From an uncultured SAR86 cluster bacterium (GTDB taxonomy: Bacteria; Pseudomonadota; Gammaproteobacteria; Magnimaribacterales; D2472): a stretch of DNA of 59,089 nucleotides. Where the stretch lies: positions 1 through 59,089 of the forward strand of contig CABXPU010000004.1 in assembly GCA_902514105.1 (NCBI GenBank). Reading direction: 5' to 3'. The translations under genes were made by a program, and so were the position numbers. The notes under the pieces are model-generated. The model ran no database searches, was not told the origin of the DNA, and saw nothing but the letters and a program-made list of their open reading frames with translations. This document shows, piece after piece, positions 1-59,089 of the stretch. Numbering within the stretch: the stretch's first letter is position 1; the number at the start of each line of letters is the position of its first letter.

Positions 1-853
1 TGACAATAAAGTCTTTAATTTCCGATCTAATAGCTTCTAACTGCTCAATACTAGTAGAATAAGTTAGATTGATTTTCCAATCTATTCTTCTATTAATAAT
101 TCCAGCATGATTTATAACGACAACATCAGATAAATCTTTATTTGGAATTATCATAGGAGAAGTATCAAATTGTCTTACAACAGTCGAGCGAAAACCAATG
201 GTGTCAACAATTCCATGGATTTTTCCACTTACCTGAATTCTATCTCCAGGTTGAAATCTATTCTCTCCAATTATTAGAATTCCAGCTATTAAATTTTTAA
301 AGAAATCTTGAGCTCCTAAAGCAACAGCGACAGAAAATAGTCCAAGACCTGCTACAAGAGGACCTATCTGTATACCAAAAATATCTAAAATAACTCCAAT
401 ACCTACAATCCAGACTATTGCGCGTGAAGCTCTTTCTAACCACATCTGCATTGAGGCCGTTAACCATGAGCTGGTAGATAAAGCTGCAAAAATAGGTTTT
501 ATGCTATTAGCTAAAGTACTAAAAATAGTAAAAACAACAAAAGCTTTAACAATATTTGAAGCAGCATCACCAATCACTCCTGACATAGGAAGAATAAGAG
601 TGATTATATATAAAGCAATAGTGACCGGCACTAATCCAAGAGGCCTTTTAAGAGCTAATAAGATTTCATCATCAACGTTAGATTCAGTCTTTGCAGCAAG
701 ACGTCCTATTGCATTTAAGACTATTGAAATAATAAAACCTCTAAACAGAAATGCTGCAAGTAATACAATAAATGAAATAATAATATCTGAAAGATTTATT
801 CCATAAAATCCTCTATTCCAAACATCACTTAACAAGCTAATAAAATTTTCCAT
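1..853 (-). CDS. MscS-family mechanosensitive channel (3' end outside window)
   Basis: Not in the ORF track because it runs off the edge. Manual translation from ATG at 853: MENFISLLSDVWNRG...PLVAGLGLFSVAVALGAQDFFKNLIAGILIIGENRFQPGDRIQV...GIVDTIGFRSTVVRQFD...IIPNKDL, the MscS TM3/beta-domain signature. Confidence 0.9.
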   Translation of the reverse strand, partial: MENFISLLSDVWNRGFYGINLSDIIISFIVLLAAFLFRGFIISIVLNAIGRLAAKTESNVDDEILLALKRPLGLVPVTIALYIITLILPMSGVIGDAASNIVKAFVVFTIFSTLANSIKPIFAALSTSSWLTASMQMWLERASRAIVWIVGIGVILDIFGIQIGPLVAGLGLFSVAVALGAQDFFKNLIAGILIIGENRFQPGDRIQVSGKIHGIVDTIGFRSTVVRQFDTSPMIIPNKDLSDVVVINHAGIINRRIDWKINLTYSTSIEQLEAIRSEIKDFIV

Positions 854-925
854 AAGCGTTTTTACCCTAATTACTTTCTTGTATTTTAAGTCTATTTGGG
901 TCTTTATAGCAAAGTTAGATAATTA

Positions 926-1897
926 TTATGCGATATATTGGTTAAATCTATTTTTAGAAATATTACCCCCTGACAGGATAATAAGATTTTTCTTGCCTTT
1001 AAATAAGCTTTTTGATTTCATAGCAGCAGCAAGACCAACTGCTCCAGAGGGCTCGAGAATAAAATTAAATTCTTCATAAGCAAATTTCATTGCATTTATT
1101 ACTGCCTCATCATTTACCGAAATACCTTTTACACCTAAATTATTGTTTATTTTAAATGTAATTTTGCCAGGAGAAGGGGATTCAAGAGCATCACATAATC
1201 CATGTTGCCTCTTTTTAAGAGTCAACCTCTTATTTTTCTTAAAAGACAATTCATGATCATTCCATTCCATAGGCTCTGCAGTATATATCTGACATTTTTT
1301 ATTAAAATGCTTTAACGCAATAGCTGAACCAGCAGTTAAGCCGCCACCACTTGCACAAATTACAGCTGAATCAAATTCTATGTTCTGATCTTTAATTAAA
1401 TTAATTGCTTCTAGAGCCGAAGTTCCTTGTCCGGCAATAATTTGAGCATCGTCAAATGGCTTTATTAATGTTCTGTTTTCATTTTCAGCAATATTTTGAC
1501 CTATCAATTCTCTATCATCATTCTGACGATCATAAAAAATAATTTTTGCTCCATATGATTTTGTTTTATCAATTTTGATTTTAGGAGCATCACTTGGCAT
1601 CACAATGATTGCAGATGTTTTTAGAATTTTTGCTGCACAAGCTACACCTTGAGCATGATTGCCAGATGAAAATGCAATAACACCATTTTTTAACTCTTCT
1701 TCACTTAGCAAGGTCATTGCAGACATAGCTCCTCTAAACTTAAATGAGCCGGTTCTTTGAAGCTGTTCAGGTTTAAGATAGATCTCAGCTTCCATAAGAG
1801 CATCTAACTTAACACTAGATACTAGTTCAGTTTTCTTTAGATATTTTGAAATTCTTAAATTTGCTAACTTAATATCTTCAATATCAACAAGCGACAT
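926..1897 (-). CDS. PLP-dependent threonine/serine dehydratase (no regulatory domain)
   Basis: QRTGSFKFRGA PLP-lysine motif, SSGNH, GGGL, EPSGA, SGGN; 323 aa without C-terminal ACT domains. Confidence 0.9.
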   Translation of the reverse strand: MSLVDIEDIKLANLRISKYLKKTELVSSVKLDALMEAEIYLKPEQLQRTGSFKFRGAMSAMTLLSEEELKNGVIAFSSGNHAQGVACAAKILKTSAIIVMPSDAPKIKIDKTKSYGAKIIFYDRQNDDRELIGQNIAENENRTLIKPFDDAQIIAGQGTSALEAINLIKDQNIEFDSAVICASGGGLTAGSAIALKHFNKKCQIYTAEPMEWNDHELSFKKNKRLTLKKRQHGLCDALESPSPGKITFKINNNLGVKGISVNDEAVINAMKFAYEEFNFILEPSGAVGLAAAMKSKSLFKGKKNLIILSGGNISKNRFNQYIA

Positions 1898-2617
1898 TTA
1901 GCTATTATTATTTAATTTATTTTTAATACCTATAGGTAAATATATTAAATAGAAAATGCTAACTGTCAGCAGCAATGAAGGAGGGATATGATAAGGAGGA
2001 TCAGGGAAAAGATTTAGAAGACTATCTCCATCAGGTTTAGCCATTAGATACCAAAAATTAGTAGTTCCGCCCGGAAAATCACCTAGAATAAGATTAATAA
2101 TATAAATAATTGGTAATAATATAAATACGGTAATTATCATTACTTGGTGAGTCTCCTTTAGCGTTGGAAGGTTTCCTAAAGTTAAGATTGCGTAGAATAC
2201 CGCTGCAACTATTAAACCATGACCTGCAAAAAAGAAAATATAATCAAGGTCACCCGCAATAGTTAAATCAGGAGTTAGTAGCGCCATAGTTGCTCCAGCT
2301 ATCCCCCAATAATAGGCTATATTGAATAATATTTTAGGGCCACCCAGTAAGAACCACGCCAGAATAATCTCTGAAAAATCACACATGTGAAGAGGCAACA
2401 CTTCTTTCCAATGATAGGGGTTTTCAAGTATAAATAGATCTTTATATGGACTCATTAAAGCATGAGCTATTAAAAGGTAGGCAATAATTCTTCCAACCTT
2501 ATCTTGGTCAAGATTGCTAGATCTATTTACCGTATAAGGCAGACCTAGAACTATTAGAAAAATAAGCGCAAGGGAGATTAAGTGTATTGTCCCAAACATT
2601 ACAAATGGCTCACCCAT
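1898..2617 (-). CDS. YwaF/TIGR02206-like integral membrane protein
   Basis: MFGxxH N-terminus, LPLHMCD, ALLTPDL, FFxGHG, NFWYL, SLLNLF motifs; multiple TM segments. Confidence 0.75.
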   Translation of the reverse strand: MGEPFVMFGTIHLISLALIFLIVLGLPYTVNRSSNLDQDKVGRIIAYLLIAHALMSPYKDLFILENPYHWKEVLPLHMCDFSEIILAWFLLGGPKILFNIAYYWGIAGATMALLTPDLTIAGDLDYIFFFAGHGLIVAAVFYAILTLGNLPTLKETHQVMIITVFILLPIIYIINLILGDFPGGTTNFWYLMAKPDGDSLLNLFPDPPYHIPPSLLLTVSIFYLIYLPIGIKNKLNNNS

Positions 2618-2711
2618 AATTTACAACCTTTAAAAGTGTTAATTATAAAAATAATAGTAATTTAAAGTATGTAAAAATGCTACTTTATTTAATTTTTATA
2701 GAAATACAAAC

Positions 2712-4670
2712 CTATAATGATTTAATTAAAAGATCTTCAGTTAAAATAGATGGAAGAATTTTAGTTTCCTCAAATCCAGGCTTCCAATATAAATATAAAG
2801 GCACTCCAGTTCTCTCATATTTATTTAAGAATAACAAAATATCATCGTTACGATTGGTCCAATCAATTTTGATATATTGAATATCGTTATCTTTTAGATA
2901 TTTTTTAACTGACGGCTTTGATAGCGCTAACTTTTCATTAGCTTGACAAGTTATGCACCAAGCAGCTGTAAAGTTAATTAAATAAGCTTGATTTTGGGTT
3001 TGGAATTTAGTCTCAATATCTTCTAGTCCAATATTTTGACTTGCTACAAAAACTTCATCATTTGACTCAATTTTATTGATCGAAAGAAGCTGAGAAATAA
3101 CAGCAAGGAGGATTAGAGTTAAAGAAAGTGTTTGAATATTTTTAGAAACATTTTTTGTATTTACCCAAAACATGAATGATATAAGAAGCATAGTTACAAT
3201 TAATACAATTAAACTATTTAAATTAGTTTGAAGGCTAAAAACCCATAACAGCCACAAAGCTGTTCCAAACATTGGTAATGCAAAAAATTGCTTTAAATAA
3301 TTCATCCATTGCCCAGGTTTAGGCATTCTTGATATTAGGCCAGGAAATAGAGCAAGGATTAAGTAGGGTAATGAAAAGCCAATTCCAAGAAATAGAAAAA
3401 TAGGTATTGTTATTGCTGAGGGTTGAAGTATTGCATAACCAATTGCAGCGCCCATAAAAGGAGCTGTGCAAGGTGATGCTACTATAACGGCCAATACTCC
3501 TGTATTAAACGAACTAACATAAGTAGTTTCATTATTACCTACAACACCAAGCCTGGTTAAGGAAGATCCAATATCTATATCTAATAGAAGTATTAAACCA
3601 ATAATTAACATCAGAATACAAAGAGAAGAAACTATTAGTGGAGATTGAAGCTGAAAACCCCACCCCACAATATTGCCAGTTTTTTGGAGCACCACAATTA
3701 ATAAAGCAATTGATATAAATGAAATTATTACTCCTAAACAGAAATTTAGTGCATGCAATCTTATTTTTGTATTTGAACTCCCTCCCATTGAAATAAAACT
3801 AAGAGCCTTAAGTGAGATAATAGGAAAAACACAGGGCATAAGATTTAAAATGAGTCCGCCTAAGAATGCAAAAATAATTGCTCTCCAAGTTGAGATAGAA
3901 TTTTTTTTAGAGACAGAAGAAATAATTGAATTATTTTTGATAATAAAAGATTTTTCATCAATTACTAGAACTCCTTCAATAGAATTTGGAGCTGAATCAA
4001 TAAGTGGAATTTCTAATACCCAATTATTATCTTCTCGCTGCAGATTCTGATCTGAATTATATATAAAGACATCTTTTTGGTTTGGATAAAAATAAATATC
4101 ATCAATCTTTTCATTAAACGAGAATCTAATTTCAATATTCTCATTATTGTGCACAACTATATTGGGTAAATTTATTTGAGGAACTTTATTTATCCATTTA
4201 TTTAATTCCTTATCTTTTTTAATCTTCCCAAGAGAAGTGACGATAGTTGCACTTTCAGGTATGCATACATCAGAACATATAAGAAATTCTATTGTTGCAT
4301 CAATATTAATATCATCATTAACATCATTCGCAAATAGTTCTAATGGAAATATCACAAAATTCTCATACCCAAATGTCATTAAAGGAGGGTATGGGATTTT
4401 ATGAGGAGCAGGATACATTACTTGGCTTATAGAATTGCCATTAGATATATCCCATTCAACCTCAATAGCGCCGCCAGAATCACCAGGGTTAAGCCAATAA
4501 GTATGCCAACCTTCATCCATATCCATCTTTATACCTAAATGGATTTTGTTTTGATTTTGATAATTATCAGCTTTGATTAATGATACCTCGGCATGGCCTG
4601 TATCTTGAGGCATTGCATTAATTAGACTGCTTAAAAATAAGCTAAATACAAATAAGTACTTCAATTTCAT
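2712..4670 (-). CDS. dsbD: DsbD-family protein-disulfide reductase
   Basis: GWHTYWLNPGDSG and CSDVC in N-domain; LNLMPCVFP and ASPCTAP in TM domain; FTAAWCITC thioredoxin domain. Confidence 0.9.
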   Translation of the reverse strand: MKLKYLFVFSLFLSSLINAMPQDTGHAEVSLIKADNYQNQNKIHLGIKMDMDEGWHTYWLNPGDSGGAIEVEWDISNGNSISQVMYPAPHKIPYPPLMTFGYENFVIFPLELFANDVNDDINIDATIEFLICSDVCIPESATIVTSLGKIKKDKELNKWINKVPQINLPNIVVHNNENIEIRFSFNEKIDDIYFYPNQKDVFIYNSDQNLQREDNNWVLEIPLIDSAPNSIEGVLVIDEKSFIIKNNSIISSVSKKNSISTWRAIIFAFLGGLILNLMPCVFPIISLKALSFISMGGSSNTKIRLHALNFCLGVIISFISIALLIVVLQKTGNIVGWGFQLQSPLIVSSLCILMLIIGLILLLDIDIGSSLTRLGVVGNNETTYVSSFNTGVLAVIVASPCTAPFMGAAIGYAILQPSAITIPIFLFLGIGFSLPYLILALFPGLISRMPKPGQWMNYLKQFFALPMFGTALWLLWVFSLQTNLNSLIVLIVTMLLISFMFWVNTKNVSKNIQTLSLTLILLAVISQLLSINKIESNDEVFVASQNIGLEDIETKFQTQNQAYLINFTAAWCITCQANEKLALSKPSVKKYLKDNDIQYIKIDWTNRNDDILLFLNKYERTGVPLYLYWKPGFEETKILPSILTEDLLIKSL

Positions 4671-4693
4671 AATGATATGTTACATGAGTCTAC

Positions 4694-4720
4694 AAAAAAG
4701 GGGGCGTCAAACACCCCCTA
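4694..4720 (-). terminator. Rho-independent terminator of hsp20
   Basis: Minus strand AGGGGGTGTTTGACGCCCCCTTTTTT: GC-rich stem plus U tract just after the hsp20 stop. Confidence 0.8.
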
Positions 4721-4740
4721 TAATAGTTAACTATTATAAA

Positions 4741-5196
4741 TTATTTCTTACCTAATATTTTTTTAGGTGTTTTAATCTCAATAGTTCTTGGTTTCTTTTC
4801 TTCTGGAATAATTTTCTCTAAATTAATAGTTAATAAACCATTAATAAGATCTGCTCCATTTACAACAACATTTTCAGCTAGTGTGAATTGTTGTTTAAAT
4901 GCTCTTTGAGCTATTCCTTGATAGACAACTTCGTTGTCATCATTAACTATCTCAGCATTTGGACCTTCATGGCTTACAGATAATGTGCCATCGGTCAATT
5001 CTATTATTAGATCATTTTTTGATAATCCAGCAACAGCTATTTCAATAGTTATATTATTGCCATCTCTTCGGATGTTATATGGTGGATAGTTTGTAGATCT
5101 TTCAGAAGATTCTGAAAGTCTTTGCAATCTATCAAACAATGGTTCAAAACCCAATACACGTGTTGTGAAAAATGGATCAGTAAAGTTAAGTATCAT
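4741..5196 (-). CDS. ibpA: Small heat shock protein Hsp20 (IbpA-like)
   Basis: NYPPYNI, IEIAVAG, YQGIAQRAF, NGLLTI, IPEEKKPRTIEI motifs. Confidence 0.9.
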   Translation of the reverse strand: MILNFTDPFFTTRVLGFEPLFDRLQRLSESSERSTNYPPYNIRRDGNNITIEIAVAGLSKNDLIIELTDGTLSVSHEGPNAEIVNDDNEVVYQGIAQRAFKQQFTLAENVVVNGADLINGLLTINLEKIIPEEKKPRTIEIKTPKKILGKK

Positions 5197-5276
5197 AATA
5201 GTCCTCCTTTTAAGCGACTAGTTTTGCACCCCTAAGGCATGCTTATTAAAATATGTAGACCCTTATGGCATCTACA
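5197..5276 (-). ncRNA. ROSE-like RNA thermometer in hsp20 5' UTR (three hairpins)
   Basis: The start-proximal hairpin UAGUCGCUUAAAAGGAGGACUA pairs a UCGCU motif (bulged G) with the AGGAG Shine-Dalgarno. Two further hairpins lie at 5226-5242 and 5254-5276. Confidence 0.75.
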
Positions 5277-5282
5277 AGACTT

Positions 5283-5310
5283 ATTTATGGCATTTTCTTT
5301 TTATTTCAAG
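5283..5310 (-). promoter_or_regulatory. sigma32 (RpoH) promoter of hsp20
   Basis: Minus strand CTTGAA-ataaaaagaaaat-GCCATAAAT resembles the CTTGAA-N13/14-CCCCATNT consensus. Confidence 0.7.
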
Positions 5311-5385
5311 TTATTTTTCTTAATAAATATATTATGATTAAGTTACCTAAATGAACTTAATAAAAAAACATTAGTCAAAGATAAT

Positions 5386-5784
5386 ATGAGATTTTTACTT
5401 TTAATAGCTTGTTTAATAATTCCTTATGAAGGCTTTGCCGATGAAGCAGAAGCTAAAGAAGTTAATCCCGGTGAGGTATGGATTCTTAAATCAACATCAG
5501 GCAATGGAATGATGAATGGTGGCGAGGTTCTTTATCTAATGCCAAATAATGCTTATGAAACATATAGAAGCAGAAGATTTGATGACTGGAATCAGTTCTC
5601 TATGGTTGATACAAGAAATTTAGTTAAATTAAGAAGGGGATATGAAGTTGAAATACTTGAAGGTCTTTATCAAGACGAGATCTATAAAGTTAAACTCTTA
5701 AGCGGCAATAACAAAGGAAGAAAATATTTTGTTATAACAGAAGACTTATTAAAAAAATATAATTTAAAGGAAGAAGAAAAATGA
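5386..5784 (+). CDS. Secreted hypothetical protein, possible SH3-like beta domain
   Basis: Signal peptide MRFLLLIACLIIPYEGFA; C-terminal LRRGYEVEILE...YKVKLLSGNNKGRKYFV pattern resembles bacterial SH3; 4-nt overlap with the next gene. Confidence 0.6.
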   Translation: MRFLLLIACLIIPYEGFADEAEAKEVNPGEVWILKSTSGNGMMNGGEVLYLMPNNAYETYRSRRFDDWNQFSMVDTRNLVKLRRGYEVEILEGLYQDEIYKVKLLSGNNKGRKYFVITEDLLKKYNLKEEEK

Positions 5785-6248
5785 AGAATTTTATATTACC
5801 TATACTAGTATCTATTTTTATTATTAGTAGTTGTTCAACTGCTTCGCTTAGACCGGATGTTGTTGATAGATCATCTGCTCAAAAAGCTCAATACGTAATA
5901 TTTGGAGTTATTAAAGATATTACCAAGGTTACTATTGAAGGAGATAGATCTCTTGGATCAGCTGCAGGAGCAGCGATAGGTGGAGATATGGGTGCTGATA
6001 ATAATAAAGCTCCAGTTGCTGCTGGAATTGTTGGTGCATTAATTGGCTCAAAAGTAGGAGCAGAAATTGGTAGCTCAATGACTAAAATGGAAGGTCTAGA
6101 AATATTAATAGAGACTGATGCTGGGAAATATATCTCAATTATCCAAGAGGAATCGGACATAAAATTTCAACCAGGCCAAGCTGTGCAAATTGTTAAGTCT
6201 GGAGGTAAATCAAGAGTCTTACCTAGAAGTGAAAAGAGTTACTTTTAA
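5781..6248 (+). CDS. SlyB/Pcp-like glycine-zipper outer membrane lipoprotein
   Basis: Lipobox IISSC; GSAAGAAIGG...AGIVGALIG glycine zipper; ISIIQE...FQPGQAVQI C-terminus. Confidence 0.8.
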   Translation: MKNFILPILVSIFIISSCSTASLRPDVVDRSSAQKAQYVIFGVIKDITKVTIEGDRSLGSAAGAAIGGDMGADNNKAPVAAGIVGALIGSKVGAEIGSSMTKMEGLEILIETDAGKYISIIQEESDIKFQPGQAVQIVKSGGKSRVLPRSEKSYF

Positions 6249-6276
6249 CTTTATCAAAAGCTAGATTAATTAGTTA

Positions 6277-6729
6277 ATGAGTGACAATCTTTACAAAGAT
6301 ATATACAACAAAGGTCTAGACATAATCTCAAGAAGAGAACATTCAAAAAAAGAAGTATTTAATAAACTATCTAGTAAATTTAAATCTGAGGAAGTTATAA
6401 ATTCTGCTTTATTAAAGTTAGAAGAAAATAACTTAATAAACGATTTAAGATTTGCAGAAATGTATACAATAAGCAGAAAAAATAAAGGCTTTGGTCCCAA
6501 AAGAGTTGCTTACGAATTAAGTATTAAAGGTGTTAATGACAGCATTATTGCTAAAGTTATTAATCCAGATGAAGGTTGGATTGAAGTGGCTAGAAATGTC
6601 TTTAATAAAAAATTTAAATCCGGTCCTGCATCAGACTTTAAAGCAAGCATGAAACAAAAAACATTTATGAAAAATAGAGGGTTCAGTTTTAAAGAAATTG
6701 AATCAGTTATGAAGCAGGACATGTTATGA
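6277..6729 (+). CDS. recX: Recombination regulator RecX
   Basis: SRREHSKKE, INDLRFAE, GFGPKRVAYELSIKGV, NRGFS motifs. Confidence 0.9.
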   Translation: MSDNLYKDIYNKGLDIISRREHSKKEVFNKLSSKFKSEEVINSALLKLEENNLINDLRFAEMYTISRKNKGFGPKRVAYELSIKGVNDSIIAKVINPDEGWIEVARNVFNKKFKSGPASDFKASMKQKTFMKNRGFSFKEIESVMKQDML

Positions 6730-6738
6730 TTTATCGCT

Positions 6739-8316
6739 ATGTCTTATCAGGTTTTAGCTCGAAAATATCGACCAAATAACTTCAAGGAAGTTGTTGGACA
6801 AGAGCACGTTGTAAAAGCACTTAGCAACAGTATTTCTCAAGATAGAATTCATCAAGCATATTTATTAGCAGGAACTAGAGGTGTAGGTAAAACAACAATT
6901 GCTAGAATTCTTGCAAAGTGTCTAAATTGTTCATCTAAAGAAACCCCCGTAGAAAATCCATGCGATCAATGCTCAGCCTGTGAAGAAATAAAGACAGGCA
7001 GACATCTAGACTTTTTAGAAATTGATGCAGCATCGAGAACAGGTGTTGATGATATGAGAGAATTAATTGAGAATGCTCAATACAAACCTAGCAATAGCTT
7101 TTACAAGATTTATTTAATAGATGAAGTTCACATGCTATCAAAATCTAGTTTTAATGCTTTATTAAAAACTCTTGAGGAGCCACCAGAGCATGTAGTTTTT
7201 ATTTTTGCTACAACCGATCCTGACAGAATTCCTAAAACAGTTTTATCAAGATGCTTACAGTTAAATCTTAAGACGGTATCTAAAAAACTATTAGTTGAAC
7301 ATTTATCATTAATTTTAAAAAATGAAGGCATATCAGCTGAGCCAGAAGGTATTGAATTAATAGCAGGTAGCGCTAATGGTTCTGTAAGAGATGCTCTCAC
7401 TTTATTGGATCAGGCAATAGCTCATGGAGCTGGATCTATTATTCTTGATGAGGTTAAGTCGCTGCTTGGAACAATTGATAATTCATATCTATATGAATTG
7501 ATGCATTCAGTAATATCTGGAGATGGAGAAAATACATTCAATCACCTAGAGTCAATTGCAGAACTTAATCCAGAATATGATTTTATTTTACAAAGTATTA
7601 TTTCTATTTTGCATCAGATTTCTCTTGAACAGGTAATAGGTAATTCAGAATTAGAAGAAATTAAACAATTATCATCGACATTAGACCCACAATTTTGCCA
7701 GTTGTTATATGAGATTGCTGTTAATGCTTTTTCACAATTTCATGTTCATCCAAATCCAAAAGAAGCTTTAGAAATATGTGTATTGAGAATGTTAGCTTTT
7801 AATCCCATTGGGGATATTTCTATTAAAGAAGGTGATCCCTCTGGAATTGAAAAAAAAAATAAAGAAGTAAAGCTAACAAAAAATGAACCTCAGCTAGTTA
7901 CACCAAAAGAAAAAGAAGATCTTACACTAGAAATTCAATCATTTATGCAATGGAATAAAATTTATGAATCTATGGATTTAAGTCCTTTTGCAAAGGCTAT
8001 TTTTGGCAATCTTGAATTTCTAGGCCATAAAAAATCTCTAATAAGCTTACAAGGAGATACAGACAAGTCAGCTATACCTGAGAAAGTATTTAAAGAATTT
8101 CAAGATGAATGCTCTAGCTACTTTGGGTTAAAGATCACTATTAAAATTGAAAAAGGATCATCGAAGAAAAGTCCTTTAAGCATTGCAAATACTGAAGATT
8201 TAAAAAAAGAATCTTCAGCGAAATCATCTATTGCTAATGATTCAGGAATTCAAGATATTATTAAAAAATTTAATGGTAAGATTCAAAGTGGATCTATCAA
8301 ATCTATAGATAAATGA
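6739..8316 (+). CDS. dnaX: DNA polymerase III subunit gamma/tau
   Basis: MSYQVLARKYRP, GTRGVGKT Walker A, Zn cysteines, EIDAAS, DEVHML, SRC motif. Confidence 0.97.
   Translation: MSYQVLARKYRPNNFKEVVGQEHVVKALSNSISQDRIHQAYLLAGTRGVGKTTIARILAKCLNCSSKETPVENPCDQCSACEEIKTGRHLDFLEIDAASRTGVDDMRELIENAQYKPSNSFYKIYLIDEVHMLSKSSFNALLKTLEEPPEHVVFIFATTDPDRIPKTVLSRCLQLNLKTVSKKLLVEHLSLILKNEGISAEPEGIELIAGSANGSVRDALTLLDQAIAHGAGSIILDEVKSLLGTIDNSYLYELMHSVISGDGENTFNHLESIAELNPEYDFILQSIISILHQISLEQVIGNSELEEIKQLSSTLDPQFCQLLYEIAVNAFSQFHVHPNPKEALEICVLRMLAFNPIGDISIKEGDPSGIEKKNKEVKLTKNEPQLVTPKEKEDLTLEIQSFMQWNKIYESMDLSPFAKAIFGNLEFLGHKKSLISLQGDTDKSAIPEKVFKEFQDECSSYFGLKITIKIEKGSSKKSPLSIANTEDLKKESSAKSSIANDSGIQDIIKKFNGKIQSGSIKSIDK
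7849..7870 (+). other. A10 slippage run in dnaX, with nearby stops in both alternative frames
   Basis: G AAAAAAAAAA TAAAGAAGTAA at codons 371-374, just after domain III. Confidence 0.6.
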
Positions 8317-8900
8317 ATAAAGATTTATTAAAAGACTTAATACAAGCTTTAACTATATTGCCTGGTGTTGGAAAGAAATCAGCGCAACGTATGGCTTTAT
8401 ACTTATTAGACAAAAATAAAGATGGTGCTAAGTTAATGGCTTCGACATTATTAGAAGCTGTAGATAAAATTTCTAGATGCAATAGATGCAGAATGTTAAC
8501 TTCAAATGATCTATGTAGAGTGTGCGCAGATATATCTAGAGACGATAAAAGTATTTGTATTGTTGAATCACCATCCGATGTTTTGGCTATTGAATCTACT
8601 GGAGGCTATAAAGGTAAATATTTTGTCCTTTTAGGAAGATTATCTCCTATAGAGGGTGTTGGGCCTGAGGATTTAGGTATCGATGACTTACTTGTTTTAA
8701 TTGAATCAGAATCTGTTGAAGAGCTAATACTTGCTACAAGCTCAACAGTTGAGGGAGATGCAACTAGTATGTATATAAAGGATCACATACCTAACATTAA
8801 AGTTTCTAGAATTTCATATGGCATACCAATTGGCGGCGAGTTAGAGTATGTTGATAGCAATACTATAGCCCAAGCAATCCAAGGAAGGACGGAAGTATAA
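8313..8900 (+). CDS. recR: Recombination mediator RecR
   Basis: [11 protein letters not shown] HhH, CxxC-CxxC zinc finger, [21 protein letters not shown]. Confidence 0.96.
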
Positions 8901-8901
8901 G

Positions 8902-9471
8902 ATGAGCATTAAATCTGATAAATGGATAAAAAAGATGTCGTTAGATCATAATATGATCAAACCATTTTCTGAAAATCAAGTTAGATTAGATGAATCTGGT
9001 AATAAACTTATCTCATATGGGGTATCAAGTTTTGGTTATGATGTTAGGTGTTCAGATGAGTTTAAAGTTTTTACCAACATTCACTCTGTAACCGTTGATC
9101 CTAAAAACTTTGATGATAATAGTTTTATTGATATTAAATCTGACGTATGTGTTATTCCTCCGAATTGCTTTGCTTTAGCAAGAACGGTTGAGTATTTTAA
9201 GATTCCAAGAAATGTTCTAACTATTTGTCTAGGTAAATCTACTTATGCAAGATGTGGGATTATTGTTAACGTTACGCCATTGGAGCCTGAATGGGAGGGG
9301 CATGTTACCTTAGAATTCTCTAATACAACCAATCTTCCGGCTAAAATATATGCAGGAGAGGGTGTTGCTCAAATGATTTTCTTTGAATCTGATGAAGATT
9401 GCGAAACTAGCTATAAAGATAGAGATGGAAAATATCAAGGTCAGACAGGAGTTACTTTACCCAAGACTTAA
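8902..9471 (+). CDS. dcd: dCTP deaminase
   Basis: [47 protein letters not shown]. Confidence 0.96.
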
Positions 9472-10170
9472 AATATTTTGTAATTTTAATATTTGAGTTC
9501 CTTCAGAACCAATATCAAGCACTTCTAAAATTAAAAAACCTAACTCGGGAACTAGATGGTATTCAGTAATTCTTGAATCTTGCTCTCTAACCCTTTTTAT
9601 AACCACTGAGTCATAAACAGAGTCCTTAAATTCATATTTGCTCATTTTAGAAAACTTATATGTATTAACTTCTATATCTCCACTTCGGATATCTTGCAAA
9701 GCTATTTGAAAAGAATCGAAATTATTTGAATCAAGCATTTTTTTAACATTAAATCGCATCTCAACTTGAGCATTTAAAGGGTCCAAAATATTAAAATCTC
9801 CATCGTAAGATTTCTCCCATTCGTTCATGCCGTATGATTTGATAATCTTATTAGCATTATCAAATTCAATAGTTTGGTTTCTTCTAATAAGTAATGCCCT
9901 AACATTTGCAGTATATTTTTGAGATAAAACAGAACCATTTTTAATATCGAATGCAGATTCAAAAAACAATTTAACAACACTGGTTTTAGCATTGAAGGTT
10001 ATTATTTTGATATTATTTTTAGATGAAAGTTCTCTGATGCCGGTGACAGAGAATTTATCAGTTTCAAACAAGTATTCTGCTTTATAGTCTTTTACATCTT
10101 CAGCATTAGCTAAAAAAGAGGAAAAAAACAAAGCAATTATTAGTAATCTAGAAATCATAATTTTCATCAA
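9457..10170 (-). CDS. Exported protein, DUF3108-like
   Basis: Signal peptide; LDPL motif; position downstream of purN matches the usual gammaproteobacterial arrangement. Confidence 0.55.
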
Positions 10171-10774
10171 TAATATTTTGATTTAGACCGAAATCTTTCA
10201 AATTAATTTCATTTGCTTCGATTAAGCTAATTATTTTTGGAAATAATTTGTGTTCAGCTTTATGAATTCTTTCTATTAATTCTTCAAGAGGTTCATTTTC
10301 TTTTACCGCAATCTTAGCTTGCGCAATTATTGGTCCAGCATCCAACTCTGCCGATACTTTATGAATGGTTACTCCATGAATAGAATCCTTATTAGCTAAA
10401 ACTTTTTCATGGGTATTTAGGCCTGGGTATTTAGGAAGAAGAGAAGGGTGAATATTTATCATCTTATCTTTATAAATTGAAGTAGCCACTTTAGACAGTA
10501 TTCTCATAAACCCAGCAAGTACAATTAGATCAGGATTAAAACCATTTATAGCTTCAACCAATTCTTCATCAAACTCTTCTCGAGAATTAAATTCATTATG
10601 ATTAATAAATTTATAAGGAATATTATGTTTTTTTGCTCTTTCAAGGCCATAAGCTTCTGATTCATTGCTAATAACAGCCACAACCTTTCCTTTAATAATA
10701 TTTAAGTCACAAGCACCAATAATCGCTTGAAGATTAGAACCGCTGCCTGAAATCAATACAACTATATTAAACAT
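10148..10774 (-). CDS. purN: Phosphoribosylglycinamide formyltransferase
   Basis: LISGSGSNLQA, LAGFMRIL, INIHPSLLP, ELDAGPII. Confidence 0.97.
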   Translation of the reverse strand: MFNIVVLISGSGSNLQAIIGACDLNIIKGKVVAVISNESEAYGLERAKKHNIPYKFINHNEFNSREEFDEELVEAINGFNPDLIVLAGFMRILSKVATSIYKDKMINIHPSLLPKYPGLNTHEKVLANKDSIHGVTIHKVSAELDAGPIIAQAKIAVKENEPLEELIERIHKAEHKLFPKIISLIEANEINLKDFGLNQNIIDENYDF

Positions 10775-10776
10775 TT

Positions 10777-11808
10777 TTATATATATGAAACTTGATCTTT
10801 AGATTCTTTGTTATGAATATTTCCTATGTGATATGCGTTATAGCCTAAATCTTTAATTAAATTAAGAGTCTCGTCTTTAATATTAGGATTAATAATTAAA
10901 GTCATACCAATACCGCAATTAAAAATTCTAAACATATCAACTTCAGATATTTCCCCTTGATCTTTAAGCCATTTAAAGATTTCCAAATATTCCCAAGAGT
11001 CTTTAAGAATATCTATATTAAGATCTTTTGGAATTATTCTTGGAATATTCTCAGTAATGCCGCCGCCTGTTATATGGGCCATACCCTTAATTTCTATTTT
11101 TTGAAGCAAACTATTAATTAAATTGGGATATAAAATCGTAGGTCTCAATGCTAATTCTTTAATTAAATTAATTTCATCATTGGGCGAAGAAGATTCGGAT
11201 ATAATTTTTCGTATTAAAGAGTAACCATTTGAATGAGGGCCAGAAGACTCTATGCCAATAATGATGTCGCCATTAGATATATCAGAACCATTTATAATTT
11301 TACTTTGATCAACTATGCCAACTGAAAATCCAGCTAGGTCAAAATTATTACCTACATAATGACCGGGCATTTCAGCTGTTTCACCACCCAAAAGGGCACA
11401 ATTACTATCCTTGCATGCCTTAGCTATACTTTTAATAATTAGAGCAGCTTGATCAACATCTAGAGCAGATGTTGCAAAATAATCTAGAAAAAATAAGGGC
11501 TGAGCTCCACATGTAATTAGATCGTTTACACACATTGCAACTAAATCTTGCCCTATCGTATCTAATTTATTATTTTCTTGCGCTAAGGCTACCTTAGTTC
11601 CAACGCCATCTGTGCATGCAACCAAAGTTGGATTATTAATAGATTCATCAATTTTTAACATTCCTGCAAAACCACCAATGCTACCTAATACATTTGGACC
11701 TTGTGTTGCGCCTACATCAGCCTTAATTTTATCTATAAGAGAGTTTCCAGCCGCGATATCAACCCCAGCTAATTTGTAAGGATCATTGTTCTTAATTTCT
11801 TTTGTCAT
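10777..11808 (-). CDS. purM: AIR synthase
   Basis: AGVDI, TDGVGTK, AMCVND, GGETAEMP, HITGGG, FNCGIG. Confidence 0.97.
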   Translation of the reverse strand: MTKEIKNNDPYKLAGVDIAAGNSLIDKIKADVGATQGPNVLGSIGGFAGMLKIDESINNPTLVACTDGVGTKVALAQENNKLDTIGQDLVAMCVNDLITCGAQPLFFLDYFATSALDVDQAALIIKSIAKACKDSNCALLGGETAEMPGHYVGNNFDLAGFSVGIVDQSKIINGSDISNGDIIIGIESSGPHSNGYSLIRKIISESSSPNDEINLIKELALRPTILYPNLINSLLQKIEIKGMAHITGGGITENIPRIIPKDLNIDILKDSWEYLEIFKWLKDQGEISEVDMFRIFNCGIGMTLIINPNIKDETLNLIKDLGYNAYHIGNIHNKESKDQVSYI

Positions 11809-11824
11809 TTAAAATATCCAGATA

Positions 11825-12838
11825 ATGAAAATAAGCAGTCAATCTTTTAATTTATTAATTATAATTGTAATTATCTTTTCTAATTCATCCTTTGGAAAGG
11901 AATTTAATAAACTTTTTGAAATAACTACTCCAGTAGATGAGATTTCAAATATTGATAATGCTATAAATAAATCTTTCAATGACCTTATTTTAAGACTTAC
12001 AGGGACTAACAATTCAAAAATTATTAAATCTATTGCGCCATCTCTAAAAGCTAAAAAAGATTTTTTAATCAGCTATGAATCAATAAATATTGATGAAGTT
12101 CCATATTTAGTTTCTAGGTTTAATAAAGACAGCCTAATTCAAAAGCTGGATAATCTTAACATCTCCGTAATTGGTTATGACAGACCAATAGTCTTATTAC
12201 TTATAGGTGTTGAAGATGGTTACGAAGATCCATATATTTTAAATACTTCGTCTAACTCTGCTCTTGATAAAGAAATTAAAAACTTATTAAAAAATATTTC
12301 CAATCAAAGAGGAATTTTTTTTGAATTACCGGTATTTGATTTAGAGGATATGACCGAGCTGAGTAATATAACCGTATTTGATTCAGAAGAGGCAATTATT
12401 TTGCCTAATTATCAGTATGATTTTCTTATTAAATTAGATATTTCACAAACAATCATAAATAAATGGACTTTAACTGGAGATATTCAATCTAAAGAGCCCA
12501 ACAACCTTGCAGTTACATTGCAGAGTTTAAATAAAACACTGTCTTATTTAAGTAATGATTTTCTATCTTCATTTAAAATTCCTGATCAAGAAAGCTCAGT
12601 TAAGGTAGTTGTCCGCAATATTAATTCTTACGAAGAATTATCAAAACTCCAGGATGGCCTGAACCGTTTTTTATCTATCAAAAGGATTAGTATCAAAAGC
12701 TATGTAGATAATTCAATTACTTATACTTTCGATATAAAAGGTAGCATTGAATCTTTTAGAAAAGAAATTAATTCAAATTCATTTCTGCAATTGATAGATG
12801 TTGATGAGAATGTTACTTTTGTTTCTTTAAGCAATTAA
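11825..12838 (+). CDS. Exported protein, DUF2066-like
   Basis: Signal peptide; RLTG, RP and RGI..LP.FDLED motifs; divergent from purM. Confidence 0.65.
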   Translation: MKISSQSFNLLIIIVIIFSNSSFGKEFNKLFEITTPVDEISNIDNAINKSFNDLILRLTGTNNSKIIKSIAPSLKAKKDFLISYESINIDEVPYLVSRFNKDSLIQKLDNLNISVIGYDRPIVLLLIGVEDGYEDPYILNTSSNSALDKEIKNLLKNISNQRGIFFELPVFDLEDMTELSNITVFDSEEAIILPNYQYDFLIKLDISQTIINKWTLTGDIQSKEPNNLAVTLQSLNKTLSYLSNDFLSSFKIPDQESSVKVVVRNINSYEELSKLQDGLNRFLSIKRISIKSYVDNSITYTFDIKGSIESFRKEINSNSFLQLIDVDENVTFVSLSN

Positions 12839-12840
12839 TC

Positions 12841-13395
12841 ATGAGCCAATATTTTATCTTCATACCCAATCTTTTATCTTTGATGAGGATAGGCCTTGTG
12901 TATCCGATCCTAAATGCGATATACATTGGTGATTACTTATTAGGATTAATATATTTTATTATTGCATCTCTTACAGATGCTTTAGATGGATTTTTGGCTA
13001 GGAGAATGAATTGGTATACAGAGCTAGGTAAGATTTTAGATCCTGTGGCAGATAAACTCCTTTTGATTGGAACAATCTTTGTCTTATGGGTTAATAACTT
13101 TATACCTCTTTTCGTTTTTATTATATTAATAAGCAGGGATGTATTAATTCTACTTGGAGCAGCTATGCATATGACATTTGTAACGAGTAATGCTCCTAAC
13201 CCAAATCTTTTAGGAAAAATAACTACAGGTGTTCAAATAGCATATATTATTCAAATTTTAATATTACAAGCGCTAGGAGCAAACATTCATATTCTCTGGC
13301 TTGATTGGTTAACAATAATAGTAACAATTTTAAGCCTTGGTGTTTATGGGTCTGAATGGTTTAAATCTATTAAAGGTCAGCATGACAAACCCTAG
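12841..13395 (+). CDS. CDP-alcohol phosphatidyltransferase family protein
   Basis: PNLLS, TDALDGFLARR...GKILDPVADK signature. Confidence 0.9.
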   Translation: MSQYFIFIPNLLSLMRIGLVYPILNAIYIGDYLLGLIYFIIASLTDALDGFLARRMNWYTELGKILDPVADKLLLIGTIFVLWVNNFIPLFVFIILISRDVLILLGAAMHMTFVTSNAPNPNLLGKITTGVQIAYIIQILILQALGANIHILWLDWLTIIVTILSLGVYGSEWFKSIKGQHDKP

Positions 13396-13887
13396 GCAAT
13401 TAACATTTCCATTTAGCATAGATAAAAAATCTTCAATTAAAAAATTTTTTATTCCAAAAGGTTCCGAAGCTCTCATTAATGAATTATCAAATAAAAATGG
13501 AGATGATATTTTCTTAAGAGGATATAAAGGAAGCGGAAAAACATATCTTCTCCAAGCAGCCTGCAATGATCTTAATAATCTTAAGTTTGCTACAAGCTAC
13601 ATACCTTTAAATGAAGCTATTAAATTGGACACAAAATTACTTGATGGGCTCGAATCCTTAGATTTGGTTTGCATAGATGATATAGATAAGATTTCCTCTA
13701 ATAAGGACTGGGAGGTTGCATGTTTTAACCTTATCAACAGATGCAATGAATCTAGTTGCAGATTAATCTTTAGTTGCAAAGAGATTTACCCTCAGCAATA
13801 GATTTAATTAAAAGGATTGATGAATATTCAATGGGATCGAAACGCAGAATAACGATCCCATTAATTAAAGAATTACTATCGAATTAA
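13382..13887 (+). pseudogene. hda: DnaA regulatory inactivator Hda, internally deleted and frameshifted
   Basis: The N-part (QLTFPF clamp motif, GSGKT, VCIDD) stops at 13801. The Hda C-terminus RDLPSAIDLIKRIDEYSMGSKRRITIPLIKELLSN* is in the -1 frame from about 13780 to 13887. About 60 codons between them are absent. Confidence 0.8.
13830..13862. repeat. 10-bp perfect inverted repeat, possible terminator between convergent hda and sppA
   Basis: AATGGGATCG-N13-CGATCCCATT. Confidence 0.45.
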
Positions 13888-13890
13888 GTT

Positions 13891-15726
13891 TTAATTCAAT
13901 AAATCACATTCGCTGCAATAAGAAATAGGCTTCAATTGACCGTTTTGTTGAACAAGTTGATCAAAGGCTTTTAATTCCTTATATATAAGCTTTCTAGTTG
14001 AGCTAAATGGAATATCTAATTTAATAAAACTAAGATCAAAAAATACTTCCCATGGCTCTAGATCCCTTTTGTAATATTTTACTTTATAGCTGTCTAATTC
14101 ATTGGATTCAGCAACATGAGCTATCACATCATTGAGAGTACCAAGCTTATCGACTAAACCTAATTCTTGGGCTTTATTTCCAGCCCAAATTCTGCCCCCA
14201 GCAATTTTTAAGACTTCTTCATATTCCATATCTCTATTATTGGCTACTTGAGACACAAATGTTTCATATATACCATCAACATTAGATTGAAATAAATCTT
14301 TCATATAATCAGGCATAGGTTCAGAAGGATCCCATTCACCCATTTTTGTAGAACTTACTCCATCAACATTTATTCCTGCCCAATCCAAAGCTCTTCCTAA
14401 GGTAGGAACTATTGAATAGACACCAATTGAGCCAGTAAGAGTATTTTCTTCAGCCCAGATTTCAGTTGAGTTTGTTGTAACCCAAACACCTCCTGATGCA
14501 GCGACATTTCCCATAGAAGTGTAAACCTTTCTGTCAGTTGATTTGAAATCATCTAAAGCATTTAATATTAGCTCAGAAGCATATACATCTCCGCCACCAC
14601 TATTTACTCTTAATATAAGAGCCTTAACATTTTTGTCATTCTTAGCTTTATAGATTTTATCAACAATAGAATCTGACCCAGCAGTCCCTTGCGACTCCTG
14701 CCCAGTCATAATGATGCCTTCAACATTTATAATTGCAATAATGTCTTTAGCTTCGTCATCAAAACTTGAATCTAATGTAGATAAATAATCATCATATGAG
14801 ACTCCTTCAGGCCATTTATCGTTATCTTTATCTTCACTCCCAAATTCTTCAATCATATAATCTCTTATTTCTTCATGCTTCATAAGCCCATCAACTAATC
14901 CAAGATTTAGAGCAACTCTTGGGAAATCTCCCTTTTCATCTTTAGTTAAAATATCAAAATTATCTCCATAGGATTGTATTGTTCCTGGCTTTAGATTTCT
15001 TCCAGCTTCCATTTTTTGTTTGTATGTATCCCATAAAGGATTAGCAAAAGCATTCCATGCTATTTTGTCATTTTCTGACATGTCATTCCTTGTATAGGGC
15101 TCAGGACCAGATTTAAAGTCTCCTGCAGTAAATATCTCATAGTCAATCTTTACATTATTGTAAAATTCTTGCATATACTCACGTTTTCTTGAAAAACCTG
15201 AAGGCATAATACCGCTATAGCTATTTGTATTTAGATATAACTCTGTAGCTTGAGAAGCTACCAAATAATCACTGGTAACCAAACCGTCTGTATAAGCGAT
15301 TACACGAATATCGTTATCAACAATTTTTTTCACAGCATCTGCTATAGCAAGGGAAAAAACCTGACCTCCCATAGATAAGTTATCAACATCAAGATATACA
15401 GCTTTCAAATTTGTATCATTTGCTACTGCATCCAATACTCTTAAAACATCTCTAATTGCATAGACATTAGGCTGACTATCTCCAGCTAAAATTATGCTTA
15501 CTGGATCAGGTGGACCACTTTGAGGTTGATCTACTAAAACGCCAGCAAGTTCTAGGTATAAAATTTTATCTTTTGTATCTATCTCTTCATCTCCAGAGAA
15601 AGCACCTGCAATACCTCCTAGTAGAGAAAAAGTAACAAATAATAAAAATATTAAAGTAAAACCAGCAACAAATATTCTTCTAGCTTTATTTAAATAACCC
15701 TCAATCCATATAAACATACTCTTCAT
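13891..15726 (-). CDS. sppA: Signal peptide peptidase SppA (protease IV, long form)
   Basis: Tandem S49 domains; GDFKSGPEP (catalytic Lys), LRVNSGGG, AASGG (catalytic Ser), TGSIGV; SD AAGGAG. Confidence 0.93.
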   Translation of the reverse strand: MKSMFIWIEGYLNKARRIFVAGFTLIFLLFVTFSLLGGIAGAFSGDEEIDTKDKILYLELAGVLVDQPQSGPPDPVSIILAGDSQPNVYAIRDVLRVLDAVANDTNLKAVYLDVDNLSMGGQVFSLAIADAVKKIVDNDIRVIAYTDGLVTSDYLVASQATELYLNTNSYSGIMPSGFSRKREYMQEFYNNVKIDYEIFTAGDFKSGPEPYTRNDMSENDKIAWNAFANPLWDTYKQKMEAGRNLKPGTIQSYGDNFDILTKDEKGDFPRVALNLGLVDGLMKHEEIRDYMIEEFGSEDKDNDKWPEGVSYDDYLSTLDSSFDDEAKDIIAIINVEGIIMTGQESQGTAGSDSIVDKIYKAKNDKNVKALILRVNSGGGDVYASELILNALDDFKSTDRKVYTSMGNVAASGGVWVTTNSTEIWAEENTLTGSIGVYSIVPTLGRALDWAGINVDGVSSTKMGEWDPSEPMPDYMKDLFQSNVDGIYETFVSQVANNRDMEYEEVLKIAGGRIWAGNKAQELGLVDKLGTLNDVIAHVAESNELDSYKVKYYKRDLEPWEVFFDLSFIKLDIPFSSTRKLIYKELKAFDQLVQQNGQLKPISYCSECDLLN

Positions 15727-15748
15727 AGCTTTCTCCTTATTGTTGTAA

Positions 15749-15820
15749 CTAAACTAAAAAATAAAAATACAGTATTCCGGATATTAAGACCGTCACACTA
15801 ATTAATAGACTAATAAACAT
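15749..15820 (-). CDS. 23-aa single-TM micropeptide (uncalled)
   Basis: MFISLLISVTVLISGILYFYFLV*; GGAG 8 nt before the ATG; starts 2 nt after the XRE stop and fills the gap to sppA. Confidence 0.5.
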   Translation of the reverse strand: MFISLLISVTVLISGILYFYFLV

Positions 15821-15822
15821 AA

Positions 15823-16017
15823 TTAATTCTCCGTGTAAAAAATATCTTCAATTCTCTTGTTAAAAAATTTTGCTATCTTCATAGCCAGGGGGAGAGATGG
15901 ATCAAATTTTCCATTCTCAATAGAGTTGATAGTCTGTCGACTAACATTAAGGTTTGAACCAAAAGCATCTTGGCTCAATTTTAATTCTTCTCTAAGATTT
16001 TTAAGATTGTTCTTCAT
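15823..16017 (-). CDS. XRE-family HTH transcriptional regulator
   Basis: MKNNLKNLR..LSQ...VSRQTINSIENGKFDPSLPLAMKIAKFF...IEDIF, a 64-aa stand-alone HTH_3. Confidence 0.93.
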   Translation of the reverse strand: MKNNLKNLREELKLSQDAFGSNLNVSRQTINSIENGKFDPSLPLAMKIAKFFNKRIEDIFYTEN

Positions 16018-16477
16018 TAATATCTATTGCATACATTTGTTTATAAACTTTTCTTGCACCTATAGATATCCCAACGCTATACAAAAGAAAGTACTCAAAA
16101 AATACAAAATCAAAACCCATAAAGACTTCTAGCGGCCATGCAACAAGAAAACCGACTATCCAAAAGAAATTAATTCCCCAAATATTAGCTTTGATATTAA
16201 AATCAACAAAACCTTCATCCTGTCGTTTCATAAAATTATTCATTAACTTTACACTCAGAAAAAAGCATACGATTGCAACTGGGTAAAGGTATGAATAAAT
16301 CCATTCCAAAGTATTAACTCCCCCTAATATTCTCTCACCCCAAATACCACCTAAAATTACACCAGATATTCCTGAAGCTATAGTGAGAAGAGCTATGCCA
16401 GCTCCATATTCTTTTTTATCCTGTTTAGACAATGAAGACCATTTAATATTTAAACCGCCCATGTTTACTTCTGCCAT
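16001..16477 (-). CDS. 4-TM membrane protein coupled to the XRE regulator
   Basis: Four hydrophobic segments, RQDE loop motif, SD GAGG, 17-nt overlap with the XRE gene. Confidence 0.8.
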   Translation of the reverse strand: MAEVNMGGLNIKWSSLSKQDKKEYGAGIALLTIASGISGVILGGIWGERILGGVNTLEWIYSYLYPVAIVCFFLSVKLMNNFMKRQDEGFVDFNIKANIWGINFFWIVGFLVAWPLEVFMGFDFVFFEYFLLYSVGISIGARKVYKQMYAIDINEEQS

Positions 16478-16501
16478 TATTTATTCCTCTTTGTAATTTG
16501 T

Positions 16502-16600
16502 TTAAAGGATTTCTTTCTCTTTGAGAGTTTCTATTAATTTATGCAAACGCACAAAGGCTACCATCCCAAAAACAAATCCTAATATTCCAAAAGTCTCCAT
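16502..16600 (-). CDS. 32-aa single-TM small protein (uncalled)
   Basis: METFGILGFVFGMVAFVRLHKLIETLKEKEIL*; SD GGAG; first ORF after the consensus promoter. Confidence 0.7.
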   Translation of the reverse strand: METFGILGFVFGMVAFVRLHKLIETLKEKEIL

Positions 16601-16631
16601 AAAGTCTCCAATTTAAATTATTTCTTAGGAT

Positions 16632-16673
16632 ATTATATGTAAAGTAAACTTTACATGTCAAGGTAACTTTACA
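16632..16673 (-). promoter_or_regulatory. Consensus sigma70 promoter with two tandem 18-bp palindromic operators
   Basis: TTGACA (16661-16656)-18 bp-TATAAT (16637-16632). The spacer is the palindrome TGTAAAGTAAACTTTACA; a second copy TGTCAAGGTAACTTTACA covers the -35. Confidence 0.9.
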
Positions 16674-17006
16674 TTAATTATTCGAATGAATAGTCTTTGG
16701 ACCGTACATAGAATGAATAAATAAGATGATGATAAAAGAAATCTCAAAGATATCGAGAAGAGGCCCATTAATACCAAAAACCCTTAGGGAGGCAAGCAGA
16801 AAATATATTAATAAGATAAAACAAAAGCTTTGATAAGCTTTAATCGATTTTTTTAGTAAAAAAGGTATGAAGCTTAATAGGGGCAATGACCAAATTATAA
16901 AAACTATATAATTAATTCTCCCAGTAAAAACTATTAAAAGTTTTACAAAAATTAAGCTAACAATCAATCCCATGGTTATTTGAGTAAATGTTTTAACTTT
17001 AAGCAT
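16674..17006 (-). CDS. DUF2069-like membrane protein
   Basis: LPLL...KAYQSFCFILLIYF pattern; directly downstream of wrbA. Confidence 0.7.
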   Translation of the reverse strand: MLKVKTFTQITMGLIVSLIFVKLLIVFTGRINYIVFIIWSLPLLSFIPFLLKKSIKAYQSFCFILLIYFLLASLRVFGINGPLLDIFEISFIIILFIHSMYGPKTIHSNN

Positions 17007-17592
17007 TTAGTTTTTGAATAATTTTTGCCATTCTTTTGCCTGTCTCAAATGCAATTTTATATTCATCAGGAGTAATGTTAGAACTGGAATTAAAACTTTC
17101 TACATGGGATGGGCCATAAGGGGTTCCGCCAGCTTCAGTTTTATTAAGTTCTTTTATGGAGTAAGGGGAGCCAACAACCAGCATGCCTTGATGCAGTTGA
17201 TATGTTAATAAGTTCATTAATGTTAACTCCTGATCACCATGCATTGAACCTGTTGAAGTGAAGGCGCACCCAGGAACACCCTCCAATGAATTTGATGTCC
17301 AGATATCACCGGTTGTATCTAAAAAATACTTTAATGGGGCTGCCATAGATCCAAATCTTGTAGGCGATCCCAAAGCAAGACCTGAACAATTAATTAGTTC
17401 TTCTTTTGAGCAAAATATTTCACCTTTTTCAGGAATAAGAGGCTCGCTTGATTCGTTATTAGGAGATACTCTTGGAACAGTTCTAATTTTTACATCTAAA
17501 TTTAATTCTTCTGCGCCATCTGCAAGCGCATGAGCTAAATTTTTAACTGCACCGCTAGCAGAATAAAATAGTATTAATAAATATTTATCCAT
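16999..17592 (-). CDS. wrbA: NAD(P)H:quinone oxidoreductase WrbA
   Basis: RTVP, LGSPTRFG, FTSTGSMHG.QE, GGTPYGPSH. Confidence 0.92.
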   Translation of the reverse strand: MDKYLLILFYSASGAVKNLAHALADGAEELNLDVKIRTVPRVSPNNESSEPLIPEKGEIFCSKEELINCSGLALGSPTRFGSMAAPLKYFLDTTGDIWTSNSLEGVPGCAFTSTGSMHGDQELTLMNLLTYQLHQGMLVVGSPYSIKELNKTEAGGTPYGPSHVESFNSSSNITPDEYKIAFETGKRMAKIIQKLNA

Positions 17593-17625
17593 TATTTTTT
17601 ATCTTCTTTGTAATATTATATGCAC

Positions 17626-18075
17626 ATGAAAAATAAAATTATATCGTTATTCTTCTTGTTTGTTTTATTTGCATGTCAGAAGGCTGATATAGATATTCAT
17701 AATGCTGATGATATATTTTCATCAGAATTAAAAGGTCAGTGGGTAATGATAAATTATTGGGCCGATTGGTGCCCGTCATGTATAAAAGAAATGCCCGAAC
17801 TTATTGCTTTTGATAGAGCCAATAATGATGTTCAAGTTTTTGCTTTTAATTTTGATCAATTAGAAGGAGAAGATTTAACTTATGAAATTAAAAAATTTGG
17901 TGTGAAAATTCCATCTATACTTTCTCATCCAAGAGATATTTGGGGAATAGAATCTCCTGCTACTCTTCCCGCAACTTATTTTATTAACCCTGAAGGAGAG
18001 CTTGTGCAAAGCCTATTTAGACCTCAAACTCAGGCGTCTTTAGAAGAAATTTTAGAAATTCTAAAAAAGGGTTAA
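17626..18075 (+). CDS. TlpA-family thiol:disulfide reductase lipoprotein
   Basis: Lipobox LFAC; INYWADWCPSCIKEMP; LPATY. The second ATG (17626) is the likelier start. Confidence 0.88.
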   Translation: MKNKIISLFFLFVLFACQKADIDIHNADDIFSSELKGQWVMINYWADWCPSCIKEMPELIAFDRANNDVQVFAFNFDQLEGEDLTYEIKKFGVKIPSILSHPRDIWGIESPATLPATYFINPEGELVQSLFRPQTQASLEEILEILKKG

Positions 18076-18846
18076 TAAAAAATTATCTTTTAATAAGTTC
18101 TCGGGGTTTATTTTTTCTTGGTTTAGATAGACAGTCCAATGCAAATGAGGCCCGGTTACTCTTCCTGTTTCACCAACAGTTCCAATCATATCGCCTTGCT
18201 GAACCATTTGACCTTCTTTTGTATTAATAGAATCAAGATGGCTATATGAAGATATAAGTCCGAATCCATGATCTATAATTATTGTGTTACCTGTATAAAA
18301 AAAATTCCCAATTAAAATTGTTTTACCTTTTAGTGGAGCTACAATTTCAACTCCTAAATTGGCAGCAATATCTAGAGCAAGATGAGGTGAGCGAGGCTGC
18401 TCATTTATAAATCTTTTTTTGCCATACCTGCTAGAAATTACCCCCTCCACAGGATTTATAAAATTAAAAGAAGGGCTTAATGTCGTATTGTAAGTTTTAA
18501 CAGCATTTCTAATTAATACCGCTTCAGCATTTGCTCTTTTTCTATCTTTTGCATTTAAATTAACTTTAGAGACATCTGCAATAGTGATTCTAGATTCTCC
18601 AAAATCTTTATATTTAATTTCAATATTTTTGACTCCAATTTTTTTAATACTAGTTTGAGAAACGTAAGGCAATCCTATTATTAAATATTCTGATTGATCA
18701 TGTTTTAAAATTAATTCATTAACAGATAAAGGCTCATAGTTATTAATAGCTAAAATATCTCCAGAAGTTCCAGACATTCTTTCAGAAGCCTCTATGATAA
18801 AAGGAAATAAAAATACCAATACAATCCAATAATTATTATTCTTCAT
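18061..18846 (-). CDS. M23 family metallopeptidase
   Basis: HLALD (HxxxD), TGPHLHW (HxH), signal peptide from ATG 18846. Confidence 0.9.
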   Translation of the reverse strand: MKNNNYWIVLVFLFPFIIEASERMSGTSGDILAINNYEPLSVNELILKHDQSEYLIIGLPYVSQTSIKKIGVKNIEIKYKDFGESRITIADVSKVNLNAKDRKRANAEAVLIRNAVKTYNTTLSPSFNFINPVEGVISSRYGKKRFINEQPRSPHLALDIAANLGVEIVAPLKGKTILIGNFFYTGNTIIIDHGFGLISSYSHLDSINTKEGQMVQQGDMIGTVGETGRVTGPHLHWTVYLNQEKINPENLLKDNFLLTLF

Positions 18847-20200
18847 GATTAATTTTCTTAATTTTAGAGTCAATAATTCCTGAACTTAATCTTGTAGTGA
18901 TCTCTTCTCCAACCATTAGCTCGTCAGAGCTTTTAATAGCTTTACCGTCAGTATTTTGAACTATCGCATAACCTCTATCTAATACAGCAATAGGGCTATA
19001 TGCAATTAAATTAGATTCAATTTTGTTTAAGACGTTTTTCTTACCAGATAAAAAATGTGCAAAGCTTTTGACCATATCTTTCATTGATATATCTAGACCC
19101 TCTAACAATTGATTAATCCTATTTAAAGGACTCCTTTCTTTAATTGATTGACTAAGCAACTCAAGCTTTTGATTAGTGTTAAGAATAGAAGTTTCAAAAG
19201 TCTGAATAATTCTTAGTTCAGTATTTTTAAGTTTTTGCTTTTGCTCATTTAATACAATCTGAGGGCTTTTTATATTTGATTCAAGGAGATCTAATCTTTG
19301 TTTATTATTTTGAATAATATTTTCAAAACCATTCACTAATCCTAGTTTCATTTCATTAAGCCTATCCTTTAATTGAAATTGAAACTCAGTAACTATTTCA
19401 GCAGCTGCTGTAGGTGTTGGAGCTCTCATATCGCAAACAAAATCTGAAATTGTAAAATCTATTTCGTGGCCAACCCCTGAAATAATCGGCACTGAAAAGT
19501 TAAAAATTTCTCTAGCAAGACCTTCATTATTAAACGCCCATAAATCTTCAATAGAACCTCCGCCTCTTGTTAAAACAACTGCATCAATTGGATTGTCTGT
19601 TGTTTTATTAAAAGCTAGTATTAAATGTAAAGCTTTGATAATTGATTCGGGAGCTCTATCACCTTGCACCATAGCTGGAGATAAACTTACTCTGCTAGAT
19701 GGGGCTCTTCTTTGAATAGTAGAAATAACATCTTGCAGAGCAGCCGTTGATTCAGAAGTTATTACACCAATATGTTTGGGCGGGAAGGGTATATCTTTTT
19801 TTCTACTATTATCAAATAAGCCCTCGGCATCTAGTTTTTGCTTTAGTTCTTCAAATTGCTGCATTAAATTACCAACACCGGCTGGTTGCATATTGTTAAC
19901 TATAAGTTGGTAATCTCCTCTAGGCGCATATAGGCTCACTTTGCCGTTGAGAATACATTGGTCCCCATCTTTAGGAGTAAATTTAAGACGCAATTTTTGA
20001 TTTTTAAACATCGCACACCTAATAGAGCCTTCATCATCTTTTAGGGTGAAATAAATATGACCTGAACTGGGTTGAGCAAGATTAGAAATTTCTCCAATTA
20101 CTGCAACTGAACTGAAATTACTTTCTAAAATAGCTTTAGCAGATCTATTTAACTCGCCTACAGAGATTATTTCTTTATTCTGATCTAGAATGTCATTCAT
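18836..20200 (-). CDS. xseA: Exodeoxyribonuclease VII large subunit
   Basis: GEISN...SGHIYFTLKD, RGGGSIEDLWAFN, VGHEID, RAPTPTAAAE. Confidence 0.96.
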   Translation of the reverse strand: MNDILDQNKEIISVGELNRSAKAILESNFSSVAVIGEISNLAQPSSGHIYFTLKDDEGSIRCAMFKNQKLRLKFTPKDGDQCILNGKVSLYAPRGDYQLIVNNMQPAGVGNLMQQFEELKQKLDAEGLFDNSRKKDIPFPPKHIGVITSESTAALQDVISTIQRRAPSSRVSLSPAMVQGDRAPESIIKALHLILAFNKTTDNPIDAVVLTRGGGSIEDLWAFNNEGLAREIFNFSVPIISGVGHEIDFTISDFVCDMRAPTPTAAAEIVTEFQFQLKDRLNEMKLGLVNGFENIIQNNKQRLDLLESNIKSPQIVLNEQKQKLKNTELRIIQTFETSILNTNQKLELLSQSIKERSPLNRINQLLEGLDISMKDMVKSFAHFLSGKKNVLNKIESNLIAYSPIAVLDRGYAIVQNTDGKAIKSSDELMVGEEITTRLSSGIIDSKIKKINHEE

Positions 20201-20217
20201 AACTAAAGTATAACTTT

Positions 20218-21099
20218 ATGACTGAAAATTTACATAGAGCAAATAATTTTATATTACTAGCAGGCGGGGCAACACTTATAGGTTTTGCACCTATATTTGT
20301 TAGATGGAGCGAGATGTCTCCGTCATGGGTTACTTTTTATAGAATGCTCTTAGCTCTTCCAATATTAGTCTTAATAAATCTTTATTTAAATAAATCTATA
20401 TTTTTTAAAATTCAAGCTAAAAGAAGTATTTATATATCTCTTATTGCTGCATTTGCATTTACTATTGATTTAACTTTATGGCATTGGAGTATTGGAATGA
20501 CTTCTATCTCTAATGGAACAATTATTGTTAATTCTGCTCCCATTTTTGTCGCTTTAATATACTTCTTTTATTTTAAAGAAAAACTTACTAAATATTTTTT
20601 TATCTCTTTAGGGGTAACATACGCCGGAGTAATTGGATTAATACTTTCAGCTGACCATTACACATCAGGAAATTTATTAGGAGATATTTTTTGTATCATC
20701 GCAGCTTTCTTTTATGCAACTTACTTAGTTTTTATATCCAGGCTTGGCAAAGAAGAGGCGCTTAGTATTATTTTTTATACCAGTTTATTTGTTTGTTTAT
20801 TTTCTATACCCTCTGCATTAATAGAATCATCACAAATCTTACCCCCTTCATTAGATGAATGGATTAATCTTTTTTTATTAGCATTGTTATGCCAGGCTGG
20901 TGGCCAATATATGATTACTTATAGCATTGCTAGAATTTCTCCATCTGGAGGCTCAATTGGACTATTGCTACAACCAGTTACGGCAACTATTTGTGCAGCA
21001 TATATTTTTGCTGAAACGATTAATTTTATTCAAATGTTATTCATTTGCGTTGCTTTATTTGGTATTTACTTAGCAAGAATGAATTTAACAAAATCCTAG
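20218..21099 (+). CDS. DMT/EamA family transporter
   Basis: About 10 TM segments, duplicated EamA pattern (FYR, GD, LLQPV). Confidence 0.85.
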   Translation: MTENLHRANNFILLAGGATLIGFAPIFVRWSEMSPSWVTFYRMLLALPILVLINLYLNKSIFFKIQAKRSIYISLIAAFAFTIDLTLWHWSIGMTSISNGTIIVNSAPIFVALIYFFYFKEKLTKYFFISLGVTYAGVIGLILSADHYTSGNLLGDIFCIIAAFFYATYLVFISRLGKEEALSIIFYTSLFVCLFSIPSALIESSQILPPSLDEWINLFLLALLCQAGGQYMITYSIARISPSGGSIGLLLQPVTATICAAYIFAETINFIQMLFICVALFGIYLARMNLTKS

Positions 21100-21203
21100 A
21101 AAGAAGATTTTCTTATTCTGTTTAAATTACTCTAATAAAATAGTATATTATGCGGCTCATAAGTATTAGTACTTATGGTTATAGTAATTTTAATTTTTGC
21201 TAT

Positions 21204-21280
21204 GGGTGATTAGCTCAGTTTGGTAGAGCATCTCGTTTACACCGAGAGGGTCGGCAGTTCGAACCTGTCATCACCCACCA
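21204..21280 (+). tRNA. tRNA-Val(TAC)
   Basis: Cloverleaf; anticodon arm TCTCG-TTTACAC-CGAGA; encoded CCA. Confidence 0.97.
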
Positions 21281-21303
21281 TTTAATAGCAGAGATTTATA
21301 TAG

Positions 21304-21331
21304 TTGCACTTTTATTTTAAGAATATATTAT
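21304..21331 (+). promoter_or_regulatory. sigma70-type promoter for tRNA-Asp
   Basis: TTGCAC-16 bp-TATTAT upstream of the tRNA. Confidence 0.5.
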
Positions 21332-21349
21332 GCAATCAATTACTAGAGT

Positions 21350-21424
21350 GGTCCGGTAGTTAAACGGTTATAATTCCGCCCTGTCACGGCGGCGTTCGGG
21401 GTTCGATTCCCCGTCGGACCGCCA
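21350..21424 (+). tRNA. tRNA-Asp(GTC)
   Basis: Acceptor GGTCCGG/TCGGACC, G73; anticodon arm CCGCC-CTGTCAC-GGCGG; CCA. Confidence 0.95.
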
Positions 21425-21443
21425 CTTTATAATATAATAAATT

Positions 21444-21845
21444 ATGAGCGAAGCAGTTATAGTTCTTTTATCTCTTTCATATTCTTTAATATTAGGCATT
21501 ATTGTTGCCCAAGTTATTCTTACTGCACCAGTTGTATTTAAAGTTTTAGATAATGAAAATGCATCAAAATTTTTAAGAGTTATCTTCCCAAGGTTTTATT
21601 TATTACTTTTTTTAATTTGCTTAATAGCATCATTAATTTCATATTTATGGTTTTCCAGGATTGATTTATGGTTTGCTTTGAATGCATCTTTTTTTGCATT
21701 CATTGGATTTATCATTATTCCTTTAACCAATGCAGCTCGCGACAGAGACTGGAGCAAAACATTTAAGTTTTTTCATAATTTAAGTGTAATAAATACAGTT
21801 ATCATCTTTTCTATAGCTGTAGTTCAGCTAATTAGAATTTCTTAG
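21444..21845 (+). CDS. DUF4149/TMEM205-like membrane protein
   Basis: APVVFKVL...FLRVIFPRFY, PLTNAARD, FKFFH.LSV..N motifs. Confidence 0.75.
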   Translation: MSEAVIVLLSLSYSLILGIIVAQVILTAPVVFKVLDNENASKFLRVIFPRFYLLLFLICLIASLISYLWFSRIDLWFALNASFFAFIGFIIIPLTNAARDRDWSKTFKFFHNLSVINTVIIFSIAVVQLIRIS

Positions 21846-21861
21846 CATTACTAATAAGAAG

Positions 21862-21890
21862 CTTGAATTTACCAAATTAGACCCAAAAAA
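21862..21890 (+). promoter_or_regulatory. Probable sigma32 promoter of htpG
   Basis: CTTGAA-tttaccaaattaga-CCCAAA upstream of SD AAGGAG. Confidence 0.55.
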
Positions 21891-21911
21891 TGAGTTTAAG
21901 GAGATTTAAAA

Positions 21912-23735
21912 ATGGCTAGAACAAAGACTAAAGCGTTTCAGACCGAAACAAAACAGCTTTTAAAGCTGATGATACATTCGTTGTATTCAAACAAAGAGAT
22001 TTTTATGAGAGAGCTAGTCTCAAATGCTTCAGATGCACTTGATAAATTAAGATTTAATTCACTATCTGATGAAGGTTTATTAGGTGATGATACAGATCTT
22101 AGTATTCAAGTTTCTGTAGCACCAAAAGATAATAAGATCATTATCTCTGATAATGGGATAGGTATGAACGAAGATGAATTGGTTGAAAATATTGGCACAA
22201 TAGCTAGATCAGGCACAGCATCATTTCTTGGAAACCTTACCGGAGATAAACAAAAAGATTCAAATTTAATTGGCCAATTCGGTGTAGGTTTTTATTCAGT
22301 ATTTATGGTGGCTGATAAGGTTGAGGTTTTAACCAGGCCCGCAAAAAGTAAAAAAGATGAAGCAACCTTATGGTCAAGCACAGGAGAAGAAAGTTATAAA
22401 CTTAAATCTTCAGAAAAAGAAACTAGAGGCACCGATATTATCATTTACCTTAATGATGAAAATAAAGATTTTGCTGATAAGTCTAGACTAAAATTTTTAT
22501 TAGAGAAATATTCTCAATATATTAATTTTCCATTAAGTCTTAATGAAGAAGGTGAAGAGGTTGAAAGAGTTAACGAATCAGAGGCTTTATGGCTGAAACC
22601 AAAAAATGAAATATCAGATGAAGAATACTCAGATTTTTATAAATTCATTTCATATGATCAAAATGATCCAATTCTATGGGTTCATAACAAAGTTGAAGGC
22701 AATAATGAATATACAAATCTTTTATATATTCCAAAAAATCCACCTTTTGATCTATGGAATAGAGAATCACCAAGAGGAGTTAAGTTATATATCCAACGCG
22801 TCTTTATAATGGATGATGCTACAAACTTCCTTCCATTATACTTGCGTTTTGTGAGAGGCATTATCGATGCTAGCGATCTTCCATTAAATGTATCAAGAGA
22901 AATTCTACAAGAACATCATCTTGTAGAAACAATTAAAAAATCTATAACAAAAAGAGTGCTTGATGCTTTAGCTAATATGAAAGATAAATCATTCGATTCA
23001 TATAAATCTTTTTGGAAAGAATATGGTTTGGTTTTAAAAGAGGGCCCAGCAGAAGACTTTGAAAATAGAGAATTACTAGCAAGTTTAATGTTGTTTGCTT
23101 CTTCTATTAATCCAGAGAATGATCTTAGTCAGACTTTAGATGACTATTTATCTAGAATGCCAGAATCACAAGATAAGATTTATTACTGTGTTGCTGATAC
23201 ATTTGAAGCAGCAATTAATTCCCCTCATGTTGAAGGTCATAAAGCTAACAATACTGAAGTACTAATGCTTACAGATAGAATTGATGAGTGGCTAATGTCT
23301 AGCCTAATGGAATACAAAGGAAAAGAGTTAGTCAATGTTGCGAAAGATGACATAGCTGAGACTTCTAAACCAAAAGTATCTGAAAAAGATGAGGATGTTT
23401 TAGCTAAGATTAAAAAACACCTTTCAGATAAAGTTTCTGATGTAATTGCAAGCAGCAGATTGGTTAATTCTGCATCGTGCTTATTGTTACCAAAAAATGA
23501 ACCAGGAGCTCAGTTAAGAAAAATCCTAGAAGCTGCAGGTCAGAATTTAGGTGAATCGAATCCTATCTTTGAAGTAAATTTAAAGCATAAACTTTTAAAG
23601 AGATTAGCTACACTTAAAGGCAAACAATTTAATGCATTTGTAGATTTTCTTTATGATTACGCAGTAATAGCTGAAGGCGGATCCCCTAAGGATCCTGCAA
23701 AATATTTGCGTCAATTAGATAAGTATTTATCATAA
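21912..23735 (+). CDS. htpG: Chaperone HtpG (Hsp90)
   Basis: [45 protein letters not shown]. Confidence 0.98.
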
Positions 23736-23835
23736 AATCAATAATGAAAACATGAATCCGGAGACTTAATTAGATGATTTAATTAATCATCCCCATGAAA
23801 TTGATGTAGAATTTACACATATAGGAAAATAAATA

Positions 23836-24237
23836 ATGGAAAATTTTAATAGAGAAGAAGTTAAAGAAGAAGTATTAAAAGCTAGCAAATGGACTAGATT
23901 TTTCTTTATGTTTATTTATTCATTTGTGGTATCTGCTGTTTTAAATATTGCAATAGGAATAGCTATAATACAATTCTTATTTTTCTTATTTACATCTAAG
24001 GTCAATGCCGCTTTATTCGATTTTAACAAACATATGCATTCTTTTATTGAAGATACTTTAAAGTTTTTACTATTCGAAACAGAAGAAAAACCATTTCCAT
24101 TTAAAAAATCAGCAAACGAATCTGAGGAAGATACGCCTGAAATAGTTGAAGGTGAGGCTGACGTTGTATCAGAAGAGCCTGAAGAAGTTGTAGAGCCTGA
24201 AGAGGCTGGAGAAGATAAAAACGAACCTAACTCTTAG
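23836..24237 (+). CDS. DUF4389-like membrane protein with acidic tail
   Basis: W.RFFFM...IQFLF...[12 protein letters not shown] followed by an E-rich tail. Confidence 0.75.
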
Positions 24238-25066
24238 TTTTTATAGCTGCTTCAAGCGTCTGGAGTATCAATGTATTTATTGTCATTGGGCCAACACCCC
24301 CAGGTACTGGCGTATATGCAGAAGCTATAGATTCAATATTATCTAGATCTATATCCCCACATTTCTCAGGGTGATAACCAGCATCAATCACCACTGCATT
24401 TTCTTTAATCCATTCATGCTTAATAAATTTAGGGATTCCAACAGCTCCAACCAAAATATCAGCTCTTTTGATTATGTCTTCTATATTTTGAGTTCTAGAA
24501 TGACATATTGTTACAGTTGCATGTTTATTTAATAACATCATAGCCATAGGCTTACCTAGAATAGGGCTTCTTCCTACCACTACAGCATTTAATCCAGAAA
24601 TATTTATTTCATAATGATCAAGCAATCTTATGATCCCCTGAGGGGTGCATGAACCAAAGGCTGGTAAACCCATAGACATATTGCCAAATCCTAAACAGGT
24701 AACTCCATCAACATCCTTATTAATATCTAGAGCATCAAAGCAAAGCCTCTCATCAATTTGACTTGGTACAGGATGTTGTAAGAGAATTCCATGAACATTA
24801 GTGTCATTATTTAATTCGTTTATTTTACTTAAAAGCTCTTCAGTTGTTGTTGTATCAGGCATTTCAACAGCAATAGATTTCATTCCAACTCTTGCGCATG
24901 TGTTTCTTTTCATTTTGACATATGTTTCAGAGGCAGGATCTTGACCAACCAGAATAGTTGCTAATGTTGGAAAGATGCCATCATTATTTAAATTGGCTAC
25001 TTGTTTTGAAATTGATTCTTCAGAAGCTGAAGCTAAAGATTTACCATCTAAAATTTTGATACTCAT
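24227..25066 (-). CDS. folD: Methylenetetrahydrofolate dehydrogenase/cyclohydrolase
   Basis: True start MSIKILDGK at 25066; [24 protein letters not shown]. Confidence 0.96.
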
Positions 25067-25146
25067 AATAATAATTATCTCATCAAAAAATATTTCTGCA
25101 TATGGTGATTGCTTATTTATTCTATAAACTTTAATATTTGCATCCT

Positions 25147-25223
25147 CGGGGTATAGCGCAGTCTGGTAGCGCACTCGCTTTGGGAGCGAGTGGTCGTAAG
25201 TTCGAATCTTACTACCCCGACCA
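25147..25223 (+). tRNA. tRNA-Pro(TGG)
   Basis: CGGGGTA acceptor; CTCGC-TTTGGGA-GCGAG; CCA. Confidence 0.97.
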
Positions 25224-25228
25224 AGTGT

Positions 25229-25305
<77 letters not shown>

Positions 25306-25325
25306 TTTTTTTATATAATGTAGAT

Positions 25326-26261
25326 ATGTACAAAGTCGCAGCCCTTTACAAATTTAATTCAATTAAAGATCCGGAGAAATTACAGGAAGAATTACGTAAT
25401 GTTTTAACAAAGCATTCTATATATGGAACTATTTTGGTTGGAGAAGAAGGTTTAAATGGAACGGTTGCTGGATCAGATAAATCCATGGATATTGTTCTTG
25501 ATTTTATTAGATTAATCAGTGGTTTTGAAGACATTGATATTAAATATTCAGATTCCAATATAAATCCTTTTGTTAGATTAAAAGTTAAATTAAAAGATGA
25601 AATTGTAACGATTGGAGACAAGTCAATAGATCCAAACAAAATAGTTGGGAAATATGTAGATCCATCATCTTGGAATAATCTTATTAGTGATAAAAATACT
25701 ATCTTAATTGATGCAAGAAATGATTATGAATATTCAATAGGAACATTTAAAAATTCTATTAATCCAAAAACTACTAAATTTAGAGATTTTCCTCAATGGG
25801 TTGAAGATGAAGGTTTTTCTGAAGAGGATAAAAAATTTAAAAAAGTTGCCATGTTTTGTACCGGGGGTATTAGGTGTGAAAAAGCATCATCTTATATGAA
25901 ATCAGCTGGATTTGATGATGTATACCATCTAAAAGGAGGCATTTTAAAATATTTAGAAGAAACCCCTAAAGAAAAAAGTCTATGGGAGGGTGAATGTTTT
26001 GTTTTTGATGATAGGGTTTCTGTTGATCATAACTTAGAGCCAGGTTCTTATGATATGTGTCATGGATGCAGAATGCCTATTACAGAGTCTGATAAAGAAT
26101 CAAATAAATACATTAAAGGTGTTGCTTGTGATAAATGTTTTGATACAACCACAGAAGAACAAAAATCAAGATATATGAGTAGACAAAAGCAAGTAGATCT
26201 TGCGAAGAAAAGAAATCAAAAACATATTGGCCCCAAAGAAGAAGTTCAAATTCGTAGATGA
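25326..26261 (+). CDS. trhO: tRNA uridine(34) hydroxylase TrhO (rhodanese-like, YceA)
   Basis: [40 protein letters not shown]. Confidence 0.92.
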
Positions 26262-26908
26262 CATTACCTGTCTTATATTCATTTAAAAGATGTCCATATG
26301 CCATGAGGGCAAGAATGGCATTAAAACTTGCAAATATTCAATGCGAGCTAAGAGAAGTTAGACTTAGCAATAAACCAGAACATATGCTTAAGGTGTCTCC
26401 AAAGGGAACTGTTCCTATTCTAATTTTTGAAGATGAAGTTATAGATGAAAGTATTGATATTATTAATTGGGTATTAGATAACAGTAATATTTTTAAAGAT
26501 AATATCAATTCAAAACAAATAAAACTGACAGAAAACATAATTACTACTTTTGATAATAAATTTAAACATCATTTAGATAGATATAAGTATTCAGTCAGAT
26601 ATGAAAATGCAGATGAAGAATTTCATCGGAGTGAATGTCTTAAAATTTTAAAAGATATAGAGAATAAGATTTGTGATGGTTGCTGGTTTTTTGGAGATAA
26701 ATTAAACAAAGTAGATATTTCAATATTACCATTCATAAGACAATACAGAATTGCTAACCCTGATTGGTTTGATTCTCAGCAAGGAATCCTTAGGGTTCAA
26801 AAACTGCTTGGTAATTTCTTAGATTCAAAATTATTAAACGATGTAATGTATAAATATGAAGAGTGGAAAATTAGCGACGAACCTATATATTTTCCAATAA
26901 TTGAATAG
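26258..26908 (+). CDS. Glutathione S-transferase family protein
   Basis: LYSFKRCPYAMRAR, SPKGTVP, DES, PFIRQ. Confidence 0.9.
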   Translation: MTLPVLYSFKRCPYAMRARMALKLANIQCELREVRLSNKPEHMLKVSPKGTVPILIFEDEVIDESIDIINWVLDNSNIFKDNINSKQIKLTENIITTFDNKFKHHLDRYKYSVRYENADEEFHRSECLKILKDIENKICDGCWFFGDKLNKVDISILPFIRQYRIANPDWFDSQQGILRVQKLLGNFLDSKLLNDVMYKYEEWKISDEPIYFPIIE

Positions 26909-26909
26909 G

Positions 26910-28310
26910 TTATAAACCTATAAAATCATAAGAAAGTGCTATTTTATCTATAGCTACTTTAAAAGCTGCAGTCCTAAAGTCTGGCATTTTGTCGGTTTCT
27001 AAGAATTCCTTTTTAACACTTTGAAAACCATCTATCATCATGTCATCTAATCCAGACCTAATAAGGTCAATTTCTTCAATACCATCCATAAAGTTAGCTT
27101 TATATTTTTTTGGCATAGATTTTCCTGTCATAGCCTCAATGGCTTCAATTAAGTTATTTATTTGCAGCTGATTCCTTCGTTTTTCCAATCTTCCAAATCG
27201 GATATGCCTTATGTTTTTTACCCACTCAAAATAACTAACAGCAACACCACCTCCATTTGCAAGAATATCTGGAATTACAAATATTTTTTTCTTGTTTAAG
27301 ATCTGATTTCCTTTGTAACTAATTGGACCATTTGCAGCCTCAACAATTAATTTTGCAGATATATCATCTGCATTTTTTTCTGTTATTACATTCTCACGAG
27401 CAGCAGGTATCAAAATATCACATTTTCTTTTAAGAAGAAGTGAAGAGTCTTTGATGAAAGTTGCTTTTGGATAGCTTTTAAATGATTTATGTTTTTTGAA
27501 AAATTTCTTTGCATGCTCAACATTTATTCCGTCTTCGTTGTAGATTCCCCCATTAAATTCAGAGACACCAATCAATTTAACATTATCATCTTCGGTTAGA
27601 AATTTTGATACGTTATAGCCAACATTACCTAAGCCTTGGATTATAAATGTCTTGGTAGATAGATCATTATCAAGTTTTACTAATTTTAGAAGTTCTGGAT
27701 TTCGAAAAAATTCTCTAATGATATATTGGACACCTCTTCCAGTAGCTTCTTCTCTTCCAACAAGACCATTTTTGCTTGGAGGCTTACCAGTAACACATGC
27801 TGCTCCATTAATATCGGCAGGATGAATCTTTCTATATTCATCTGCAATCCAAGCCATTTCTCTTGAAGATGTGCCTATATCAGGTGCAGGAACATTCATA
27901 GAAGGGCTGATAAGGTCTCGCTTAATGAGCTCTTGGGCAAATCTTCTTGTAATTTTTTCTAACTCACGTTTTTCCCATTTTGATGGATCAATTTTTAGAC
28001 CACCTTTTGAACCTCCGTAGGGAACATTTATAATTGCACATTTATAAGACATTAATGCAGCTAGAGCCTCAACTTCTTCAGCATGAGTATCTATATCAAA
28101 CCTTATTCCGCCTTTAGTTGGCTCCATATGTTCAGAGTGAACAGATCTCCAGCCTTCAAATGTAAAGATTTCTCCTCTAAGTCGAACGCCAAATCTTACG
28201 GTATAAGTAGAATTACAAGTAATTATCTTATTCGATAAACCATCGGAAAGGTCAGTGAGCTTAAGAGCTTTATTTACATACTTCGTTGTATCAGAAAGAA
28301 AATTATTCAT
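26910..28310 (-). CDS. Glutamate dehydrogenase (Glu/Leu/Phe/Val family) with antenna-like insertion
   Basis: KGGIRF, GGSKGG, VPAPD, VTGKP, GREEATG, QGLGNVG, EAANGP, SYFEW. Confidence 0.92.
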   Translation of the reverse strand: MNNFLSDTTKYVNKALKLTDLSDGLSNKIITCNSTYTVRFGVRLRGEIFTFEGWRSVHSEHMEPTKGGIRFDIDTHAEEVEALAALMSYKCAIINVPYGGSKGGLKIDPSKWEKRELEKITRRFAQELIKRDLISPSMNVPAPDIGTSSREMAWIADEYRKIHPADINGAACVTGKPPSKNGLVGREEATGRGVQYIIREFFRNPELLKLVKLDNDLSTKTFIIQGLGNVGYNVSKFLTEDDNVKLIGVSEFNGGIYNEDGINVEHAKKFFKKHKSFKSYPKATFIKDSSLLLKRKCDILIPAARENVITEKNADDISAKLIVEAANGPISYKGNQILNKKKIFVIPDILANGGGVAVSYFEWVKNIRHIRFGRLEKRRNQLQINNLIEAIEAMTGKSMPKKYKANFMDGIEEIDLIRSGLDDMMIDGFQSVKKEFLETDKMPDFRTAAFKVAIDKIALSYDFIGL

Positions 28311-28402
28311 TTTTTATTAATTGATCCTTTTATGTAAACATATTTTAACCCAAATAAAAAAATAGATAATAATTATTTTTAAACTATAATAGCGAGTCTC
28401 GT

Positions 28403-28480
28403 GGCGGGCGTAGCTCAGTTGGTTAGAGCGCTGGATTGTGGCTCCGGAGGCCGTGGGTTCGAACCCCATCGCTCGCCCCA
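28403..28480 (+). tRNA. tRNA-His(GTG)
   Basis: Encoded G-1:C73; CTGGA-TTGTGGC-TCCGG; CCA; TATAAT upstream. Confidence 0.97.
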
Positions 28481-28497
28481 TTTATAATAGGATTTTT

Positions 28498-29796
28498 ATG
28501 ACAAGTAAATTAAAGAAATTAAAAGATCTAGAAAGAAAATTAGAAGTATCTGTTCCTGTTGAGGACTATAAGTCTAAATTTGATGGAAAGATTAATAAAA
28601 TAAGAAGCACTGCCAAGCTTGATGGTTTCAGGAAGGGTAAAGTACCTATGGATGTTTTGGAGAAAAGATATGGATCTTCAGTTCATGCAGATGTATTAAA
28701 TGAATTAATTCAAGACACATACCCTAAAGAGATTGCTGATAATAAAATAAGACCAGCATGCGTTCCATCTATCAGTATTGAGAGTGATGATCCTGCTAAA
28801 CCAATTACATATTCTGCAGTCTTCGAAGTTTTTCCTGAAGTAAAGGTAAAAATACCAAGATGGTCTAGTTATGAATCTCATAAGATTAGCATTGAAGATT
28901 CTGATTTAGATCTAGCTATTACAGATATCCTTACAAGATATGGTGATTGGGTTGATGTAAAAAGGAAATCACAAAAAGATGATCAAGTCGTTATTGATTT
29001 TGAAGGTAAAGTAGATGGAGAAGCATTTGAAGGAAACACAGCTAAAGAATTTAAGCTAGTTTTAGGTAGCAACTCAATGATTCCTGGCTTTGAAGATAAT
29101 TTAATGGATAAAGATCCAGACACAGAATTTACAATTGATTGTAAGTTTCCAGATGACTATTTTAAACAAGATTTAGCAGGCAAAGATGCTAAGTTCGATA
29201 TTAAACTCCTACAAGTGCAAGAAAATAAATCAGCTGACATCAATAAAGATTTATTTGAAAAATTAAGTATGGATGTTAAGGATGAAAAATCTTTTAAACA
29301 AGAAATTAAATCAAGAATGGAAAAAGAAGTTGAGATGCAAGAACAATCTCTTACAAAAGAATCTATTTATGAATTGCTTTTAAATTCTCATTCATTTAAA
29401 GCCCCAAAAGCAACTATAAAAGAACAATCTGAATTAATGAGGAAGGATGCATTGATGAGAATTGGTCAAAGTGTTGAAAATGCAGAATCCGACCTTTTCC
29501 CCATAGAGTCATTTGAGGACGATGCCTCTAAAAGGGTTAGGTTAGATTTACTTTTTGCAGAATTAATTAAATTCTATGAAATTAAGGTTGAGAATGATAA
29601 GCTCAAAGAGTTTATAGCTGAAGAAGCTAAGAAGTATAAGGATCCTGAGCAATTTGAAGCTTGGGTATCTAGTCAGCCAAAACAGTTAGAACAATTTAAT
29701 ATGATGGTTTTAGAGAATCAACTTATTGAAAAATTAGAAAATGATCTTAAATCTAAGGATAAGGTAATAAAATTCTCAGAACTAGCTAATAAATAA
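28498..29796 (+). CDS. tig: Trigger factor
   Basis: GFRKGKVP ribosome-binding motif; FKBP domain (FEG, MIPGFE, FP.DY). Start moved to ATG 28498, after the tRNA. Confidence 0.95.
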
Positions 29797-29810
29797 AGAA
29801 GAGAAAGCTT

Positions 29811-30425
29811 ATGGAAAATAATAATTCAGCATTAATACCAATGGTTGTTGAACAAACAGCCAGGGGAGAAAGATCTTTTGATATCTACTCACGTCTATTA
29901 AAAGAAAGAGTAATATTTTTATCAGGCCCCATAGATGACTACATATCAAATCTTGTTGTGGCTCAATTACTTTTTTTAGAATCTGAGAATCCAGAAAAAG
30001 ATATTAGTATTTATATAAATTCTCCTGGAGGAAGCATCTCCGCTGGGCTTGCAATCTATGACACAATGCAATTTGTATCTCCTGAAATTTCAACTCTATG
30101 TATAGGTCAAGCTGCCAGCATGGGCGCTTTACTGTTATCAGGTGGTACTGAAGGTAAGAGATTTGCGCTTCCAAATTCAAGAATAATGATTCATCAACCA
30201 CTTGGAGGTTTTCAAGGCCAAGCTTCTGATTTTGAGATTCATGCTAAAGAAATTCTTCATGCCAAAAAGAAGGTTAATGAAATTCTAGCAAAACATACTA
30301 AAAAAACTCTTAAACAAATAGAAAAAGACACCGACAGAGATAATTTTTTAAATGCTGAATCTGCAAAAGATTATGGTATTGTTGATGCTATATTGGAATC
30401 ACGAGATATAAAAAATGCCAAGTAA
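29811..30425 (+). CDS. clpP: Clp protease proteolytic subunit
   Basis: [27 protein letters not shown]. Confidence 0.98.
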
Positions 30426-31674
30426 AGAATCTTCTGATAAATTAAATTGCTCCTTTTGTGGAAAAGTTCAAGACGACGTCAAGAAATTAATAGCCGGCCC
30501 TAGTGTATATATATGTAATGAATGCGTAGATTTATGTAATGATATTATTGAAGAAGAGGTCAAAAGCGAAGAAATTAACCCTTTAGAGGAGTTACCTTCT
30601 CCACTTGATATTTTTAAACAACTAGATGAGTATGTTATTGGTCAAGATAAAGCTAAGAAGACTCTTTCAGTTGCGGTATATAACCATTACAAAAGACTTA
30701 GATCATCGTCTGTGAATTCAGATGTTGAACTTCAAAAGAGTAATGTCCTCCTTCTTGGGCCTACAGGAAGTGGAAAGACTTTATTAGCACAAACGTTAGC
30801 TAAGATTTTAAATGTACCTTTTACAATTGCAGACGCTACAACTCTAACAGAAGCTGGTTACGTAGGGGAGGATGTTGAGAATATCATTCAAAAGCTTCTT
30901 CAAAAATGTGATTATGATCCTGATAAAGCCCAGTTAGGCATAGTATATATAGATGAGATAGATAAAATAGCAAGGAAATCTGATAATCCTTCAATCACAA
31001 GAGATGTTTCTGGTGAAGGTGTTCAACAAGCTTTACTGAAACTAATTGAAGGTACGGTTGCATCTATCCCGCCTCAAGGAGGAAGAAAACATCCTCAACA
31101 AGAATTTATTCAAATCGATACTTCTAACATTTTATTTATATGCGGAGGAGCTTTTTCTGGTTTAGATAAAGTTATTAGAGAAAGGACTGAAAAAACTGGT
31201 ATAGGTTTTGGTGCTGAAGTATCACAAAACGATAATAATGTTTTAGCTATTCATGGTGAAATTGATAACATTGAGCCCGAAGATCTTGTTAAGTATGGAT
31301 TAATTCCAGAGTTTGTTGGCAGACTACCTGTTATATCAACATTACACGAACTTGATGAAGAGGCTTTAGTAAGAATATTACAAGAACCCAAGAATGCTCT
31401 AGTTAATCAATATAAACATCTTTTCGAGATAGATAATGTTGATCTTTCGTTTAGAAAAGATGCATTATCAGAAATTGCAAAACAAGCTATTAAGAGAAAA
31501 ACTGGAGCAAGAGGCTTGCGTTCTATCTTAGAGAATATTCTTATGAATACTATGTTTGAATTACCAAATGCAGATCTTGAAAAGGTTATTATTGATGAAA
31601 ACTCTGTAAGCAATTCATCTGATCCAATTAAGCTGTTTAAATCAACTGATAAAAAAACCTCTTCAGGTAATTGA
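30415..31674 (+). CDS. clpX: Clp protease ATP-binding subunit ClpX
   Basis: CSFC zinc finger, [15 protein letters not shown] and IGF loops. Confidence 0.98.
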
Positions 31675-31700
31675 TAATCTTATAAATGTCCTTATCTACT
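31670..31700 (+). promoter_or_regulatory. Possible sigma32 promoter of lon
   Basis: ATTGAT-aatcttataaatgt-CCTTATCTACT ending 4 nt before the lon ATG; no SD present. Confidence 0.45.
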
Positions 31701-31704
31701 AGAT

Positions 31705-34113
31705 ATGGCTATTATTAAAACAGACCATCCCATTATCCCGCTTAGAGATCTTGTAGTATTTCCTGGAGTGGTTACAACTCTATTTGTCGGAAGAGAAAAA
31801 TCTGTGGAAGCACTAAATAACGCCATGAGTACAGATAAAAAACTAGTTCTTGTAGCTCAAATGGACGCAGCCAAAGAAGATCCATTATTTTCAGATATGT
31901 ACCATTACGGGACCATCAGTAATTTACTTCAATTAATTAAGTTACCAGATGGAACTATGAAGGTATTAGTTGAGGGTGCTAAAAGATGCAAGATTCATAA
32001 ACTCGTTGAAGAAGATGCATATACAAAAGCTCGTGTTTCTGAAATTGATGATATTCCTGTAAAAGCATCTGAATCATCAAACCTTATAAGATTCACTAAA
32101 GCAAAATTTGCTGACTTTGTTTCTGTAACTAAACGTATCCCAAAAGAAATTGTTGCATCTGTTGATGCTCTTGATGATTTGTCTAGACTTATAGATACCA
32201 TAGTTGGCCATTTACCAATTGAGCTAAATAAAAAACAAGAAATTTTAGAATTACCAGACCTTCAAAAAAGAGCTGAAACTCTTCTTACATATATAGAATC
32301 TCAATTAGACGTAGTAGATGTTGAGAAAAAAATTCGTGATCGTGTAAAAAAACAGATGGAAAAATCACAAAGAGAGTACTATTTAAATGAGCAGATTAAG
32401 GCCGCACAAAAAGAACTTGGAGAAATAGATGGTGACGGCGATGAATTTGAACAATTAGAAAAAAATATAGATGCTTCAGGTATGCCTAAAGAAGCTCTTA
32501 AAAAAGCTAAAAGCGAGCTATCTAAATTTAAACTAATGGCACCAACTTCAGCAGAAGCTTCTGTTACTCGCTCATATTTAGATTATTTAATAGGAGTGCC
32601 ATGGAAGAAAAAAGGCAAAATAAAATCTAATTTAAATGAATCCTTACAAATCTTAGAAGATGATCATTATGGCTTGGAAGAAGTAAAAGAAAGAATATTA
32701 GAATATCTAGCTGTACAAAAAAGGGTTAAGAAATTAAAAGCACCTGTACTCTGTCTAGTTGGCCCTCCGGGTGTGGGTAAAACTTCATTAGGTCAATCTA
32801 TTGCAAGAGCTACAAATAGAAAATTTGTTCGGATGTCTTTAGGTGGTGTAAGAGATGAGTCAGAGATTCGAGGACACAGGAGAACTTATATAGGCTCAAT
32901 GCCAGGAAAGATTATTCAAAAGTTATCAAAAGCTGGGGTTAAAAACCCACTATTTCTATTAGATGAAATAGATAAAATGGGAATGGATCATAGAGGCGAC
33001 CCCGCATCAGCTCTTTTGGAAGTTCTTGATCCAGAACAAAATAATACTTTTAGCGATCATTACTTAGAGGTTGATTATGATTTATCTGAAGTAATGTTTG
33101 TGTGTACTGCGAATAGTTTAAATATACCTACGCCTTTATTGGACAGAATGGAGATTATTAGAATTCCTGGATATATAGAAGATGAGAAATCTAAAATTGC
33201 TGAAAGGTATCTGCTTCCTAAACAGATTGAACGAAATGGATTGAAGGAAGATGAGCTTTCTCTCGATGATAATATTTTCTTATCTTTAATAAGGTATTAC
33301 ACAAGAGAAGCTGGCGTAAGAGGTTTAGAAAGACAAATTGCAAAGATATTAAGAAAAGTAGTAAAAGAAAGACTAATGTCTTCAAATAAATCTAAAAAAC
33401 CTACTGTTATTAATGAAAAGAATTTAGAAAAATATTCTGGAGTAAGAAAATTTAAATTTGGTGTAGCAGATAAGTCAAATGTTATTGGCCAAGTAACTGG
33501 CTTAGCTTGGACAGAAGTTGGAGGTGAGCTATTAACAATTGAAACTTCATATGTACCTGGAAAGGGAAGGGTAATTAAAACTGGTTCTTTAGGAGATGTA
33601 ATGCAGGAATCTATTCAAGCTGCATTTACAGTGGTTAGATCAAGATCTGACGCTCTGGGAATTAAAAAAGATTTTCATGAAAAATACGATACCCATATTC
33701 ATGTTCCAGAAGGAGCAACCCCTAAAGACGGCCCATCTGCAGGTGTTGGAATGTGTACAGCTTTAATATCAGCTTTTACAGGAATTCCTGTTAGATCTGA
33801 TACAGCAATGACAGGAGAAATAACTCTTAGAGGACAAGTTTTAAAAATAGGCGGCCTTAAAGAAAAGTTATTAGCAGCAAAACGAGGAGGTATAAAGCGT
33901 GTTATTTTACCTAAAGAAAATTCTGCTGATTTAACTGAAATACCTGAACAAATATTAGATTCATTAGAAATTATAACGGTAGACTGGATAGATGAAGTTA
34001 TCTCCAACGCTCTAGAATCAGAACCAGCTCCTTTAAAAAAATCACAAAATTTGCCAAAAAAACCAAGAACTAGGAAAAGCAAAACTAAAACTAATATTAA
34101 CCAAACACACTAA
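31705..34113 (+). CDS. lon: Lon protease
   Basis: GPPGVGKTS, RRTYIG, PKDGPSAG, TGEI, GGLKEK. Confidence 0.98.
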   Translation: MAIIKTDHPIIPLRDLVVFPGVVTTLFVGREKSVEALNNAMSTDKKLVLVAQMDAAKEDPLFSDMYHYGTISNLLQLIKLPDGTMKVLVEGAKRCKIHKLVEEDAYTKARVSEIDDIPVKASESSNLIRFTKAKFADFVSVTKRIPKEIVASVDALDDLSRLIDTIVGHLPIELNKKQEILELPDLQKRAETLLTYIESQLDVVDVEKKIRDRVKKQMEKSQREYYLNEQIKAAQKELGEIDGDGDEFEQLEKNIDASGMPKEALKKAKSELSKFKLMAPTSAEASVTRSYLDYLIGVPWKKKGKIKSNLNESLQILEDDHYGLEEVKERILEYLAVQKRVKKLKAPVLCLVGPPGVGKTSLGQSIARATNRKFVRMSLGGVRDESEIRGHRRTYIGSMPGKIIQKLSKAGVKNPLFLLDEIDKMGMDHRGDPASALLEVLDPEQNNTFSDHYLEVDYDLSEVMFVCTANSLNIPTPLLDRMEIIRIPGYIEDEKSKIAERYLLPKQIERNGLKEDELSLDDNIFLSLIRYYTREAGVRGLERQIAKILRKVVKERLMSSNKSKKPTVINEKNLEKYSGVRKFKFGVADKSNVIGQVTGLAWTEVGGELLTIETSYVPGKGRVIKTGSLGDVMQESIQAAFTVVRSRSDALGIKKDFHEKYDTHIHVPEGATPKDGPSAGVGMCTALISAFTGIPVRSDTAMTGEITLRGQVLKIGGLKEKLLAAKRGGIKRVILPKENSADLTEIPEQILDSLEIITVDWIDEVISNALESEPAPLKKSQNLPKKPRTRKSKTKTNINQTH

Positions 34114-34194
34114 AAAGCCTTTATTTACTTGACTTTTTGGCCTAACTAGCTTTTCATAGGGTGTGTTTATTTAATTTTATAGAGGAGTTATTAC

Positions 34195-34473
34195 ATGAAT
34201 AAATCAGATTTAGTAGATGCGGTAGCAGGTGATTCAGATCTTTCTAAAGCATCAGCCGCAAGAGCTGTAGATTCAGTACTTGCAAACGTAGGTAATGCAT
34301 TAGGTAATGGTGATAGTGTTTCACTAGTTGGTTTCGGAACATTTTCAGTAAGACATAGAGCTGCTAGACAAGGAAGAAATCCACAAACTGGTCAACCAAT
34401 GCACATTGCTGCATCTAAAGTACCAGGCTTTAAAGCTGGTAAAGGTTTAAAAGATAAGGTTAAAAATAGCTAA
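34195..34473 (+). CDS. hupB: DNA-binding protein HU
   Basis: MNKSDLV, GFGTF, GRNPQTG, FKAGK; SD AGAGGAG. Confidence 0.95.
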
Positions 34474-34487
34474 TCTTTAAAATTTTT

Positions 34488-34516
34488 AAAAGGGTGCTAT
34501 TGCACCCTTTTTTTTA
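34488..34516 (+). terminator. Rho-independent terminator after hupB
   Basis: AAAAGGGTGC-TATT-GCACCCTTTTTTTTT. Confidence 0.9.
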
Positions 34517-34540
34517 TCATTTTTTATATAGGTAATATTT

Positions 34541-36388
34541 ATGTTGGAATCACTTAGATCGTTTTTATCAGGCAAGACTCTGTTGGTATTTGTATGCGTT
34601 ATGGCTATTCCTTTTGTATTCTTTGGATCAAGTACAGTCGGAACTATTTTTACAACCTATGGGAAAGTTAATGGATTAGAGGTTAATCAGTCCGATTTAA
34701 ATGCAGCTAACAATACAGTTAACCAAAGATTAATTGATGCATATGGCGAAGATTTTTCATCCGAAATGATTCCAGAAGATGTTTTGCTAGAAATGGTTAA
34801 AGAAGAAATAATTTCACAAAAAACTCTTTTATCTCAAACAAGAGACTTGGGTATTAACATCTCAGAAGAAAAAGCTAAAACAGAAATTATGACAAGTCCC
34901 AACTTTCAAGTTGACGGACAATTTGACCAAATAGCTTTTGAAGCAGCAGTTAGAACTCAGGGTTATACACCAAACGATTATATTTCTATAGTCCAAGAAG
35001 GTATGGCAAAAAATTATTTAATAGATGCAATAGCCTCTTCTTTTTTTACACTTGAAAGCGAAGTGCAGGATATTGCAAATTTAATAGAACAAGAGAGAGA
35101 CATTAGTTTTACCAAAATTGATTTTAATACCCTAAAAGAATCTATTGAGGTAGATCTGACAGAAGCGCAAGCATTTTATAACGACAACTCAATTAAATTT
35201 TATTCTGATGAAGCTCGCAGTATGAATTTTATTAAATTAGAAAATGATAAATATAGATCAAAGGTAGAGATACCTGAAAATTATCTTGAAGAAGCTTATC
35301 TAGATTACAGCAAACGAATATCGATGCGATCAGAAAAAAGAGCTTCCCACATCATGATCGATTTAATGAACTACTCATCAAAAGAAGAAGCTCTTAATAA
35401 AATTATTGCAGCTCAAAAAGAATTATTATCCGGATCAAGTTTTAATGATATTGTTTTATCTTATAGTGAAGATTTAATATCAAAAGATCTTGAGGGTGAT
35501 ATAGGCTTCTCAGCAGGTGAAGTTTTTCCAGAAGAATTTGAAAACGCATTAGCTGATATGAGTATCGGCGATATTAGTGATATTATTTTTTCAGATGCCA
35601 CAAACTCGTTCCATATTTTAAAATTGACTGAAATTAATAAAGAAGATTTAAAGAGTTTTGATGAAATGGAAGAATCATTACTTGAAGAATTAATTAGCGC
35701 CGAATCAATTGCTTTAATGGATGAAGATAAAGATATTATTGATAATGGAATTATTGATAATTTATCAATAGAAGAAATAGCCTCATCATTAAATCTTGAT
35801 ATTAATACTTCAAACAAACTTACGCTTCAAAATTTTAATTTTGATATTAAGAATCCTATTATTGCTCAAACTTTATTTTCTTTTCCTCAAGATATGAATG
35901 CTCCAGAAGTAATAGATTTAGATGATGGCATTATGGTTATGTCTCTTGATGGAGTTGAAGAATCCTCTTTAATGCCTTTTGAAACAGTTGTAGAAAAAGC
36001 AATCGAATTAGTAAAAAATGATAAAGGTGCCTCATTAAGTTTATCTCTTCAAGAATCCATTAAAAATGATGAAGTTATAGACCAATCCTTGGATTATATT
36101 TCTAGTGATACTTTTATTGGCGTTAAAAGATTTTCTTCATTGTTTCCTCAAGAAGTTCTTCAATTAGCTTTTATCTCATCAGCTAATGAGCAATTTGTTG
36201 CTAATGCAAAAAATGGTGATTCGTATGTAATGACTATTAATGCTGTGAATAATCCAGATGAAGATTTTCTTGATTCCATGGTAGATGAATATAAAGAATT
36301 TAATAGGAACCAAGTTAGTAACAAGGTAGCAACTCTTGTATTTGATGAGTTGCGAAATAGTGCTAAAGTAAATTTACAGAATTTATAA
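34541..36388 (+). CDS. ppiD: Peptidyl-prolyl isomerase D (SurA-N plus parvulin)
   Basis: N-terminal TM, KVNG, FQVDGQFD, RASHIM, YSED, GDIG; follows hupB as usual. Confidence 0.88.
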   Translation: MLESLRSFLSGKTLLVFVCVMAIPFVFFGSSTVGTIFTTYGKVNGLEVNQSDLNAANNTVNQRLIDAYGEDFSSEMIPEDVLLEMVKEEIISQKTLLSQTRDLGINISEEKAKTEIMTSPNFQVDGQFDQIAFEAAVRTQGYTPNDYISIVQEGMAKNYLIDAIASSFFTLESEVQDIANLIEQERDISFTKIDFNTLKESIEVDLTEAQAFYNDNSIKFYSDEARSMNFIKLENDKYRSKVEIPENYLEEAYLDYSKRISMRSEKRASHIMIDLMNYSSKEEALNKIIAAQKELLSGSSFNDIVLSYSEDLISKDLEGDIGFSAGEVFPEEFENALADMSIGDISDIIFSDATNSFHILKLTEINKEDLKSFDEMEESLLEELISAESIALMDEDKDIIDNGIIDNLSIEEIASSLNLDINTSNKLTLQNFNFDIKNPIIAQTLFSFPQDMNAPEVIDLDDGIMVMSLDGVEESSLMPFETVVEKAIELVKNDKGASLSLSLQESIKNDEVIDQSLDYISSDTFIGVKRFSSLFPQEVLQLAFISSANEQFVANAKNGDSYVMTINAVNNPDEDFLDSMVDEYKEFNRNQVSNKVATLVFDELRNSAKVNLQNL

Positions 36389-36407
36389 TCTCAAGGAGTT
36401 TATATCC

Positions 36408-38018
36408 ATGTCTAAAAATTATTTAAATCTATTTTTATGCTTAATTTTTATTACCTCATGTGGTGATAATATTTCGCCAGTTGATTCTGGTCTAGAAAAT
36501 CAGATATTTCATTTTGGTAATGGATCTGAACCACAAGGTTTAGATCCTCATATTGTTACAGGTGTTCCAGAGCATCATATTTTAATTGCTTTATGTGAAG
36601 GTCTAACTTCATCAAATCCAAAAGGCGGAGAGCCATTGCCCGGTATGGCAGAATCTTGGACTATAAGTGAAGATGGGAGGGTTTATACGTTTAATATAAA
36701 TCAGAACGCTAAATGGTCAAATGGAGATAAGGTTATTGCTGATGATTTTGTCTGGTCCTGGAATAGAGTTCTAACACCAAGCCTAGGATCTCAATATACC
36801 GATATGCTCTATTACGTTGAAGGCGCTCAAGATTTCTACGATGGAAAAATTAATGATTTTTCTAAAGTTGGCGTAAAAGCTATAGATTTTAATACTCTTG
36901 AGGTGGTGTTAAAAAACCCAACTCCTTTTTTTCTTGGACTTTTAAGTCATTACTCAACATGGCCGGTCCATAAAGAAACTGTTCTTAAGCATGGAAGCAT
37001 TGATGACAGAAACGGTCAATGGACAAGACCGGGTAATTTTGTATGCAATGGCCCAATGCAGCTTAAGACATGGGAGCTTAACAATAAAATCGTAGTAGAG
37101 AAAAATCCATTTTACTGGGATGCTGAAATGGTTAAATTAAATGAAATTCATTACTATCCAGTTACTAACGTTATGACTGAGGATAGAATGTTTAGAGCAG
37201 GTCAATTACATAGCACTTATACAGTTCCTGCTCAAAAATGCCCTGTCTATATAGAAGAGAGTAATCCAAATTTAAGCATCGATCCTTATATGGGTACTTA
37301 TTTTTATCGAACTAATACGCTTCATCCTGTCTTAAAAGATAAGAAGGTTCGAAAAGCTTTAGCCTATTCAATTAATAGAAAACAAATTGTGGATAAAGTT
37401 AGTCAATGCGGACAAAAGCCAGCGTTTTCTTTTACCCCTCCTGGGGCTAATGGTTATCAGCCTAAAACTGAAATTCCATATGATATTGAGTTAGCTAAAA
37501 ATTTATTAGCAGAGGCGGGTTATCCTAATGGAGAAGGTTTTCCGGTTTTAGAAATCCTCTTTAATACAAGTGAGGATCATAGAAAGATAGCTCTAGCAGT
37601 CCAGCAAATGTGGCAGGCGAATTTAGGGATTAGTGTTGAATTAGTTAATATGGATTGGAAGGTGTACCTATCAAGAGAATCTAGTGGCGACTTTCAGATT
37701 TCAAGAGCAGGCTGGATTGGAGATTACGAAGATCCAAATACATTTTTAGATTTACCTATGCCTGGAAGAGGTAATAATAAAACTGGTTGGGTTAATCGAG
37801 AATATGAAAAGTTAGTTAATCAAGCTAATCAGACCTTAGATCAAGAAAAAAGATATGATCTTTTTCGTCAAGCTGAAAGCATATTAATTGATGAACTGCC
37901 TGTTATTCCTATATATACATATGTTAGACAAATACAATTATCACCCGATGTAAAAGGTTGGGACTCAAATTACCTTGACCACCACCATCCGAAATACATT
38001 TATTTAGAAAGAGATTAG
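36408..38018 (+). CDS. oppA: Peptide ABC transporter substrate-binding lipoprotein (OppA-like)
   Basis: Lipobox ITSC; EPQGLDP, PGMAESW, AKWSNG, RAGWIGDY. Confidence 0.88.
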   Translation: MSKNYLNLFLCLIFITSCGDNISPVDSGLENQIFHFGNGSEPQGLDPHIVTGVPEHHILIALCEGLTSSNPKGGEPLPGMAESWTISEDGRVYTFNINQNAKWSNGDKVIADDFVWSWNRVLTPSLGSQYTDMLYYVEGAQDFYDGKINDFSKVGVKAIDFNTLEVVLKNPTPFFLGLLSHYSTWPVHKETVLKHGSIDDRNGQWTRPGNFVCNGPMQLKTWELNNKIVVEKNPFYWDAEMVKLNEIHYYPVTNVMTEDRMFRAGQLHSTYTVPAQKCPVYIEESNPNLSIDPYMGTYFYRTNTLHPVLKDKKVRKALAYSINRKQIVDKVSQCGQKPAFSFTPPGANGYQPKTEIPYDIELAKNLLAEAGYPNGEGFPVLEILFNTSEDHRKIALAVQQMWQANLGISVELVNMDWKVYLSRESSGDFQISRAGWIGDYEDPNTFLDLPMPGRGNNKTGWVNREYEKLVNQANQTLDQEKRYDLFRQAESILIDELPVIPIYTYVRQIQLSPDVKGWDSNYLDHHHPKYIYLERD

Positions 38019-38027
38019 ATATTTTCT

Positions 38028-38945
38028 ATGTTGCTTATTTTCTTAAAGAGGGTTTTAGCAGCAATACCTGTTTTAATAATTGTAGCTAGTTTAACTTTCT
38101 TTTTTGTAAGACTTGCGCCTGGTGGGCCTTTTGATTCAGACAGAGCTGTCTCCCAAGAAGTCTTGATCAATTTACAAGAGGCGTATAACTTAAACGCTCC
38201 TTTATCAGAACAGTATTTTGATTATATGTCTGGAGTATTGGTAGGTGATTTTGGTCCCTCATTTAGATATCCTGGAAGAAGTGTCTCTGAAATGATTTTT
38301 ACAGGCTTGCCTGTTACTTTAGAGTTAGCAGTTTATGCAATTTTAATAGCACTTTGTGTTGGAATATTTTCTGGAGTTCTAGCTGCTTTAAAACGAAATA
38401 CTTTTTTAGATTTTATTCCTATGGCTATAGCTATGATTGGAATATGTGTTCCAACTTTTCTTATGGGCCCTTTACTAGTATTAATCTTTGGTATTAATTT
38501 AGAGTTATTACCAGTATCTGGTTGGGATAATTTACCTGGAGACAAGATCCTGCCATCTATAACATTAGGTTTTGCTTATGCGGCATATATAGCCAGATTA
38601 AGTAGAGGGGGTATGTTAGAAATTTTAGGACAGGATTTTATCAGAACAGCTAGAGCAAAAGGCCTATCTGAAAGAGCAGTAGTAACTAAGCATGCAATGC
38701 AGGGTGGATTAATTCCAGTTGTTTCTTTCCTAGGACCAGCTGTTGCAGGATTATTAGCAGGCTCGTTTGTTGTGGAAACAATTTTTCAAATACCTGGACT
38801 AGGTAGGTTTTATGTTGAAGCAGCTTTTAATAGAGATTACACCATGATTCTGGGAACAACAATTTTCTTTTCTGCAATGATAGTATTCTTTAATCTCTTA
38901 TCTGATATGGCTGTTATGTTATTCAATCCTAGGGCAAGGGATTAA
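38028..38945 (+). CDS. oppB: Peptide ABC transporter permease
   Basis: APGGPFD, GDFGPSF, FIRTARAKGL, IFQIPGLG, NRDY. Confidence 0.9.
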   Translation: MLLIFLKRVLAAIPVLIIVASLTFFFVRLAPGGPFDSDRAVSQEVLINLQEAYNLNAPLSEQYFDYMSGVLVGDFGPSFRYPGRSVSEMIFTGLPVTLELAVYAILIALCVGIFSGVLAALKRNTFLDFIPMAIAMIGICVPTFLMGPLLVLIFGINLELLPVSGWDNLPGDKILPSITLGFAYAAYIARLSRGGMLEILGQDFIRTARAKGLSERAVVTKHAMQGGLIPVVSFLGPAVAGLLAGSFVVETIFQIPGLGRFYVEAAFNRDYTMILGTTIFFSAMIVFFNLLSDMAVMLFNPRARD

Positions 38946-38947
38946 TC

Positions 38948-39799
38948 ATGGATAACTCAAGTTTATGGAATGATGCATACAGAAGATTAATCCAAAATAA
39001 AGCTGCAATGATTGGAGGCTTGATCTTAATTTTACTTATTTTCTGCGCCATTCTAGCTCCCTTAATAGCACCATACTCATATTCATATCAAGATTTAAAT
39101 CTTGGTGCATCAAAACCATCTTGGGATCACCTTCTCGGAACAGATGTTATGGGTAGGGATTTATTAAGCAGAATCCTATACGGCGCTAGGATTTCATTAA
39201 TGGTAGGTTTTGTTGCTACAGGAGTAGCTTTGGTTATAGGTGTTTCATGGGGAATAATTGCAGGTTATTTTGGAGGAAGAGTAGATTCGATAATGATGAG
39301 AATAGTGGACGTACTCTACGGACTGCCTTTTATTATTTTTATAATACTTCTAATGGTTATCTTTGGAAGAAATTTATGGCTTTTATTTGGAGCTATAGGA
39401 GCTGTTGAATGGTTAACAATGGCAAGAATTGTTCGAGGACAAGTAATAGGATTAAAGAATCAAGAATTTGTTTTAGCAGCTCAAGCAATGGGCGTTAGCA
39501 ATATGTCGATGTTTAGAAAACATTTATTTCCAAATATATTAGGACCCATTGCAGTTTATGCAACCTTGACCATTCCACAAGTTATGCTACTTGAAAGCTT
39601 TTTAAGCTTTCTAGGTCTTGGCATTCAGCCGCCTATGAGTAGCTGGGGAACTCTAATTAAGGATGGAGTTGAATCCATGGAGGAATATTCATGGCTACTA
39701 ATCTATCCAGGATTAACTTTTACAATAACACTATTTGCACTTAATTTTTTCGGTGACGGCCTAAGAGATGCTTTAGATCCAAAAACTTCGAGCGACTAA
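38948..39799 (+). CDS. oppC: Peptide ABC transporter permease
   Basis: LGTDVMGRD, GARISL, EFVLAA, FLSFLGLG, GDGLRDALDP. Confidence 0.9.
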   Translation: MDNSSLWNDAYRRLIQNKAAMIGGLILILLIFCAILAPLIAPYSYSYQDLNLGASKPSWDHLLGTDVMGRDLLSRILYGARISLMVGFVATGVALVIGVSWGIIAGYFGGRVDSIMMRIVDVLYGLPFIIFIILLMVIFGRNLWLLFGAIGAVEWLTMARIVRGQVIGLKNQEFVLAAQAMGVSNMSMFRKHLFPNILGPIAVYATLTIPQVMLLESFLSFLGLGIQPPMSSWGTLIKDGVESMEEYSWLLIYPGLTFTITLFALNFFGDGLRDALDPKTSSD

Positions 39800-41283
39800 A
39801 AAGCGCTAATTATAATTTTAATAATTTGACCTGGCATGATCGGCGAATCATCAAGATTATTTAACTTTCTAATATCCTGAGCCTTAACACCAAATAAGTC
39901 GGCTATCCTATACAAATTATCACCTTGTTTGACTGAATATAAAATAGTTCTTTTTTTTGAATCAATAGTTCTGTATATATTTTTATTTCCTATATTTAAT
40001 TGTTGTCCTATTTTTAGAATACTATTCATTTCTATATTATTATTTCTAGCTACCTCTCTAGGGCTTAAACTGTATCTAGCCCCAATACTCCACAATGAAT
40101 CACCTTCACTTACTATATGTACTTCGTATGGAATAAAATTATTATCTTTAGACTGACTTAAGGGTATTAAAATAGTGTTGTTAATTGTAAGAAGGTCTTT
40201 TTCAAGAAAGTTTATTTTTTTGATTATTTCAACCCTGGTGTCATATTTTCTAGCCAATTCCCATAAACTATCCCCAGCTTTAATGGTATGACTTATCCAA
40301 TTAATTTGATTTTCTTTAAGAAAAAGATCTTTATCTTGTTTTATTAGATTTGCTTTCTCCAGAGGAATATAAAAGATACTTTTTTCACCAGGTGCTGATG
40401 CCCATTTTGTATATCCAGCATTTAATTTATAGACAAATTCAGGTTTTAATCCCACAAAATCACTAAAGGCTAGAATTTCAACCTGACCATTGATTTCAAC
40501 TCTTTCTACAAGCTCTTTAAATGGAATCATTGGTAATTCGACTTCATACTTTTCTGGATTTGAAATAATTTCATAAATAGCAACAAATTTTGGGATATAA
40601 CTTTTTGCTTGAGATGGCAGTCTTAGGTTTGAAAAAGACGGGTCTTTATTTAAATTAATATTACTTTTTATTCGCGACTCAACAAGTGTTGGGCCGGCAT
40701 TATAAGAAGCTAATGAATGAAATAAATCATTATTAAATCTTTTAAACAGGTAATCAAAATATTCTACTGCAGCGTCAGTAGATAAAAATGGATCATGTCT
40801 ATCTTCTTGCCACCAACTTTTATCTAAGTCATAGAGTCTTCCAGTGCTTGGCATAAATTGCCATAAACCTACAGCTCCAGAAGGAGAGATCGAAAAAGGA
40901 TCATAGTTGCTTTCGATAAAAGGTACTAGCGCCAACTCAACCGGTAAATCTGCTTCATTAAGTTTTTGGATAACGTAAAAAATATAAAAAGTTGAATTTT
41001 CTAAATAAGAATAAAATAAATCCTTATCCTTTATATGATTATTAATATATTTTTGTGTAGTTCTATCTATCTCGTAGTCTTCTAGCTGACTATTATTTTG
41101 AATATATTCCCATACAGATACAGGCTCTTCAATAATCTCTTCAACTATTAAAATGGGAGGCGCTTCTTTGATCTCAGAAACTTCATTATTTACATTACTC
41201 TCAATTATTAAACTTTCAGTTTGTTGACAACTTACTACAAACAAAAATATTAAAAGAGAATATATTAACTGTCGTCTTTCCAT
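39796..41283 (-). CDS. mltD: Membrane-bound lytic murein transglycosylase D (SLT plus 3 LysM)
   Basis: Lipobox VVSC; IES, GLWQF, SYNAG; three GDSLW/GDNLY LysM repeats. Confidence 0.9.
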   Translation of the reverse strand: MERRQLIYSLLIFLFVVSCQQTESLIIESNVNNEVSEIKEAPPILIVEEIIEEPVSVWEYIQNNSQLEDYEIDRTTQKYINNHIKDKDLFYSYLENSTFYIFYVIQKLNEADLPVELALVPFIESNYDPFSISPSGAVGLWQFMPSTGRLYDLDKSWWQEDRHDPFLSTDAAVEYFDYLFKRFNNDLFHSLASYNAGPTLVESRIKSNINLNKDPSFSNLRLPSQAKSYIPKFVAIYEIISNPEKYEVELPMIPFKELVERVEINGQVEILAFSDFVGLKPEFVYKLNAGYTKWASAPGEKSIFYIPLEKANLIKQDKDLFLKENQINWISHTIKAGDSLWELARKYDTRVEIIKKINFLEKDLLTINNTILIPLSQSKDNNFIPYEVHIVSEGDSLWSIGARYSLSPREVARNNNIEMNSILKIGQQLNIGNKNIYRTIDSKKRTILYSVKQGDNLYRIADLFGVKAQDIRKLNNLDDSPIMPGQIIKIIISAF

Positions 41284-42038
41284 TTCCTTGTCGCTGTAAA
41301 AATTTCTATATCGTTATAGGTTTCGTTTAGATTAAACTTTTGCATTATACATTCTTGTACCGATTTTTTATCAGATCTTAAAAATGGGTTTGTTTCTAAT
41401 TCAACTTCAAGCAAAGAGGGGATGGTAGGTTTATTATTTTTTCTAGATTGAACACATAGATCAAACCTTTTATGTAAAGGGATATTTTCTTTTTCTACTT
41501 TTAAAGCAAAAGCAAGATTAGATTGCGTATATTCATGACCACAATAAATTTGTGTATTTAATGGCAATTTTTTTAGTTTCAATAATGATTGATACATTTG
41601 CTCGTATGTTCCCTCAAAAACTCGACCACAACCTCCAGCAAAAAGAGTATCTCCGCAAAATAAGATAGGGTTATCATCATTTTCTGAATAATAAGCTATA
41701 TGATCTAGAGTGTGACCAGGTATTTCAATAACACTAAAATCAATACCAATAACATTAATAACATCTTCCTCTTTTAGTTCTTTAGTTATACCTTTGTATA
41801 TTGAAGAAGTTGGCCCATAAACCTCTACACCATATTTTTTCGATAACTCTTCTGCACCACCCGTATGATCAAAATGATGATGGGTAATTAAAATATGTGA
41901 TAAATTTTTACCAATCTTTTCTAGATAACTTAAAACAGGTTTAGCATCTCCAGGATCAACAACAACTAATCCTTCATTAGTTGACATTAACCAAATATAA
42001 TTATCATTAAATGCTTTAATTGGTTCAATCTTAATCAT
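41265..42038 (-). CDS. gloB: Hydroxyacylglutathione hydrolase (glyoxalase II)
   Basis: [32 protein letters not shown]. Confidence 0.96.
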
Positions 42039-42061
42039 ATGATGATTTTATATTCAAAAAG

Positions 42062-42493
42062 ATGAAAACGGTAAAAATATATACAGATGGTGCATGCAGA
42101 GGAAATCCTGGTCTAGGAGGCTGGGGAGTTTTATTGGTATTTAAAGATCAAGAAAAAGAGATTTGTGGCGGTGATGTAAATACAACTAACAACAAAATGG
42201 AATTAAAAGCTGCTATAGAAGGCTTAAAAGCATTAACTGAACCTTGTCTAGTTGAGTTAACCACAGATTCAAAATATGTAATGAGGGGCATTACCGAGTG
42301 GATTGAGAATTGGAAGAAAAATAATTGGAAAAATGCTAACAAGAAACCTGTTAAGAATAAAGAATTATGGATAGAGCTATATGATCTAAAATCAGAACAT
42401 CAAATTAATTGGAACTGGGTAAAAGGACATGCTGGCCATAGAGAAAATGAAATAGCTGATCAGCTTGCAAATAAAGGAATTGATAATTTATAA
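42062..42493 (+). CDS. rnhA: Ribonuclease HI
   Basis: [35 protein letters not shown]. Confidence 0.97.
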
Positions 42494-42497
42494 AAAG

Positions 42498-43217
42498 ATG
42501 GCTAAAAAATTTATAATCTTAGATACAGAAACAACAGGCTTGGAGGTTACTAAAGGCCATAAGATAATCGAGATAGGAGCAGTTGTTCTTAATGATAGGA
42601 AGAAATCTTCTGATCATTTTCATTCATACATCAATCCAGGAAGATCAATAGATGAAGAAGCTTCTAAAGTTCATGGAATTACAAACGAAGATCTAGAAAA
42701 CGAACCTATGTTTGCTGAAATAGCTGATGATTTTATTGAATTTGTTCAAGGGGCAACACTGATAATTCACAATGCTCCTTTTGATGTAGGTTTTTTAAAT
42801 CATGAATTAAAGGCAGTCTCTGCTAAACATCCAAATCTAGAGGATATTTGTGAAATAGAAGATTCATTAACTTTGGCTAGAAATAAATTTCCTGGACAAA
42901 GAAATTCTTTAGATGCATTGGCTTCTAGGTTTGATATTTCTGGATATGATAGAAGTTTTCACGGAGCTTTATTAGATGCAAATATCCTAGCGGATGTTTA
43001 TATTTTTTTAACTGGCGGTCAAAGTAAATTTGAATTTTCAGATAATAGTCTTTCTGTTAATGGCAGCGAATCAAATAATAAAACTGATGTTGCTTTTGAG
43101 GGTCTAAATTTTGTTAAGATAGAAGCCGATAAATCAGATTTAAAAGCTCACGAAAAAAGATTAAAAGAAATAGAAGAAAAAAATAAAATAAAACCTATTT
43201 GGAATAATTATTCATGA
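42498..43217 (+). CDS. dnaQ: DNA polymerase III epsilon
   Basis: LDTETTG, HNAPFD, HGALLDA, TGGQ. Start taken at ATG 42498. Confidence 0.96.
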   Translation: MAKKFIILDTETTGLEVTKGHKIIEIGAVVLNDRKKSSDHFHSYINPGRSIDEEASKVHGITNEDLENEPMFAEIADDFIEFVQGATLIIHNAPFDVGFLNHELKAVSAKHPNLEDICEIEDSLTLARNKFPGQRNSLDALASRFDISGYDRSFHGALLDANILADVYIFLTGGQSKFEFSDNSLSVNGSESNNKTDVAFEGLNFVKIEADKSDLKAHEKRLKEIEEKNKIKPIWNNYS

Positions 43218-44608
43218 CCGTTATAACCCGTTTTGCACCAAGCCCAACCGGCACATTGCATATTGGAGGAGTAAGAACAGCTTTATTTAATTATGTGTAT
43301 GCAAAACAAAATAAAGGTTTGTTTTTAATTAGAATAGAAGATACAGACCAAGAAAGATCAAAAAAAGAGTATGAAAAAAATATTCTAGACAGCCTTAATG
43401 ATCTTGGTCTTAAACCAGATAATGAACCGGTTCATCAATCCAAAAGAACAGACTTATACACTAAAGCGGCGAATAGTTTAATTGAATCGGGAAAAGCTTA
43501 TTATTGCAATTGTTCAAAAGAAAGATTGGATGAGATGAGAACAGCTCAACAAAAGGCCGGTTTAAAACCACAATACGATGGACAATGTAGAGATTTAAAT
43601 CTCCCAAAATCTGATAATACTGTACTTAGATTAAAAACCCCTCTGACTGGACAAGTTGTTGTTAAAGACTTTATAAGAGGAGAAATTATTTTTGAGAATT
43701 CTGAATTGGATGATTTAATTTTATTAAGAAGCAATGGGAGTCCTACTTATCATTTATGTAACGTTATAGATGACTATGATCAAGAAGTAACAACAGTCAT
43801 AAGAGGTGAAGACCATATCAGTAATACCCCGCGCCAGATCCATATTCAAGAAGCTTTAGATTATCCTTCTTTGGAATATGCTCACTTACCTTTGGTTTTG
43901 GGAGAGGATAAAAAGAGGTTATCCAAAAGACATGCCGCTACCAGTCTTGATGAATATAAAGAAATGGGTTACTTAGATGTCTCTATAATCAACACCTTGG
44001 CAAGGTTGGGATGGTCTAAAGGAGATAATGAAGTTTTTAATCTAGAAGATCTTATTAGAGACTTTAAAATTAATGATGTGCAAAAAGCTGGCGCAGTATT
44101 TGATCTAACTAAATTAGATTGGGTAAATACACAACATTTAAGCAAATTAGATCCAACAACTTTCAAAAAAACACTAATCCCTTTTATTGATAAATTAAAA
44201 TTTGATTATTCGCAATACGATCAAATGGATGAGCTTATTGAGGCTATGAGATCAGTTAAACCAAATTTAAGTCTTATTGCTGAAGCTTTAAAACCATATT
44301 TGGATAATTTTAATAATTATGACGAAAAAGGGGTCAAAAAATTCTTAATAGGATCTGAAGAGGTTCTAAATAGGGTAAAAATGCTCATAGAGTCTCTTAA
44401 TAACTGGAATGAGGCTGAAATTAGCAAAGGTTTAGAGGCAATTCAGGCAGAATTAGACTTGTCTACGCCTAAAATGAACCAACCAGTTCGCATTGCTTTA
44501 ACTGGCTCAACCCAATCACCATCATTAAGCTTAACAATTAAATTAATTGGTCGCTCTAAATCTATCAAGCTACTTGATAATGCTTTAACTTATTTATCTA
44601 AAAATTAA
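43214..44608 (+). CDS. gltX: Glutamate--tRNA ligase
   Basis: RFAPSPTG.LHIGG, RIEDTD, IRGEDH, RLSKR. Confidence 0.96.
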   Translation: MTVITRFAPSPTGTLHIGGVRTALFNYVYAKQNKGLFLIRIEDTDQERSKKEYEKNILDSLNDLGLKPDNEPVHQSKRTDLYTKAANSLIESGKAYYCNCSKERLDEMRTAQQKAGLKPQYDGQCRDLNLPKSDNTVLRLKTPLTGQVVVKDFIRGEIIFENSELDDLILLRSNGSPTYHLCNVIDDYDQEVTTVIRGEDHISNTPRQIHIQEALDYPSLEYAHLPLVLGEDKKRLSKRHAATSLDEYKEMGYLDVSIINTLARLGWSKGDNEVFNLEDLIRDFKINDVQKAGAVFDLTKLDWVNTQHLSKLDPTTFKKTLIPFIDKLKFDYSQYDQMDELIEAMRSVKPNLSLIAEALKPYLDNFNNYDEKGVKKFLIGSEEVLNRVKMLIESLNNWNEAEISKGLEAIQAELDLSTPKMNQPVRIALTGSTQSPSLSLTIKLIGRSKSIKLLDNALTYLSKN

Positions 44609-44649
44609 GTAAATTCATAAAACCACAGAAAACTTCCCAAAATAGCTTT

Positions 44650-44695
44650 AAATATATACAATTACCCAATATTGCGTAATTTTGCGTATATATTT
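44650..44695 (+). promoter_or_regulatory. Operator-like palindrome over the TBDR promoter
   Basis: AATTACCCAATATTGCGTAATT (22 bp, one mismatch) nested in AAATATATAC...GTATATATTT; overlaps TACAAT. Confidence 0.5.
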
Positions 44696-44725
44696 TTATA
44701 TTCATATTTTTAGGGGAATGAAAAC

Positions 44726-47700
44726 ATGAAACACACTAAATATTTATTATTAATACCAGCGATTCTATCGTTTAACTTATTTGCTCAAGATGCAGATGCC
44801 GATTCTTCAAATGTTGAAGAAATTGTTATTGTCGGTTCTCAAATTAAAGGAGCTAAAATTACCGGCGCACTTCCTGTATCTATTATCACTTCTGATGATA
44901 TTGAAGGTCTTGGAATTGAGTCTGGTGAAGAGCTTATGCAAAGTATTGCTGAAAATGGATCAAATAACTTTAACCAAACAGATTTTAATGGTGGTTATAA
45001 CGCCAATAGGGGTGACGTGGGTGCACTGGATCTAAGAAACATTGGAACAGGAAACACAGTTACACTTTTAAACGGAAGAAGAATAGTTAACGCGCCCGGT
45101 TATGCAACTGAGTGGGTTGGCGGAAGTTATGTTCCAGTATCAAGTGTTAACTCTAATGTTATTCCTGTATATGGAGCTGAAAGAATTGAGATTCTTCGTG
45201 ATGGAGCTTCAGCGATTTATGGTGCTGATGCTGTAGCCGGTGTTGTAAACACAGTTCTTCAAGATGATTATGAAGGCATGACTGTAAGACTAAGAACTAA
45301 TTGGTATGACAGCTTTGCTGCAAATGATGATAAAGCTAGCATTCAATGGGGCTTTAACTTAAGTAGCGGAATGAATGTATCTGTTTACTTCGATCATTAT
45401 GATCGAGGCAGAATCAGAGCAAGTGAAGACCCTAAGTGGGCCAATGGTGATTTAAGAAGATTACTCCCATCTCCAGATGATGGTGGCCTAGGTGAGTTTA
45501 ATGATACTACCTGGAGAAACCAAAGTGCTTCAAGCCCATGGGGACAATTCTACGAAGGCAGTAATATATTTAGTATTTATAGAGCTGATGATTCATATTG
45601 CTCACCATATTATGATGGTGATGCAAGCACTTCCCCAAGTTCATCAAATTTCTATTACATTCCTGGACAAAGTCATATGTGTATGTATGACGCATCTTCT
45701 ATTAGAGGTGAAAACAGAGTTAATTATGGACAGTGGATGGATAAAAGAGGAAAACTGTCTCGAGACAACATTCTTGTATTTTTAAACAAAGAGCTTGAAA
45801 GCGGTACTGAGTCATATACTGAAATTGGTATGTATATGTCTGAAACTAACCGTGTTCTTTATCCAGGCACCATGCTAGGTTCAGGTAGTTCTACTAAAAA
45901 TGGTGGAGGAACTCAGCCAATGGAGATTCCTTCAACTAACTATTGGTTAAACCAATTAAGACAAGCAGACGGAGATCTATTTGTTGATGAAGAAGGCGAT
46001 GTCTTGTATGCAAGATATTTCAGATTTAATACTCCTCGTGGTTATGACTCTAGAAGAGAAACATTTAGATTTGTAAAAGGATGGAGGGGAGAAAATGGTG
46101 CATGGGATTGGGATACTGCATTTGTTTGGTCACAGGCTAATTCAGAAATGGATAACTTTGGTAGAGCTAATATGAATGCACTAGATGCAGCTTTAGCGCT
46201 AGACACTCCTGATGCTTATAACCCATTTTGTGCAACTGTAGGTTGTAATGAAGAACAATTCATGATGACAATTTTTAGAAACAATTCATCACATCTATAT
46301 ATGTGGGATTTCAAAATGTCTAATCCATCTGTATTCAGCTTACCTGCAGGAGATGTTGGTATGTTATTTGGAGCGGAAGTTAGAAGTGAAAAAATGAATG
46401 ATGAAAGAGACCCTAATATCAATGGAACTATTCCTTGGACTACTGTTAAAGGTGTAACTTTCCCATACGTTTCAAACGTAGCTAACTCAAGCCCATCTCC
46501 CAATACAAAAGGATCAAGGCTTGTTACTTCAGCATTTATGGAAATGCAGATTCCATTAATGGAAAACATGGATGCTCAGTTTGCTGTTAGAGGTGAAAAT
46601 TTTGATGATATTGATGACACCACTGTTGTAGGTAAATTTGCAATAGGTTATCAGCCAATTGATGAGATTAAGTTAAGAGCTTCAACCTCAACTTCTTTTA
46701 GAGCGCCTAATCTTATAACTGTAAACGAAGGCCTTATTGCTAGAAGTAATACACAAGAAGATCCTTTATACACTTATGCAGTTGGAGAAAATTATAATAA
46801 TTATTCAATCCAAAGGGTTGCTCAAGGTAATAAAGATCTAAAATCAGAAGAAGCAACAAATACTTCTATTGGTATAATTTTAATGCCTGGAGAGCAATTC
46901 CCAGTGTTGGATGGTTTAGTCATAACTTTTGATAAATGGACTATTGATACAGAAAATACAATAGGACTATTTGGTGAAAGAAACCATATGTTACTTGATA
47001 CTTTAATTAGAGCCCAAGGTGGAGCTAGCGAATGTGTTGGTAACCCACTAGTTGTTCGTGGTGATTTCCAAGGAGCAGAAGATGGCGACGGCAATCCTTT
47101 AACTTGGAATCCAAATCTTTGTGAGGCTGGTCAAGTTATTAGAGTTATGGATACATACGTAAACTTAGATGATAGAAATATGGCTGGTACTGATATAGCT
47201 GTTCAATATTCTAGAGATACTGATGTTGGTAAGTTCGGAGCTAAATTTACACTTGTATCATACGATGAGTTTTTACAAGAGCCTGGTGCTAAGAGTCAGA
47301 TGTTAATTGACGCTGTTCAGCCTGGAGGTGAATTAGAAGGATTGATTGCACCTGCTGGCTATGGTGATTTAGTTGGTACTTTTGGTAGACGTGCTTATCC
47401 TGAAGAGAAATATACTGGTAGCATTTCATGGAGACATGGTGGTTGGTCAGCTTATCTAACCGGCACACTAATCGGTGAATTCTTTGAAACTGGTGTTACA
47501 GATAATGCTAAGAACTCCGATGGTAATTATGCATGTTCAGGAACCACATCATGGTCTGGTGATAATTGTGGTGACTTCTGGCTTGTAGAGTCAATGTTAA
47601 CTTTAAACTTCAGCTTGTCTTATAAGTTCAGAAATGGCTTAAGATTAAAAGGTCAAGTTAGAAACTTTGAAGATACAAGAGCTCCATTGGCTGATGAATA

Positions 47701-47776
47701 TACATGGGGTTATGTTGGTGATGTTCATCAAGACTACGGTAAAAGTTATGTACTTGAACTTTATAAAAAGTTTTAA
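44726..47776 (+). CDS. TonB-dependent receptor
   Basis: Signal peptide, EEIVIVGS TonB box, plug motifs LLNGRR and RIEILRDGASAIYGADAVAGVVN, FRAPNL, C-terminal Phe. Confidence 0.95.
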   Translation: MKHTKYLLLIPAILSFNLFAQDADADSSNVEEIVIVGSQIKGAKITGALPVSIITSDDIEGLGIESGEELMQSIAENGSNNFNQTDFNGGYNANRGDVGALDLRNIGTGNTVTLLNGRRIVNAPGYATEWVGGSYVPVSSVNSNVIPVYGAERIEILRDGASAIYGADAVAGVVNTVLQDDYEGMTVRLRTNWYDSFAANDDKASIQWGFNLSSGMNVSVYFDHYDRGRIRASEDPKWANGDLRRLLPSPDDGGLGEFNDTTWRNQSASSPWGQFYEGSNIFSIYRADDSYCSPYYDGDASTSPSSSNFYYIPGQSHMCMYDASSIRGENRVNYGQWMDKRGKLSRDNILVFLNKELESGTESYTEIGMYMSETNRVLYPGTMLGSGSSTKNGGGTQPMEIPSTNYWLNQLRQADGDLFVDEEGDVLYARYFRFNTPRGYDSRRETFRFVKGWRGENGAWDWDTAFVWSQANSEMDNFGRANMNALDAALALDTPDAYNPFCATVGCNEEQFMMTIFRNNSSHLYMWDFKMSNPSVFSLPAGDVGMLFGAEVRSEKMNDERDPNINGTIPWTTVKGVTFPYVSNVANSSPSPNTKGSRLVTSAFMEMQIPLMENMDAQFAVRGENFDDIDDTTVVGKFAIGYQPIDEIKLRASTSTSFRAPNLITVNEGLIARSNTQEDPLYTYAVGENYNNYSIQRVAQGNKDLKSEEATNTSIGIILMPGEQFPVLDGLVITFDKWTIDTENTIGLFGERNHMLLDTLIRAQGGASECVGNPLVVRGDFQGAEDGDGNPLTWNPNLCEAGQVIRVMDTYVNLDDRNMAGTDIAVQYSRDTDVGKFGAKFTLVSYDEFLQEPGAKSQMLIDAVQPGGELEGLIAPAGYGDLVGTFGRRAYPEEKYTGSISWRHGGWSAYLTGTLIGEFFETGVTDNAKNSDGNYACSGTTSWSGDNCGDFWLVESMLTLNFSLSYKFRNGLRLKGQVRNFEDTRAPLADEYTWGYVGDVHQDYGKSYVLELYKKF

Positions 47777-47789
47777 TTTATAAATAACT

Positions 47790-47820
47790 ATAAAAAGGGA
47801 GCTTAGGCTCCCTTTTTTAT
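47790..47820 (+). terminator. Rho-independent terminator after the TBDR
   Basis: AAAAAGGGAGC-TTAG-GCTCCCTTTTTT. Confidence 0.92.
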
Positions 47821-47848
47821 TTAAATCAAATTTCTATATAATATTTTA

Positions 47849-49564
47849 ATGCGATACCTAATCCTATCTTTCCTGTTAATTGTAAATACAGTTGATGCCC
47901 AACAAAGCTATATTGATTACCGCTCACCATTTCATCCTGTAGTTTCATCAGAAGGTATGGTGGTTTCTCAAAGTTACCTATCATCAGATATTGGCATTGA
48001 GATTCTCAATAAAGGTGGCAATGCAGTAGATGCAGCAGTTGCAGTTGGTTTTTCATTAGCTATAACTTTACCAAGAGCAGGCAATATAGGTGGAGGCGGT
48101 TTTATGCTTGTGTATCTAAAAGAGCAAGAAGAAATATTCTTTATTGATTACAGAGGTAAGTCACCGTTAAATTCAAATATTAAAGATTTATTTAACACAA
48201 ACTTACCAAAAGATTACAAAAAAACAGATTTTAATAAATCAAGGTTTGGTTATAAAGCTTCAACTGTTCCAGGAACAGTAGCTGGGCTTATTGATGCTCA
48301 TACTAATTTTGGAAAACTACCTCTTTCTCAGGTTTTAGAACCTGTTATTAAACAAGCCGAAGAGGGAATAATTGTTTCATATGATTTAAGTAAAGCAATT
48401 GAAAGTAGCAAACAGCTGCTTAAAGACCCTGAATCAAAAAGCATTTATTTTAAAGATGGCAAGCCTCTTCAAGAGAATTCTCTAATGAAGCGCCCAGATC
48501 TAGCAAATACTTTGCGCCTAATAGCTAAGAATGGAACTAAAGGTTTTTATGAGGGTGAAACTGCTAGGAAATTTATTGAGGCAATGGAAGATAATAACGG
48601 CTTTATGGTCAAAAAAGATCTTAAAGATTATAAAATTAATTCAGGTGCGCCTATTGTATCTTTGTATCGAGGTAATCCTGTTTTTACCGCAGGCCCTCCG
48701 TCAGGTGGAGGAGTAGTTCTATTAACTGCATTAAATATCTTAGGAAAATATAAATTTAATAAAGCAGATAGCAATTCAACAAGGACTTATCATTTATTAG
48801 CTGAATCACTAAGACGAGGACATAACAACAGATCTCATCATGTCGGTGATCCTAATTTTTATGATGTACCTATAGACCAATTAATATCAAAAGAAAGAAC
48901 AAACGAACTTCAAAAAAATCTTAAATTTAAATCTGCTACACCTAGTGATAATGTAAAACCATTATCTGTTGTAAATGAAAGCAGAGATACAACTCATTAC
49001 TCTATTATTGACTCAGATGGTAATGCTGTATCAAATACCTATACGCTGGGATATTCTTTTGGTTCAGGTGTAACTATTCCCGGAACAGGTGTATTAATGA
49101 ATAATCAAATGAATAATTTTGCTTATAGATATGGCGATACATCTATTGTAGGAAGAGCGGCCAGTCCAGCTAATAAATTTTCACCTGGAAAGAGACCAAT
49201 GAGCACAATGGCTCCGACAATGGTCTTTAATAAAAAAGGGCAGTTAATTCTTATTACTGGTTCACCAGGCGGCTCGTTTATTCCAGCAGCTGTATTAAGA
49301 GTTGTTAGTGGCGTTATTGACTTTGATTTAAATATTGGTGAAGCAACCATGCTGCCTCGCATACATAAAGATTGGCCTTATGCAGGATTAGATTATGAAT
49401 CTACATTAAGTTCAGATATTTCCAATCAACTAGAATATATGGGTCATCAACCTGAACGTCAAAAAACAATGGGAAGCACGCAGAGTATTCATATTATAGA
49501 TGGAATTAATTATGGATATGCTGACCTTAGAAGGCCTAATGCAGGGGTATCAAGGCAAAGATAA
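47849..49564 (+). CDS. ggt: Gamma-glutamyltransferase-family Ntn hydrolase (atypical active site)
   Basis: GGNAVDAAVA, GGGGF, VPGTVAG, PPSGGG, autoprocessing D-TTHYS, KRP.S.M.PT, GSPGG; signal peptide. Confidence 0.9.
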   Translation: MRYLILSFLLIVNTVDAQQSYIDYRSPFHPVVSSEGMVVSQSYLSSDIGIEILNKGGNAVDAAVAVGFSLAITLPRAGNIGGGGFMLVYLKEQEEIFFIDYRGKSPLNSNIKDLFNTNLPKDYKKTDFNKSRFGYKASTVPGTVAGLIDAHTNFGKLPLSQVLEPVIKQAEEGIIVSYDLSKAIESSKQLLKDPESKSIYFKDGKPLQENSLMKRPDLANTLRLIAKNGTKGFYEGETARKFIEAMEDNNGFMVKKDLKDYKINSGAPIVSLYRGNPVFTAGPPSGGGVVLLTALNILGKYKFNKADSNSTRTYHLLAESLRRGHNNRSHHVGDPNFYDVPIDQLISKERTNELQKNLKFKSATPSDNVKPLSVVNESRDTTHYSIIDSDGNAVSNTYTLGYSFGSGVTIPGTGVLMNNQMNNFAYRYGDTSIVGRAASPANKFSPGKRPMSTMAPTMVFNKKGQLILITGSPGGSFIPAAVLRVVSGVIDFDLNIGEATMLPRIHKDWPYAGLDYESTLSSDISNQLEYMGHQPERQKTMGSTQSIHIIDGINYGYADLRRPNAGVSRQR

Positions 49565-51004
49565 TTAGTTTCTATAATTAAGAGGCGGTAGCCTATCACC
49601 TAATAAAGCCTCATAAACAAAATCATCACCAATTCTAGAATTTAATTCATTATTTGCTTCTTTAATAAGTTGAGGGTTCTCAAACAATTCTATTATAGTT
49701 GCACTCAATGTTTTAGCTGCAAGCTCTGCACCCTTTAATCCAATTGAAGTCCCACCAGATGAAACTGCTTGCCAAGAATGTGCAGGAGTTCCTGGAACCC
49801 AACTAGCAATTCTCACTCCAGCAGTAGGGACATTCCAACTAACATCTCCAACATCTGTAGACCCATAACTATGTGACTTTTTATAAGGTCTAATATTTTC
49901 CTGGGATCCTATTTCTCTATCTGGATTAATAAATGATTTATATAGCTCTTTTGCATAATCCTCTTCTTCTTTTGAATATTTAATGCCACCAAATTCAGAT
50001 AATTTCTGATGAACTATTTTTTGCAATATTTCGTTTGGTAATAAAGAATAATTTCCATGCATAACTTCATAAGTCATAGAAGTTTCTGTTCCCATTGCTG
50101 CAGCTTGAGCTATTGTTGCAACTCTATTAAATAATTCTTCTACTCGTTTCATTTCAGGATGGCGAACGTAGTAATAGACTTGAGCTAAATCAGGAACAAC
50201 ATTAGGAGCTAATCCCCCTTTGGTAATGACATAATGGATTCTTGATGATTGAGGAATATGCTCTCTCATCATATTAACCATCATGTTCATTGATTCAACT
50301 CCATCAAGAGCAGACCTTCCTTCATCAGGCGATCCAGCTGCGTGCGCAGCAATACCTTTAAAAGTAAATTTAGCGGATTTATTAGAGTTATTTGTTGATG
50401 AGTTAGCTGAATTATTGTCATCAGGGTGCCAATGCAATACAGCATCAACGTCATCAAATAAACCTGCTCTTACTAAATAAACTTTCCCAGACCCTCCTTC
50501 TTCTGCTGGAGTTCCATAAAATCTAATAGTTCCTTTAATATTATTTTTTACTAACCATTCCTTGATTGTTACAGCAGCCCAAGCTGAAGCAGCTCCAAAT
50601 AGATGATGGCCACAGGCTTGTCCAGCTCCAGTAGAATTATTAACAACCTCTTTAAATGGTGATTTAGATTGAGCTAAGCCGGGCAGGGCATCGTATTCAC
50701 CTAATATCCCGATAACAGGACCACCATTAGAATATTCAGCTATAAATGCAGTAGGTATTCCTGCAACACCTTTAGTTATAGTAAAACCTTCTTTCTTTAA
50801 TTCACTGCTAAGTATGTTCACACTTTCAGTTTCTTGGTATCCCATTTCAGCTAAATCCCAAAGGTCTAGCGCTACTTTTTCGAATTGATTTTTATGATTT
50901 TGTATGCTGCTCTGCAGATCAAAGGCTAATACCTGATTAGTAATGCTTGAGATTATAATTAAGCTAAATAATTGTCTTTGAAATTTACTAGTTTCCCAAC
51001 CCAT
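49565..51004 (-). CDS. M20 amidohydrolase, AbgB-like, with signal peptide
   Basis: [42 protein letters not shown]. Confidence 0.88.
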
Positions 51005-52410
51005 TCTTCTTCTCCCATATTTTGGATTATCTTTTTATCATAAGATATTATTACTTTTCTTGCTCTATTTAAATCCTCTATGTAGATAACCGCTTTTTTA
51101 TTATTAACATCATTCTTAGGTAAAACCGTATACCCCAAAACTTTTCCTGCACCCTCCTTTAAATTGGATAGAGGTATTGGTTTTTCTATTTTTTCAGCTT
51201 CATTAGTAACATCTTTTGATACAAAATTTATGAATGGTTCTTTTGCCCATAATGCAAAAGATTGCTTGGTCATCATTCCAGATACACCTGTTACAAGCCC
51301 AATTTTATTTGAATCTTTTTTAATATCCTTAAGAATCTTAACAGTAGACTGAATTACAAAATGATTTAATGGTCCTCCAGCAAATGGCATGCCGCCTGTA
51401 GATGTAAGATTAGAATTTAGATCTAGATTTAAAGAGTCTGCAAACATTTGAACAGCAACAGGAAAACAACTATAAACCTCGAATGTATTTGGCTTAATGT
51501 TATGTTCTTTGCATATATTTAAAATAAAATCTGCCGCCAACTGAAGACCAGTTGGTTTAATAATATTAGGTCTTTGAATAGCAGCAATCATATGGTTTGT
51601 CTCAGATGAAGCTAGCGGGTATAACCTATTTTTTTGAGGAATATTTAAATCATTAGCTAATTCTTCACTACATAAAATCATTGCAGAGGCTTGATTAACA
51701 TTCCAGCTAGCACAATGAAGTTTATTGTAGGGTAATGCTTGCATTGGGTTTTTATCGCTCTCATTTGAAATATTTTCCCAATCAAGAGGATTAGCAATCC
51801 AACCATCGTCATTTAAGGCAGCAATCTTTGAAAAATCTGAATATAACTTACCTATTTTTTCTTTATGTGAGTCAATCTTTAAATTTTTAGTTTTTCTTAA
51901 AGCGCTCTCAAGAATTGCATAATAACCAACAGCCATTAGACCAAGTGCATCTTCTTCTTCTTTTATATGAAGATCATCTTTTGCTTTAACATAATGATCT
52001 GGATTTATATTTAATTCAGTTTCTTGATACTCTTTCTTTTCTATTAAAGCTCTAATTCTTTTAAATCTTGCTTCACCACCAACTATTAATGAAGCCCTAA
52101 TTTCACCATTTTTAATTTTATTGCACGAACTGTTAATAAGATTTTGTTGCAGTACACCAATTTTGGTTACGCTTGTTTTAGCATCAGGAAAGCCATTGCG
52201 TTTTGCTATCCATTTCCCTGGATCTCTATATTTCCAGTAACCTTTTGGGATTTGTACTTCATCAATATATTTTGATATCTGTTTTGAGGAGGAATCATTA
52301 ATAGCTTCTTGGGTAGCTTTTTCCATTAAGATTAAAGCTTCATCTAAATCTTTAAAATTACCTTTTTGTTGTAATGATCCTATTCCAACAACAACCGGCC
52401 TATTTTTCAT
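50959..52410 (-). CDS. Thiolase-like protein (TLP1 type)
   Basis: [26 protein letters not shown] motifs plus an extra C-terminal domain. Confidence 0.75.
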
Positions 52411-52423
52411 TTAAAAAAATTAT

Positions 52424-53209
52424 TTATTCAATTTCATTTAACGGCATTGCAGCAGTATTAAAACCTGCATCAACATAAGTGATTTCTCCTGTAATACCAC
52501 TGGCATAATCAGAGCATAAGAAAGCAGCTGCATTTCCAACTTCTTCAGTCGTAACGGTTCTTCCTAATGGAGCTCTTGAGGAGTGTTGAGTTAACATTTT
52601 ACGAAAGTTTTTTACTCCAGAAGCTGCTAAAGTTTTAATAGGTCCAGCAGATATAGCATTGACCCTAATATTATCTTTACCTAACGATGCAGCTAGAAAT
52701 CTTGTATTAGCTTCTAAACTTGCCTTGGCTAAACCCATTACATTGTAGTTTGGGAGAGTTTGTATAGCTCCAAGATAAGTAAGGGTTAAAAGGGCAGCCC
52801 CATCATTAAGCATAGGTTTCGCTGATTTCGCCAAAGCAGTAAAACTATAAGAGCTAATATCATGAGCTATTTTAAATCCTTCTCTAGTAGTAACATCAAC
52901 AAAATCACCTTCAAGCTGATCAGCGGGAGCAAAGCCTATCGAATGAACCAATCCATCAAATTTTGGCCATGATTTTTTTAATTCTTTAAATGAATTTTCT
53001 ATTGATTCATCAGAACTGACATCGCTTTCTATTAATATGTCTACATTTAAATCTTCAGCTATAGGCTTTAAATTTTTTAAAAGTCTCTCGTTTTGATAGG
53101 TAAATGCTAATTCAGCACCTTCTCTATGCATAGCATGAGCGATTCCAGCAGCTATTGAATACTTATTTGCAAGACCGGATATTAGGATTTTTTTACCTTT
53201 TAATAACAT
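52424..53209 (-). CDS. fabI: Enoyl-ACP reductase
   Basis: [36 protein letters not shown]. Confidence 0.97.
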
Positions 53210-53460
53210 ATTTTAAAACCTTCTTAGTTTAATAATTACATTTAAATGTCGTATCTATAATACTCGATATAATCTTATTTAGTAATATCAAAATTTATAA
53301 CCATATTTTTACCTTTAATGCTTGCAATTAAAGCATTTTTTTGATGATTTATTTTGGTCATATAATTTGTATTTATAGCATTTATAGTGTCTAATTCTCT
53401 ACAAGTGGGTGTTTTTCCAATGGATTAACACGTTTTTTAAAAAATAAGGGGATACAAATA

Positions 53461-56322
53461 ATGAATAAATTATTAAATCTAAAAGGTTTACTAGCTGCTT
53501 CATTGATTTTCTTTGTTTCATTTTCAAACGCTGAAGATGCAACATCAGGAACTCTAGAAGCTATTGTAGTAGACCAATCCGGTACGGCTATTGCTGGGGC
53601 CTCTGTTTCTGTTGAATCATCTGATACAGGTGTAACAAGAAGCGGAACTTCTGGCGCAGATGGATCTATAAGATTCCCGCTGTTAGCTATCGGGTCGTAT
53701 GATGTTGATGTTTCCGCTAGTGGATATAGTTCAATTGCAGATAATATTGCAGTTAGACTAGGAAACTCGGATTATCAATTTGTCCTTGAAAGCGCTTCAG
53801 GTTCTATGGAAGAAATTCTTACAACTGCTGGTGCAATTCAAGCGATTGATTTTGACTCAACAACTACTGGTATTTCAATTGATGTAGATGAATTAATCGC
53901 AAATACACCAATTAATAGATCTCTAACTAGTTTGGTGCTTTTAGCTCCAGGTACTTCAGCTGGTGATTCAGCTTTTGGAAGCCTTGCTTCTATTAGTGGT
54001 TCATCTGTTGCTGAAAACGTATATCTAGTTAATGGTCTTAATATTACCAACTTCAGAAATTTCACAGGTTCATCAAGTGTTCCTTTTGAATTTTATGATG
54101 TAGTTGAAGTTAAAACAGGTGGTTACCAAGCTGAATTTGGTAAAGCTATTGGTGGTGTGGTTAACGCAGTTACTAAGAGTGGAACAAATGATTGGCATGC
54201 TGGCGTTAATGTTAGCTATTATCCAGATAGTTTCTATCATGATAAGCCAAATACTTATACTCAGCTTAATGATCTAGATACTAGAGACTATATGGAATAT
54301 AACGTTTCAGTTAGTGGTCCTATCATTCCTGATAGAGCTTTCTTCTATATTCTAGCTAACCCAGTTGATAATGAAACTTCTAACACAAACGTTTCTGGAA
54401 CAAGATACGATGCTAGCTTAAAAGATGATTTCTTTGGAGCTAAGTTAGACTTCTATATCACAGATGACATTCATTTAGAATATACATATTTTAATGATGA
54501 TTCTGTTGGTACAACTTTATCATATAGCACTGCTGATGGTTCTCAAATCGGTACAGCTTATGACAACGTTGGTGGAGACAATGAAATATGGAAACTATCT
54601 GCAGTTTTAACTGACAGATTAACTGCTGCAGTTACTATGGGTACTAATGAGTACGAAAGAACTGCTTCAGGTACAGGTGATGCATGTCCATGGGTTTGGT
54701 GGCCTTATCCAACAAACAGACCTGGTTGTGCAACTAGTGGAATTGTTTCATCAGGAACTGACGAAAGAGAAATCTTTAAATTTGATGTAGATTACTATAT
54801 TGGTAAGCACCATTTCAGATTTGGTATTGAGAATGAAGACTTAACAGCTTCTGATCAATCTAACTATTCTGGTGATGTTTATTACCGTGGTTATGATGAT
54901 GACGGCGACGGCACTATTGAAGCTGGCGAAACTGTTAGAATCAGAATCTACAGAAGTGGTGGTACTTTCGATGTCACTCAAGAAGCTTTCTATATGCAAG
55001 ATAGTTGGGATGTAAGTGATAAGTTAAATCTAAACCTTGGATTTAGAAGATCAACATTTGACAACAAAAATGCAGCTGGTCAGACTTTTGTTAAGACAGA
55101 AGATCAAGACGCGCTTAGAATTGGTGCTACTTACGATATCGTAGGTGACGGTTCTAAGAAATTGTACTACTCATTTGGTGAATACTATCTACCTATAGCA
55201 GCTAATACTAATATTAGAATGGCTGGTGGTGAATTCTATTCATACCAATTCTGTGAGTGGGATGGAACTAATGGTGGCGGAAGCTTTACTGAAGTTGGTG
55301 TAACTAATTGTGGTGATATTGGCTACTATGCAGACGGTTCTGTGCCTGACACAAGAAGTTTAACTGATACAAATCTTAAGCCTATGTATGGTGAAGAAAC
55401 TATTATTGGTTATTCACAAGTTCTTGAAGGCGGTACATTTGATGGATGGGACTTTAATGCATACTATGTTCAAAGAGAGCTAGCAACAACTATTGAAGAT
55501 GTTGCGATTGATGCTGCTGTGAACGCTTGGTGTGCTGCTGGTAACGGTTATGCAACAGGTTGTGCAGCCTTTACTGGATTCCATCAGTATGTTGTAACTA
55601 ACCCTGGTAATGATATGAATGTATATCTTCCAGAGTTTGATCAATATGTAGATCTTTCTGCAGCTGATCTTAACTACCCAAAACCAATTCGTGAATACGA
55701 TGGTTTCACTCTTGAGCTTGAAAGAGCATGGGACGGTGACTGGGCATTAAGACTTGCTTATACTAATTCTGATACAGTTGGTAACTATGAAGGAACTGTT
55801 AAATCTGATAACGGTCAAGACGATGCGGGTATTACCCAAGACTTTGACCAGCCTGGTTTAACTGACGGTAGTTACGGTAAACTTCCAAATCACAGAAAAC
55901 ATATATTTAAAGCTAATGGTTCAAAAATGTTAGCTAATAATCTTGTTGGTGGTTTGAATATGTCTGTAACTTCACCTAGATACTTTGGTTGTATCGGTGA
56001 GCATCCAACTGATGTTTATGCAGCAGCTTATGGTGCTTCTTCATGGTACTGTAATGGTGTATTAACTTCTAGAGGATCTATTTCTCAGAGTGCATGGGTC
56101 ATCCAATTGGATGCACTTCTTGCTTGGAATCCACCAGTTGCTAACGGTGATCTAACTCTAAGAATGGATGTATTTAACCTTCTGGATTTAGACGCTATTA
56201 CTGATATCAATGAGTATGGTGAAGATGGTGGTGGAGTAGGTTCTATGGATACTAATTATCTTAGACCAACTAACTATCAGACTGCTAGAAGAATTAGATT
56301 TGGAGCTTCTTGGAGGTTCTAA
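53461..56322 (+). CDS. TonB-dependent receptor, Oar-like, with N-terminal carboxypeptidase-regulatory-like domain
   Basis: Signal peptide, VVDQSG..IAGASV, LAPG, EVKTGGYQAEFG..IGGVVNAVTKSGTN, terminal WRF. Confidence 0.93.
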   Translation: MNKLLNLKGLLAASLIFFVSFSNAEDATSGTLEAIVVDQSGTAIAGASVSVESSDTGVTRSGTSGADGSIRFPLLAIGSYDVDVSASGYSSIADNIAVRLGNSDYQFVLESASGSMEEILTTAGAIQAIDFDSTTTGISIDVDELIANTPINRSLTSLVLLAPGTSAGDSAFGSLASISGSSVAENVYLVNGLNITNFRNFTGSSSVPFEFYDVVEVKTGGYQAEFGKAIGGVVNAVTKSGTNDWHAGVNVSYYPDSFYHDKPNTYTQLNDLDTRDYMEYNVSVSGPIIPDRAFFYILANPVDNETSNTNVSGTRYDASLKDDFFGAKLDFYITDDIHLEYTYFNDDSVGTTLSYSTADGSQIGTAYDNVGGDNEIWKLSAVLTDRLTAAVTMGTNEYERTASGTGDACPWVWWPYPTNRPGCATSGIVSSGTDEREIFKFDVDYYIGKHHFRFGIENEDLTASDQSNYSGDVYYRGYDDDGDGTIEAGETVRIRIYRSGGTFDVTQEAFYMQDSWDVSDKLNLNLGFRRSTFDNKNAAGQTFVKTEDQDALRIGATYDIVGDGSKKLYYSFGEYYLPIAANTNIRMAGGEFYSYQFCEWDGTNGGGSFTEVGVTNCGDIGYYADGSVPDTRSLTDTNLKPMYGEETIIGYSQVLEGGTFDGWDFNAYYVQRELATTIEDVAIDAAVNAWCAAGNGYATGCAAFTGFHQYVVTNPGNDMNVYLPEFDQYVDLSAADLNYPKPIREYDGFTLELERAWDGDWALRLAYTNSDTVGNYEGTVKSDNGQDDAGITQDFDQPGLTDGSYGKLPNHRKHIFKANGSKMLANNLVGGLNMSVTSPRYFGCIGEHPTDVYAAAYGASSWYCNGVLTSRGSISQSAWVIQLDALLAWNPPVANGDLTLRMDVFNLLDLDAITDINEYGEDGGGVGSMDTNYLRPTNYQTARRIRFGASWRF

Positions 56323-56339
56323 GTTTTAATTAACTTGTT

Positions 56340-56369
56340 AAAGGGGTGCTTTTGCACCCCTTTTTTTTT
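56340..56369. terminator. Terminator between the TBDR and the convergent tauD-like gene
   Basis: AAAGGGGTGC-TTTT-GCACCCCTTTTTTTTT. Confidence 0.9.
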
Positions 56370-56370
56370 G

Positions 56371-57222
56371 CTAGATTTTTAAAGGAGTTTCACCAGCTAA
56401 CGTTATTCTGTGCATCAATCTCTCATGGCCATCATAACCACCTTCAGCCATATGCATAACACTTCTGTTGTCCCACATAATTAACATATTAGGTTTCCAT
56501 GAATGGCGGTAAATATATTTATCTTGCAACATATGCTCAAACAATTCTGAAAGTAAATTAAAAGCATCGACTTCACTCATGCCTTCAACACCAATTGTAT
56601 AAACGGGATTTATAAAAAGTGATTTTCTTTTAGTATCTTTATGAACTCTGACTAATGGATGAAGGTAGGCTTCATTAGCCTTGTTTGAAGGTTTTATTTT
56701 TAAAGTTCGTTTTTCATTTTCTAATGCATAAAATCCATCTTTAGCATAGGGAAGTTTTGCACTGTGAAACGCATTTAAACCCTTAACCTTTTCTTTAAGC
56801 TCTAATGAAAGTTCATCATATGCTAAGGCAGTATTTGCAAAGAGGGTATCTCCTCCAACCGGGGGAACTATCTTTGAATGCAGCATCGTGGCTGAAGGTG
56901 GTGACTCTTGAAAAGACCAATCAGAATGCCAAGTGCCTCCAAAGGGTGAAGAAGTTTCATTAGCTTTTCTTCTTAGTTCCACTATATGTGGTTGTGATTT
57001 CATTGTTCCTATATAAGGCTCACTCCCATACGAACCAAATTGTTTAGCAAAATCTGCATAAGAATTATGATCTAACTTTTGGTTGGGGAAAATAGCTACG
57101 TAATTATTAACCCATAAATTATGAATTTCATTTATAACATCATTATTTAAAGGTTCTGATAAATCTACGCCTGTGATTACAACGCCAATATTTGATGAAG
57201 ATTTAGAAGTCTTAAATTCCAT
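56371..57222 (-). CDS. TauD/TfdA-family Fe(II)/2-oxoglutarate dioxygenase
   Basis: WHSD (HxD), GGDTLFA, HPLVRVH, WDNR..MH, R.MHR. Confidence 0.92.
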   Translation of the reverse strand: MEFKTSKSSSNIGVVITGVDLSEPLNNDVINEIHNLWVNNYVAIFPNQKLDHNSYADFAKQFGSYGSEPYIGTMKSQPHIVELRRKANETSSPFGGTWHSDWSFQESPPSATMLHSKIVPPVGGDTLFANTALAYDELSLELKEKVKGLNAFHSAKLPYAKDGFYALENEKRTLKIKPSNKANEAYLHPLVRVHKDTKRKSLFINPVYTIGVEGMSEVDAFNLLSELFEHMLQDKYIYRHSWKPNMLIMWDNRSVMHMAEGGYDGHERLMHRITLAGETPLKI

Positions 57223-57285
57223 ACGATTAAATATAGCAAATAATATTCATTACGAACAATGCTGTTATATAATTCTCACTCTTTT

Positions 57286-57361
57286 GGGGTTATAGCTCAG
57301 CTGGGAGAGCGCTTGCGTGGCACGCAAGAGGTCGGCGGTTCGAACCCGCCTAGCTCCACCA
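57286..57361 (+). tRNA. tRNA-Ala(GGC)
   Basis: G3:U70 pair; CTTGC-GTGGCAC-GCAAG; CCA; TATAAT upstream. Confidence 0.96.
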
Positions 57362-57409
57362 ATCATTTATTGGGTGATGTTTTCAGATTTTTTAATATAA
57401 TAGATAGCT

Positions 57410-59089
57410 ATGTTTAGAAATAAAATATTTTCAGCCGCTCTAGTAATAATCCTTTTATCAGGGTGCGGTGGCGGTGGAGGAGGAGGGAGTACTACTCCAA
57501 CTGAACCAACTCCAACTGCAAGCCTTTCCTCTTCATCATCTTCAGTTTTATTAGACTCAATTGTTACTTTAACTTGGTCATCTACCAATGCTACATCTTG
57601 TTCTGCTTCTGGAGCTTGGACTGGTAGTAAAGGTACAAGTGGTTCTGAGGATGTAACTATTGCAACTCCAGGCAATAATCAATTTACTATTACGTGTTCA
57701 GGAGCTGGTGGTTCACAAGCAACTTCTGTTACTGTTGAGGGTTATAGAAACACCGATGGTGTTTCGGTAGATGGCTATATTCGTCAAGCTGAAATCTTTA
57801 TTGATATCAATGATTCTTATACTGCTGATTCGGGTGAAGATACAACAACTTCGGATAATGATGGAAAATTTACCATCAAATACTCTGATGGAAATTTGAT
57901 TAGTTTAGGTGGAACCGATCTTGACTCTGGGAATGCCTTAGATAATCTTTTAATTGTTCATAAGCTGACTGGTCATTCAAATTTTAAAGCGGTTACCCCT
58001 GTAACTTCAGTTGCTGCCTTTATGGTAGATTCATCTTTAGTCAATGCAGCACTTGGAATTGATGATTCGCTTGATATTGCTACTGTTGATCCTGTTGCCG
58101 GCAAAGGTGATGGTGGAATCAATGATTATCTTTATGAGAAAGGTAGTCAGCTCACAGTCTTAGCTTATGCATTACAAAATATTACCAATAACCTAAATAC
58201 CACAACCGAAACCACCCAAGATTACTTTAAAGCTATAGCTGAAGAAACAGATACAGAATATGCAGCAACTACTCTCAAGGTAGATATTGAAACTGAAGCT
58301 TTTATAACCAAAGTTATTGATAACATTATTACTGCTAAGGCTTTAACTGTAGCTGAAGAGGCAAGAGTAAATCTTATCTCAGCATTATCTTCAGTGATGC
58401 CAGTTATTGAGGTTAAATCCTCAGATACACTTTCTACTGCAGTTTTTGATTTTGCAACCAGTACCTTGCAAACAGATGCACAAGCATTAGCTAACGGAAC
58501 AGCAACTGCAGAAATTATTTCAAGCTATCAATCAGATGTTCTTAACTATATAGCAACCGATCAGGATGTAGATGCTGATGAGCTAGCTCCTGACATAACT
58601 GCTATAGCAGATGAAGCCAGCCTTGATGAAGATGAAAGCGTTGATATTAATCCACTTTCTAATGATTCATATTTAACATCAGCGCCTATTAGTGTTGTCG
58701 CAGCCAATGGTGCTAGCGGAGTAACATCAGTTTCAAATAATATAGTCACTTATTCACCTGATGCTGATTTTAATGGTTCTGATGCCTTTGATTACACCAT
58801 TACCCAAGGCGACAAAACCTCATCGGCTAATGTTACTGTCACGGTTAACGCAGTAAATGATGCACCCACTTTTGATAATCTACTTTCAACTTATAGTGTT
58901 TCTGAAAATCAAACTGCCATTACTACTGTTGCTGGCTCTGATGTAGATGAAGATGCTTTAACAATTGCCTTAAGTGGAACAGATGCAGCAAGTTTTAATC
59001 TTTCTAGTTCAAATGTTTTAACTTTTGTCGAAGCACCTGATTATGAAACTAAAAATAGTTATGCAATAACTTTATCTGTTAGCGATGCA
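57410..59089 (+). CDS. Large surface lipoprotein/adhesin with Ig-like, Big_9/tandem-95-like and cadherin-like repeats (3' end outside window)
   Basis: Manual translation: MFRNKIFSAALVIILLSGC-GGGGGGG lipobox; TLTWSSTNATSCSASGAW; VDGYI; TYSPDADFNGSDAFDYTI...VTVTVNAVNDAP; APDYETK. Open to the window end. Confidence 0.88.
   Translation, partial: MFRNKIFSAALVIILLSGCGGGGGGGSTTPTEPTPTASLSSSSSSVLLDSIVTLTWSSTNATSCSASGAWTGSKGTSGSEDVTIATPGNNQFTITCSGAGGSQATSVTVEGYRNTDGVSVDGYIRQAEIFIDINDSYTADSGEDTTTSDNDGKFTIKYSDGNLISLGGTDLDSGNALDNLLIVHKLTGHSNFKAVTPVTSVAAFMVDSSLVNAALGIDDSLDIATVDPVAGKGDGGINDYLYEKGSQLTVLAYALQNITNNLNTTTETTQDYFKAIAEETDTEYAATTLKVDIETEAFITKVIDNIITAKALTVAEEARVNLISALSSVMPVIEVKSSDTLSTAVFDFATSTLQTDAQALANGTATAEIISSYQSDVLNYIATDQDVDADELAPDITAIADEASLDEDESVDINPLSNDSYLTSAPISVVAANGASGVTSVSNNIVTYSPDADFNGSDAFDYTITQGDKTSSANVTVTVNAVNDAPTFDNLLSTYSVSENQTAITTVAGSDVDEDALTIALSGTDAASFNLSSSNVLTFVEAPDYETKNSYAITLSVSDA

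Follow-up and report, generated by a model that had tools for sequence, protein, structure and literature searches.

A candidate CylR1/CylR2-type pair of a membrane protein and a small XRE repressor linked to sppA and to an envelope regulon in SAR86 bacteria

In the window (the whole 59,089-nucleotide stretch of SAR86 cluster DNA analysed here), the sppA gene is preceded by two coupled genes encoding a 158-aa membrane protein and a 64-aa XRE protein, a pair called below the cassette or the module. We consider it reasonably likely that this locus encodes a phosphorelay-free pair of the CylR1/CylR2 type, which would be autoregulated, repress an envelope regulon and receive its input through the membrane protein. 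This reading starts from features read directly in the DNA, namely the gene order, an operator, its position on promoters, the co-occurrence of operator and module, and the content of the regulon.

Results

Organization of the locus

A sequence-only reading of the window had proposed five same-strand ORFs behind a perfect promoter, with no internal terminator and with a Shine-Dalgarno sequence or a coupled start for each of them. All five ORFs were recovered at their positions (Table 1) and the rest of this description held. The promoter matches the consensus completely. Between 16673 and 15727 the minus strand contains no terminator-like site; its single match (14189-14166) is located within sppA. 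All five ORFs except XRE are preceded by a ribosome-binding site of the GGAG type, and the XRE gene starts within the membrane gene, with an overlap of 17 nt.

Table 1. Features of the module-sppA locus in the window
Feature	Position	Strand	Basis or remark
Operator O1, 18-bp palindrome, TGTAAAGTTACCTTGACA (minus-strand reading)	16656..16673	.	last six bases are the -35 hexamer
Sigma-70-type promoter	16632..16661	-	TTGACA 16661-16656, 18-nt spacer, TATAAT 16637-16632; 12/12
Operator O2, 18-bp perfect palindrome pattern, TGTAAAGTTTACTTTACA (minus-strand reading)	16638..16655	.	fills the entire promoter spacer
32-aa small ORF	16502..16600	-	ORF list; operon leader
158-aa four-helix inner-membrane protein gene	16001..16477	-	ORF list, AlphaFold
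64-aa CylR2-like XRE gene	15823..16017	-	Pfam HTH_3, PDB 1utx match
23-aa hydrophobic ORF	15749..15820	-	truncated version of a small membrane protein of 45-46 aa
sppA, 611 aa, 67K-type signal peptide peptidase, tandem S49 domains	13891..15726	-	TIGR00705, Pfam

A consensus scan of positions 13500-17800 returned 14 promoter-like sites, among which the cassette promoter is the sole one above 10/12. Shuffled versions of the same interval contain 20.5 such sites on average. The number of sites is thus not unusual; what is unusual is the perfection of the cassette promoter, which is moreover identical letter for letter in 6/6 congeneric loci. Metatranscriptome contigs, obtained from 4 of 21 runs, cover 14036-15530 alone, inside sppA, and none spans the XRE-sppA junction.

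The XRE protein

The 64-aa protein consists of one HTH_3 domain (Pfam, E 2e-15, residues 5-58) and has no room for a ligand-binding domain, in agreement with its previous description as a stand-alone XRE devoid of sensor domain. It matches CylR2 over its full length (PDB 1utx, E 2.1e-15, residues 3-61), as well as 9k3w (E 1.1e-17). By its size of about 65 aa, its single HTH_3 and its full-length similarity to CylR2, it belongs with the CylR2-like single-domain XREs. The segment VSRQTINSIE (V25-E34), which we interpret as the recognition helix on the model of CylR2, is invariant in 14/14 aligned orthologues. Three congeners, G002, G007 and G008, seemed to lack the cassette, but their assemblies are only 80-87% complete; the search with XRE returned there only a different XRE, 44-48% identical, whose partner is a DUF6249 membrane protein.

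An assignment as antitoxin of a type II toxin-antitoxin system was considered and rejected: the best antitoxin models score 35.6 and 26.5 bits against cut-offs of 71.65 and 47.7, the partner is a four-helix membrane protein without family, and operators are also found at unlinked promoters.

An operator that coincides with the cassette promoter

Two 18-bp palindromes, O1 and O2, abut upstream of the cassette and together span the -35 hexamer and the full spacer of its promoter. These abutting palindromes were absent from the sequence-only reading. The operator consensus is TGTMAAG-N4-CTTKACA. O2 is identical across the 6/6 congeners. At every cassette locus examined, in 8 genera and whatever the genomic context, the membrane gene is preceded by an operator of this pattern. 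It is present as well in 2/2 distant high-GC loci, where 0.01-0.13 sites per locus would be expected by chance. Among the genomes compared, which are kin and not independent samples, perfect operators occur in 27/36 of the family and in 0/24 of three sister families, and four genomes of genus g5 have neither the module nor perfect operators. The reversed pattern, used as control, gives 0 matches in 61/61 genomes.

With a weight matrix, the genome of the window displays 4 sites above 20 bits, two at the cassette and two elsewhere (C25:8659 and C19:6228), and the reversed genome 0 sites above 12 bits. The matrix was trained on perfect sites, among them the window's own and the sppA sites of the genomes in which sppA is separated from the module (see below), so the high scores of these sites are partly obtained by construction. 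Only the pattern searches, the sites with one mismatch (C19:6228 and that of G009) and the negative scores are independent of the training.

sppA as a conserved target

The 611-aa protein contains Peptidase_S49 in two stretches (Pfam, E 4.5e-51), scores 362.9 bits against the SppA_67K model TIGR00705 (cut-off 311.45) and matches E. coli protease IV (3bez/3bf0) with an E value of 2.2e-72. Both parts of the Ser-Lys dyad are found: MGNVAASGG aligns with MGGMAASGG, and FKSGPEP with YKSAVEP, of 3bez. The AASGG and KS-x-x-EP motifs presumably hold the catalytic Ser and Lys.

A synteny search showed that the adjacency of XRE and sppA is not restricted to the genome of the window. In 15 genomes, belonging to 4 genera, the module immediately precedes sppA (fused arrangement), whereas it is located away from it in 9 genomes of 4 other genera (split arrangement). 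No operator was found in the XRE-sppA gap of the 15/15 fused loci, with scores of -13 or less, nor any promoter-like site in the same gap of the window and of G006. In the split genomes, an operator is placed between DUF2069 and sppA in 7/9 cases; of the remaining two genomes, one has a site cut by a contig end and the other gives no call. The same DUF2069-sppA intergenic region scores -11.9 or less in 5/5 genomes devoid of the module. Since sppA keeps an operator in split genomes and has none in relatives lacking the module, it appears, from these sequence comparisons, to be a conserved target of the XRE repressor. The functional link between XRE and sppA suspected earlier is supported both by their adjacency in 15 genomes of 4 genera and by the operator retained at sppA when the module is elsewhere.

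An envelope regulon of variable content

Target genes were identified across genera by Pfam. In the genome of the window, operator C25:8659 precedes an S9 peptidase/TonB-receptor pair and C19:6228, with one mismatch, precedes tolC. Operators were found at tolC in g1 (the genus of the window), g3, g7 and g9, at the S9 peptidase/TonB-receptor genes in g1, g4, g6 and g7, at an ABC ATPase-HlyD-MacB operon in g1, g7 and g8, at an HlyD-AcrB operon in g7 and g9, at the gene of an SPFH protein in g1 and at that of an M16 peptidase in g8. The HlyD-like and PQQ-like orthologues of the window's genome were checked for an operator and carry no site. Regulon membership, as defined by predicted operators, is different between lineages. 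Several operators lie between divergent genes (S9 peptidase/TonB receptor; tolC/parE), either of which could be controlled. The operator appears to mark a small conserved envelope regulon of protease and efflux genes. SppA, suggested previously as a possible effector of the system, would be one of several targets of the module and not the sole effector. A replacement of the sigma-E/RseA envelope response by the module was discarded: RseA_N is found in 14/22 genomes of the family, in 9 of them above cut-off.

In many genera operators are found at envelope-gene promoters elsewhere on the chromosome, unlinked to the cassette, which would hardly be expected from a selfish or mobile element (toxin-antitoxin system or remnant of prophage immunity) sitting beside sppA by chance, with a purely autoregulatory palindrome. 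Such an origin could be suggested by the occurrence of the cassette in at least two genomic contexts within the family and by the fact that small XREs are often antitoxins or phage repressors, models of which give weak NCBIfam matches here. All these matches nevertheless fall far under the cut-offs (as in the case of 35.6 bits given above), the operator of sppA is kept when the cassette is elsewhere and missing where the cassette was not found, and the loci read show neither an integrase nor a repeat or phage gene beside the cassette. We regard this origin as very improbable.

The four-helix membrane protein as candidate input

AlphaFold models the 158-aa protein (pLDDT 84.3) as four long helices at residues 18-43, 58-84, 88-120 and 126-157. 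No Pfam family was found above threshold and no match in NCBIfam; below threshold, DUF2157 appears weakly in 8/17 members (best E 7e-05) and DUF3796 once (E 0.0039). The ESM Atlas returned unnamed clusters only, at 0.88 or less, Foldseek gave no PDB match at E 0.001 or below (best 0.73), and a word-based protein search retrieved close relatives only (13 proteins). A search of 1.84 billion proteins yielded 79 cluster representatives.

A small XRE gene follows the membrane gene in 24/24 cassette loci of the family and in 2/2 high-GC metagenome loci, the stop codon of the one adjoining or overlapping the start codon of the other in each of these 24/24 and 2/2 cases. This count leaves aside low-scoring matches inside ORFs of 427-534 aa or over approximately residues 13-100 (for example G000:C13, G020:C1, G023:C4, G037, G051, G053 and G031), judged to be an unrelated membrane protein. 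The invariant residues S15, L16, D20, K21, Q86 and D87 fall in those segments that contain the most Lys and Arg. According to a topology drawn from the positive-inside rule, the conserved residues are probably cytoplasmic. The first outer loop is of variable length.

Prediction of a complex between XRE and the membrane protein gave a score of 0.36 (runs 0.39, 0.36 and 0.36; best control 0.00). At this level a pass is more likely to be false than true, except for a pair that was probable beforehand. The partner has a pLDDT of 84 and contacts agree between runs to at least 90%. In the calibration, the mark is passed by 116/157 solved complexes and 2/215 mismatched pairs; passes at 0.60 or below include just 18/157 solved complexes, yet both mismatches.

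The invariant pairing, the conserved residues in predicted cytoplasmic segments, the weak complex prediction and the CylR1/CylR2 precedent together make it plausible that the membrane protein controls XRE, as the sequence-only reading had supposed; the control it also attributed to the small peptides is not supported as a core function (see below). The membrane protein would also be the candidate sensor of the signal. It could alternatively be a regulated product, involved for instance in resistance or immunity, and XRE an ordinary autorepressor responding to a cytoplasmic cue. Pairs of a repressor and a membrane protein conferring resistance are known from other repressor families. The absence of a recognisable sensory domain or known family, the shortness of the outer loops and the weakness of the complex prediction would also fit. 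On the other hand, a single-domain XRE of 64 aa leaves no space to bind a ligand, the pairing is kept in the 24 family loci and the 2/2 distant ones even when all other targets are relocated, and conservation of the membrane protein is highest at residues of its predicted cytoplasmic segments. An ordinary autorepressor seems to us rather unlikely, and we keep the membrane protein as the candidate input of the pair.

Small ORFs accompanying the module

The 32-aa protein displays one hydrophobic helix and a charged tail and belongs to a conserved family of 32-42 aa, with no match in Pfam or NCBIfam. It occurs in the operon leader of only 2/6 congeners, the window and G005, whose copies differ with pN 0.16 and pS 0.46. 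In 7 further genomes, one of which belongs to a different family, homologues sharing 50-72% identity occur as stand-alone genes at separate loci; an operator search near these stand-alone copies gave a best score of 1.7 bits or less.

The ORF located after XRE is intact in 6/6 congeners, with pN/pS of 0.39-0.65. In five of them it encodes 45-46 aa, which include a conserved motif, K-x-x-P-Y-L-D, and terminate in SFLI; in the window it encodes 23 aa, about 22 codons having been lost. Genera g8 and g9 have at this position a hydrophobic ORF of 69-71 aa, its product having no detectable similarity to the g1 peptides (best E 0.047). A small hydrophobic ORF is thereby found between the XRE gene and sppA in 11/15 fused loci (g1, g8, g9), and g7 has one of 27 aa in the leader. 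The post-XRE ORF was sought at the 9 split loci and is absent from 9/9. Neither the shortening of the 23-aa ORF nor the 2/6 distribution of the 32-aa ORF in leaders had been noticed in the sequence-only reading.

Both micropeptides are probably real genes without being core parts of the module, and their proposed role as core control elements is not supported, in view of the 2/6 leaders, the stand-alone copies, the 0/9 split loci and the truncation in the window. This bears also on the feedback loop proposed first, in which the small TM peptides are the signal: they would accumulate when SppA is saturated, act on the membrane protein and XRE, and be destroyed by SppA. Such a loop would account for the small hydrophobic ORF of most fused loci, for the one in the g7 leader and for the frame of g1 that stays open in 6/6 genomes; SppA is moreover described as degrading membrane peptides and aiding resistance to lantibiotics and cationic peptides (PMC7568657). 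However, the split loci retain the operator and the sppA site with no such ORF, the copy of the window has been truncated, the 32-aa ORF is in the operon of only 2/6 congeners and elsewhere is a separate gene with no operator, and the peptides of g1 and of g8/g9 are not detectably related. The loop thus appears improbable.

Discussion

According to the reading that we favour, namely the CylR1/CylR2-type pair, one promoter would drive the 32-aa gene, the membrane gene, XRE, the 23-aa gene and sppA as an autoregulated unit. Dimer binding of XRE to the 18-bp palindrome is predicted as the most likely mode; the palindromes overlap the -35 hexamer and the spacer, and they co-occur with the XRE gene. 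One half-site doubles as the -35 hexamer, so that bound XRE would block RNA polymerase; we infer repression from this arrangement. The membrane protein, always translated just before XRE, would serve as the input device: its conserved cytoplasmic segments would hold XRE or alter it and in this way lift repression. As candidate signal, we propose an intramembrane disturbance caused by hydrophobic peptides, leftover signal peptides or membrane-active compounds.

A more specific version is only tentatively put forward. The pair would gauge how heavily the inner membrane is loaded with hydrophobic peptides: uncleared signal peptides or foreign membrane-active peptides in the bilayer would be detected by the four-helix protein. 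Titration of the repressor would then raise, at a single stroke, SppA, periplasmic peptidases and TolC-dependent exporters, and the small hydrophobic proteins encoded between XRE and sppA, as built-in substrates of SppA, would tune the feedback. If true, streamlined marine bacteria would possess an envelope stress response of a kind not recognised before, and signalling by membrane partners of the CylR1 type could be studied in a tractable system.

For CylR1/CylR2, the way in which the signal passes from the membrane to the XRE protein was still not understood more than a decade after the description of the system. The module would provide a second, Gram-negative example of signalling by a membrane protein and a single-domain XRE. 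It offers handles for study in its sharply defined operator, its conserved regulon and its invariant, probably cytoplasmic residues, while the regulon itself points to membrane peptides or membrane-active compounds as the likely signal. To our knowledge, the regulation of sppA in proteobacteria has been little described, and the gene gains here a specific candidate repressor. Very small genomes (about 1-1.5 Mb) could in this manner coordinate protease, peptidase and efflux genes via one regulator of 64 aa.

The sequence-only reading knew of no description of this arrangement. This is partly so: the combination of a membrane protein and a small XRE has an analogue in CylR1/CylR2, but a literature search, whose coverage lay outside subscription journals, retrieved no description linking such a module to sppA. 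The nearest case on the side of sppA is SppA-SppI (YteJ) of Bacillus subtilis, in which sppA is co-transcribed with the gene of a membrane protein and SppA is linked to defence against membrane-active peptides (PMC7568657). In both systems a membrane-protein gene neighbours sppA, in our case on a predicted common transcript. Yet SppI is a post-translational inhibitor complexed with SppA, whereas the membrane protein described here pairs with a DNA-binding repressor and transcriptional control is proposed. The 158-aa protein or the small ORFs were considered as SppI/YteJ-like partners of SppA and set aside: none has a Pfam or NCBIfam family (comparison by family models only), and in the 9 split genomes the 158-aa protein has remained beside XRE and away from sppA. 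In B. subtilis, sppA is reported to be a member of the sigma-W regulon.

Control of efflux pumps and tolC by palindromic operators placed over the promoter is familiar from repressors of the TetR and MarR types such as AcrR and MarR, whose ligand-binding domain receives the inducer directly. Such a domain is missing from the 64-aa XRE, which is paired with a membrane partner instead, and its regulon also includes proteases. The mechanism proposed for XRE resembles the membrane sequestration of SdpR by SdpI in B. subtilis, where a membrane protein detecting a membrane-active peptide captures the co-transcribed autorepressor and the operon is induced. SdpR, however, belongs to the ArsR family and not to the XRE family, and SdpI doubles as immunity protein.

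The closest parallel remains CylR1/CylR2 of the Enterococcus faecalis cytolysin operon. CylR2 is described as a repressor that acts as a homodimer on an inverted repeat within the promoter, and induction requires the membrane protein CylR1. Both systems employ a single-HTH XRE repressor of about 65 aa, and a gene for a small multi-helix membrane protein just before that of the repressor on the same transcript, predicted in our case. Both have an inverted repeat in the promoter region as repressor site, also predicted here, and a connection to a membrane-active peptide with no kinase or phosphorelay, a connection that would hold here only if the candidate signal is right. The two differ in their hosts, E. 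faecalis and a Gram-negative marine lineage, and in their partners, CylR1 having 3 predicted helices and the protein described here 4 helices in 158 aa with no detected family, a comparison made by description only. They differ finally in their targets, a toxin operon for CylR and, for the SAR86 module, chromosomal housekeeping genes of the envelope (sppA, tolC, peptidases and efflux pumps).

Results

The sequence-only reading had described five co-directional ORFs behind a perfect promoter, each with a ribosome-binding site or a coupled start and with no terminator between them. This layout is borne out: all five are present in that order (see table), ribosome-binding sites of the GGAG type are visible, the membrane-protein and XRE genes overlap by 17 nt, and our scan flagged no terminator-like site from the promoter to sppA. 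A DNA feature absent from that reading is a pair of 18-bp palindromic operators, of the pattern TGTMAAG-N4-CTTKACA, which abut each other at the promoter. Promoter and operators are nearly letter-for-letter identical across the six genomes of the window's genus, g1 (the congeners).

Features of the operon and its control region in the window
Feature	Position	Strand	Description
32-aa ORF	within 13891-16673	minus	operon leader, first of five; Pfam: no family
158-aa membrane protein	within 13891-16673	minus	second of five; Pfam: no family
64-aa XRE	within 13891-16673	minus	third of five; Pfam HTH_3
23-aa ORF	within 13891-16673	minus	fourth of five; Pfam: no family
611-aa SppA	within 13891-16673	minus	fifth of five; Pfam Peptidase_S49
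Promoter TTGACA-18-TATAAT	16661-16632	minus	12/12 in consensus scan
First operator	16656-16673		18-bp palindrome; final six bases form the -35 hexamer
Second operator	16638-16655		18-bp palindrome; occupies the entire spacer to the -10 box

sppA and an Hda-like gene converge on a G+C-containing hairpin of 9-10 bp (GGGATCG ... CGATCCC, 13820-13875) that lies between their ends; not flagged by the terminator scan, it may be a two-way terminator. The Hda/DnaA-like gene (13337-13887, plus strand) reads as two ORFs that overlap in different frames, one of 154 aa (13337-13801, Bac_DnaA) and one of 37 aa (13774-13887); the gene may be split or frameshifted, or the assembly may be wrong here.

We searched 61 genomes: the window's assembly, 36 from its own family, spread over 10 genera (g1 to g10), and 24 from three sister families. 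The related genomes, gammaproteobacterial assemblies from uncultured organisms (~1-1.5 Mb, 34% G+C), are mutually related, so that counts are not independent trials. Orthologues of the 158-aa protein share 71-75% identity within the genus and 23-31% in other genera, and each is immediately followed by an XRE orthologue (52-84% identity), weak matches inside ~500-aa ORFs being left out as unrelated. We call these two genes the cassette. Among 1.84 billion cluster representatives, a profile search for the membrane protein returned only 79 relatives, some from high-GC organisms; at both high-GC metagenome loci recovered, an overlapping small XRE gene again lies behind the homologue. In the AlphaFold model of the 158-aa protein, of good overall confidence, a short hairpin at the N-terminus accompanies four long helices, and no PDB entry is a structural neighbour at E <= 0.001. 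The protein's invariant residues (S15, L16, D20, K21, Q86, D87) fall in the N-terminal segment and the helix 2-3 loop, which are probably cytoplasmic because they are the segments richest in Lys and Arg; the first outer loop differs in length among orthologues.

In the XRE protein, the stretch VSRQTINSIE, our presumed recognition helix on the analogy of CylR2, is unchanged in 14/14 orthologues, which fits with the conserved operator. Two full-length matches of the window XRE are a 65-aa 'PbsX family' regulator (9k3w, E 1.1e-17) and Enterococcus faecalis CylR2 (PDB 1utx, E 2.1e-15). Three genomes (G002, G007, G008) carry another pair (locus L088:1075-1692 in G002). Here a 72-aa XRE, 44-48% identical to the window XRE and with VSRKSINAIE as its helix, comes after a 129-aa membrane protein of DUF6249; the upstream repeat is different too, of GTAAC type. 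This second, different pair suggests that membrane proteins coupled to small XREs are a recurrent design in the lineage.

All cassette loci examined, from eight genera and regardless of neighbouring genes, have an operator of this pattern upstream of the membrane-protein gene. At both high-GC loci two sites each, with 1-2 mismatches, occupy this upstream position, where shuffles expect 0.01-0.13. Perfect operators occur in 27 of the 36 family genomes versus none of the 24 sister-family genomes, and the reversed pattern gave no match in all 61. The nine site-less family genomes include 4/4 of g5 and 3/3 of g10, also without the cassette; four genomes (G002, G007, G008, G011; assemblies 80-92% complete) have operators and no detected cassette. 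From this distribution we assign the operator to the membrane-protein/XRE module.

Adjacency of XRE and sppA is not peculiar to the window's genome: in 15 genomes from four genera (six in g1, four in g7, two in g8, three in g9), sppA has the cassette as its immediate upstream neighbour in the same orientation, and in g7 just 33 nt lie between them. These fused loci contain no operator between XRE and sppA (0/15, all scores -13 bits or lower), and the consensus scan found no promoter-like site in this gap in the window or in genome G006. The arrangement is split in nine further genomes, from another four genera (g2, g3, g4, g6), the cassette adjoining an unrelated convergent 336-aa gene and sppA directly following DUF2069. 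Yet sppA keeps an operator in the DUF2069-sppA region in seven of these nine, six perfect (two sites in G010) and one with a single mismatch (G009), whereas the same region scores -11.9 bits or lower in 5/5 genomes scored that lack the cassette (four of g5, and G036); the functional link that the sequence-only reading proposed is thereby upheld. G025 has an eighth site, at a contig end just beyond DUF2069, and G027 could not be placed. Read from the sequences, the DUF2069-sppA sites have a -10-like hexamer ~17 nt after the right half-site. Because perfect sites, those of sppA among them, served to train the weight matrix, the high scores of the sppA sites are partly by construction; pattern searches and negative scores are independent of this training. 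Thus sppA lies behind an operator-controlled cassette or has its own operator in 22/24 cassette genomes. In four marine metatranscriptome runs, RNA contigs covered the inside of sppA only.

The 611-aa protein is an SppA of 67K type (TIGR00705, 362.9 bits; cut-off 311.45), matches E. coli protease IV (E 2.2e-72) and keeps the AASGG and KS-x-x-EP motifs, which hold the Ser-Lys dyad. B. subtilis SppA reportedly contributes to lantibiotic and cationic-peptide resistance and is inhibited by its operon partner SppI (PMC7568657).

Twenty-three further perfect sites and several one-mismatch sites were read in 12 genomes, with neighbours named by Pfam (see table); each of the 23 perfect sites has a gene start at most 350 nt downstream of it, the controlled gene being ambiguous in divergent pairs.

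Genes neighbouring operators outside the cassette and sppA
Neighbour	Genera
TolC-type outer-membrane channel	g1, g3, g7, g9
Secreted S9 peptidase divergent from TonB-dependent receptor	g1, g4, g6, g7
ABC ATPase-HlyD-MacB operon	g1, g7, g8
HlyD-like adaptor, then AcrB-family pump	g7, g9
SPFH/Band-7 protein	g1
PQQ-like 199-aa protein with divergent cupin	g1, g2
M16 peptidase	g8
F420H2-quinone-reductase-like protein	g9

The window genome (68% complete) has only four sites above 20 bits: two at the cassette, one between S9 peptidase and TonB receptor (C25:8659) and one, with one mismatch, 22 nt before tolC (C19:6228); its reversed sequence has none above 12 bits. Its HlyD-like and PQQ-like orthologues have no site, therefore regulon membership varies by lineage. 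In G010, thiC replaces parE and tolC stays, the operator's common neighbour. In G034 (locus L055, contig C1; operator at locus position 2501), the S9 peptidase gene to the operator's left is apparently broken into 91-aa ORF pieces, and the TonB-receptor gene on the operator's other side is intact. That the cassette is a selfish two-gene element is contradicted by these operators at unlinked sites, and antitoxin models score below their cut-offs.

Conservation of the small ORFs is uneven. The 32-aa ORF heads the operon in the window and G005 only, the other four congeners having a ~30-nt leader without it; we nevertheless regard it as a real conserved gene, because pN is below pS between the two operon copies (0.16 vs 0.46) and homologues (50-72% identity) stand alone in seven other genomes, one of a sister family. 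Most often a 378-aa dehydrogenase-like gene precedes these homologues, and none has an operator close by. The family (32-42 aa; loci L090-L096, e.g. G007:C2:21814-21909) combines one hydrophobic helix with a Lys/Glu-rich tail across two bacterial families and lacks a model in both Pfam and NCBIfam. The 23-aa ORF is what remains, after an in-frame loss of ~22 codons, of a 45-46 aa hydrophobic protein that the five other congeners encode between XRE and sppA (pN/pS 0.39-0.65; K-x-x-P-Y-L-D and SFLI motifs conserved). This position holds 69-71 aa two-helix ORFs in g8 and g9, and the g7 leader a 27-aa ORF. In genus g9 (locus L019, G016), the ~120 nt from operator to membrane gene contain no small ORF and a long inverted repeat, AACGTTTGCATT ... 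AATGCAAACGTT, which may be an RNA hairpin element. None of the nine split cassettes has such an ORF; we therefore read the small proteins as additions that go with the fused arrangement and not as components of the sensing core.

Discussion

We considered the peptide-feedback loop of the sequence-only reading, of which the XRE-sppA link stands and control of XRE by the membrane protein is plausible, whereas the micropeptides are not supported as core control parts. We also considered that the membrane protein is a mere regulated product. The predicted complex between the membrane protein and XRE scored low, against zero for the best control, with a confidently modelled partner and contact agreement of at least 90%, and so hints weakly at binding; at this level the wrong passes outnumber the right ones unless the pairing was likely beforehand. 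As a candidate sigma-E replacement the module was rejected, RseA-like genes being present in 14/22 family genomes searched.

The best-supported model is a CylR1/CylR2-like pair. An XRE dimer would sit on operators overlapping -35 hexamers and repress its own operon, sppA included, and the other regulon promoters, until the membrane partner lifts repression on a signal in the membrane. Since the regulon holds a signal-peptide peptidase, periplasmic peptidases, two TolC-dependent exporters and SPFH, this signal may be hydrophobic peptides or membrane-active compounds. In the literature searched, subscription journals aside, no account connects such a module with sppA. A membrane-partnered XRE regulator with an envelope regulon merits experimental follow-up in a heterologous host.

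The envelope regulon is newly inferred here, and its regulator would be a variant of an already known kind. Published descriptions present CylR2 as a homodimeric repressor acting on an inverted repeat in a promoter; CylR1, the co-transcribed membrane protein, is necessary for a lantibiotic subunit to bring about induction, through a mechanism described there as not understood. The window XRE resembles CylR2 over its full length and both are paired with a co-encoded membrane protein, whose helices number four in the window protein's model and three, by prediction, in CylR1.

Follow-up and report, generated by a model that had tools for sequence, protein, structure and literature searches.

The gene at positions 47849..49564 (plus strand) of the window, by which we mean the whole stretch of 59,089 nucleotides analysed here, encodes a GGT-family protein that has likely lost recognition of the substrate α-amino group and serves a role other than glutathione cleavage; we put the probability of this reading at about 0.7. 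As judged from its sequence, the product is probably an exported, self-processing Thr-nucleophile amidase acting on five-carbon acyl groups that bear an α-carboxylate and no free α-ammonium group. Since the residues gripping the amine are lost and the gene is accompanied by a receptor gene of its own, the variant probably cleaves a different acidic amide.

The open reading frame has exact bounds at 47849 and 49564, the opposite strand being rich in stop codons, and codes for 571 amino acids. Its N-terminus, MRYLILSFLLIVNTVDA|QQ, looks by eye like a Sec signal peptide (approximately residues 1-17). The match to PF01019 is full-length (residues 51-563 against profile positions 2-511 of 512, E 1.1e-150), which places the protein in the GGT family (MEROPS T03 Ntn hydrolases). 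Its score against the TIGR00066 equivalog model is 498.9 bits (cut-off 357.85), and that against PRK09615, the E. coli-type equivalog, is 448.5 (cut-off 990). The closest solved relative is E. coli Ggt (2DBU/2DBX/2E0W; E 7e-116 to 2e0w), with 39% identity over 532 aligned columns. The AlphaFold2 model (pLDDT 90.4, pTM 0.90) is predicted to have the α-β-β-α Ntn fold, with 2e0w as the top Foldseek match (E 3.2e-47, target-normalised TM 0.92), and the residues of the predicted self-cleavage site, D380-T381, are present. The variant is like the E. coli enzyme in fold, signal peptide, Thr nucleophile, oxyanion glycines, carboxylate ligands and lid-loop length, whereas it differs in several pocket residues, in scoring below the PRK09615 cut-off and in that its gene follows one for a TonB-dependent receptor.

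Pocket residues were mapped by HMMER pairwise alignment and by MAFFT with the translation of E. coli K-12 ggt (E. coli numbers in parentheses; all coordinates on the plus strand). The catalytic and autoprocessing nucleophile T381 (T391; 48989..48991), its partner T399 (T409) and the oxyanion-hole glycines G474-G475 (G483-G484; 49268..49273), that is, the complete catalytic set of a GGT, are kept and are invariant in 25/25 clade sequences. According to the part of PMC8062742 available to us, the α-carboxylate is bound in the E. coli enzyme by R114, S462 and S463 and the α-amino group by N411, Q430 and D433, with Tyr/Phe444 as a gate paired with N411. The carboxylate ligands are represented by R102 (in R102-G103, E. 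coli R114-E115; 48152..48157) and S452-T453 (S462-S463; 49202..49207), with Ser replaced by Thr at 463. On the other hand, two of the three α-amino ligands (N411, Q/E430, D433) are replaced: Asn411 is Gly in T399-L400-G401 (T409-L410-N411; 49043..49051), and both Asp are Asn in Q420-M421-N422-N423 (Q430-M431-D432-D433; 49106..49117), of which Q420 is retained. The aromatic lid residue is also lost, being V434 (Y444; 49148..49150) here and V/E/S/R/I/L/K/T within the clade. The alignments bear out what the preliminary description had read by eye, namely the kept nucleophile and carboxylate ligands, TYTL-G at N411, NNQM-NN-F at D432/D433, and Val at the Y444 position. A further change, E115 to G103, was absent from it.

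The substitutions are shared by a whole lineage. A FastTree phylogeny of 96 rows places the variant in a 27-row clade (support 100), and a quick IQ-TREE analysis of 50 rows recovers it as 26 rows (SH-aLRT 99), nested among canonical proteobacterial GGTs. NNQMNNF and TYTLG each occur in 119/120 of the closest database clusters, P0019 being the sole close homologue (1/120) with Asp at 433. Over the 27 rows of the first tree's clade, the residue at 411 is G in 23, S in 3 and T in 1, position 433 is N in 26 and I in 1, and position 463 is T in 24, S in 2 and N in 1. Comparison of 20 core-clade rows with 197 rows of the N411/D433 type gave eight diagnostic changes (E115 to S/G, N411 to G, E430 to Q, D433 to N, S463 to T, I488 to P, F209 to Y and D55 to N), with Glu at 115 in 197/197 of the latter and 0/20 of the former. 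Column statistics, used as an approximation to a three-dimensional compensation check, indicate loss of acidic residues at 115, 430, 432 and 433, the sole clade-wide acidic gain being at position 186 of the large subunit; an acidic side chain that compensates in the folded protein is still conceivable. Since both trees recover the clade in which these changes have become fixed, chance drift does not account for the pocket pattern. Of 31 related genomes, 25 were found to carry the variant. A metagenome scan with clade member P0127 gave 44 loci, all at ≤40% identity, with the N433 signature in 0/45 GGT open reading frames, and thus added no gene contexts, and a genome-collection scan with the clade alignment, in which generic patterns were used, gave the N433 type in 4/67 extracted ones.

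Gene neighbourhood provides a second line of evidence. The first gene of the module encodes a TonB-dependent receptor of 1016 amino acids (TBDR1; 44726..47776, plus strand) with Plug and TonB_dep_Rec_b-barrel domains. Its orthologues (E<=1e-60) are found in 26/31 related genomes, comprising 25/25 holders of the variant and 1/6 non-holders, where the match is weak and partial. In 14/14 context loci the receptor gene lies directly upstream of the variant gene, or of a DASS symporter gene followed by it, and the receptor-variant pair is kept in a Caulobacter MAG (receptor match 332 bits). Such a receptor gene adjoining that of an exported hydrolase, conserved across genomes, is the arrangement of a TonB-linked uptake locus. 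The gap between the two genes is 72 bp long and contains a palindromic G+C-rich hairpin flanked by runs of A and T (47792..47817), a site that we infer to act in a terminator-like manner; an RNA-library contig (X9, 47707-47969) spans it.

An inner-membrane partner is suggested by the relatives. A di/tricarboxylate symporter of the DASS type adjoins the variant gene in 21/25 holders; it matches PF00939, scores 294 bits against TIGR00785 (cut-off 198.6) and, among proteins of solved structure, is most similar to VcINDY and to the human carriers of citrate and dicarboxylates. In this window no inner-membrane transporter gene lies between 47776 and 47849, and the single DASS orthologue of this genome is on another contig (C25), away from the module. 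The symporter also occurs in the four family-f3 genomes without the variant, and the DASS motifs that were examined do not discriminate between substrates. Its adjacency in 21/25 holders fits an acidic product that is amine-less or N-blocked. Receptor, symporter and variant are kept together in genomes of approximately 1 Mb, in three of the order's four families.

Downstream, and convergent with the variant gene, lies a gene for an M20D-type amidohydrolase of 479 amino acids (49565..51004, minus strand; TIGR01891 250.7 bits, cut-off 153.75). The solved structures closest to it are those of HmrA (3ram), Xaa-Arg dipeptidase and an aminobenzoyl-glutamate utilisation protein. Its N-terminus resembles a signal peptide, basic and then hydrophobic, in 8/8 orthologues inspected. 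The gene is near the module in 9/10 family-f1 context loci (absent in L055) and stands in a row with it on the same strand in G014 and G015. It overlaps by 46 bp the gene of a thiolase-like protein of 483 amino acids (50959..52410, minus strand), which lacks a signal peptide, has no Pfam match and scores far below the cut-offs of the PRK08257-type acetyl-CoA acetyltransferase models. The two genes are paired in 8/10 family-f1 loci, L058 having the M20D gene only and L055 neither; whether the thiolase-like protein is part of the receptor-GGT system is uncertain. The E. coli abgABT system is similar in having an M20D-family component and, as one clade member in another MAG has its gene after that of an AbgT-family transporter, in this transporter as well; N-acyl-glutamate as a transported intermediate may, by analogy, be a common theme. 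Unlike the present module, abgABT contains neither a GGT nor a TonB receptor, and the M20D protein of this window seems to be an exported one.

The following sequence of events may be proposed. Conserved adjacency suggests that TBDR1 would import an acidic compound with an amide bond to the periplasm, where the retained R102, S452 and T453 would bind its distal carboxylate. By the chemistry of the family, T381 would attack the amide carbonyl, with G474/G475 as the oxyanion hole, and water would free the acyl part. The variant would hydrolyse its substrate without transpeptidation, as judged from the E. coli D433N mutant, which lost transpeptidation while keeping 82% of its hydrolytic activity and gaining GL-7-ACA acylase activity (PMC8062742, available part). 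The acidic product could then cross the inner membrane through the DASS symporter, encoded next to the variant in most relatives and elsewhere in this genome, and glutathione cleavage would be left to a canonical paralogue.

The nature of the amide is less certain. The donors of the B. anthracis enzyme CapD (3G9K) are N-acylated γ-glutamyl compounds, and its pocket is marked by a small side chain at 411, Q430, an amide residue at 432 and N433, the pattern that the variant displays. In two alignments CapD has S411, Q430, Q432 and N433 where the variant has G, Q, N and N, and the motif NNQLQNF where the variant has NNQMNNF; the likeness rests on these four positions. Otherwise the proteins are only remotely similar in sequence (E 1.5e-40 for one CapD chain, 9.9e-11 for the other): CapD keeps E115, has T462-F463 and is without a lid loop, whereas the lid loop of the variant is of E. 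coli length. CapD is, moreover, a Gram-positive surface enzyme, a poly-γ-D-glutamate transpeptidase and depolymerase, and the variant is an exported protein. As CapD forms a long branch far outside the variant clade, the likeness of the pockets is convergent. The part of a review available to us describes CapD donors as γ-glutamyl units with an acylated α-amine. By analogy, we tentatively favour N-acylated or internal γ-glutamyl bonds as substrates, and oligo-γ-glutamates, pteroyl- and p-aminobenzoyl-polyglutamates or wall peptides of the L-Ala-γ-D-Glu type may be among them. It is a more speculative proposal that the clade as a whole is a natural periplasmic hydrolase of N-blocked, internal γ-glutamyl bonds, the CapD-convergent core of a receptor-enzyme-symporter pathway. 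If this were true, a bacterial group among the most abundant in the ocean would harvest γ-linked glutamyl compounds from dissolved organic matter, for example peptidoglycan stem peptides, folyl- or p-aminobenzoyl-polyglutamates or oligo-γ-glutamates, which canonical GGT cannot attack, and these compounds would have a sink that has so far escaped notice.

The preliminary description had instead proposed a periplasmic amidase for glutaryl or other dicarboxylyl amides. The amidase part is supported by export, the full catalytic set and clade-wide loss of amine ligands beside a canonical GGT, whereas no finding singles out glutaryl amides as what it cleaves. An acylase for amides without any α substituent (glutaryl, 2-oxoglutaramyl or citryl amides, for example), which would set free an acid to be taken up (glutarate, 2-oxoglutarate or one of the citrate type), is nested within our main reading and is possible, if somewhat doubtful. 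The statement that D433N turns E. coli GGT into a glutaryl-7-ACA acylase is indeed found in the available part of PMC8062742, and this single change sufficed. The engineered E. coli and B. subtilis GL-7-ACA acylases described there resemble the variant in Asn433, in Gln430 and in the absence of Tyr444, Gln430 together with Asn433 matching E442Q/D445N of an improved B. subtilis mutant. The loss of negative charge at 115, 430, 432 and 433 and the similarity of the adjacent DASS protein to citrate and dicarboxylate transporters are also in keeping with such an activity. However, the improved B. subtilis enzyme is E423Y/E442Q/D445N, in which E423Y puts Tyr at the 411 position (PMC8062742, available part), as in the 2NLZ lineage, where the variant has Gly; the variant also keeps G484, has additionally lost E115 and D432, and belongs to a natural conserved clade rather than to laboratory mutants. 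That removal of the Y444 side chain improves the activity could be followed only partly, as the gain of up to 50-fold reported in the same part of that source belongs to the triple mutant D433N/Y444A/G484A, from which the effect of Y444A itself is not separable. In Helicobacter bilis an active canonical GGT is accompanied by Bgh1, a paralogue with a natural D433N change, for which neither self-processing nor γ-GT or GL-7-ACA activity was observed (PMC3279353). Furthermore, a TonB-dependent receptor suggests a ligand larger than a simple glutaramate, the neighbouring genes point to no natural glutaryl-amide substrate, and the nearest pocket signature is that of CapD. The clade also supplies naturally occurring parents from which to develop glutaryl or N-acyl-γ-glutamyl amidase biocatalysts, hitherto obtained by mutagenesis.

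Class IV cephalosporin acylases also have Asn at the 433 position (PMC8062742, available part), as does the B. halodurans protein 2NLZ. Membership of the variant in this lineage was ruled out: the 2NLZ lineage has S114, Y411, R430 and H462-T463 where the variant has R, G, Q and S-T, and the match to 2nlz (E 1.5e-51) is inferior to that with E. coli GGT (7e-116).

Less probable still is that the variant remains a γ-glutamyl or glutathione hydrolase, restricted to hydrolysis, of lower affinity or of broader range, which feeds the cell with glutamate and Cys-Gly. The hydrolysis retained by D433N means that γ-glutamyl hydrolysis by the variant is conceivable, and, taken together with Q420, the carboxylate ligands and the score above the TIGR00066 cut-off, it makes a hydrolysis-only enzyme with a weaker grip on the amine possible. 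The M20-family peptidase next door could cleave the dipeptide left after glutathione hydrolysis, and in three of the 31 related genomes (G014, G021 and G030) no canonical GGT copy was seen. These arguments are opposed by the joint loss of four acidic positions around the amine site across a deep clade, by a canonical paralogue kept alongside in 22/25 holders, and by the class of the neighbouring carrier, since DASS anion symporters are not among the types known to carry glutamate. With seawater glutathione in the nanomolar range, as cited in the available part of PMC3358033, a weakened grip on the amine would presumably also be costly.

It is very improbable that the variant is a non-catalytic or unprocessed protein, such as a periplasmic binding protein for the ligand of the receptor, for which Bgh1 is a precedent: the invariant catalytic residues and strong sequence conservation across the clade oppose it, and Bgh1, inactive and of an unrelated lineage by its published description rather than by sequence comparison, is without the signal peptide that the variant has.

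A canonical GGT was found in 28/31 related genomes and in this one, where a fragment on contig C47 is 76-81% identical to same-genus canonical GGTs. In four family-f2 genomes (G019 included) variant and canonical genes are tandem neighbours. A third class in the relatives consists of 2NLZ-type orthologues (E 2e-126 to 2nlz), which form the outgroup in both trees, so these small genomes hold up to three GGT-family classes with a glutathione-type pocket in one only. A SAR86 origin of this genome is suggested by its 32% G+C, its size of about 1 Mb, numerous TonB receptors and marine sources. SAR86 genome papers count ggt genes toward glutathione scavenging (PMC3358033 and 10.1101/2024.03.17.584874, available parts), and the preliminary description had warned against arguing from such annotations. 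The warning is justified in that counts of GGT paralogues overstate glutathione scavenging; it does not overturn the argument itself, which survives because the canonical paralogue is also present, and glutathione scavenging by this bacterium remains plausible. Paralogue-resolved annotation of ggt therefore changes how the evidence for scavenging is read, although the conclusion survives here. Retention of receptor, symporter and enzyme in genomes of such small size suggests that seawater contains some abundant acidic amide that has yet to be named.

A promoter scan gave 12 promoter-like sites, fewer than the 22.1 in shuffled sequences. In three studies, contigs of RNA libraries extend over the 5' portion of the variant gene (about 47707-48153), coverage that may include DNA carry-over, and a short piece lies at 49085-49139; contig depth cannot rank the genes. 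The idea that citryl or 2-oxoglutaramyl amides of siderophores are the substrate was considered and found unsupported, its sole hint coming from the C. crescentus GGT gene CC_0984. This candidate gene, of unestablished GGT class, was 2.68-fold down on iron limitation.

The open reading frame, opposite which the reverse strand is closed by stop codons, lies at 47849-49564 (+), in agreement with the coordinates of the preliminary description; it encodes 571 residues and starts with what looks by eye like a Sec signal peptide. The GGT Pfam family matches the whole protein (E 1.1e-150). With 498.9 bits the protein clears the cut-off of 357.85 set for TIGR00066, a broad NCBIfam equivalog, but its 448.5 bits with PRK09615, the model of E. 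coli type, stay under the 990 required there. Among solved structures, E. coli GGT 2e0w is the closest (E 7e-116), and structural comparison agreed with the proposed homology, as an AlphaFold2 model made with 25 clade sequences as input (pLDDT 90.4, pTM 0.90) had its best Foldseek superposition with the precursor of E. coli GGT (E 3.2e-47, TM 0.92). Residues were numbered on the E. coli K-12 ggt sequence and mapped by HMMER pairwise alignment and a 205-row MAFFT alignment, which were concordant. Retained, with the E. coli number first, are R114=R102, T391=T381, T409=T399, Q430=Q420, S462=S452 and G483/G484=G474/G475; altered are N411 to G401, D432 to N422, D433 to N423, Y444 to V434 and S463 to T453, as well as E115 to G103, a change absent from the preliminary description. 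According to the accessible text of PMC8062742, the alpha-amino group is bound by N411, Q430 and D433, and the alpha-carboxylate by R114, S462 and S463.

These alterations are widely shared. NNQMNNF was found in 119 of the 120 protein clusters closest to the query, which are 76-100% identical to it, and TYTLG likewise in 119. The lone case with Asp at 433 (NNQMNDF, Gly411 kept) is P0019, a 79% identical homologue from a single contig. The main alignment comprised 53 GGT reading frames from 30 related genomes, E. coli GGT and the best 150 matches among representatives of 50%-identity clusters of a 1.8-billion-protein library; 67 further reading frames were added from a genome-collection scan. 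Three GGT classes occur among the relatives, with the following signatures at E. coli positions 114, 391, 409, 411, 430, 432, 433, 444, 462, 463, 483 and 484: RTTNEDD[FY]SSGG in the canonical class, RTTGQ[NRYSK]NxSTGG in the class of the query and STSYRE[ML]-HTGG in the third. A FastTree phylogeny was built from 96 rows: E. coli GGT, 45 canonical rows picked at random, four third-class rows as outgroup and, at lengths of 500-700 residues, every row that was N433, odd or of the B. subtilis type; 16 fragments or fusions were dropped. There the query belongs to a clade of 27 rows with support 100, of which 26 have Asn433 and one has Ile, and this clade sits within the canonical proteobacterial GGTs, close to that of E. 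coli. A quick IQ-TREE search, whose 50 rows comprised 26 from the clade (a near-duplicate was omitted), 16 labelled canonical, four B. subtilis-type, three third-class and CapD, gave the clade an SH-aLRT of 99; the diagnostic columns, 8 of about 585, were retained in the tree alignments. The subfamily suspected earlier thus forms one clade in both trees and, judged from sequence, is a conserved subfamily and not a degenerate copy.

Comparison of 20 core-clade rows with 197 N411/D433-type rows gave eight diagnostic positions: E115 to S/G, N411 to G, E430 to Q, D433 to N, S463 to T, I488 to P, F209 to Y and D55 to N, of which only columns other than 411 and 433 are independent evidence, these two having defined the comparison group. 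Glu at 115 is present in 197/197 rows of the latter and 0/20 of the core clade, and Glu at 430, found in 93% of the canonical group, is Gln in the core clade. By a charge-class test, the clade has lost acidic residues at 115, 430, 432 and 433 and, further off in the sequence, at 450 and 521. It has gained one throughout at a single position, 186 (D179 in the query; the E. coli protein bears an Asp at 185), with weaker gains at 202, 362, 524 and 545. Charge statistics over alignment columns, which are not three-dimensional, revealed no compensating acid, since position 186 lies in the large subunit, whose sole residue in the donor pocket is Arg113/114 (PMC8062742, accessible text).

The variant coexists with canonical paralogues. 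When matches in 31 genomes, the window's own included, were assigned to classes, the variant was found in 25 (17/19, 4/4, 0/4 and 4/4 in families f1 to f4 of the order), the canonical GGT in 28 (18/19, 4/4, 4/4 and 2/4) and the 2NLZ-like class in 12 (7/19, 1/4, 0/4 and 4/4). Completeness is 80% and 67% for the two f1 genomes that lack the variant, and the canonical type was not found in three of the 31 (G014, G021, G030). The window's own genome (68% complete) bears a second GGT at the end of contig C47, of which 209 N-terminal residues remain; R-E at 114/115 and 76-81% identity to canonical GGTs of the same genus indicate that the organism has both types. In all four f2 genomes (G022, G025, G028, G019) the two genes stand in tandem. 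At one locus of the same genus (L161, G004:C2:206300-209300) the variant lies in two frames, as an N-terminal part and a 302-residue C-terminal part, and the adjoining receptor match is likewise broken in two; either decay or a fault in the assembly could account for this.

In the window, 72 bp separate the variant from the upstream gene of a 1016-residue TonB-dependent receptor, TBDR1 (44726-47776 (+)). This gap (47777-47848) contains a perfect hairpin with an 11-bp stem flanked by A5 and T5 runs (47792-47817), whose sequence resembles that of a bidirectional terminator or attenuator, and, unlike in most relatives, no DASS gene. Counts of gene context come from kin genomes and are not independent events: the receptor adjoins the variant, or DASS plus variant, in 14/14 longer loci of relatives, and 11 of these loci have an intervening gene of about 478 codons, which often overlaps the GGT start. 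Its product is a DASS sodium-coupled anion symporter (PF00939, E 2.8e-76; TIGR00785, 294 bits against a cut-off of 198.6), with human citrate and dicarboxylate carriers and VcINDY as best solved relatives. DASS adjoins the variant in 21 of 25 holders (with one 1.3-kb gap and one pair split by a contig end), is located elsewhere in three (the window's genome, G009 and G010) and is unplaced in G001. In G009 and G010 it follows a different TonB receptor gene and precedes a DUF4886 gene. In the window's genome the single orthologue (69% identical; contig C25, L070:213-1652) begins 212 bp from the contig start, with no receptor visible, and precedes DUF4886, amidohydrolase and PhzF-like genes. TBDR1 was detected at E<=1e-60 in 25/25 holders and in 1/6 non-holders, there as a 37% partial match; DASS is not exclusive to the module, because four f3 genomes have it without the variant. 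Outside the order, a clade member from a Caulobacter MAG (RTTGQNNK) directly follows a TBDR1 orthologue (332 bits), and one from a Pseudomonadota MAG (YTTGHGN) directly follows an AbgT-family transporter gene. Two genera have an extra gene of about 286 codons between receptor and DASS (L056:11940-12803 (-), L057:6783-7640 (+)); its G016 copy has a weak, below cut-off likeness to PHB-depolymerase-type esterases (E 1.3e-07). In f1, an M20D-type amidohydrolase gene (TIGR01891, 250.7 bits against 153.75) is near the module in 9/10 loci, with a signal-peptide-like N-terminus in 8/8 inspected orthologues, and a thiolase-like gene accompanies it in 8/10; in G014 and G015 receptor, DASS, variant, M20D and thiolase-like genes form one same-strand row.

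Nucleophile, oxyanion hole and carboxylate clamp are intact in this exported protein of GGT fold, amine-binding and neighbouring acidic residues have been lost clade-wide, a canonical paralogue coexists with it, and its gene is conservedly linked to that of a TonB receptor and, in most genomes, to that of a DASS carrier. The most likely mechanism would involve import of an acidic amide by the receptor, its hydrolysis by the variant through an acyl-Thr381 intermediate, and uptake of the acidic product through DASS. The variant would act without transpeptidation, because E. coli D433N loses this activity (PMC8062742, accessible text). We consider it probable, at about 70%, that its substrate lacks a free alpha-ammonium group. 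Against this stand the 82% of hydrolysis that D433N retains according to the same text, the score above the TIGR00066 cut-off, the absence of DASS from the window, and H. bilis Bgh1, a natural D433N paralogue described, in the part of PMC3279353 available, as inactive and unprocessed.

Among such substrates, N-acylated or internal gamma-glutamyl bonds are an attractive candidate, to which we would give somewhat less than even odds. In poly-gamma-D-glutamate, the alpha-amine of each donor gamma-glutamyl unit is held in an amide bond. This polymer is the substrate of CapD (PMC8062742, accessible text), whose sequence, taken from pXO2 and aligned in two ways, reads S/Q/Q/N at 411/430/432/433 (NNQLQNF), where the query has G/Q/N/N (NNQMNNF) and E. 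coli N/Q/D/D. The CapD-like pocket, the room made by Gly at 411, a receptor suited to larger ligands, and M20D and AbgT neighbours recalling p-aminobenzoyl-glutamate handling all point this way, and the tandem canonical GGT could finish from a free N-terminus. However, the CapD likeness amounts to four residues and is convergent, as CapD lies far outside the clade in the IQ-TREE phylogeny; unlike the query, CapD keeps E115, has T-F at 462/463 and is without the lid loop.

The preliminary description favored amides of diacids devoid of an amine, and acylase results for E. coli D433N, which it cited, and for D433N/Y444A/G484A are indeed reported in PMC8062742 (accessible text). We give this version slightly lower odds than the N-acylated or internal gamma-glutamyl bonds. 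The acylase direction takes position 411 to Tyr, as in 2NLZ and, according to the same text, in the B. subtilis mutant E423Y, whereas the query has Gly. Membership of the query in the 2NLZ lineage was rejected, its 2nlz match reaching only E 1.5e-51. It is the third class that is orthologous to this B. halodurans 'cephalosporin acylase' (E 2e-126), with S114, Y411, R430, E432, M/L433 and H462-T463, at loci L022, L025, L026, L029, L032, L033, L037-L041 and L043 in 12/31 genomes; G030 has two more fragments of a related 'TSFR' type.

In the full-text literature covered (few subscription journals, no supplements), we found no description of the receptor-DASS-GGT module or of the variant clade. 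A GGT subfamily study from 2015 used 47 sequences and, in its accessible text, leaves position 433 unmentioned (PMC4568574), and two SAR86 genome papers, as far as their accessible text goes, treat ggt as a glutathione marker with paralogues not separated (PMC3358033; 10.1101/2024.03.17.584874). The enzyme family and the logic of the uptake locus are already known; this literature does not describe the pocket, how it is conserved or which partners it has.

In four marine RNA libraries from four studies, contigs 95-99% identical cover the 3' part of the receptor gene, and three runs also reach into the first approximately 300 bases of the GGT gene (X1, 47885-48153; X5, 47927-48089; X9, 47707-47969), the X9 contig spanning the hairpin; this is presence in RNA libraries, not proven transcription. 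On the minus strand, downstream of fabI, the thiolase-like and M20D genes share 46 bp (50959-51004 (-)), suggesting that they are transcribed as a single unit, convergently with the GGT gene. The stretch 36408-39799 encodes two Opp/Dpp-type permeases and a family-5 solute-binding protein, with no ATPase genes beside them; these genes are syntenic with the locus in several relatives (L056, L057, L066) and may be of the type that has been called a 'putative glutathione transporter' in SAR86. The stretches 53461-57222 and 57410-59089 encode a further large receptor of TonB type, which has a CarboxypepD_reg domain, together with a TauD-family dioxygenase and a cadherin/Big_9-repeat protein that runs off the window end; only genomes of the same genus keep them beside the locus.
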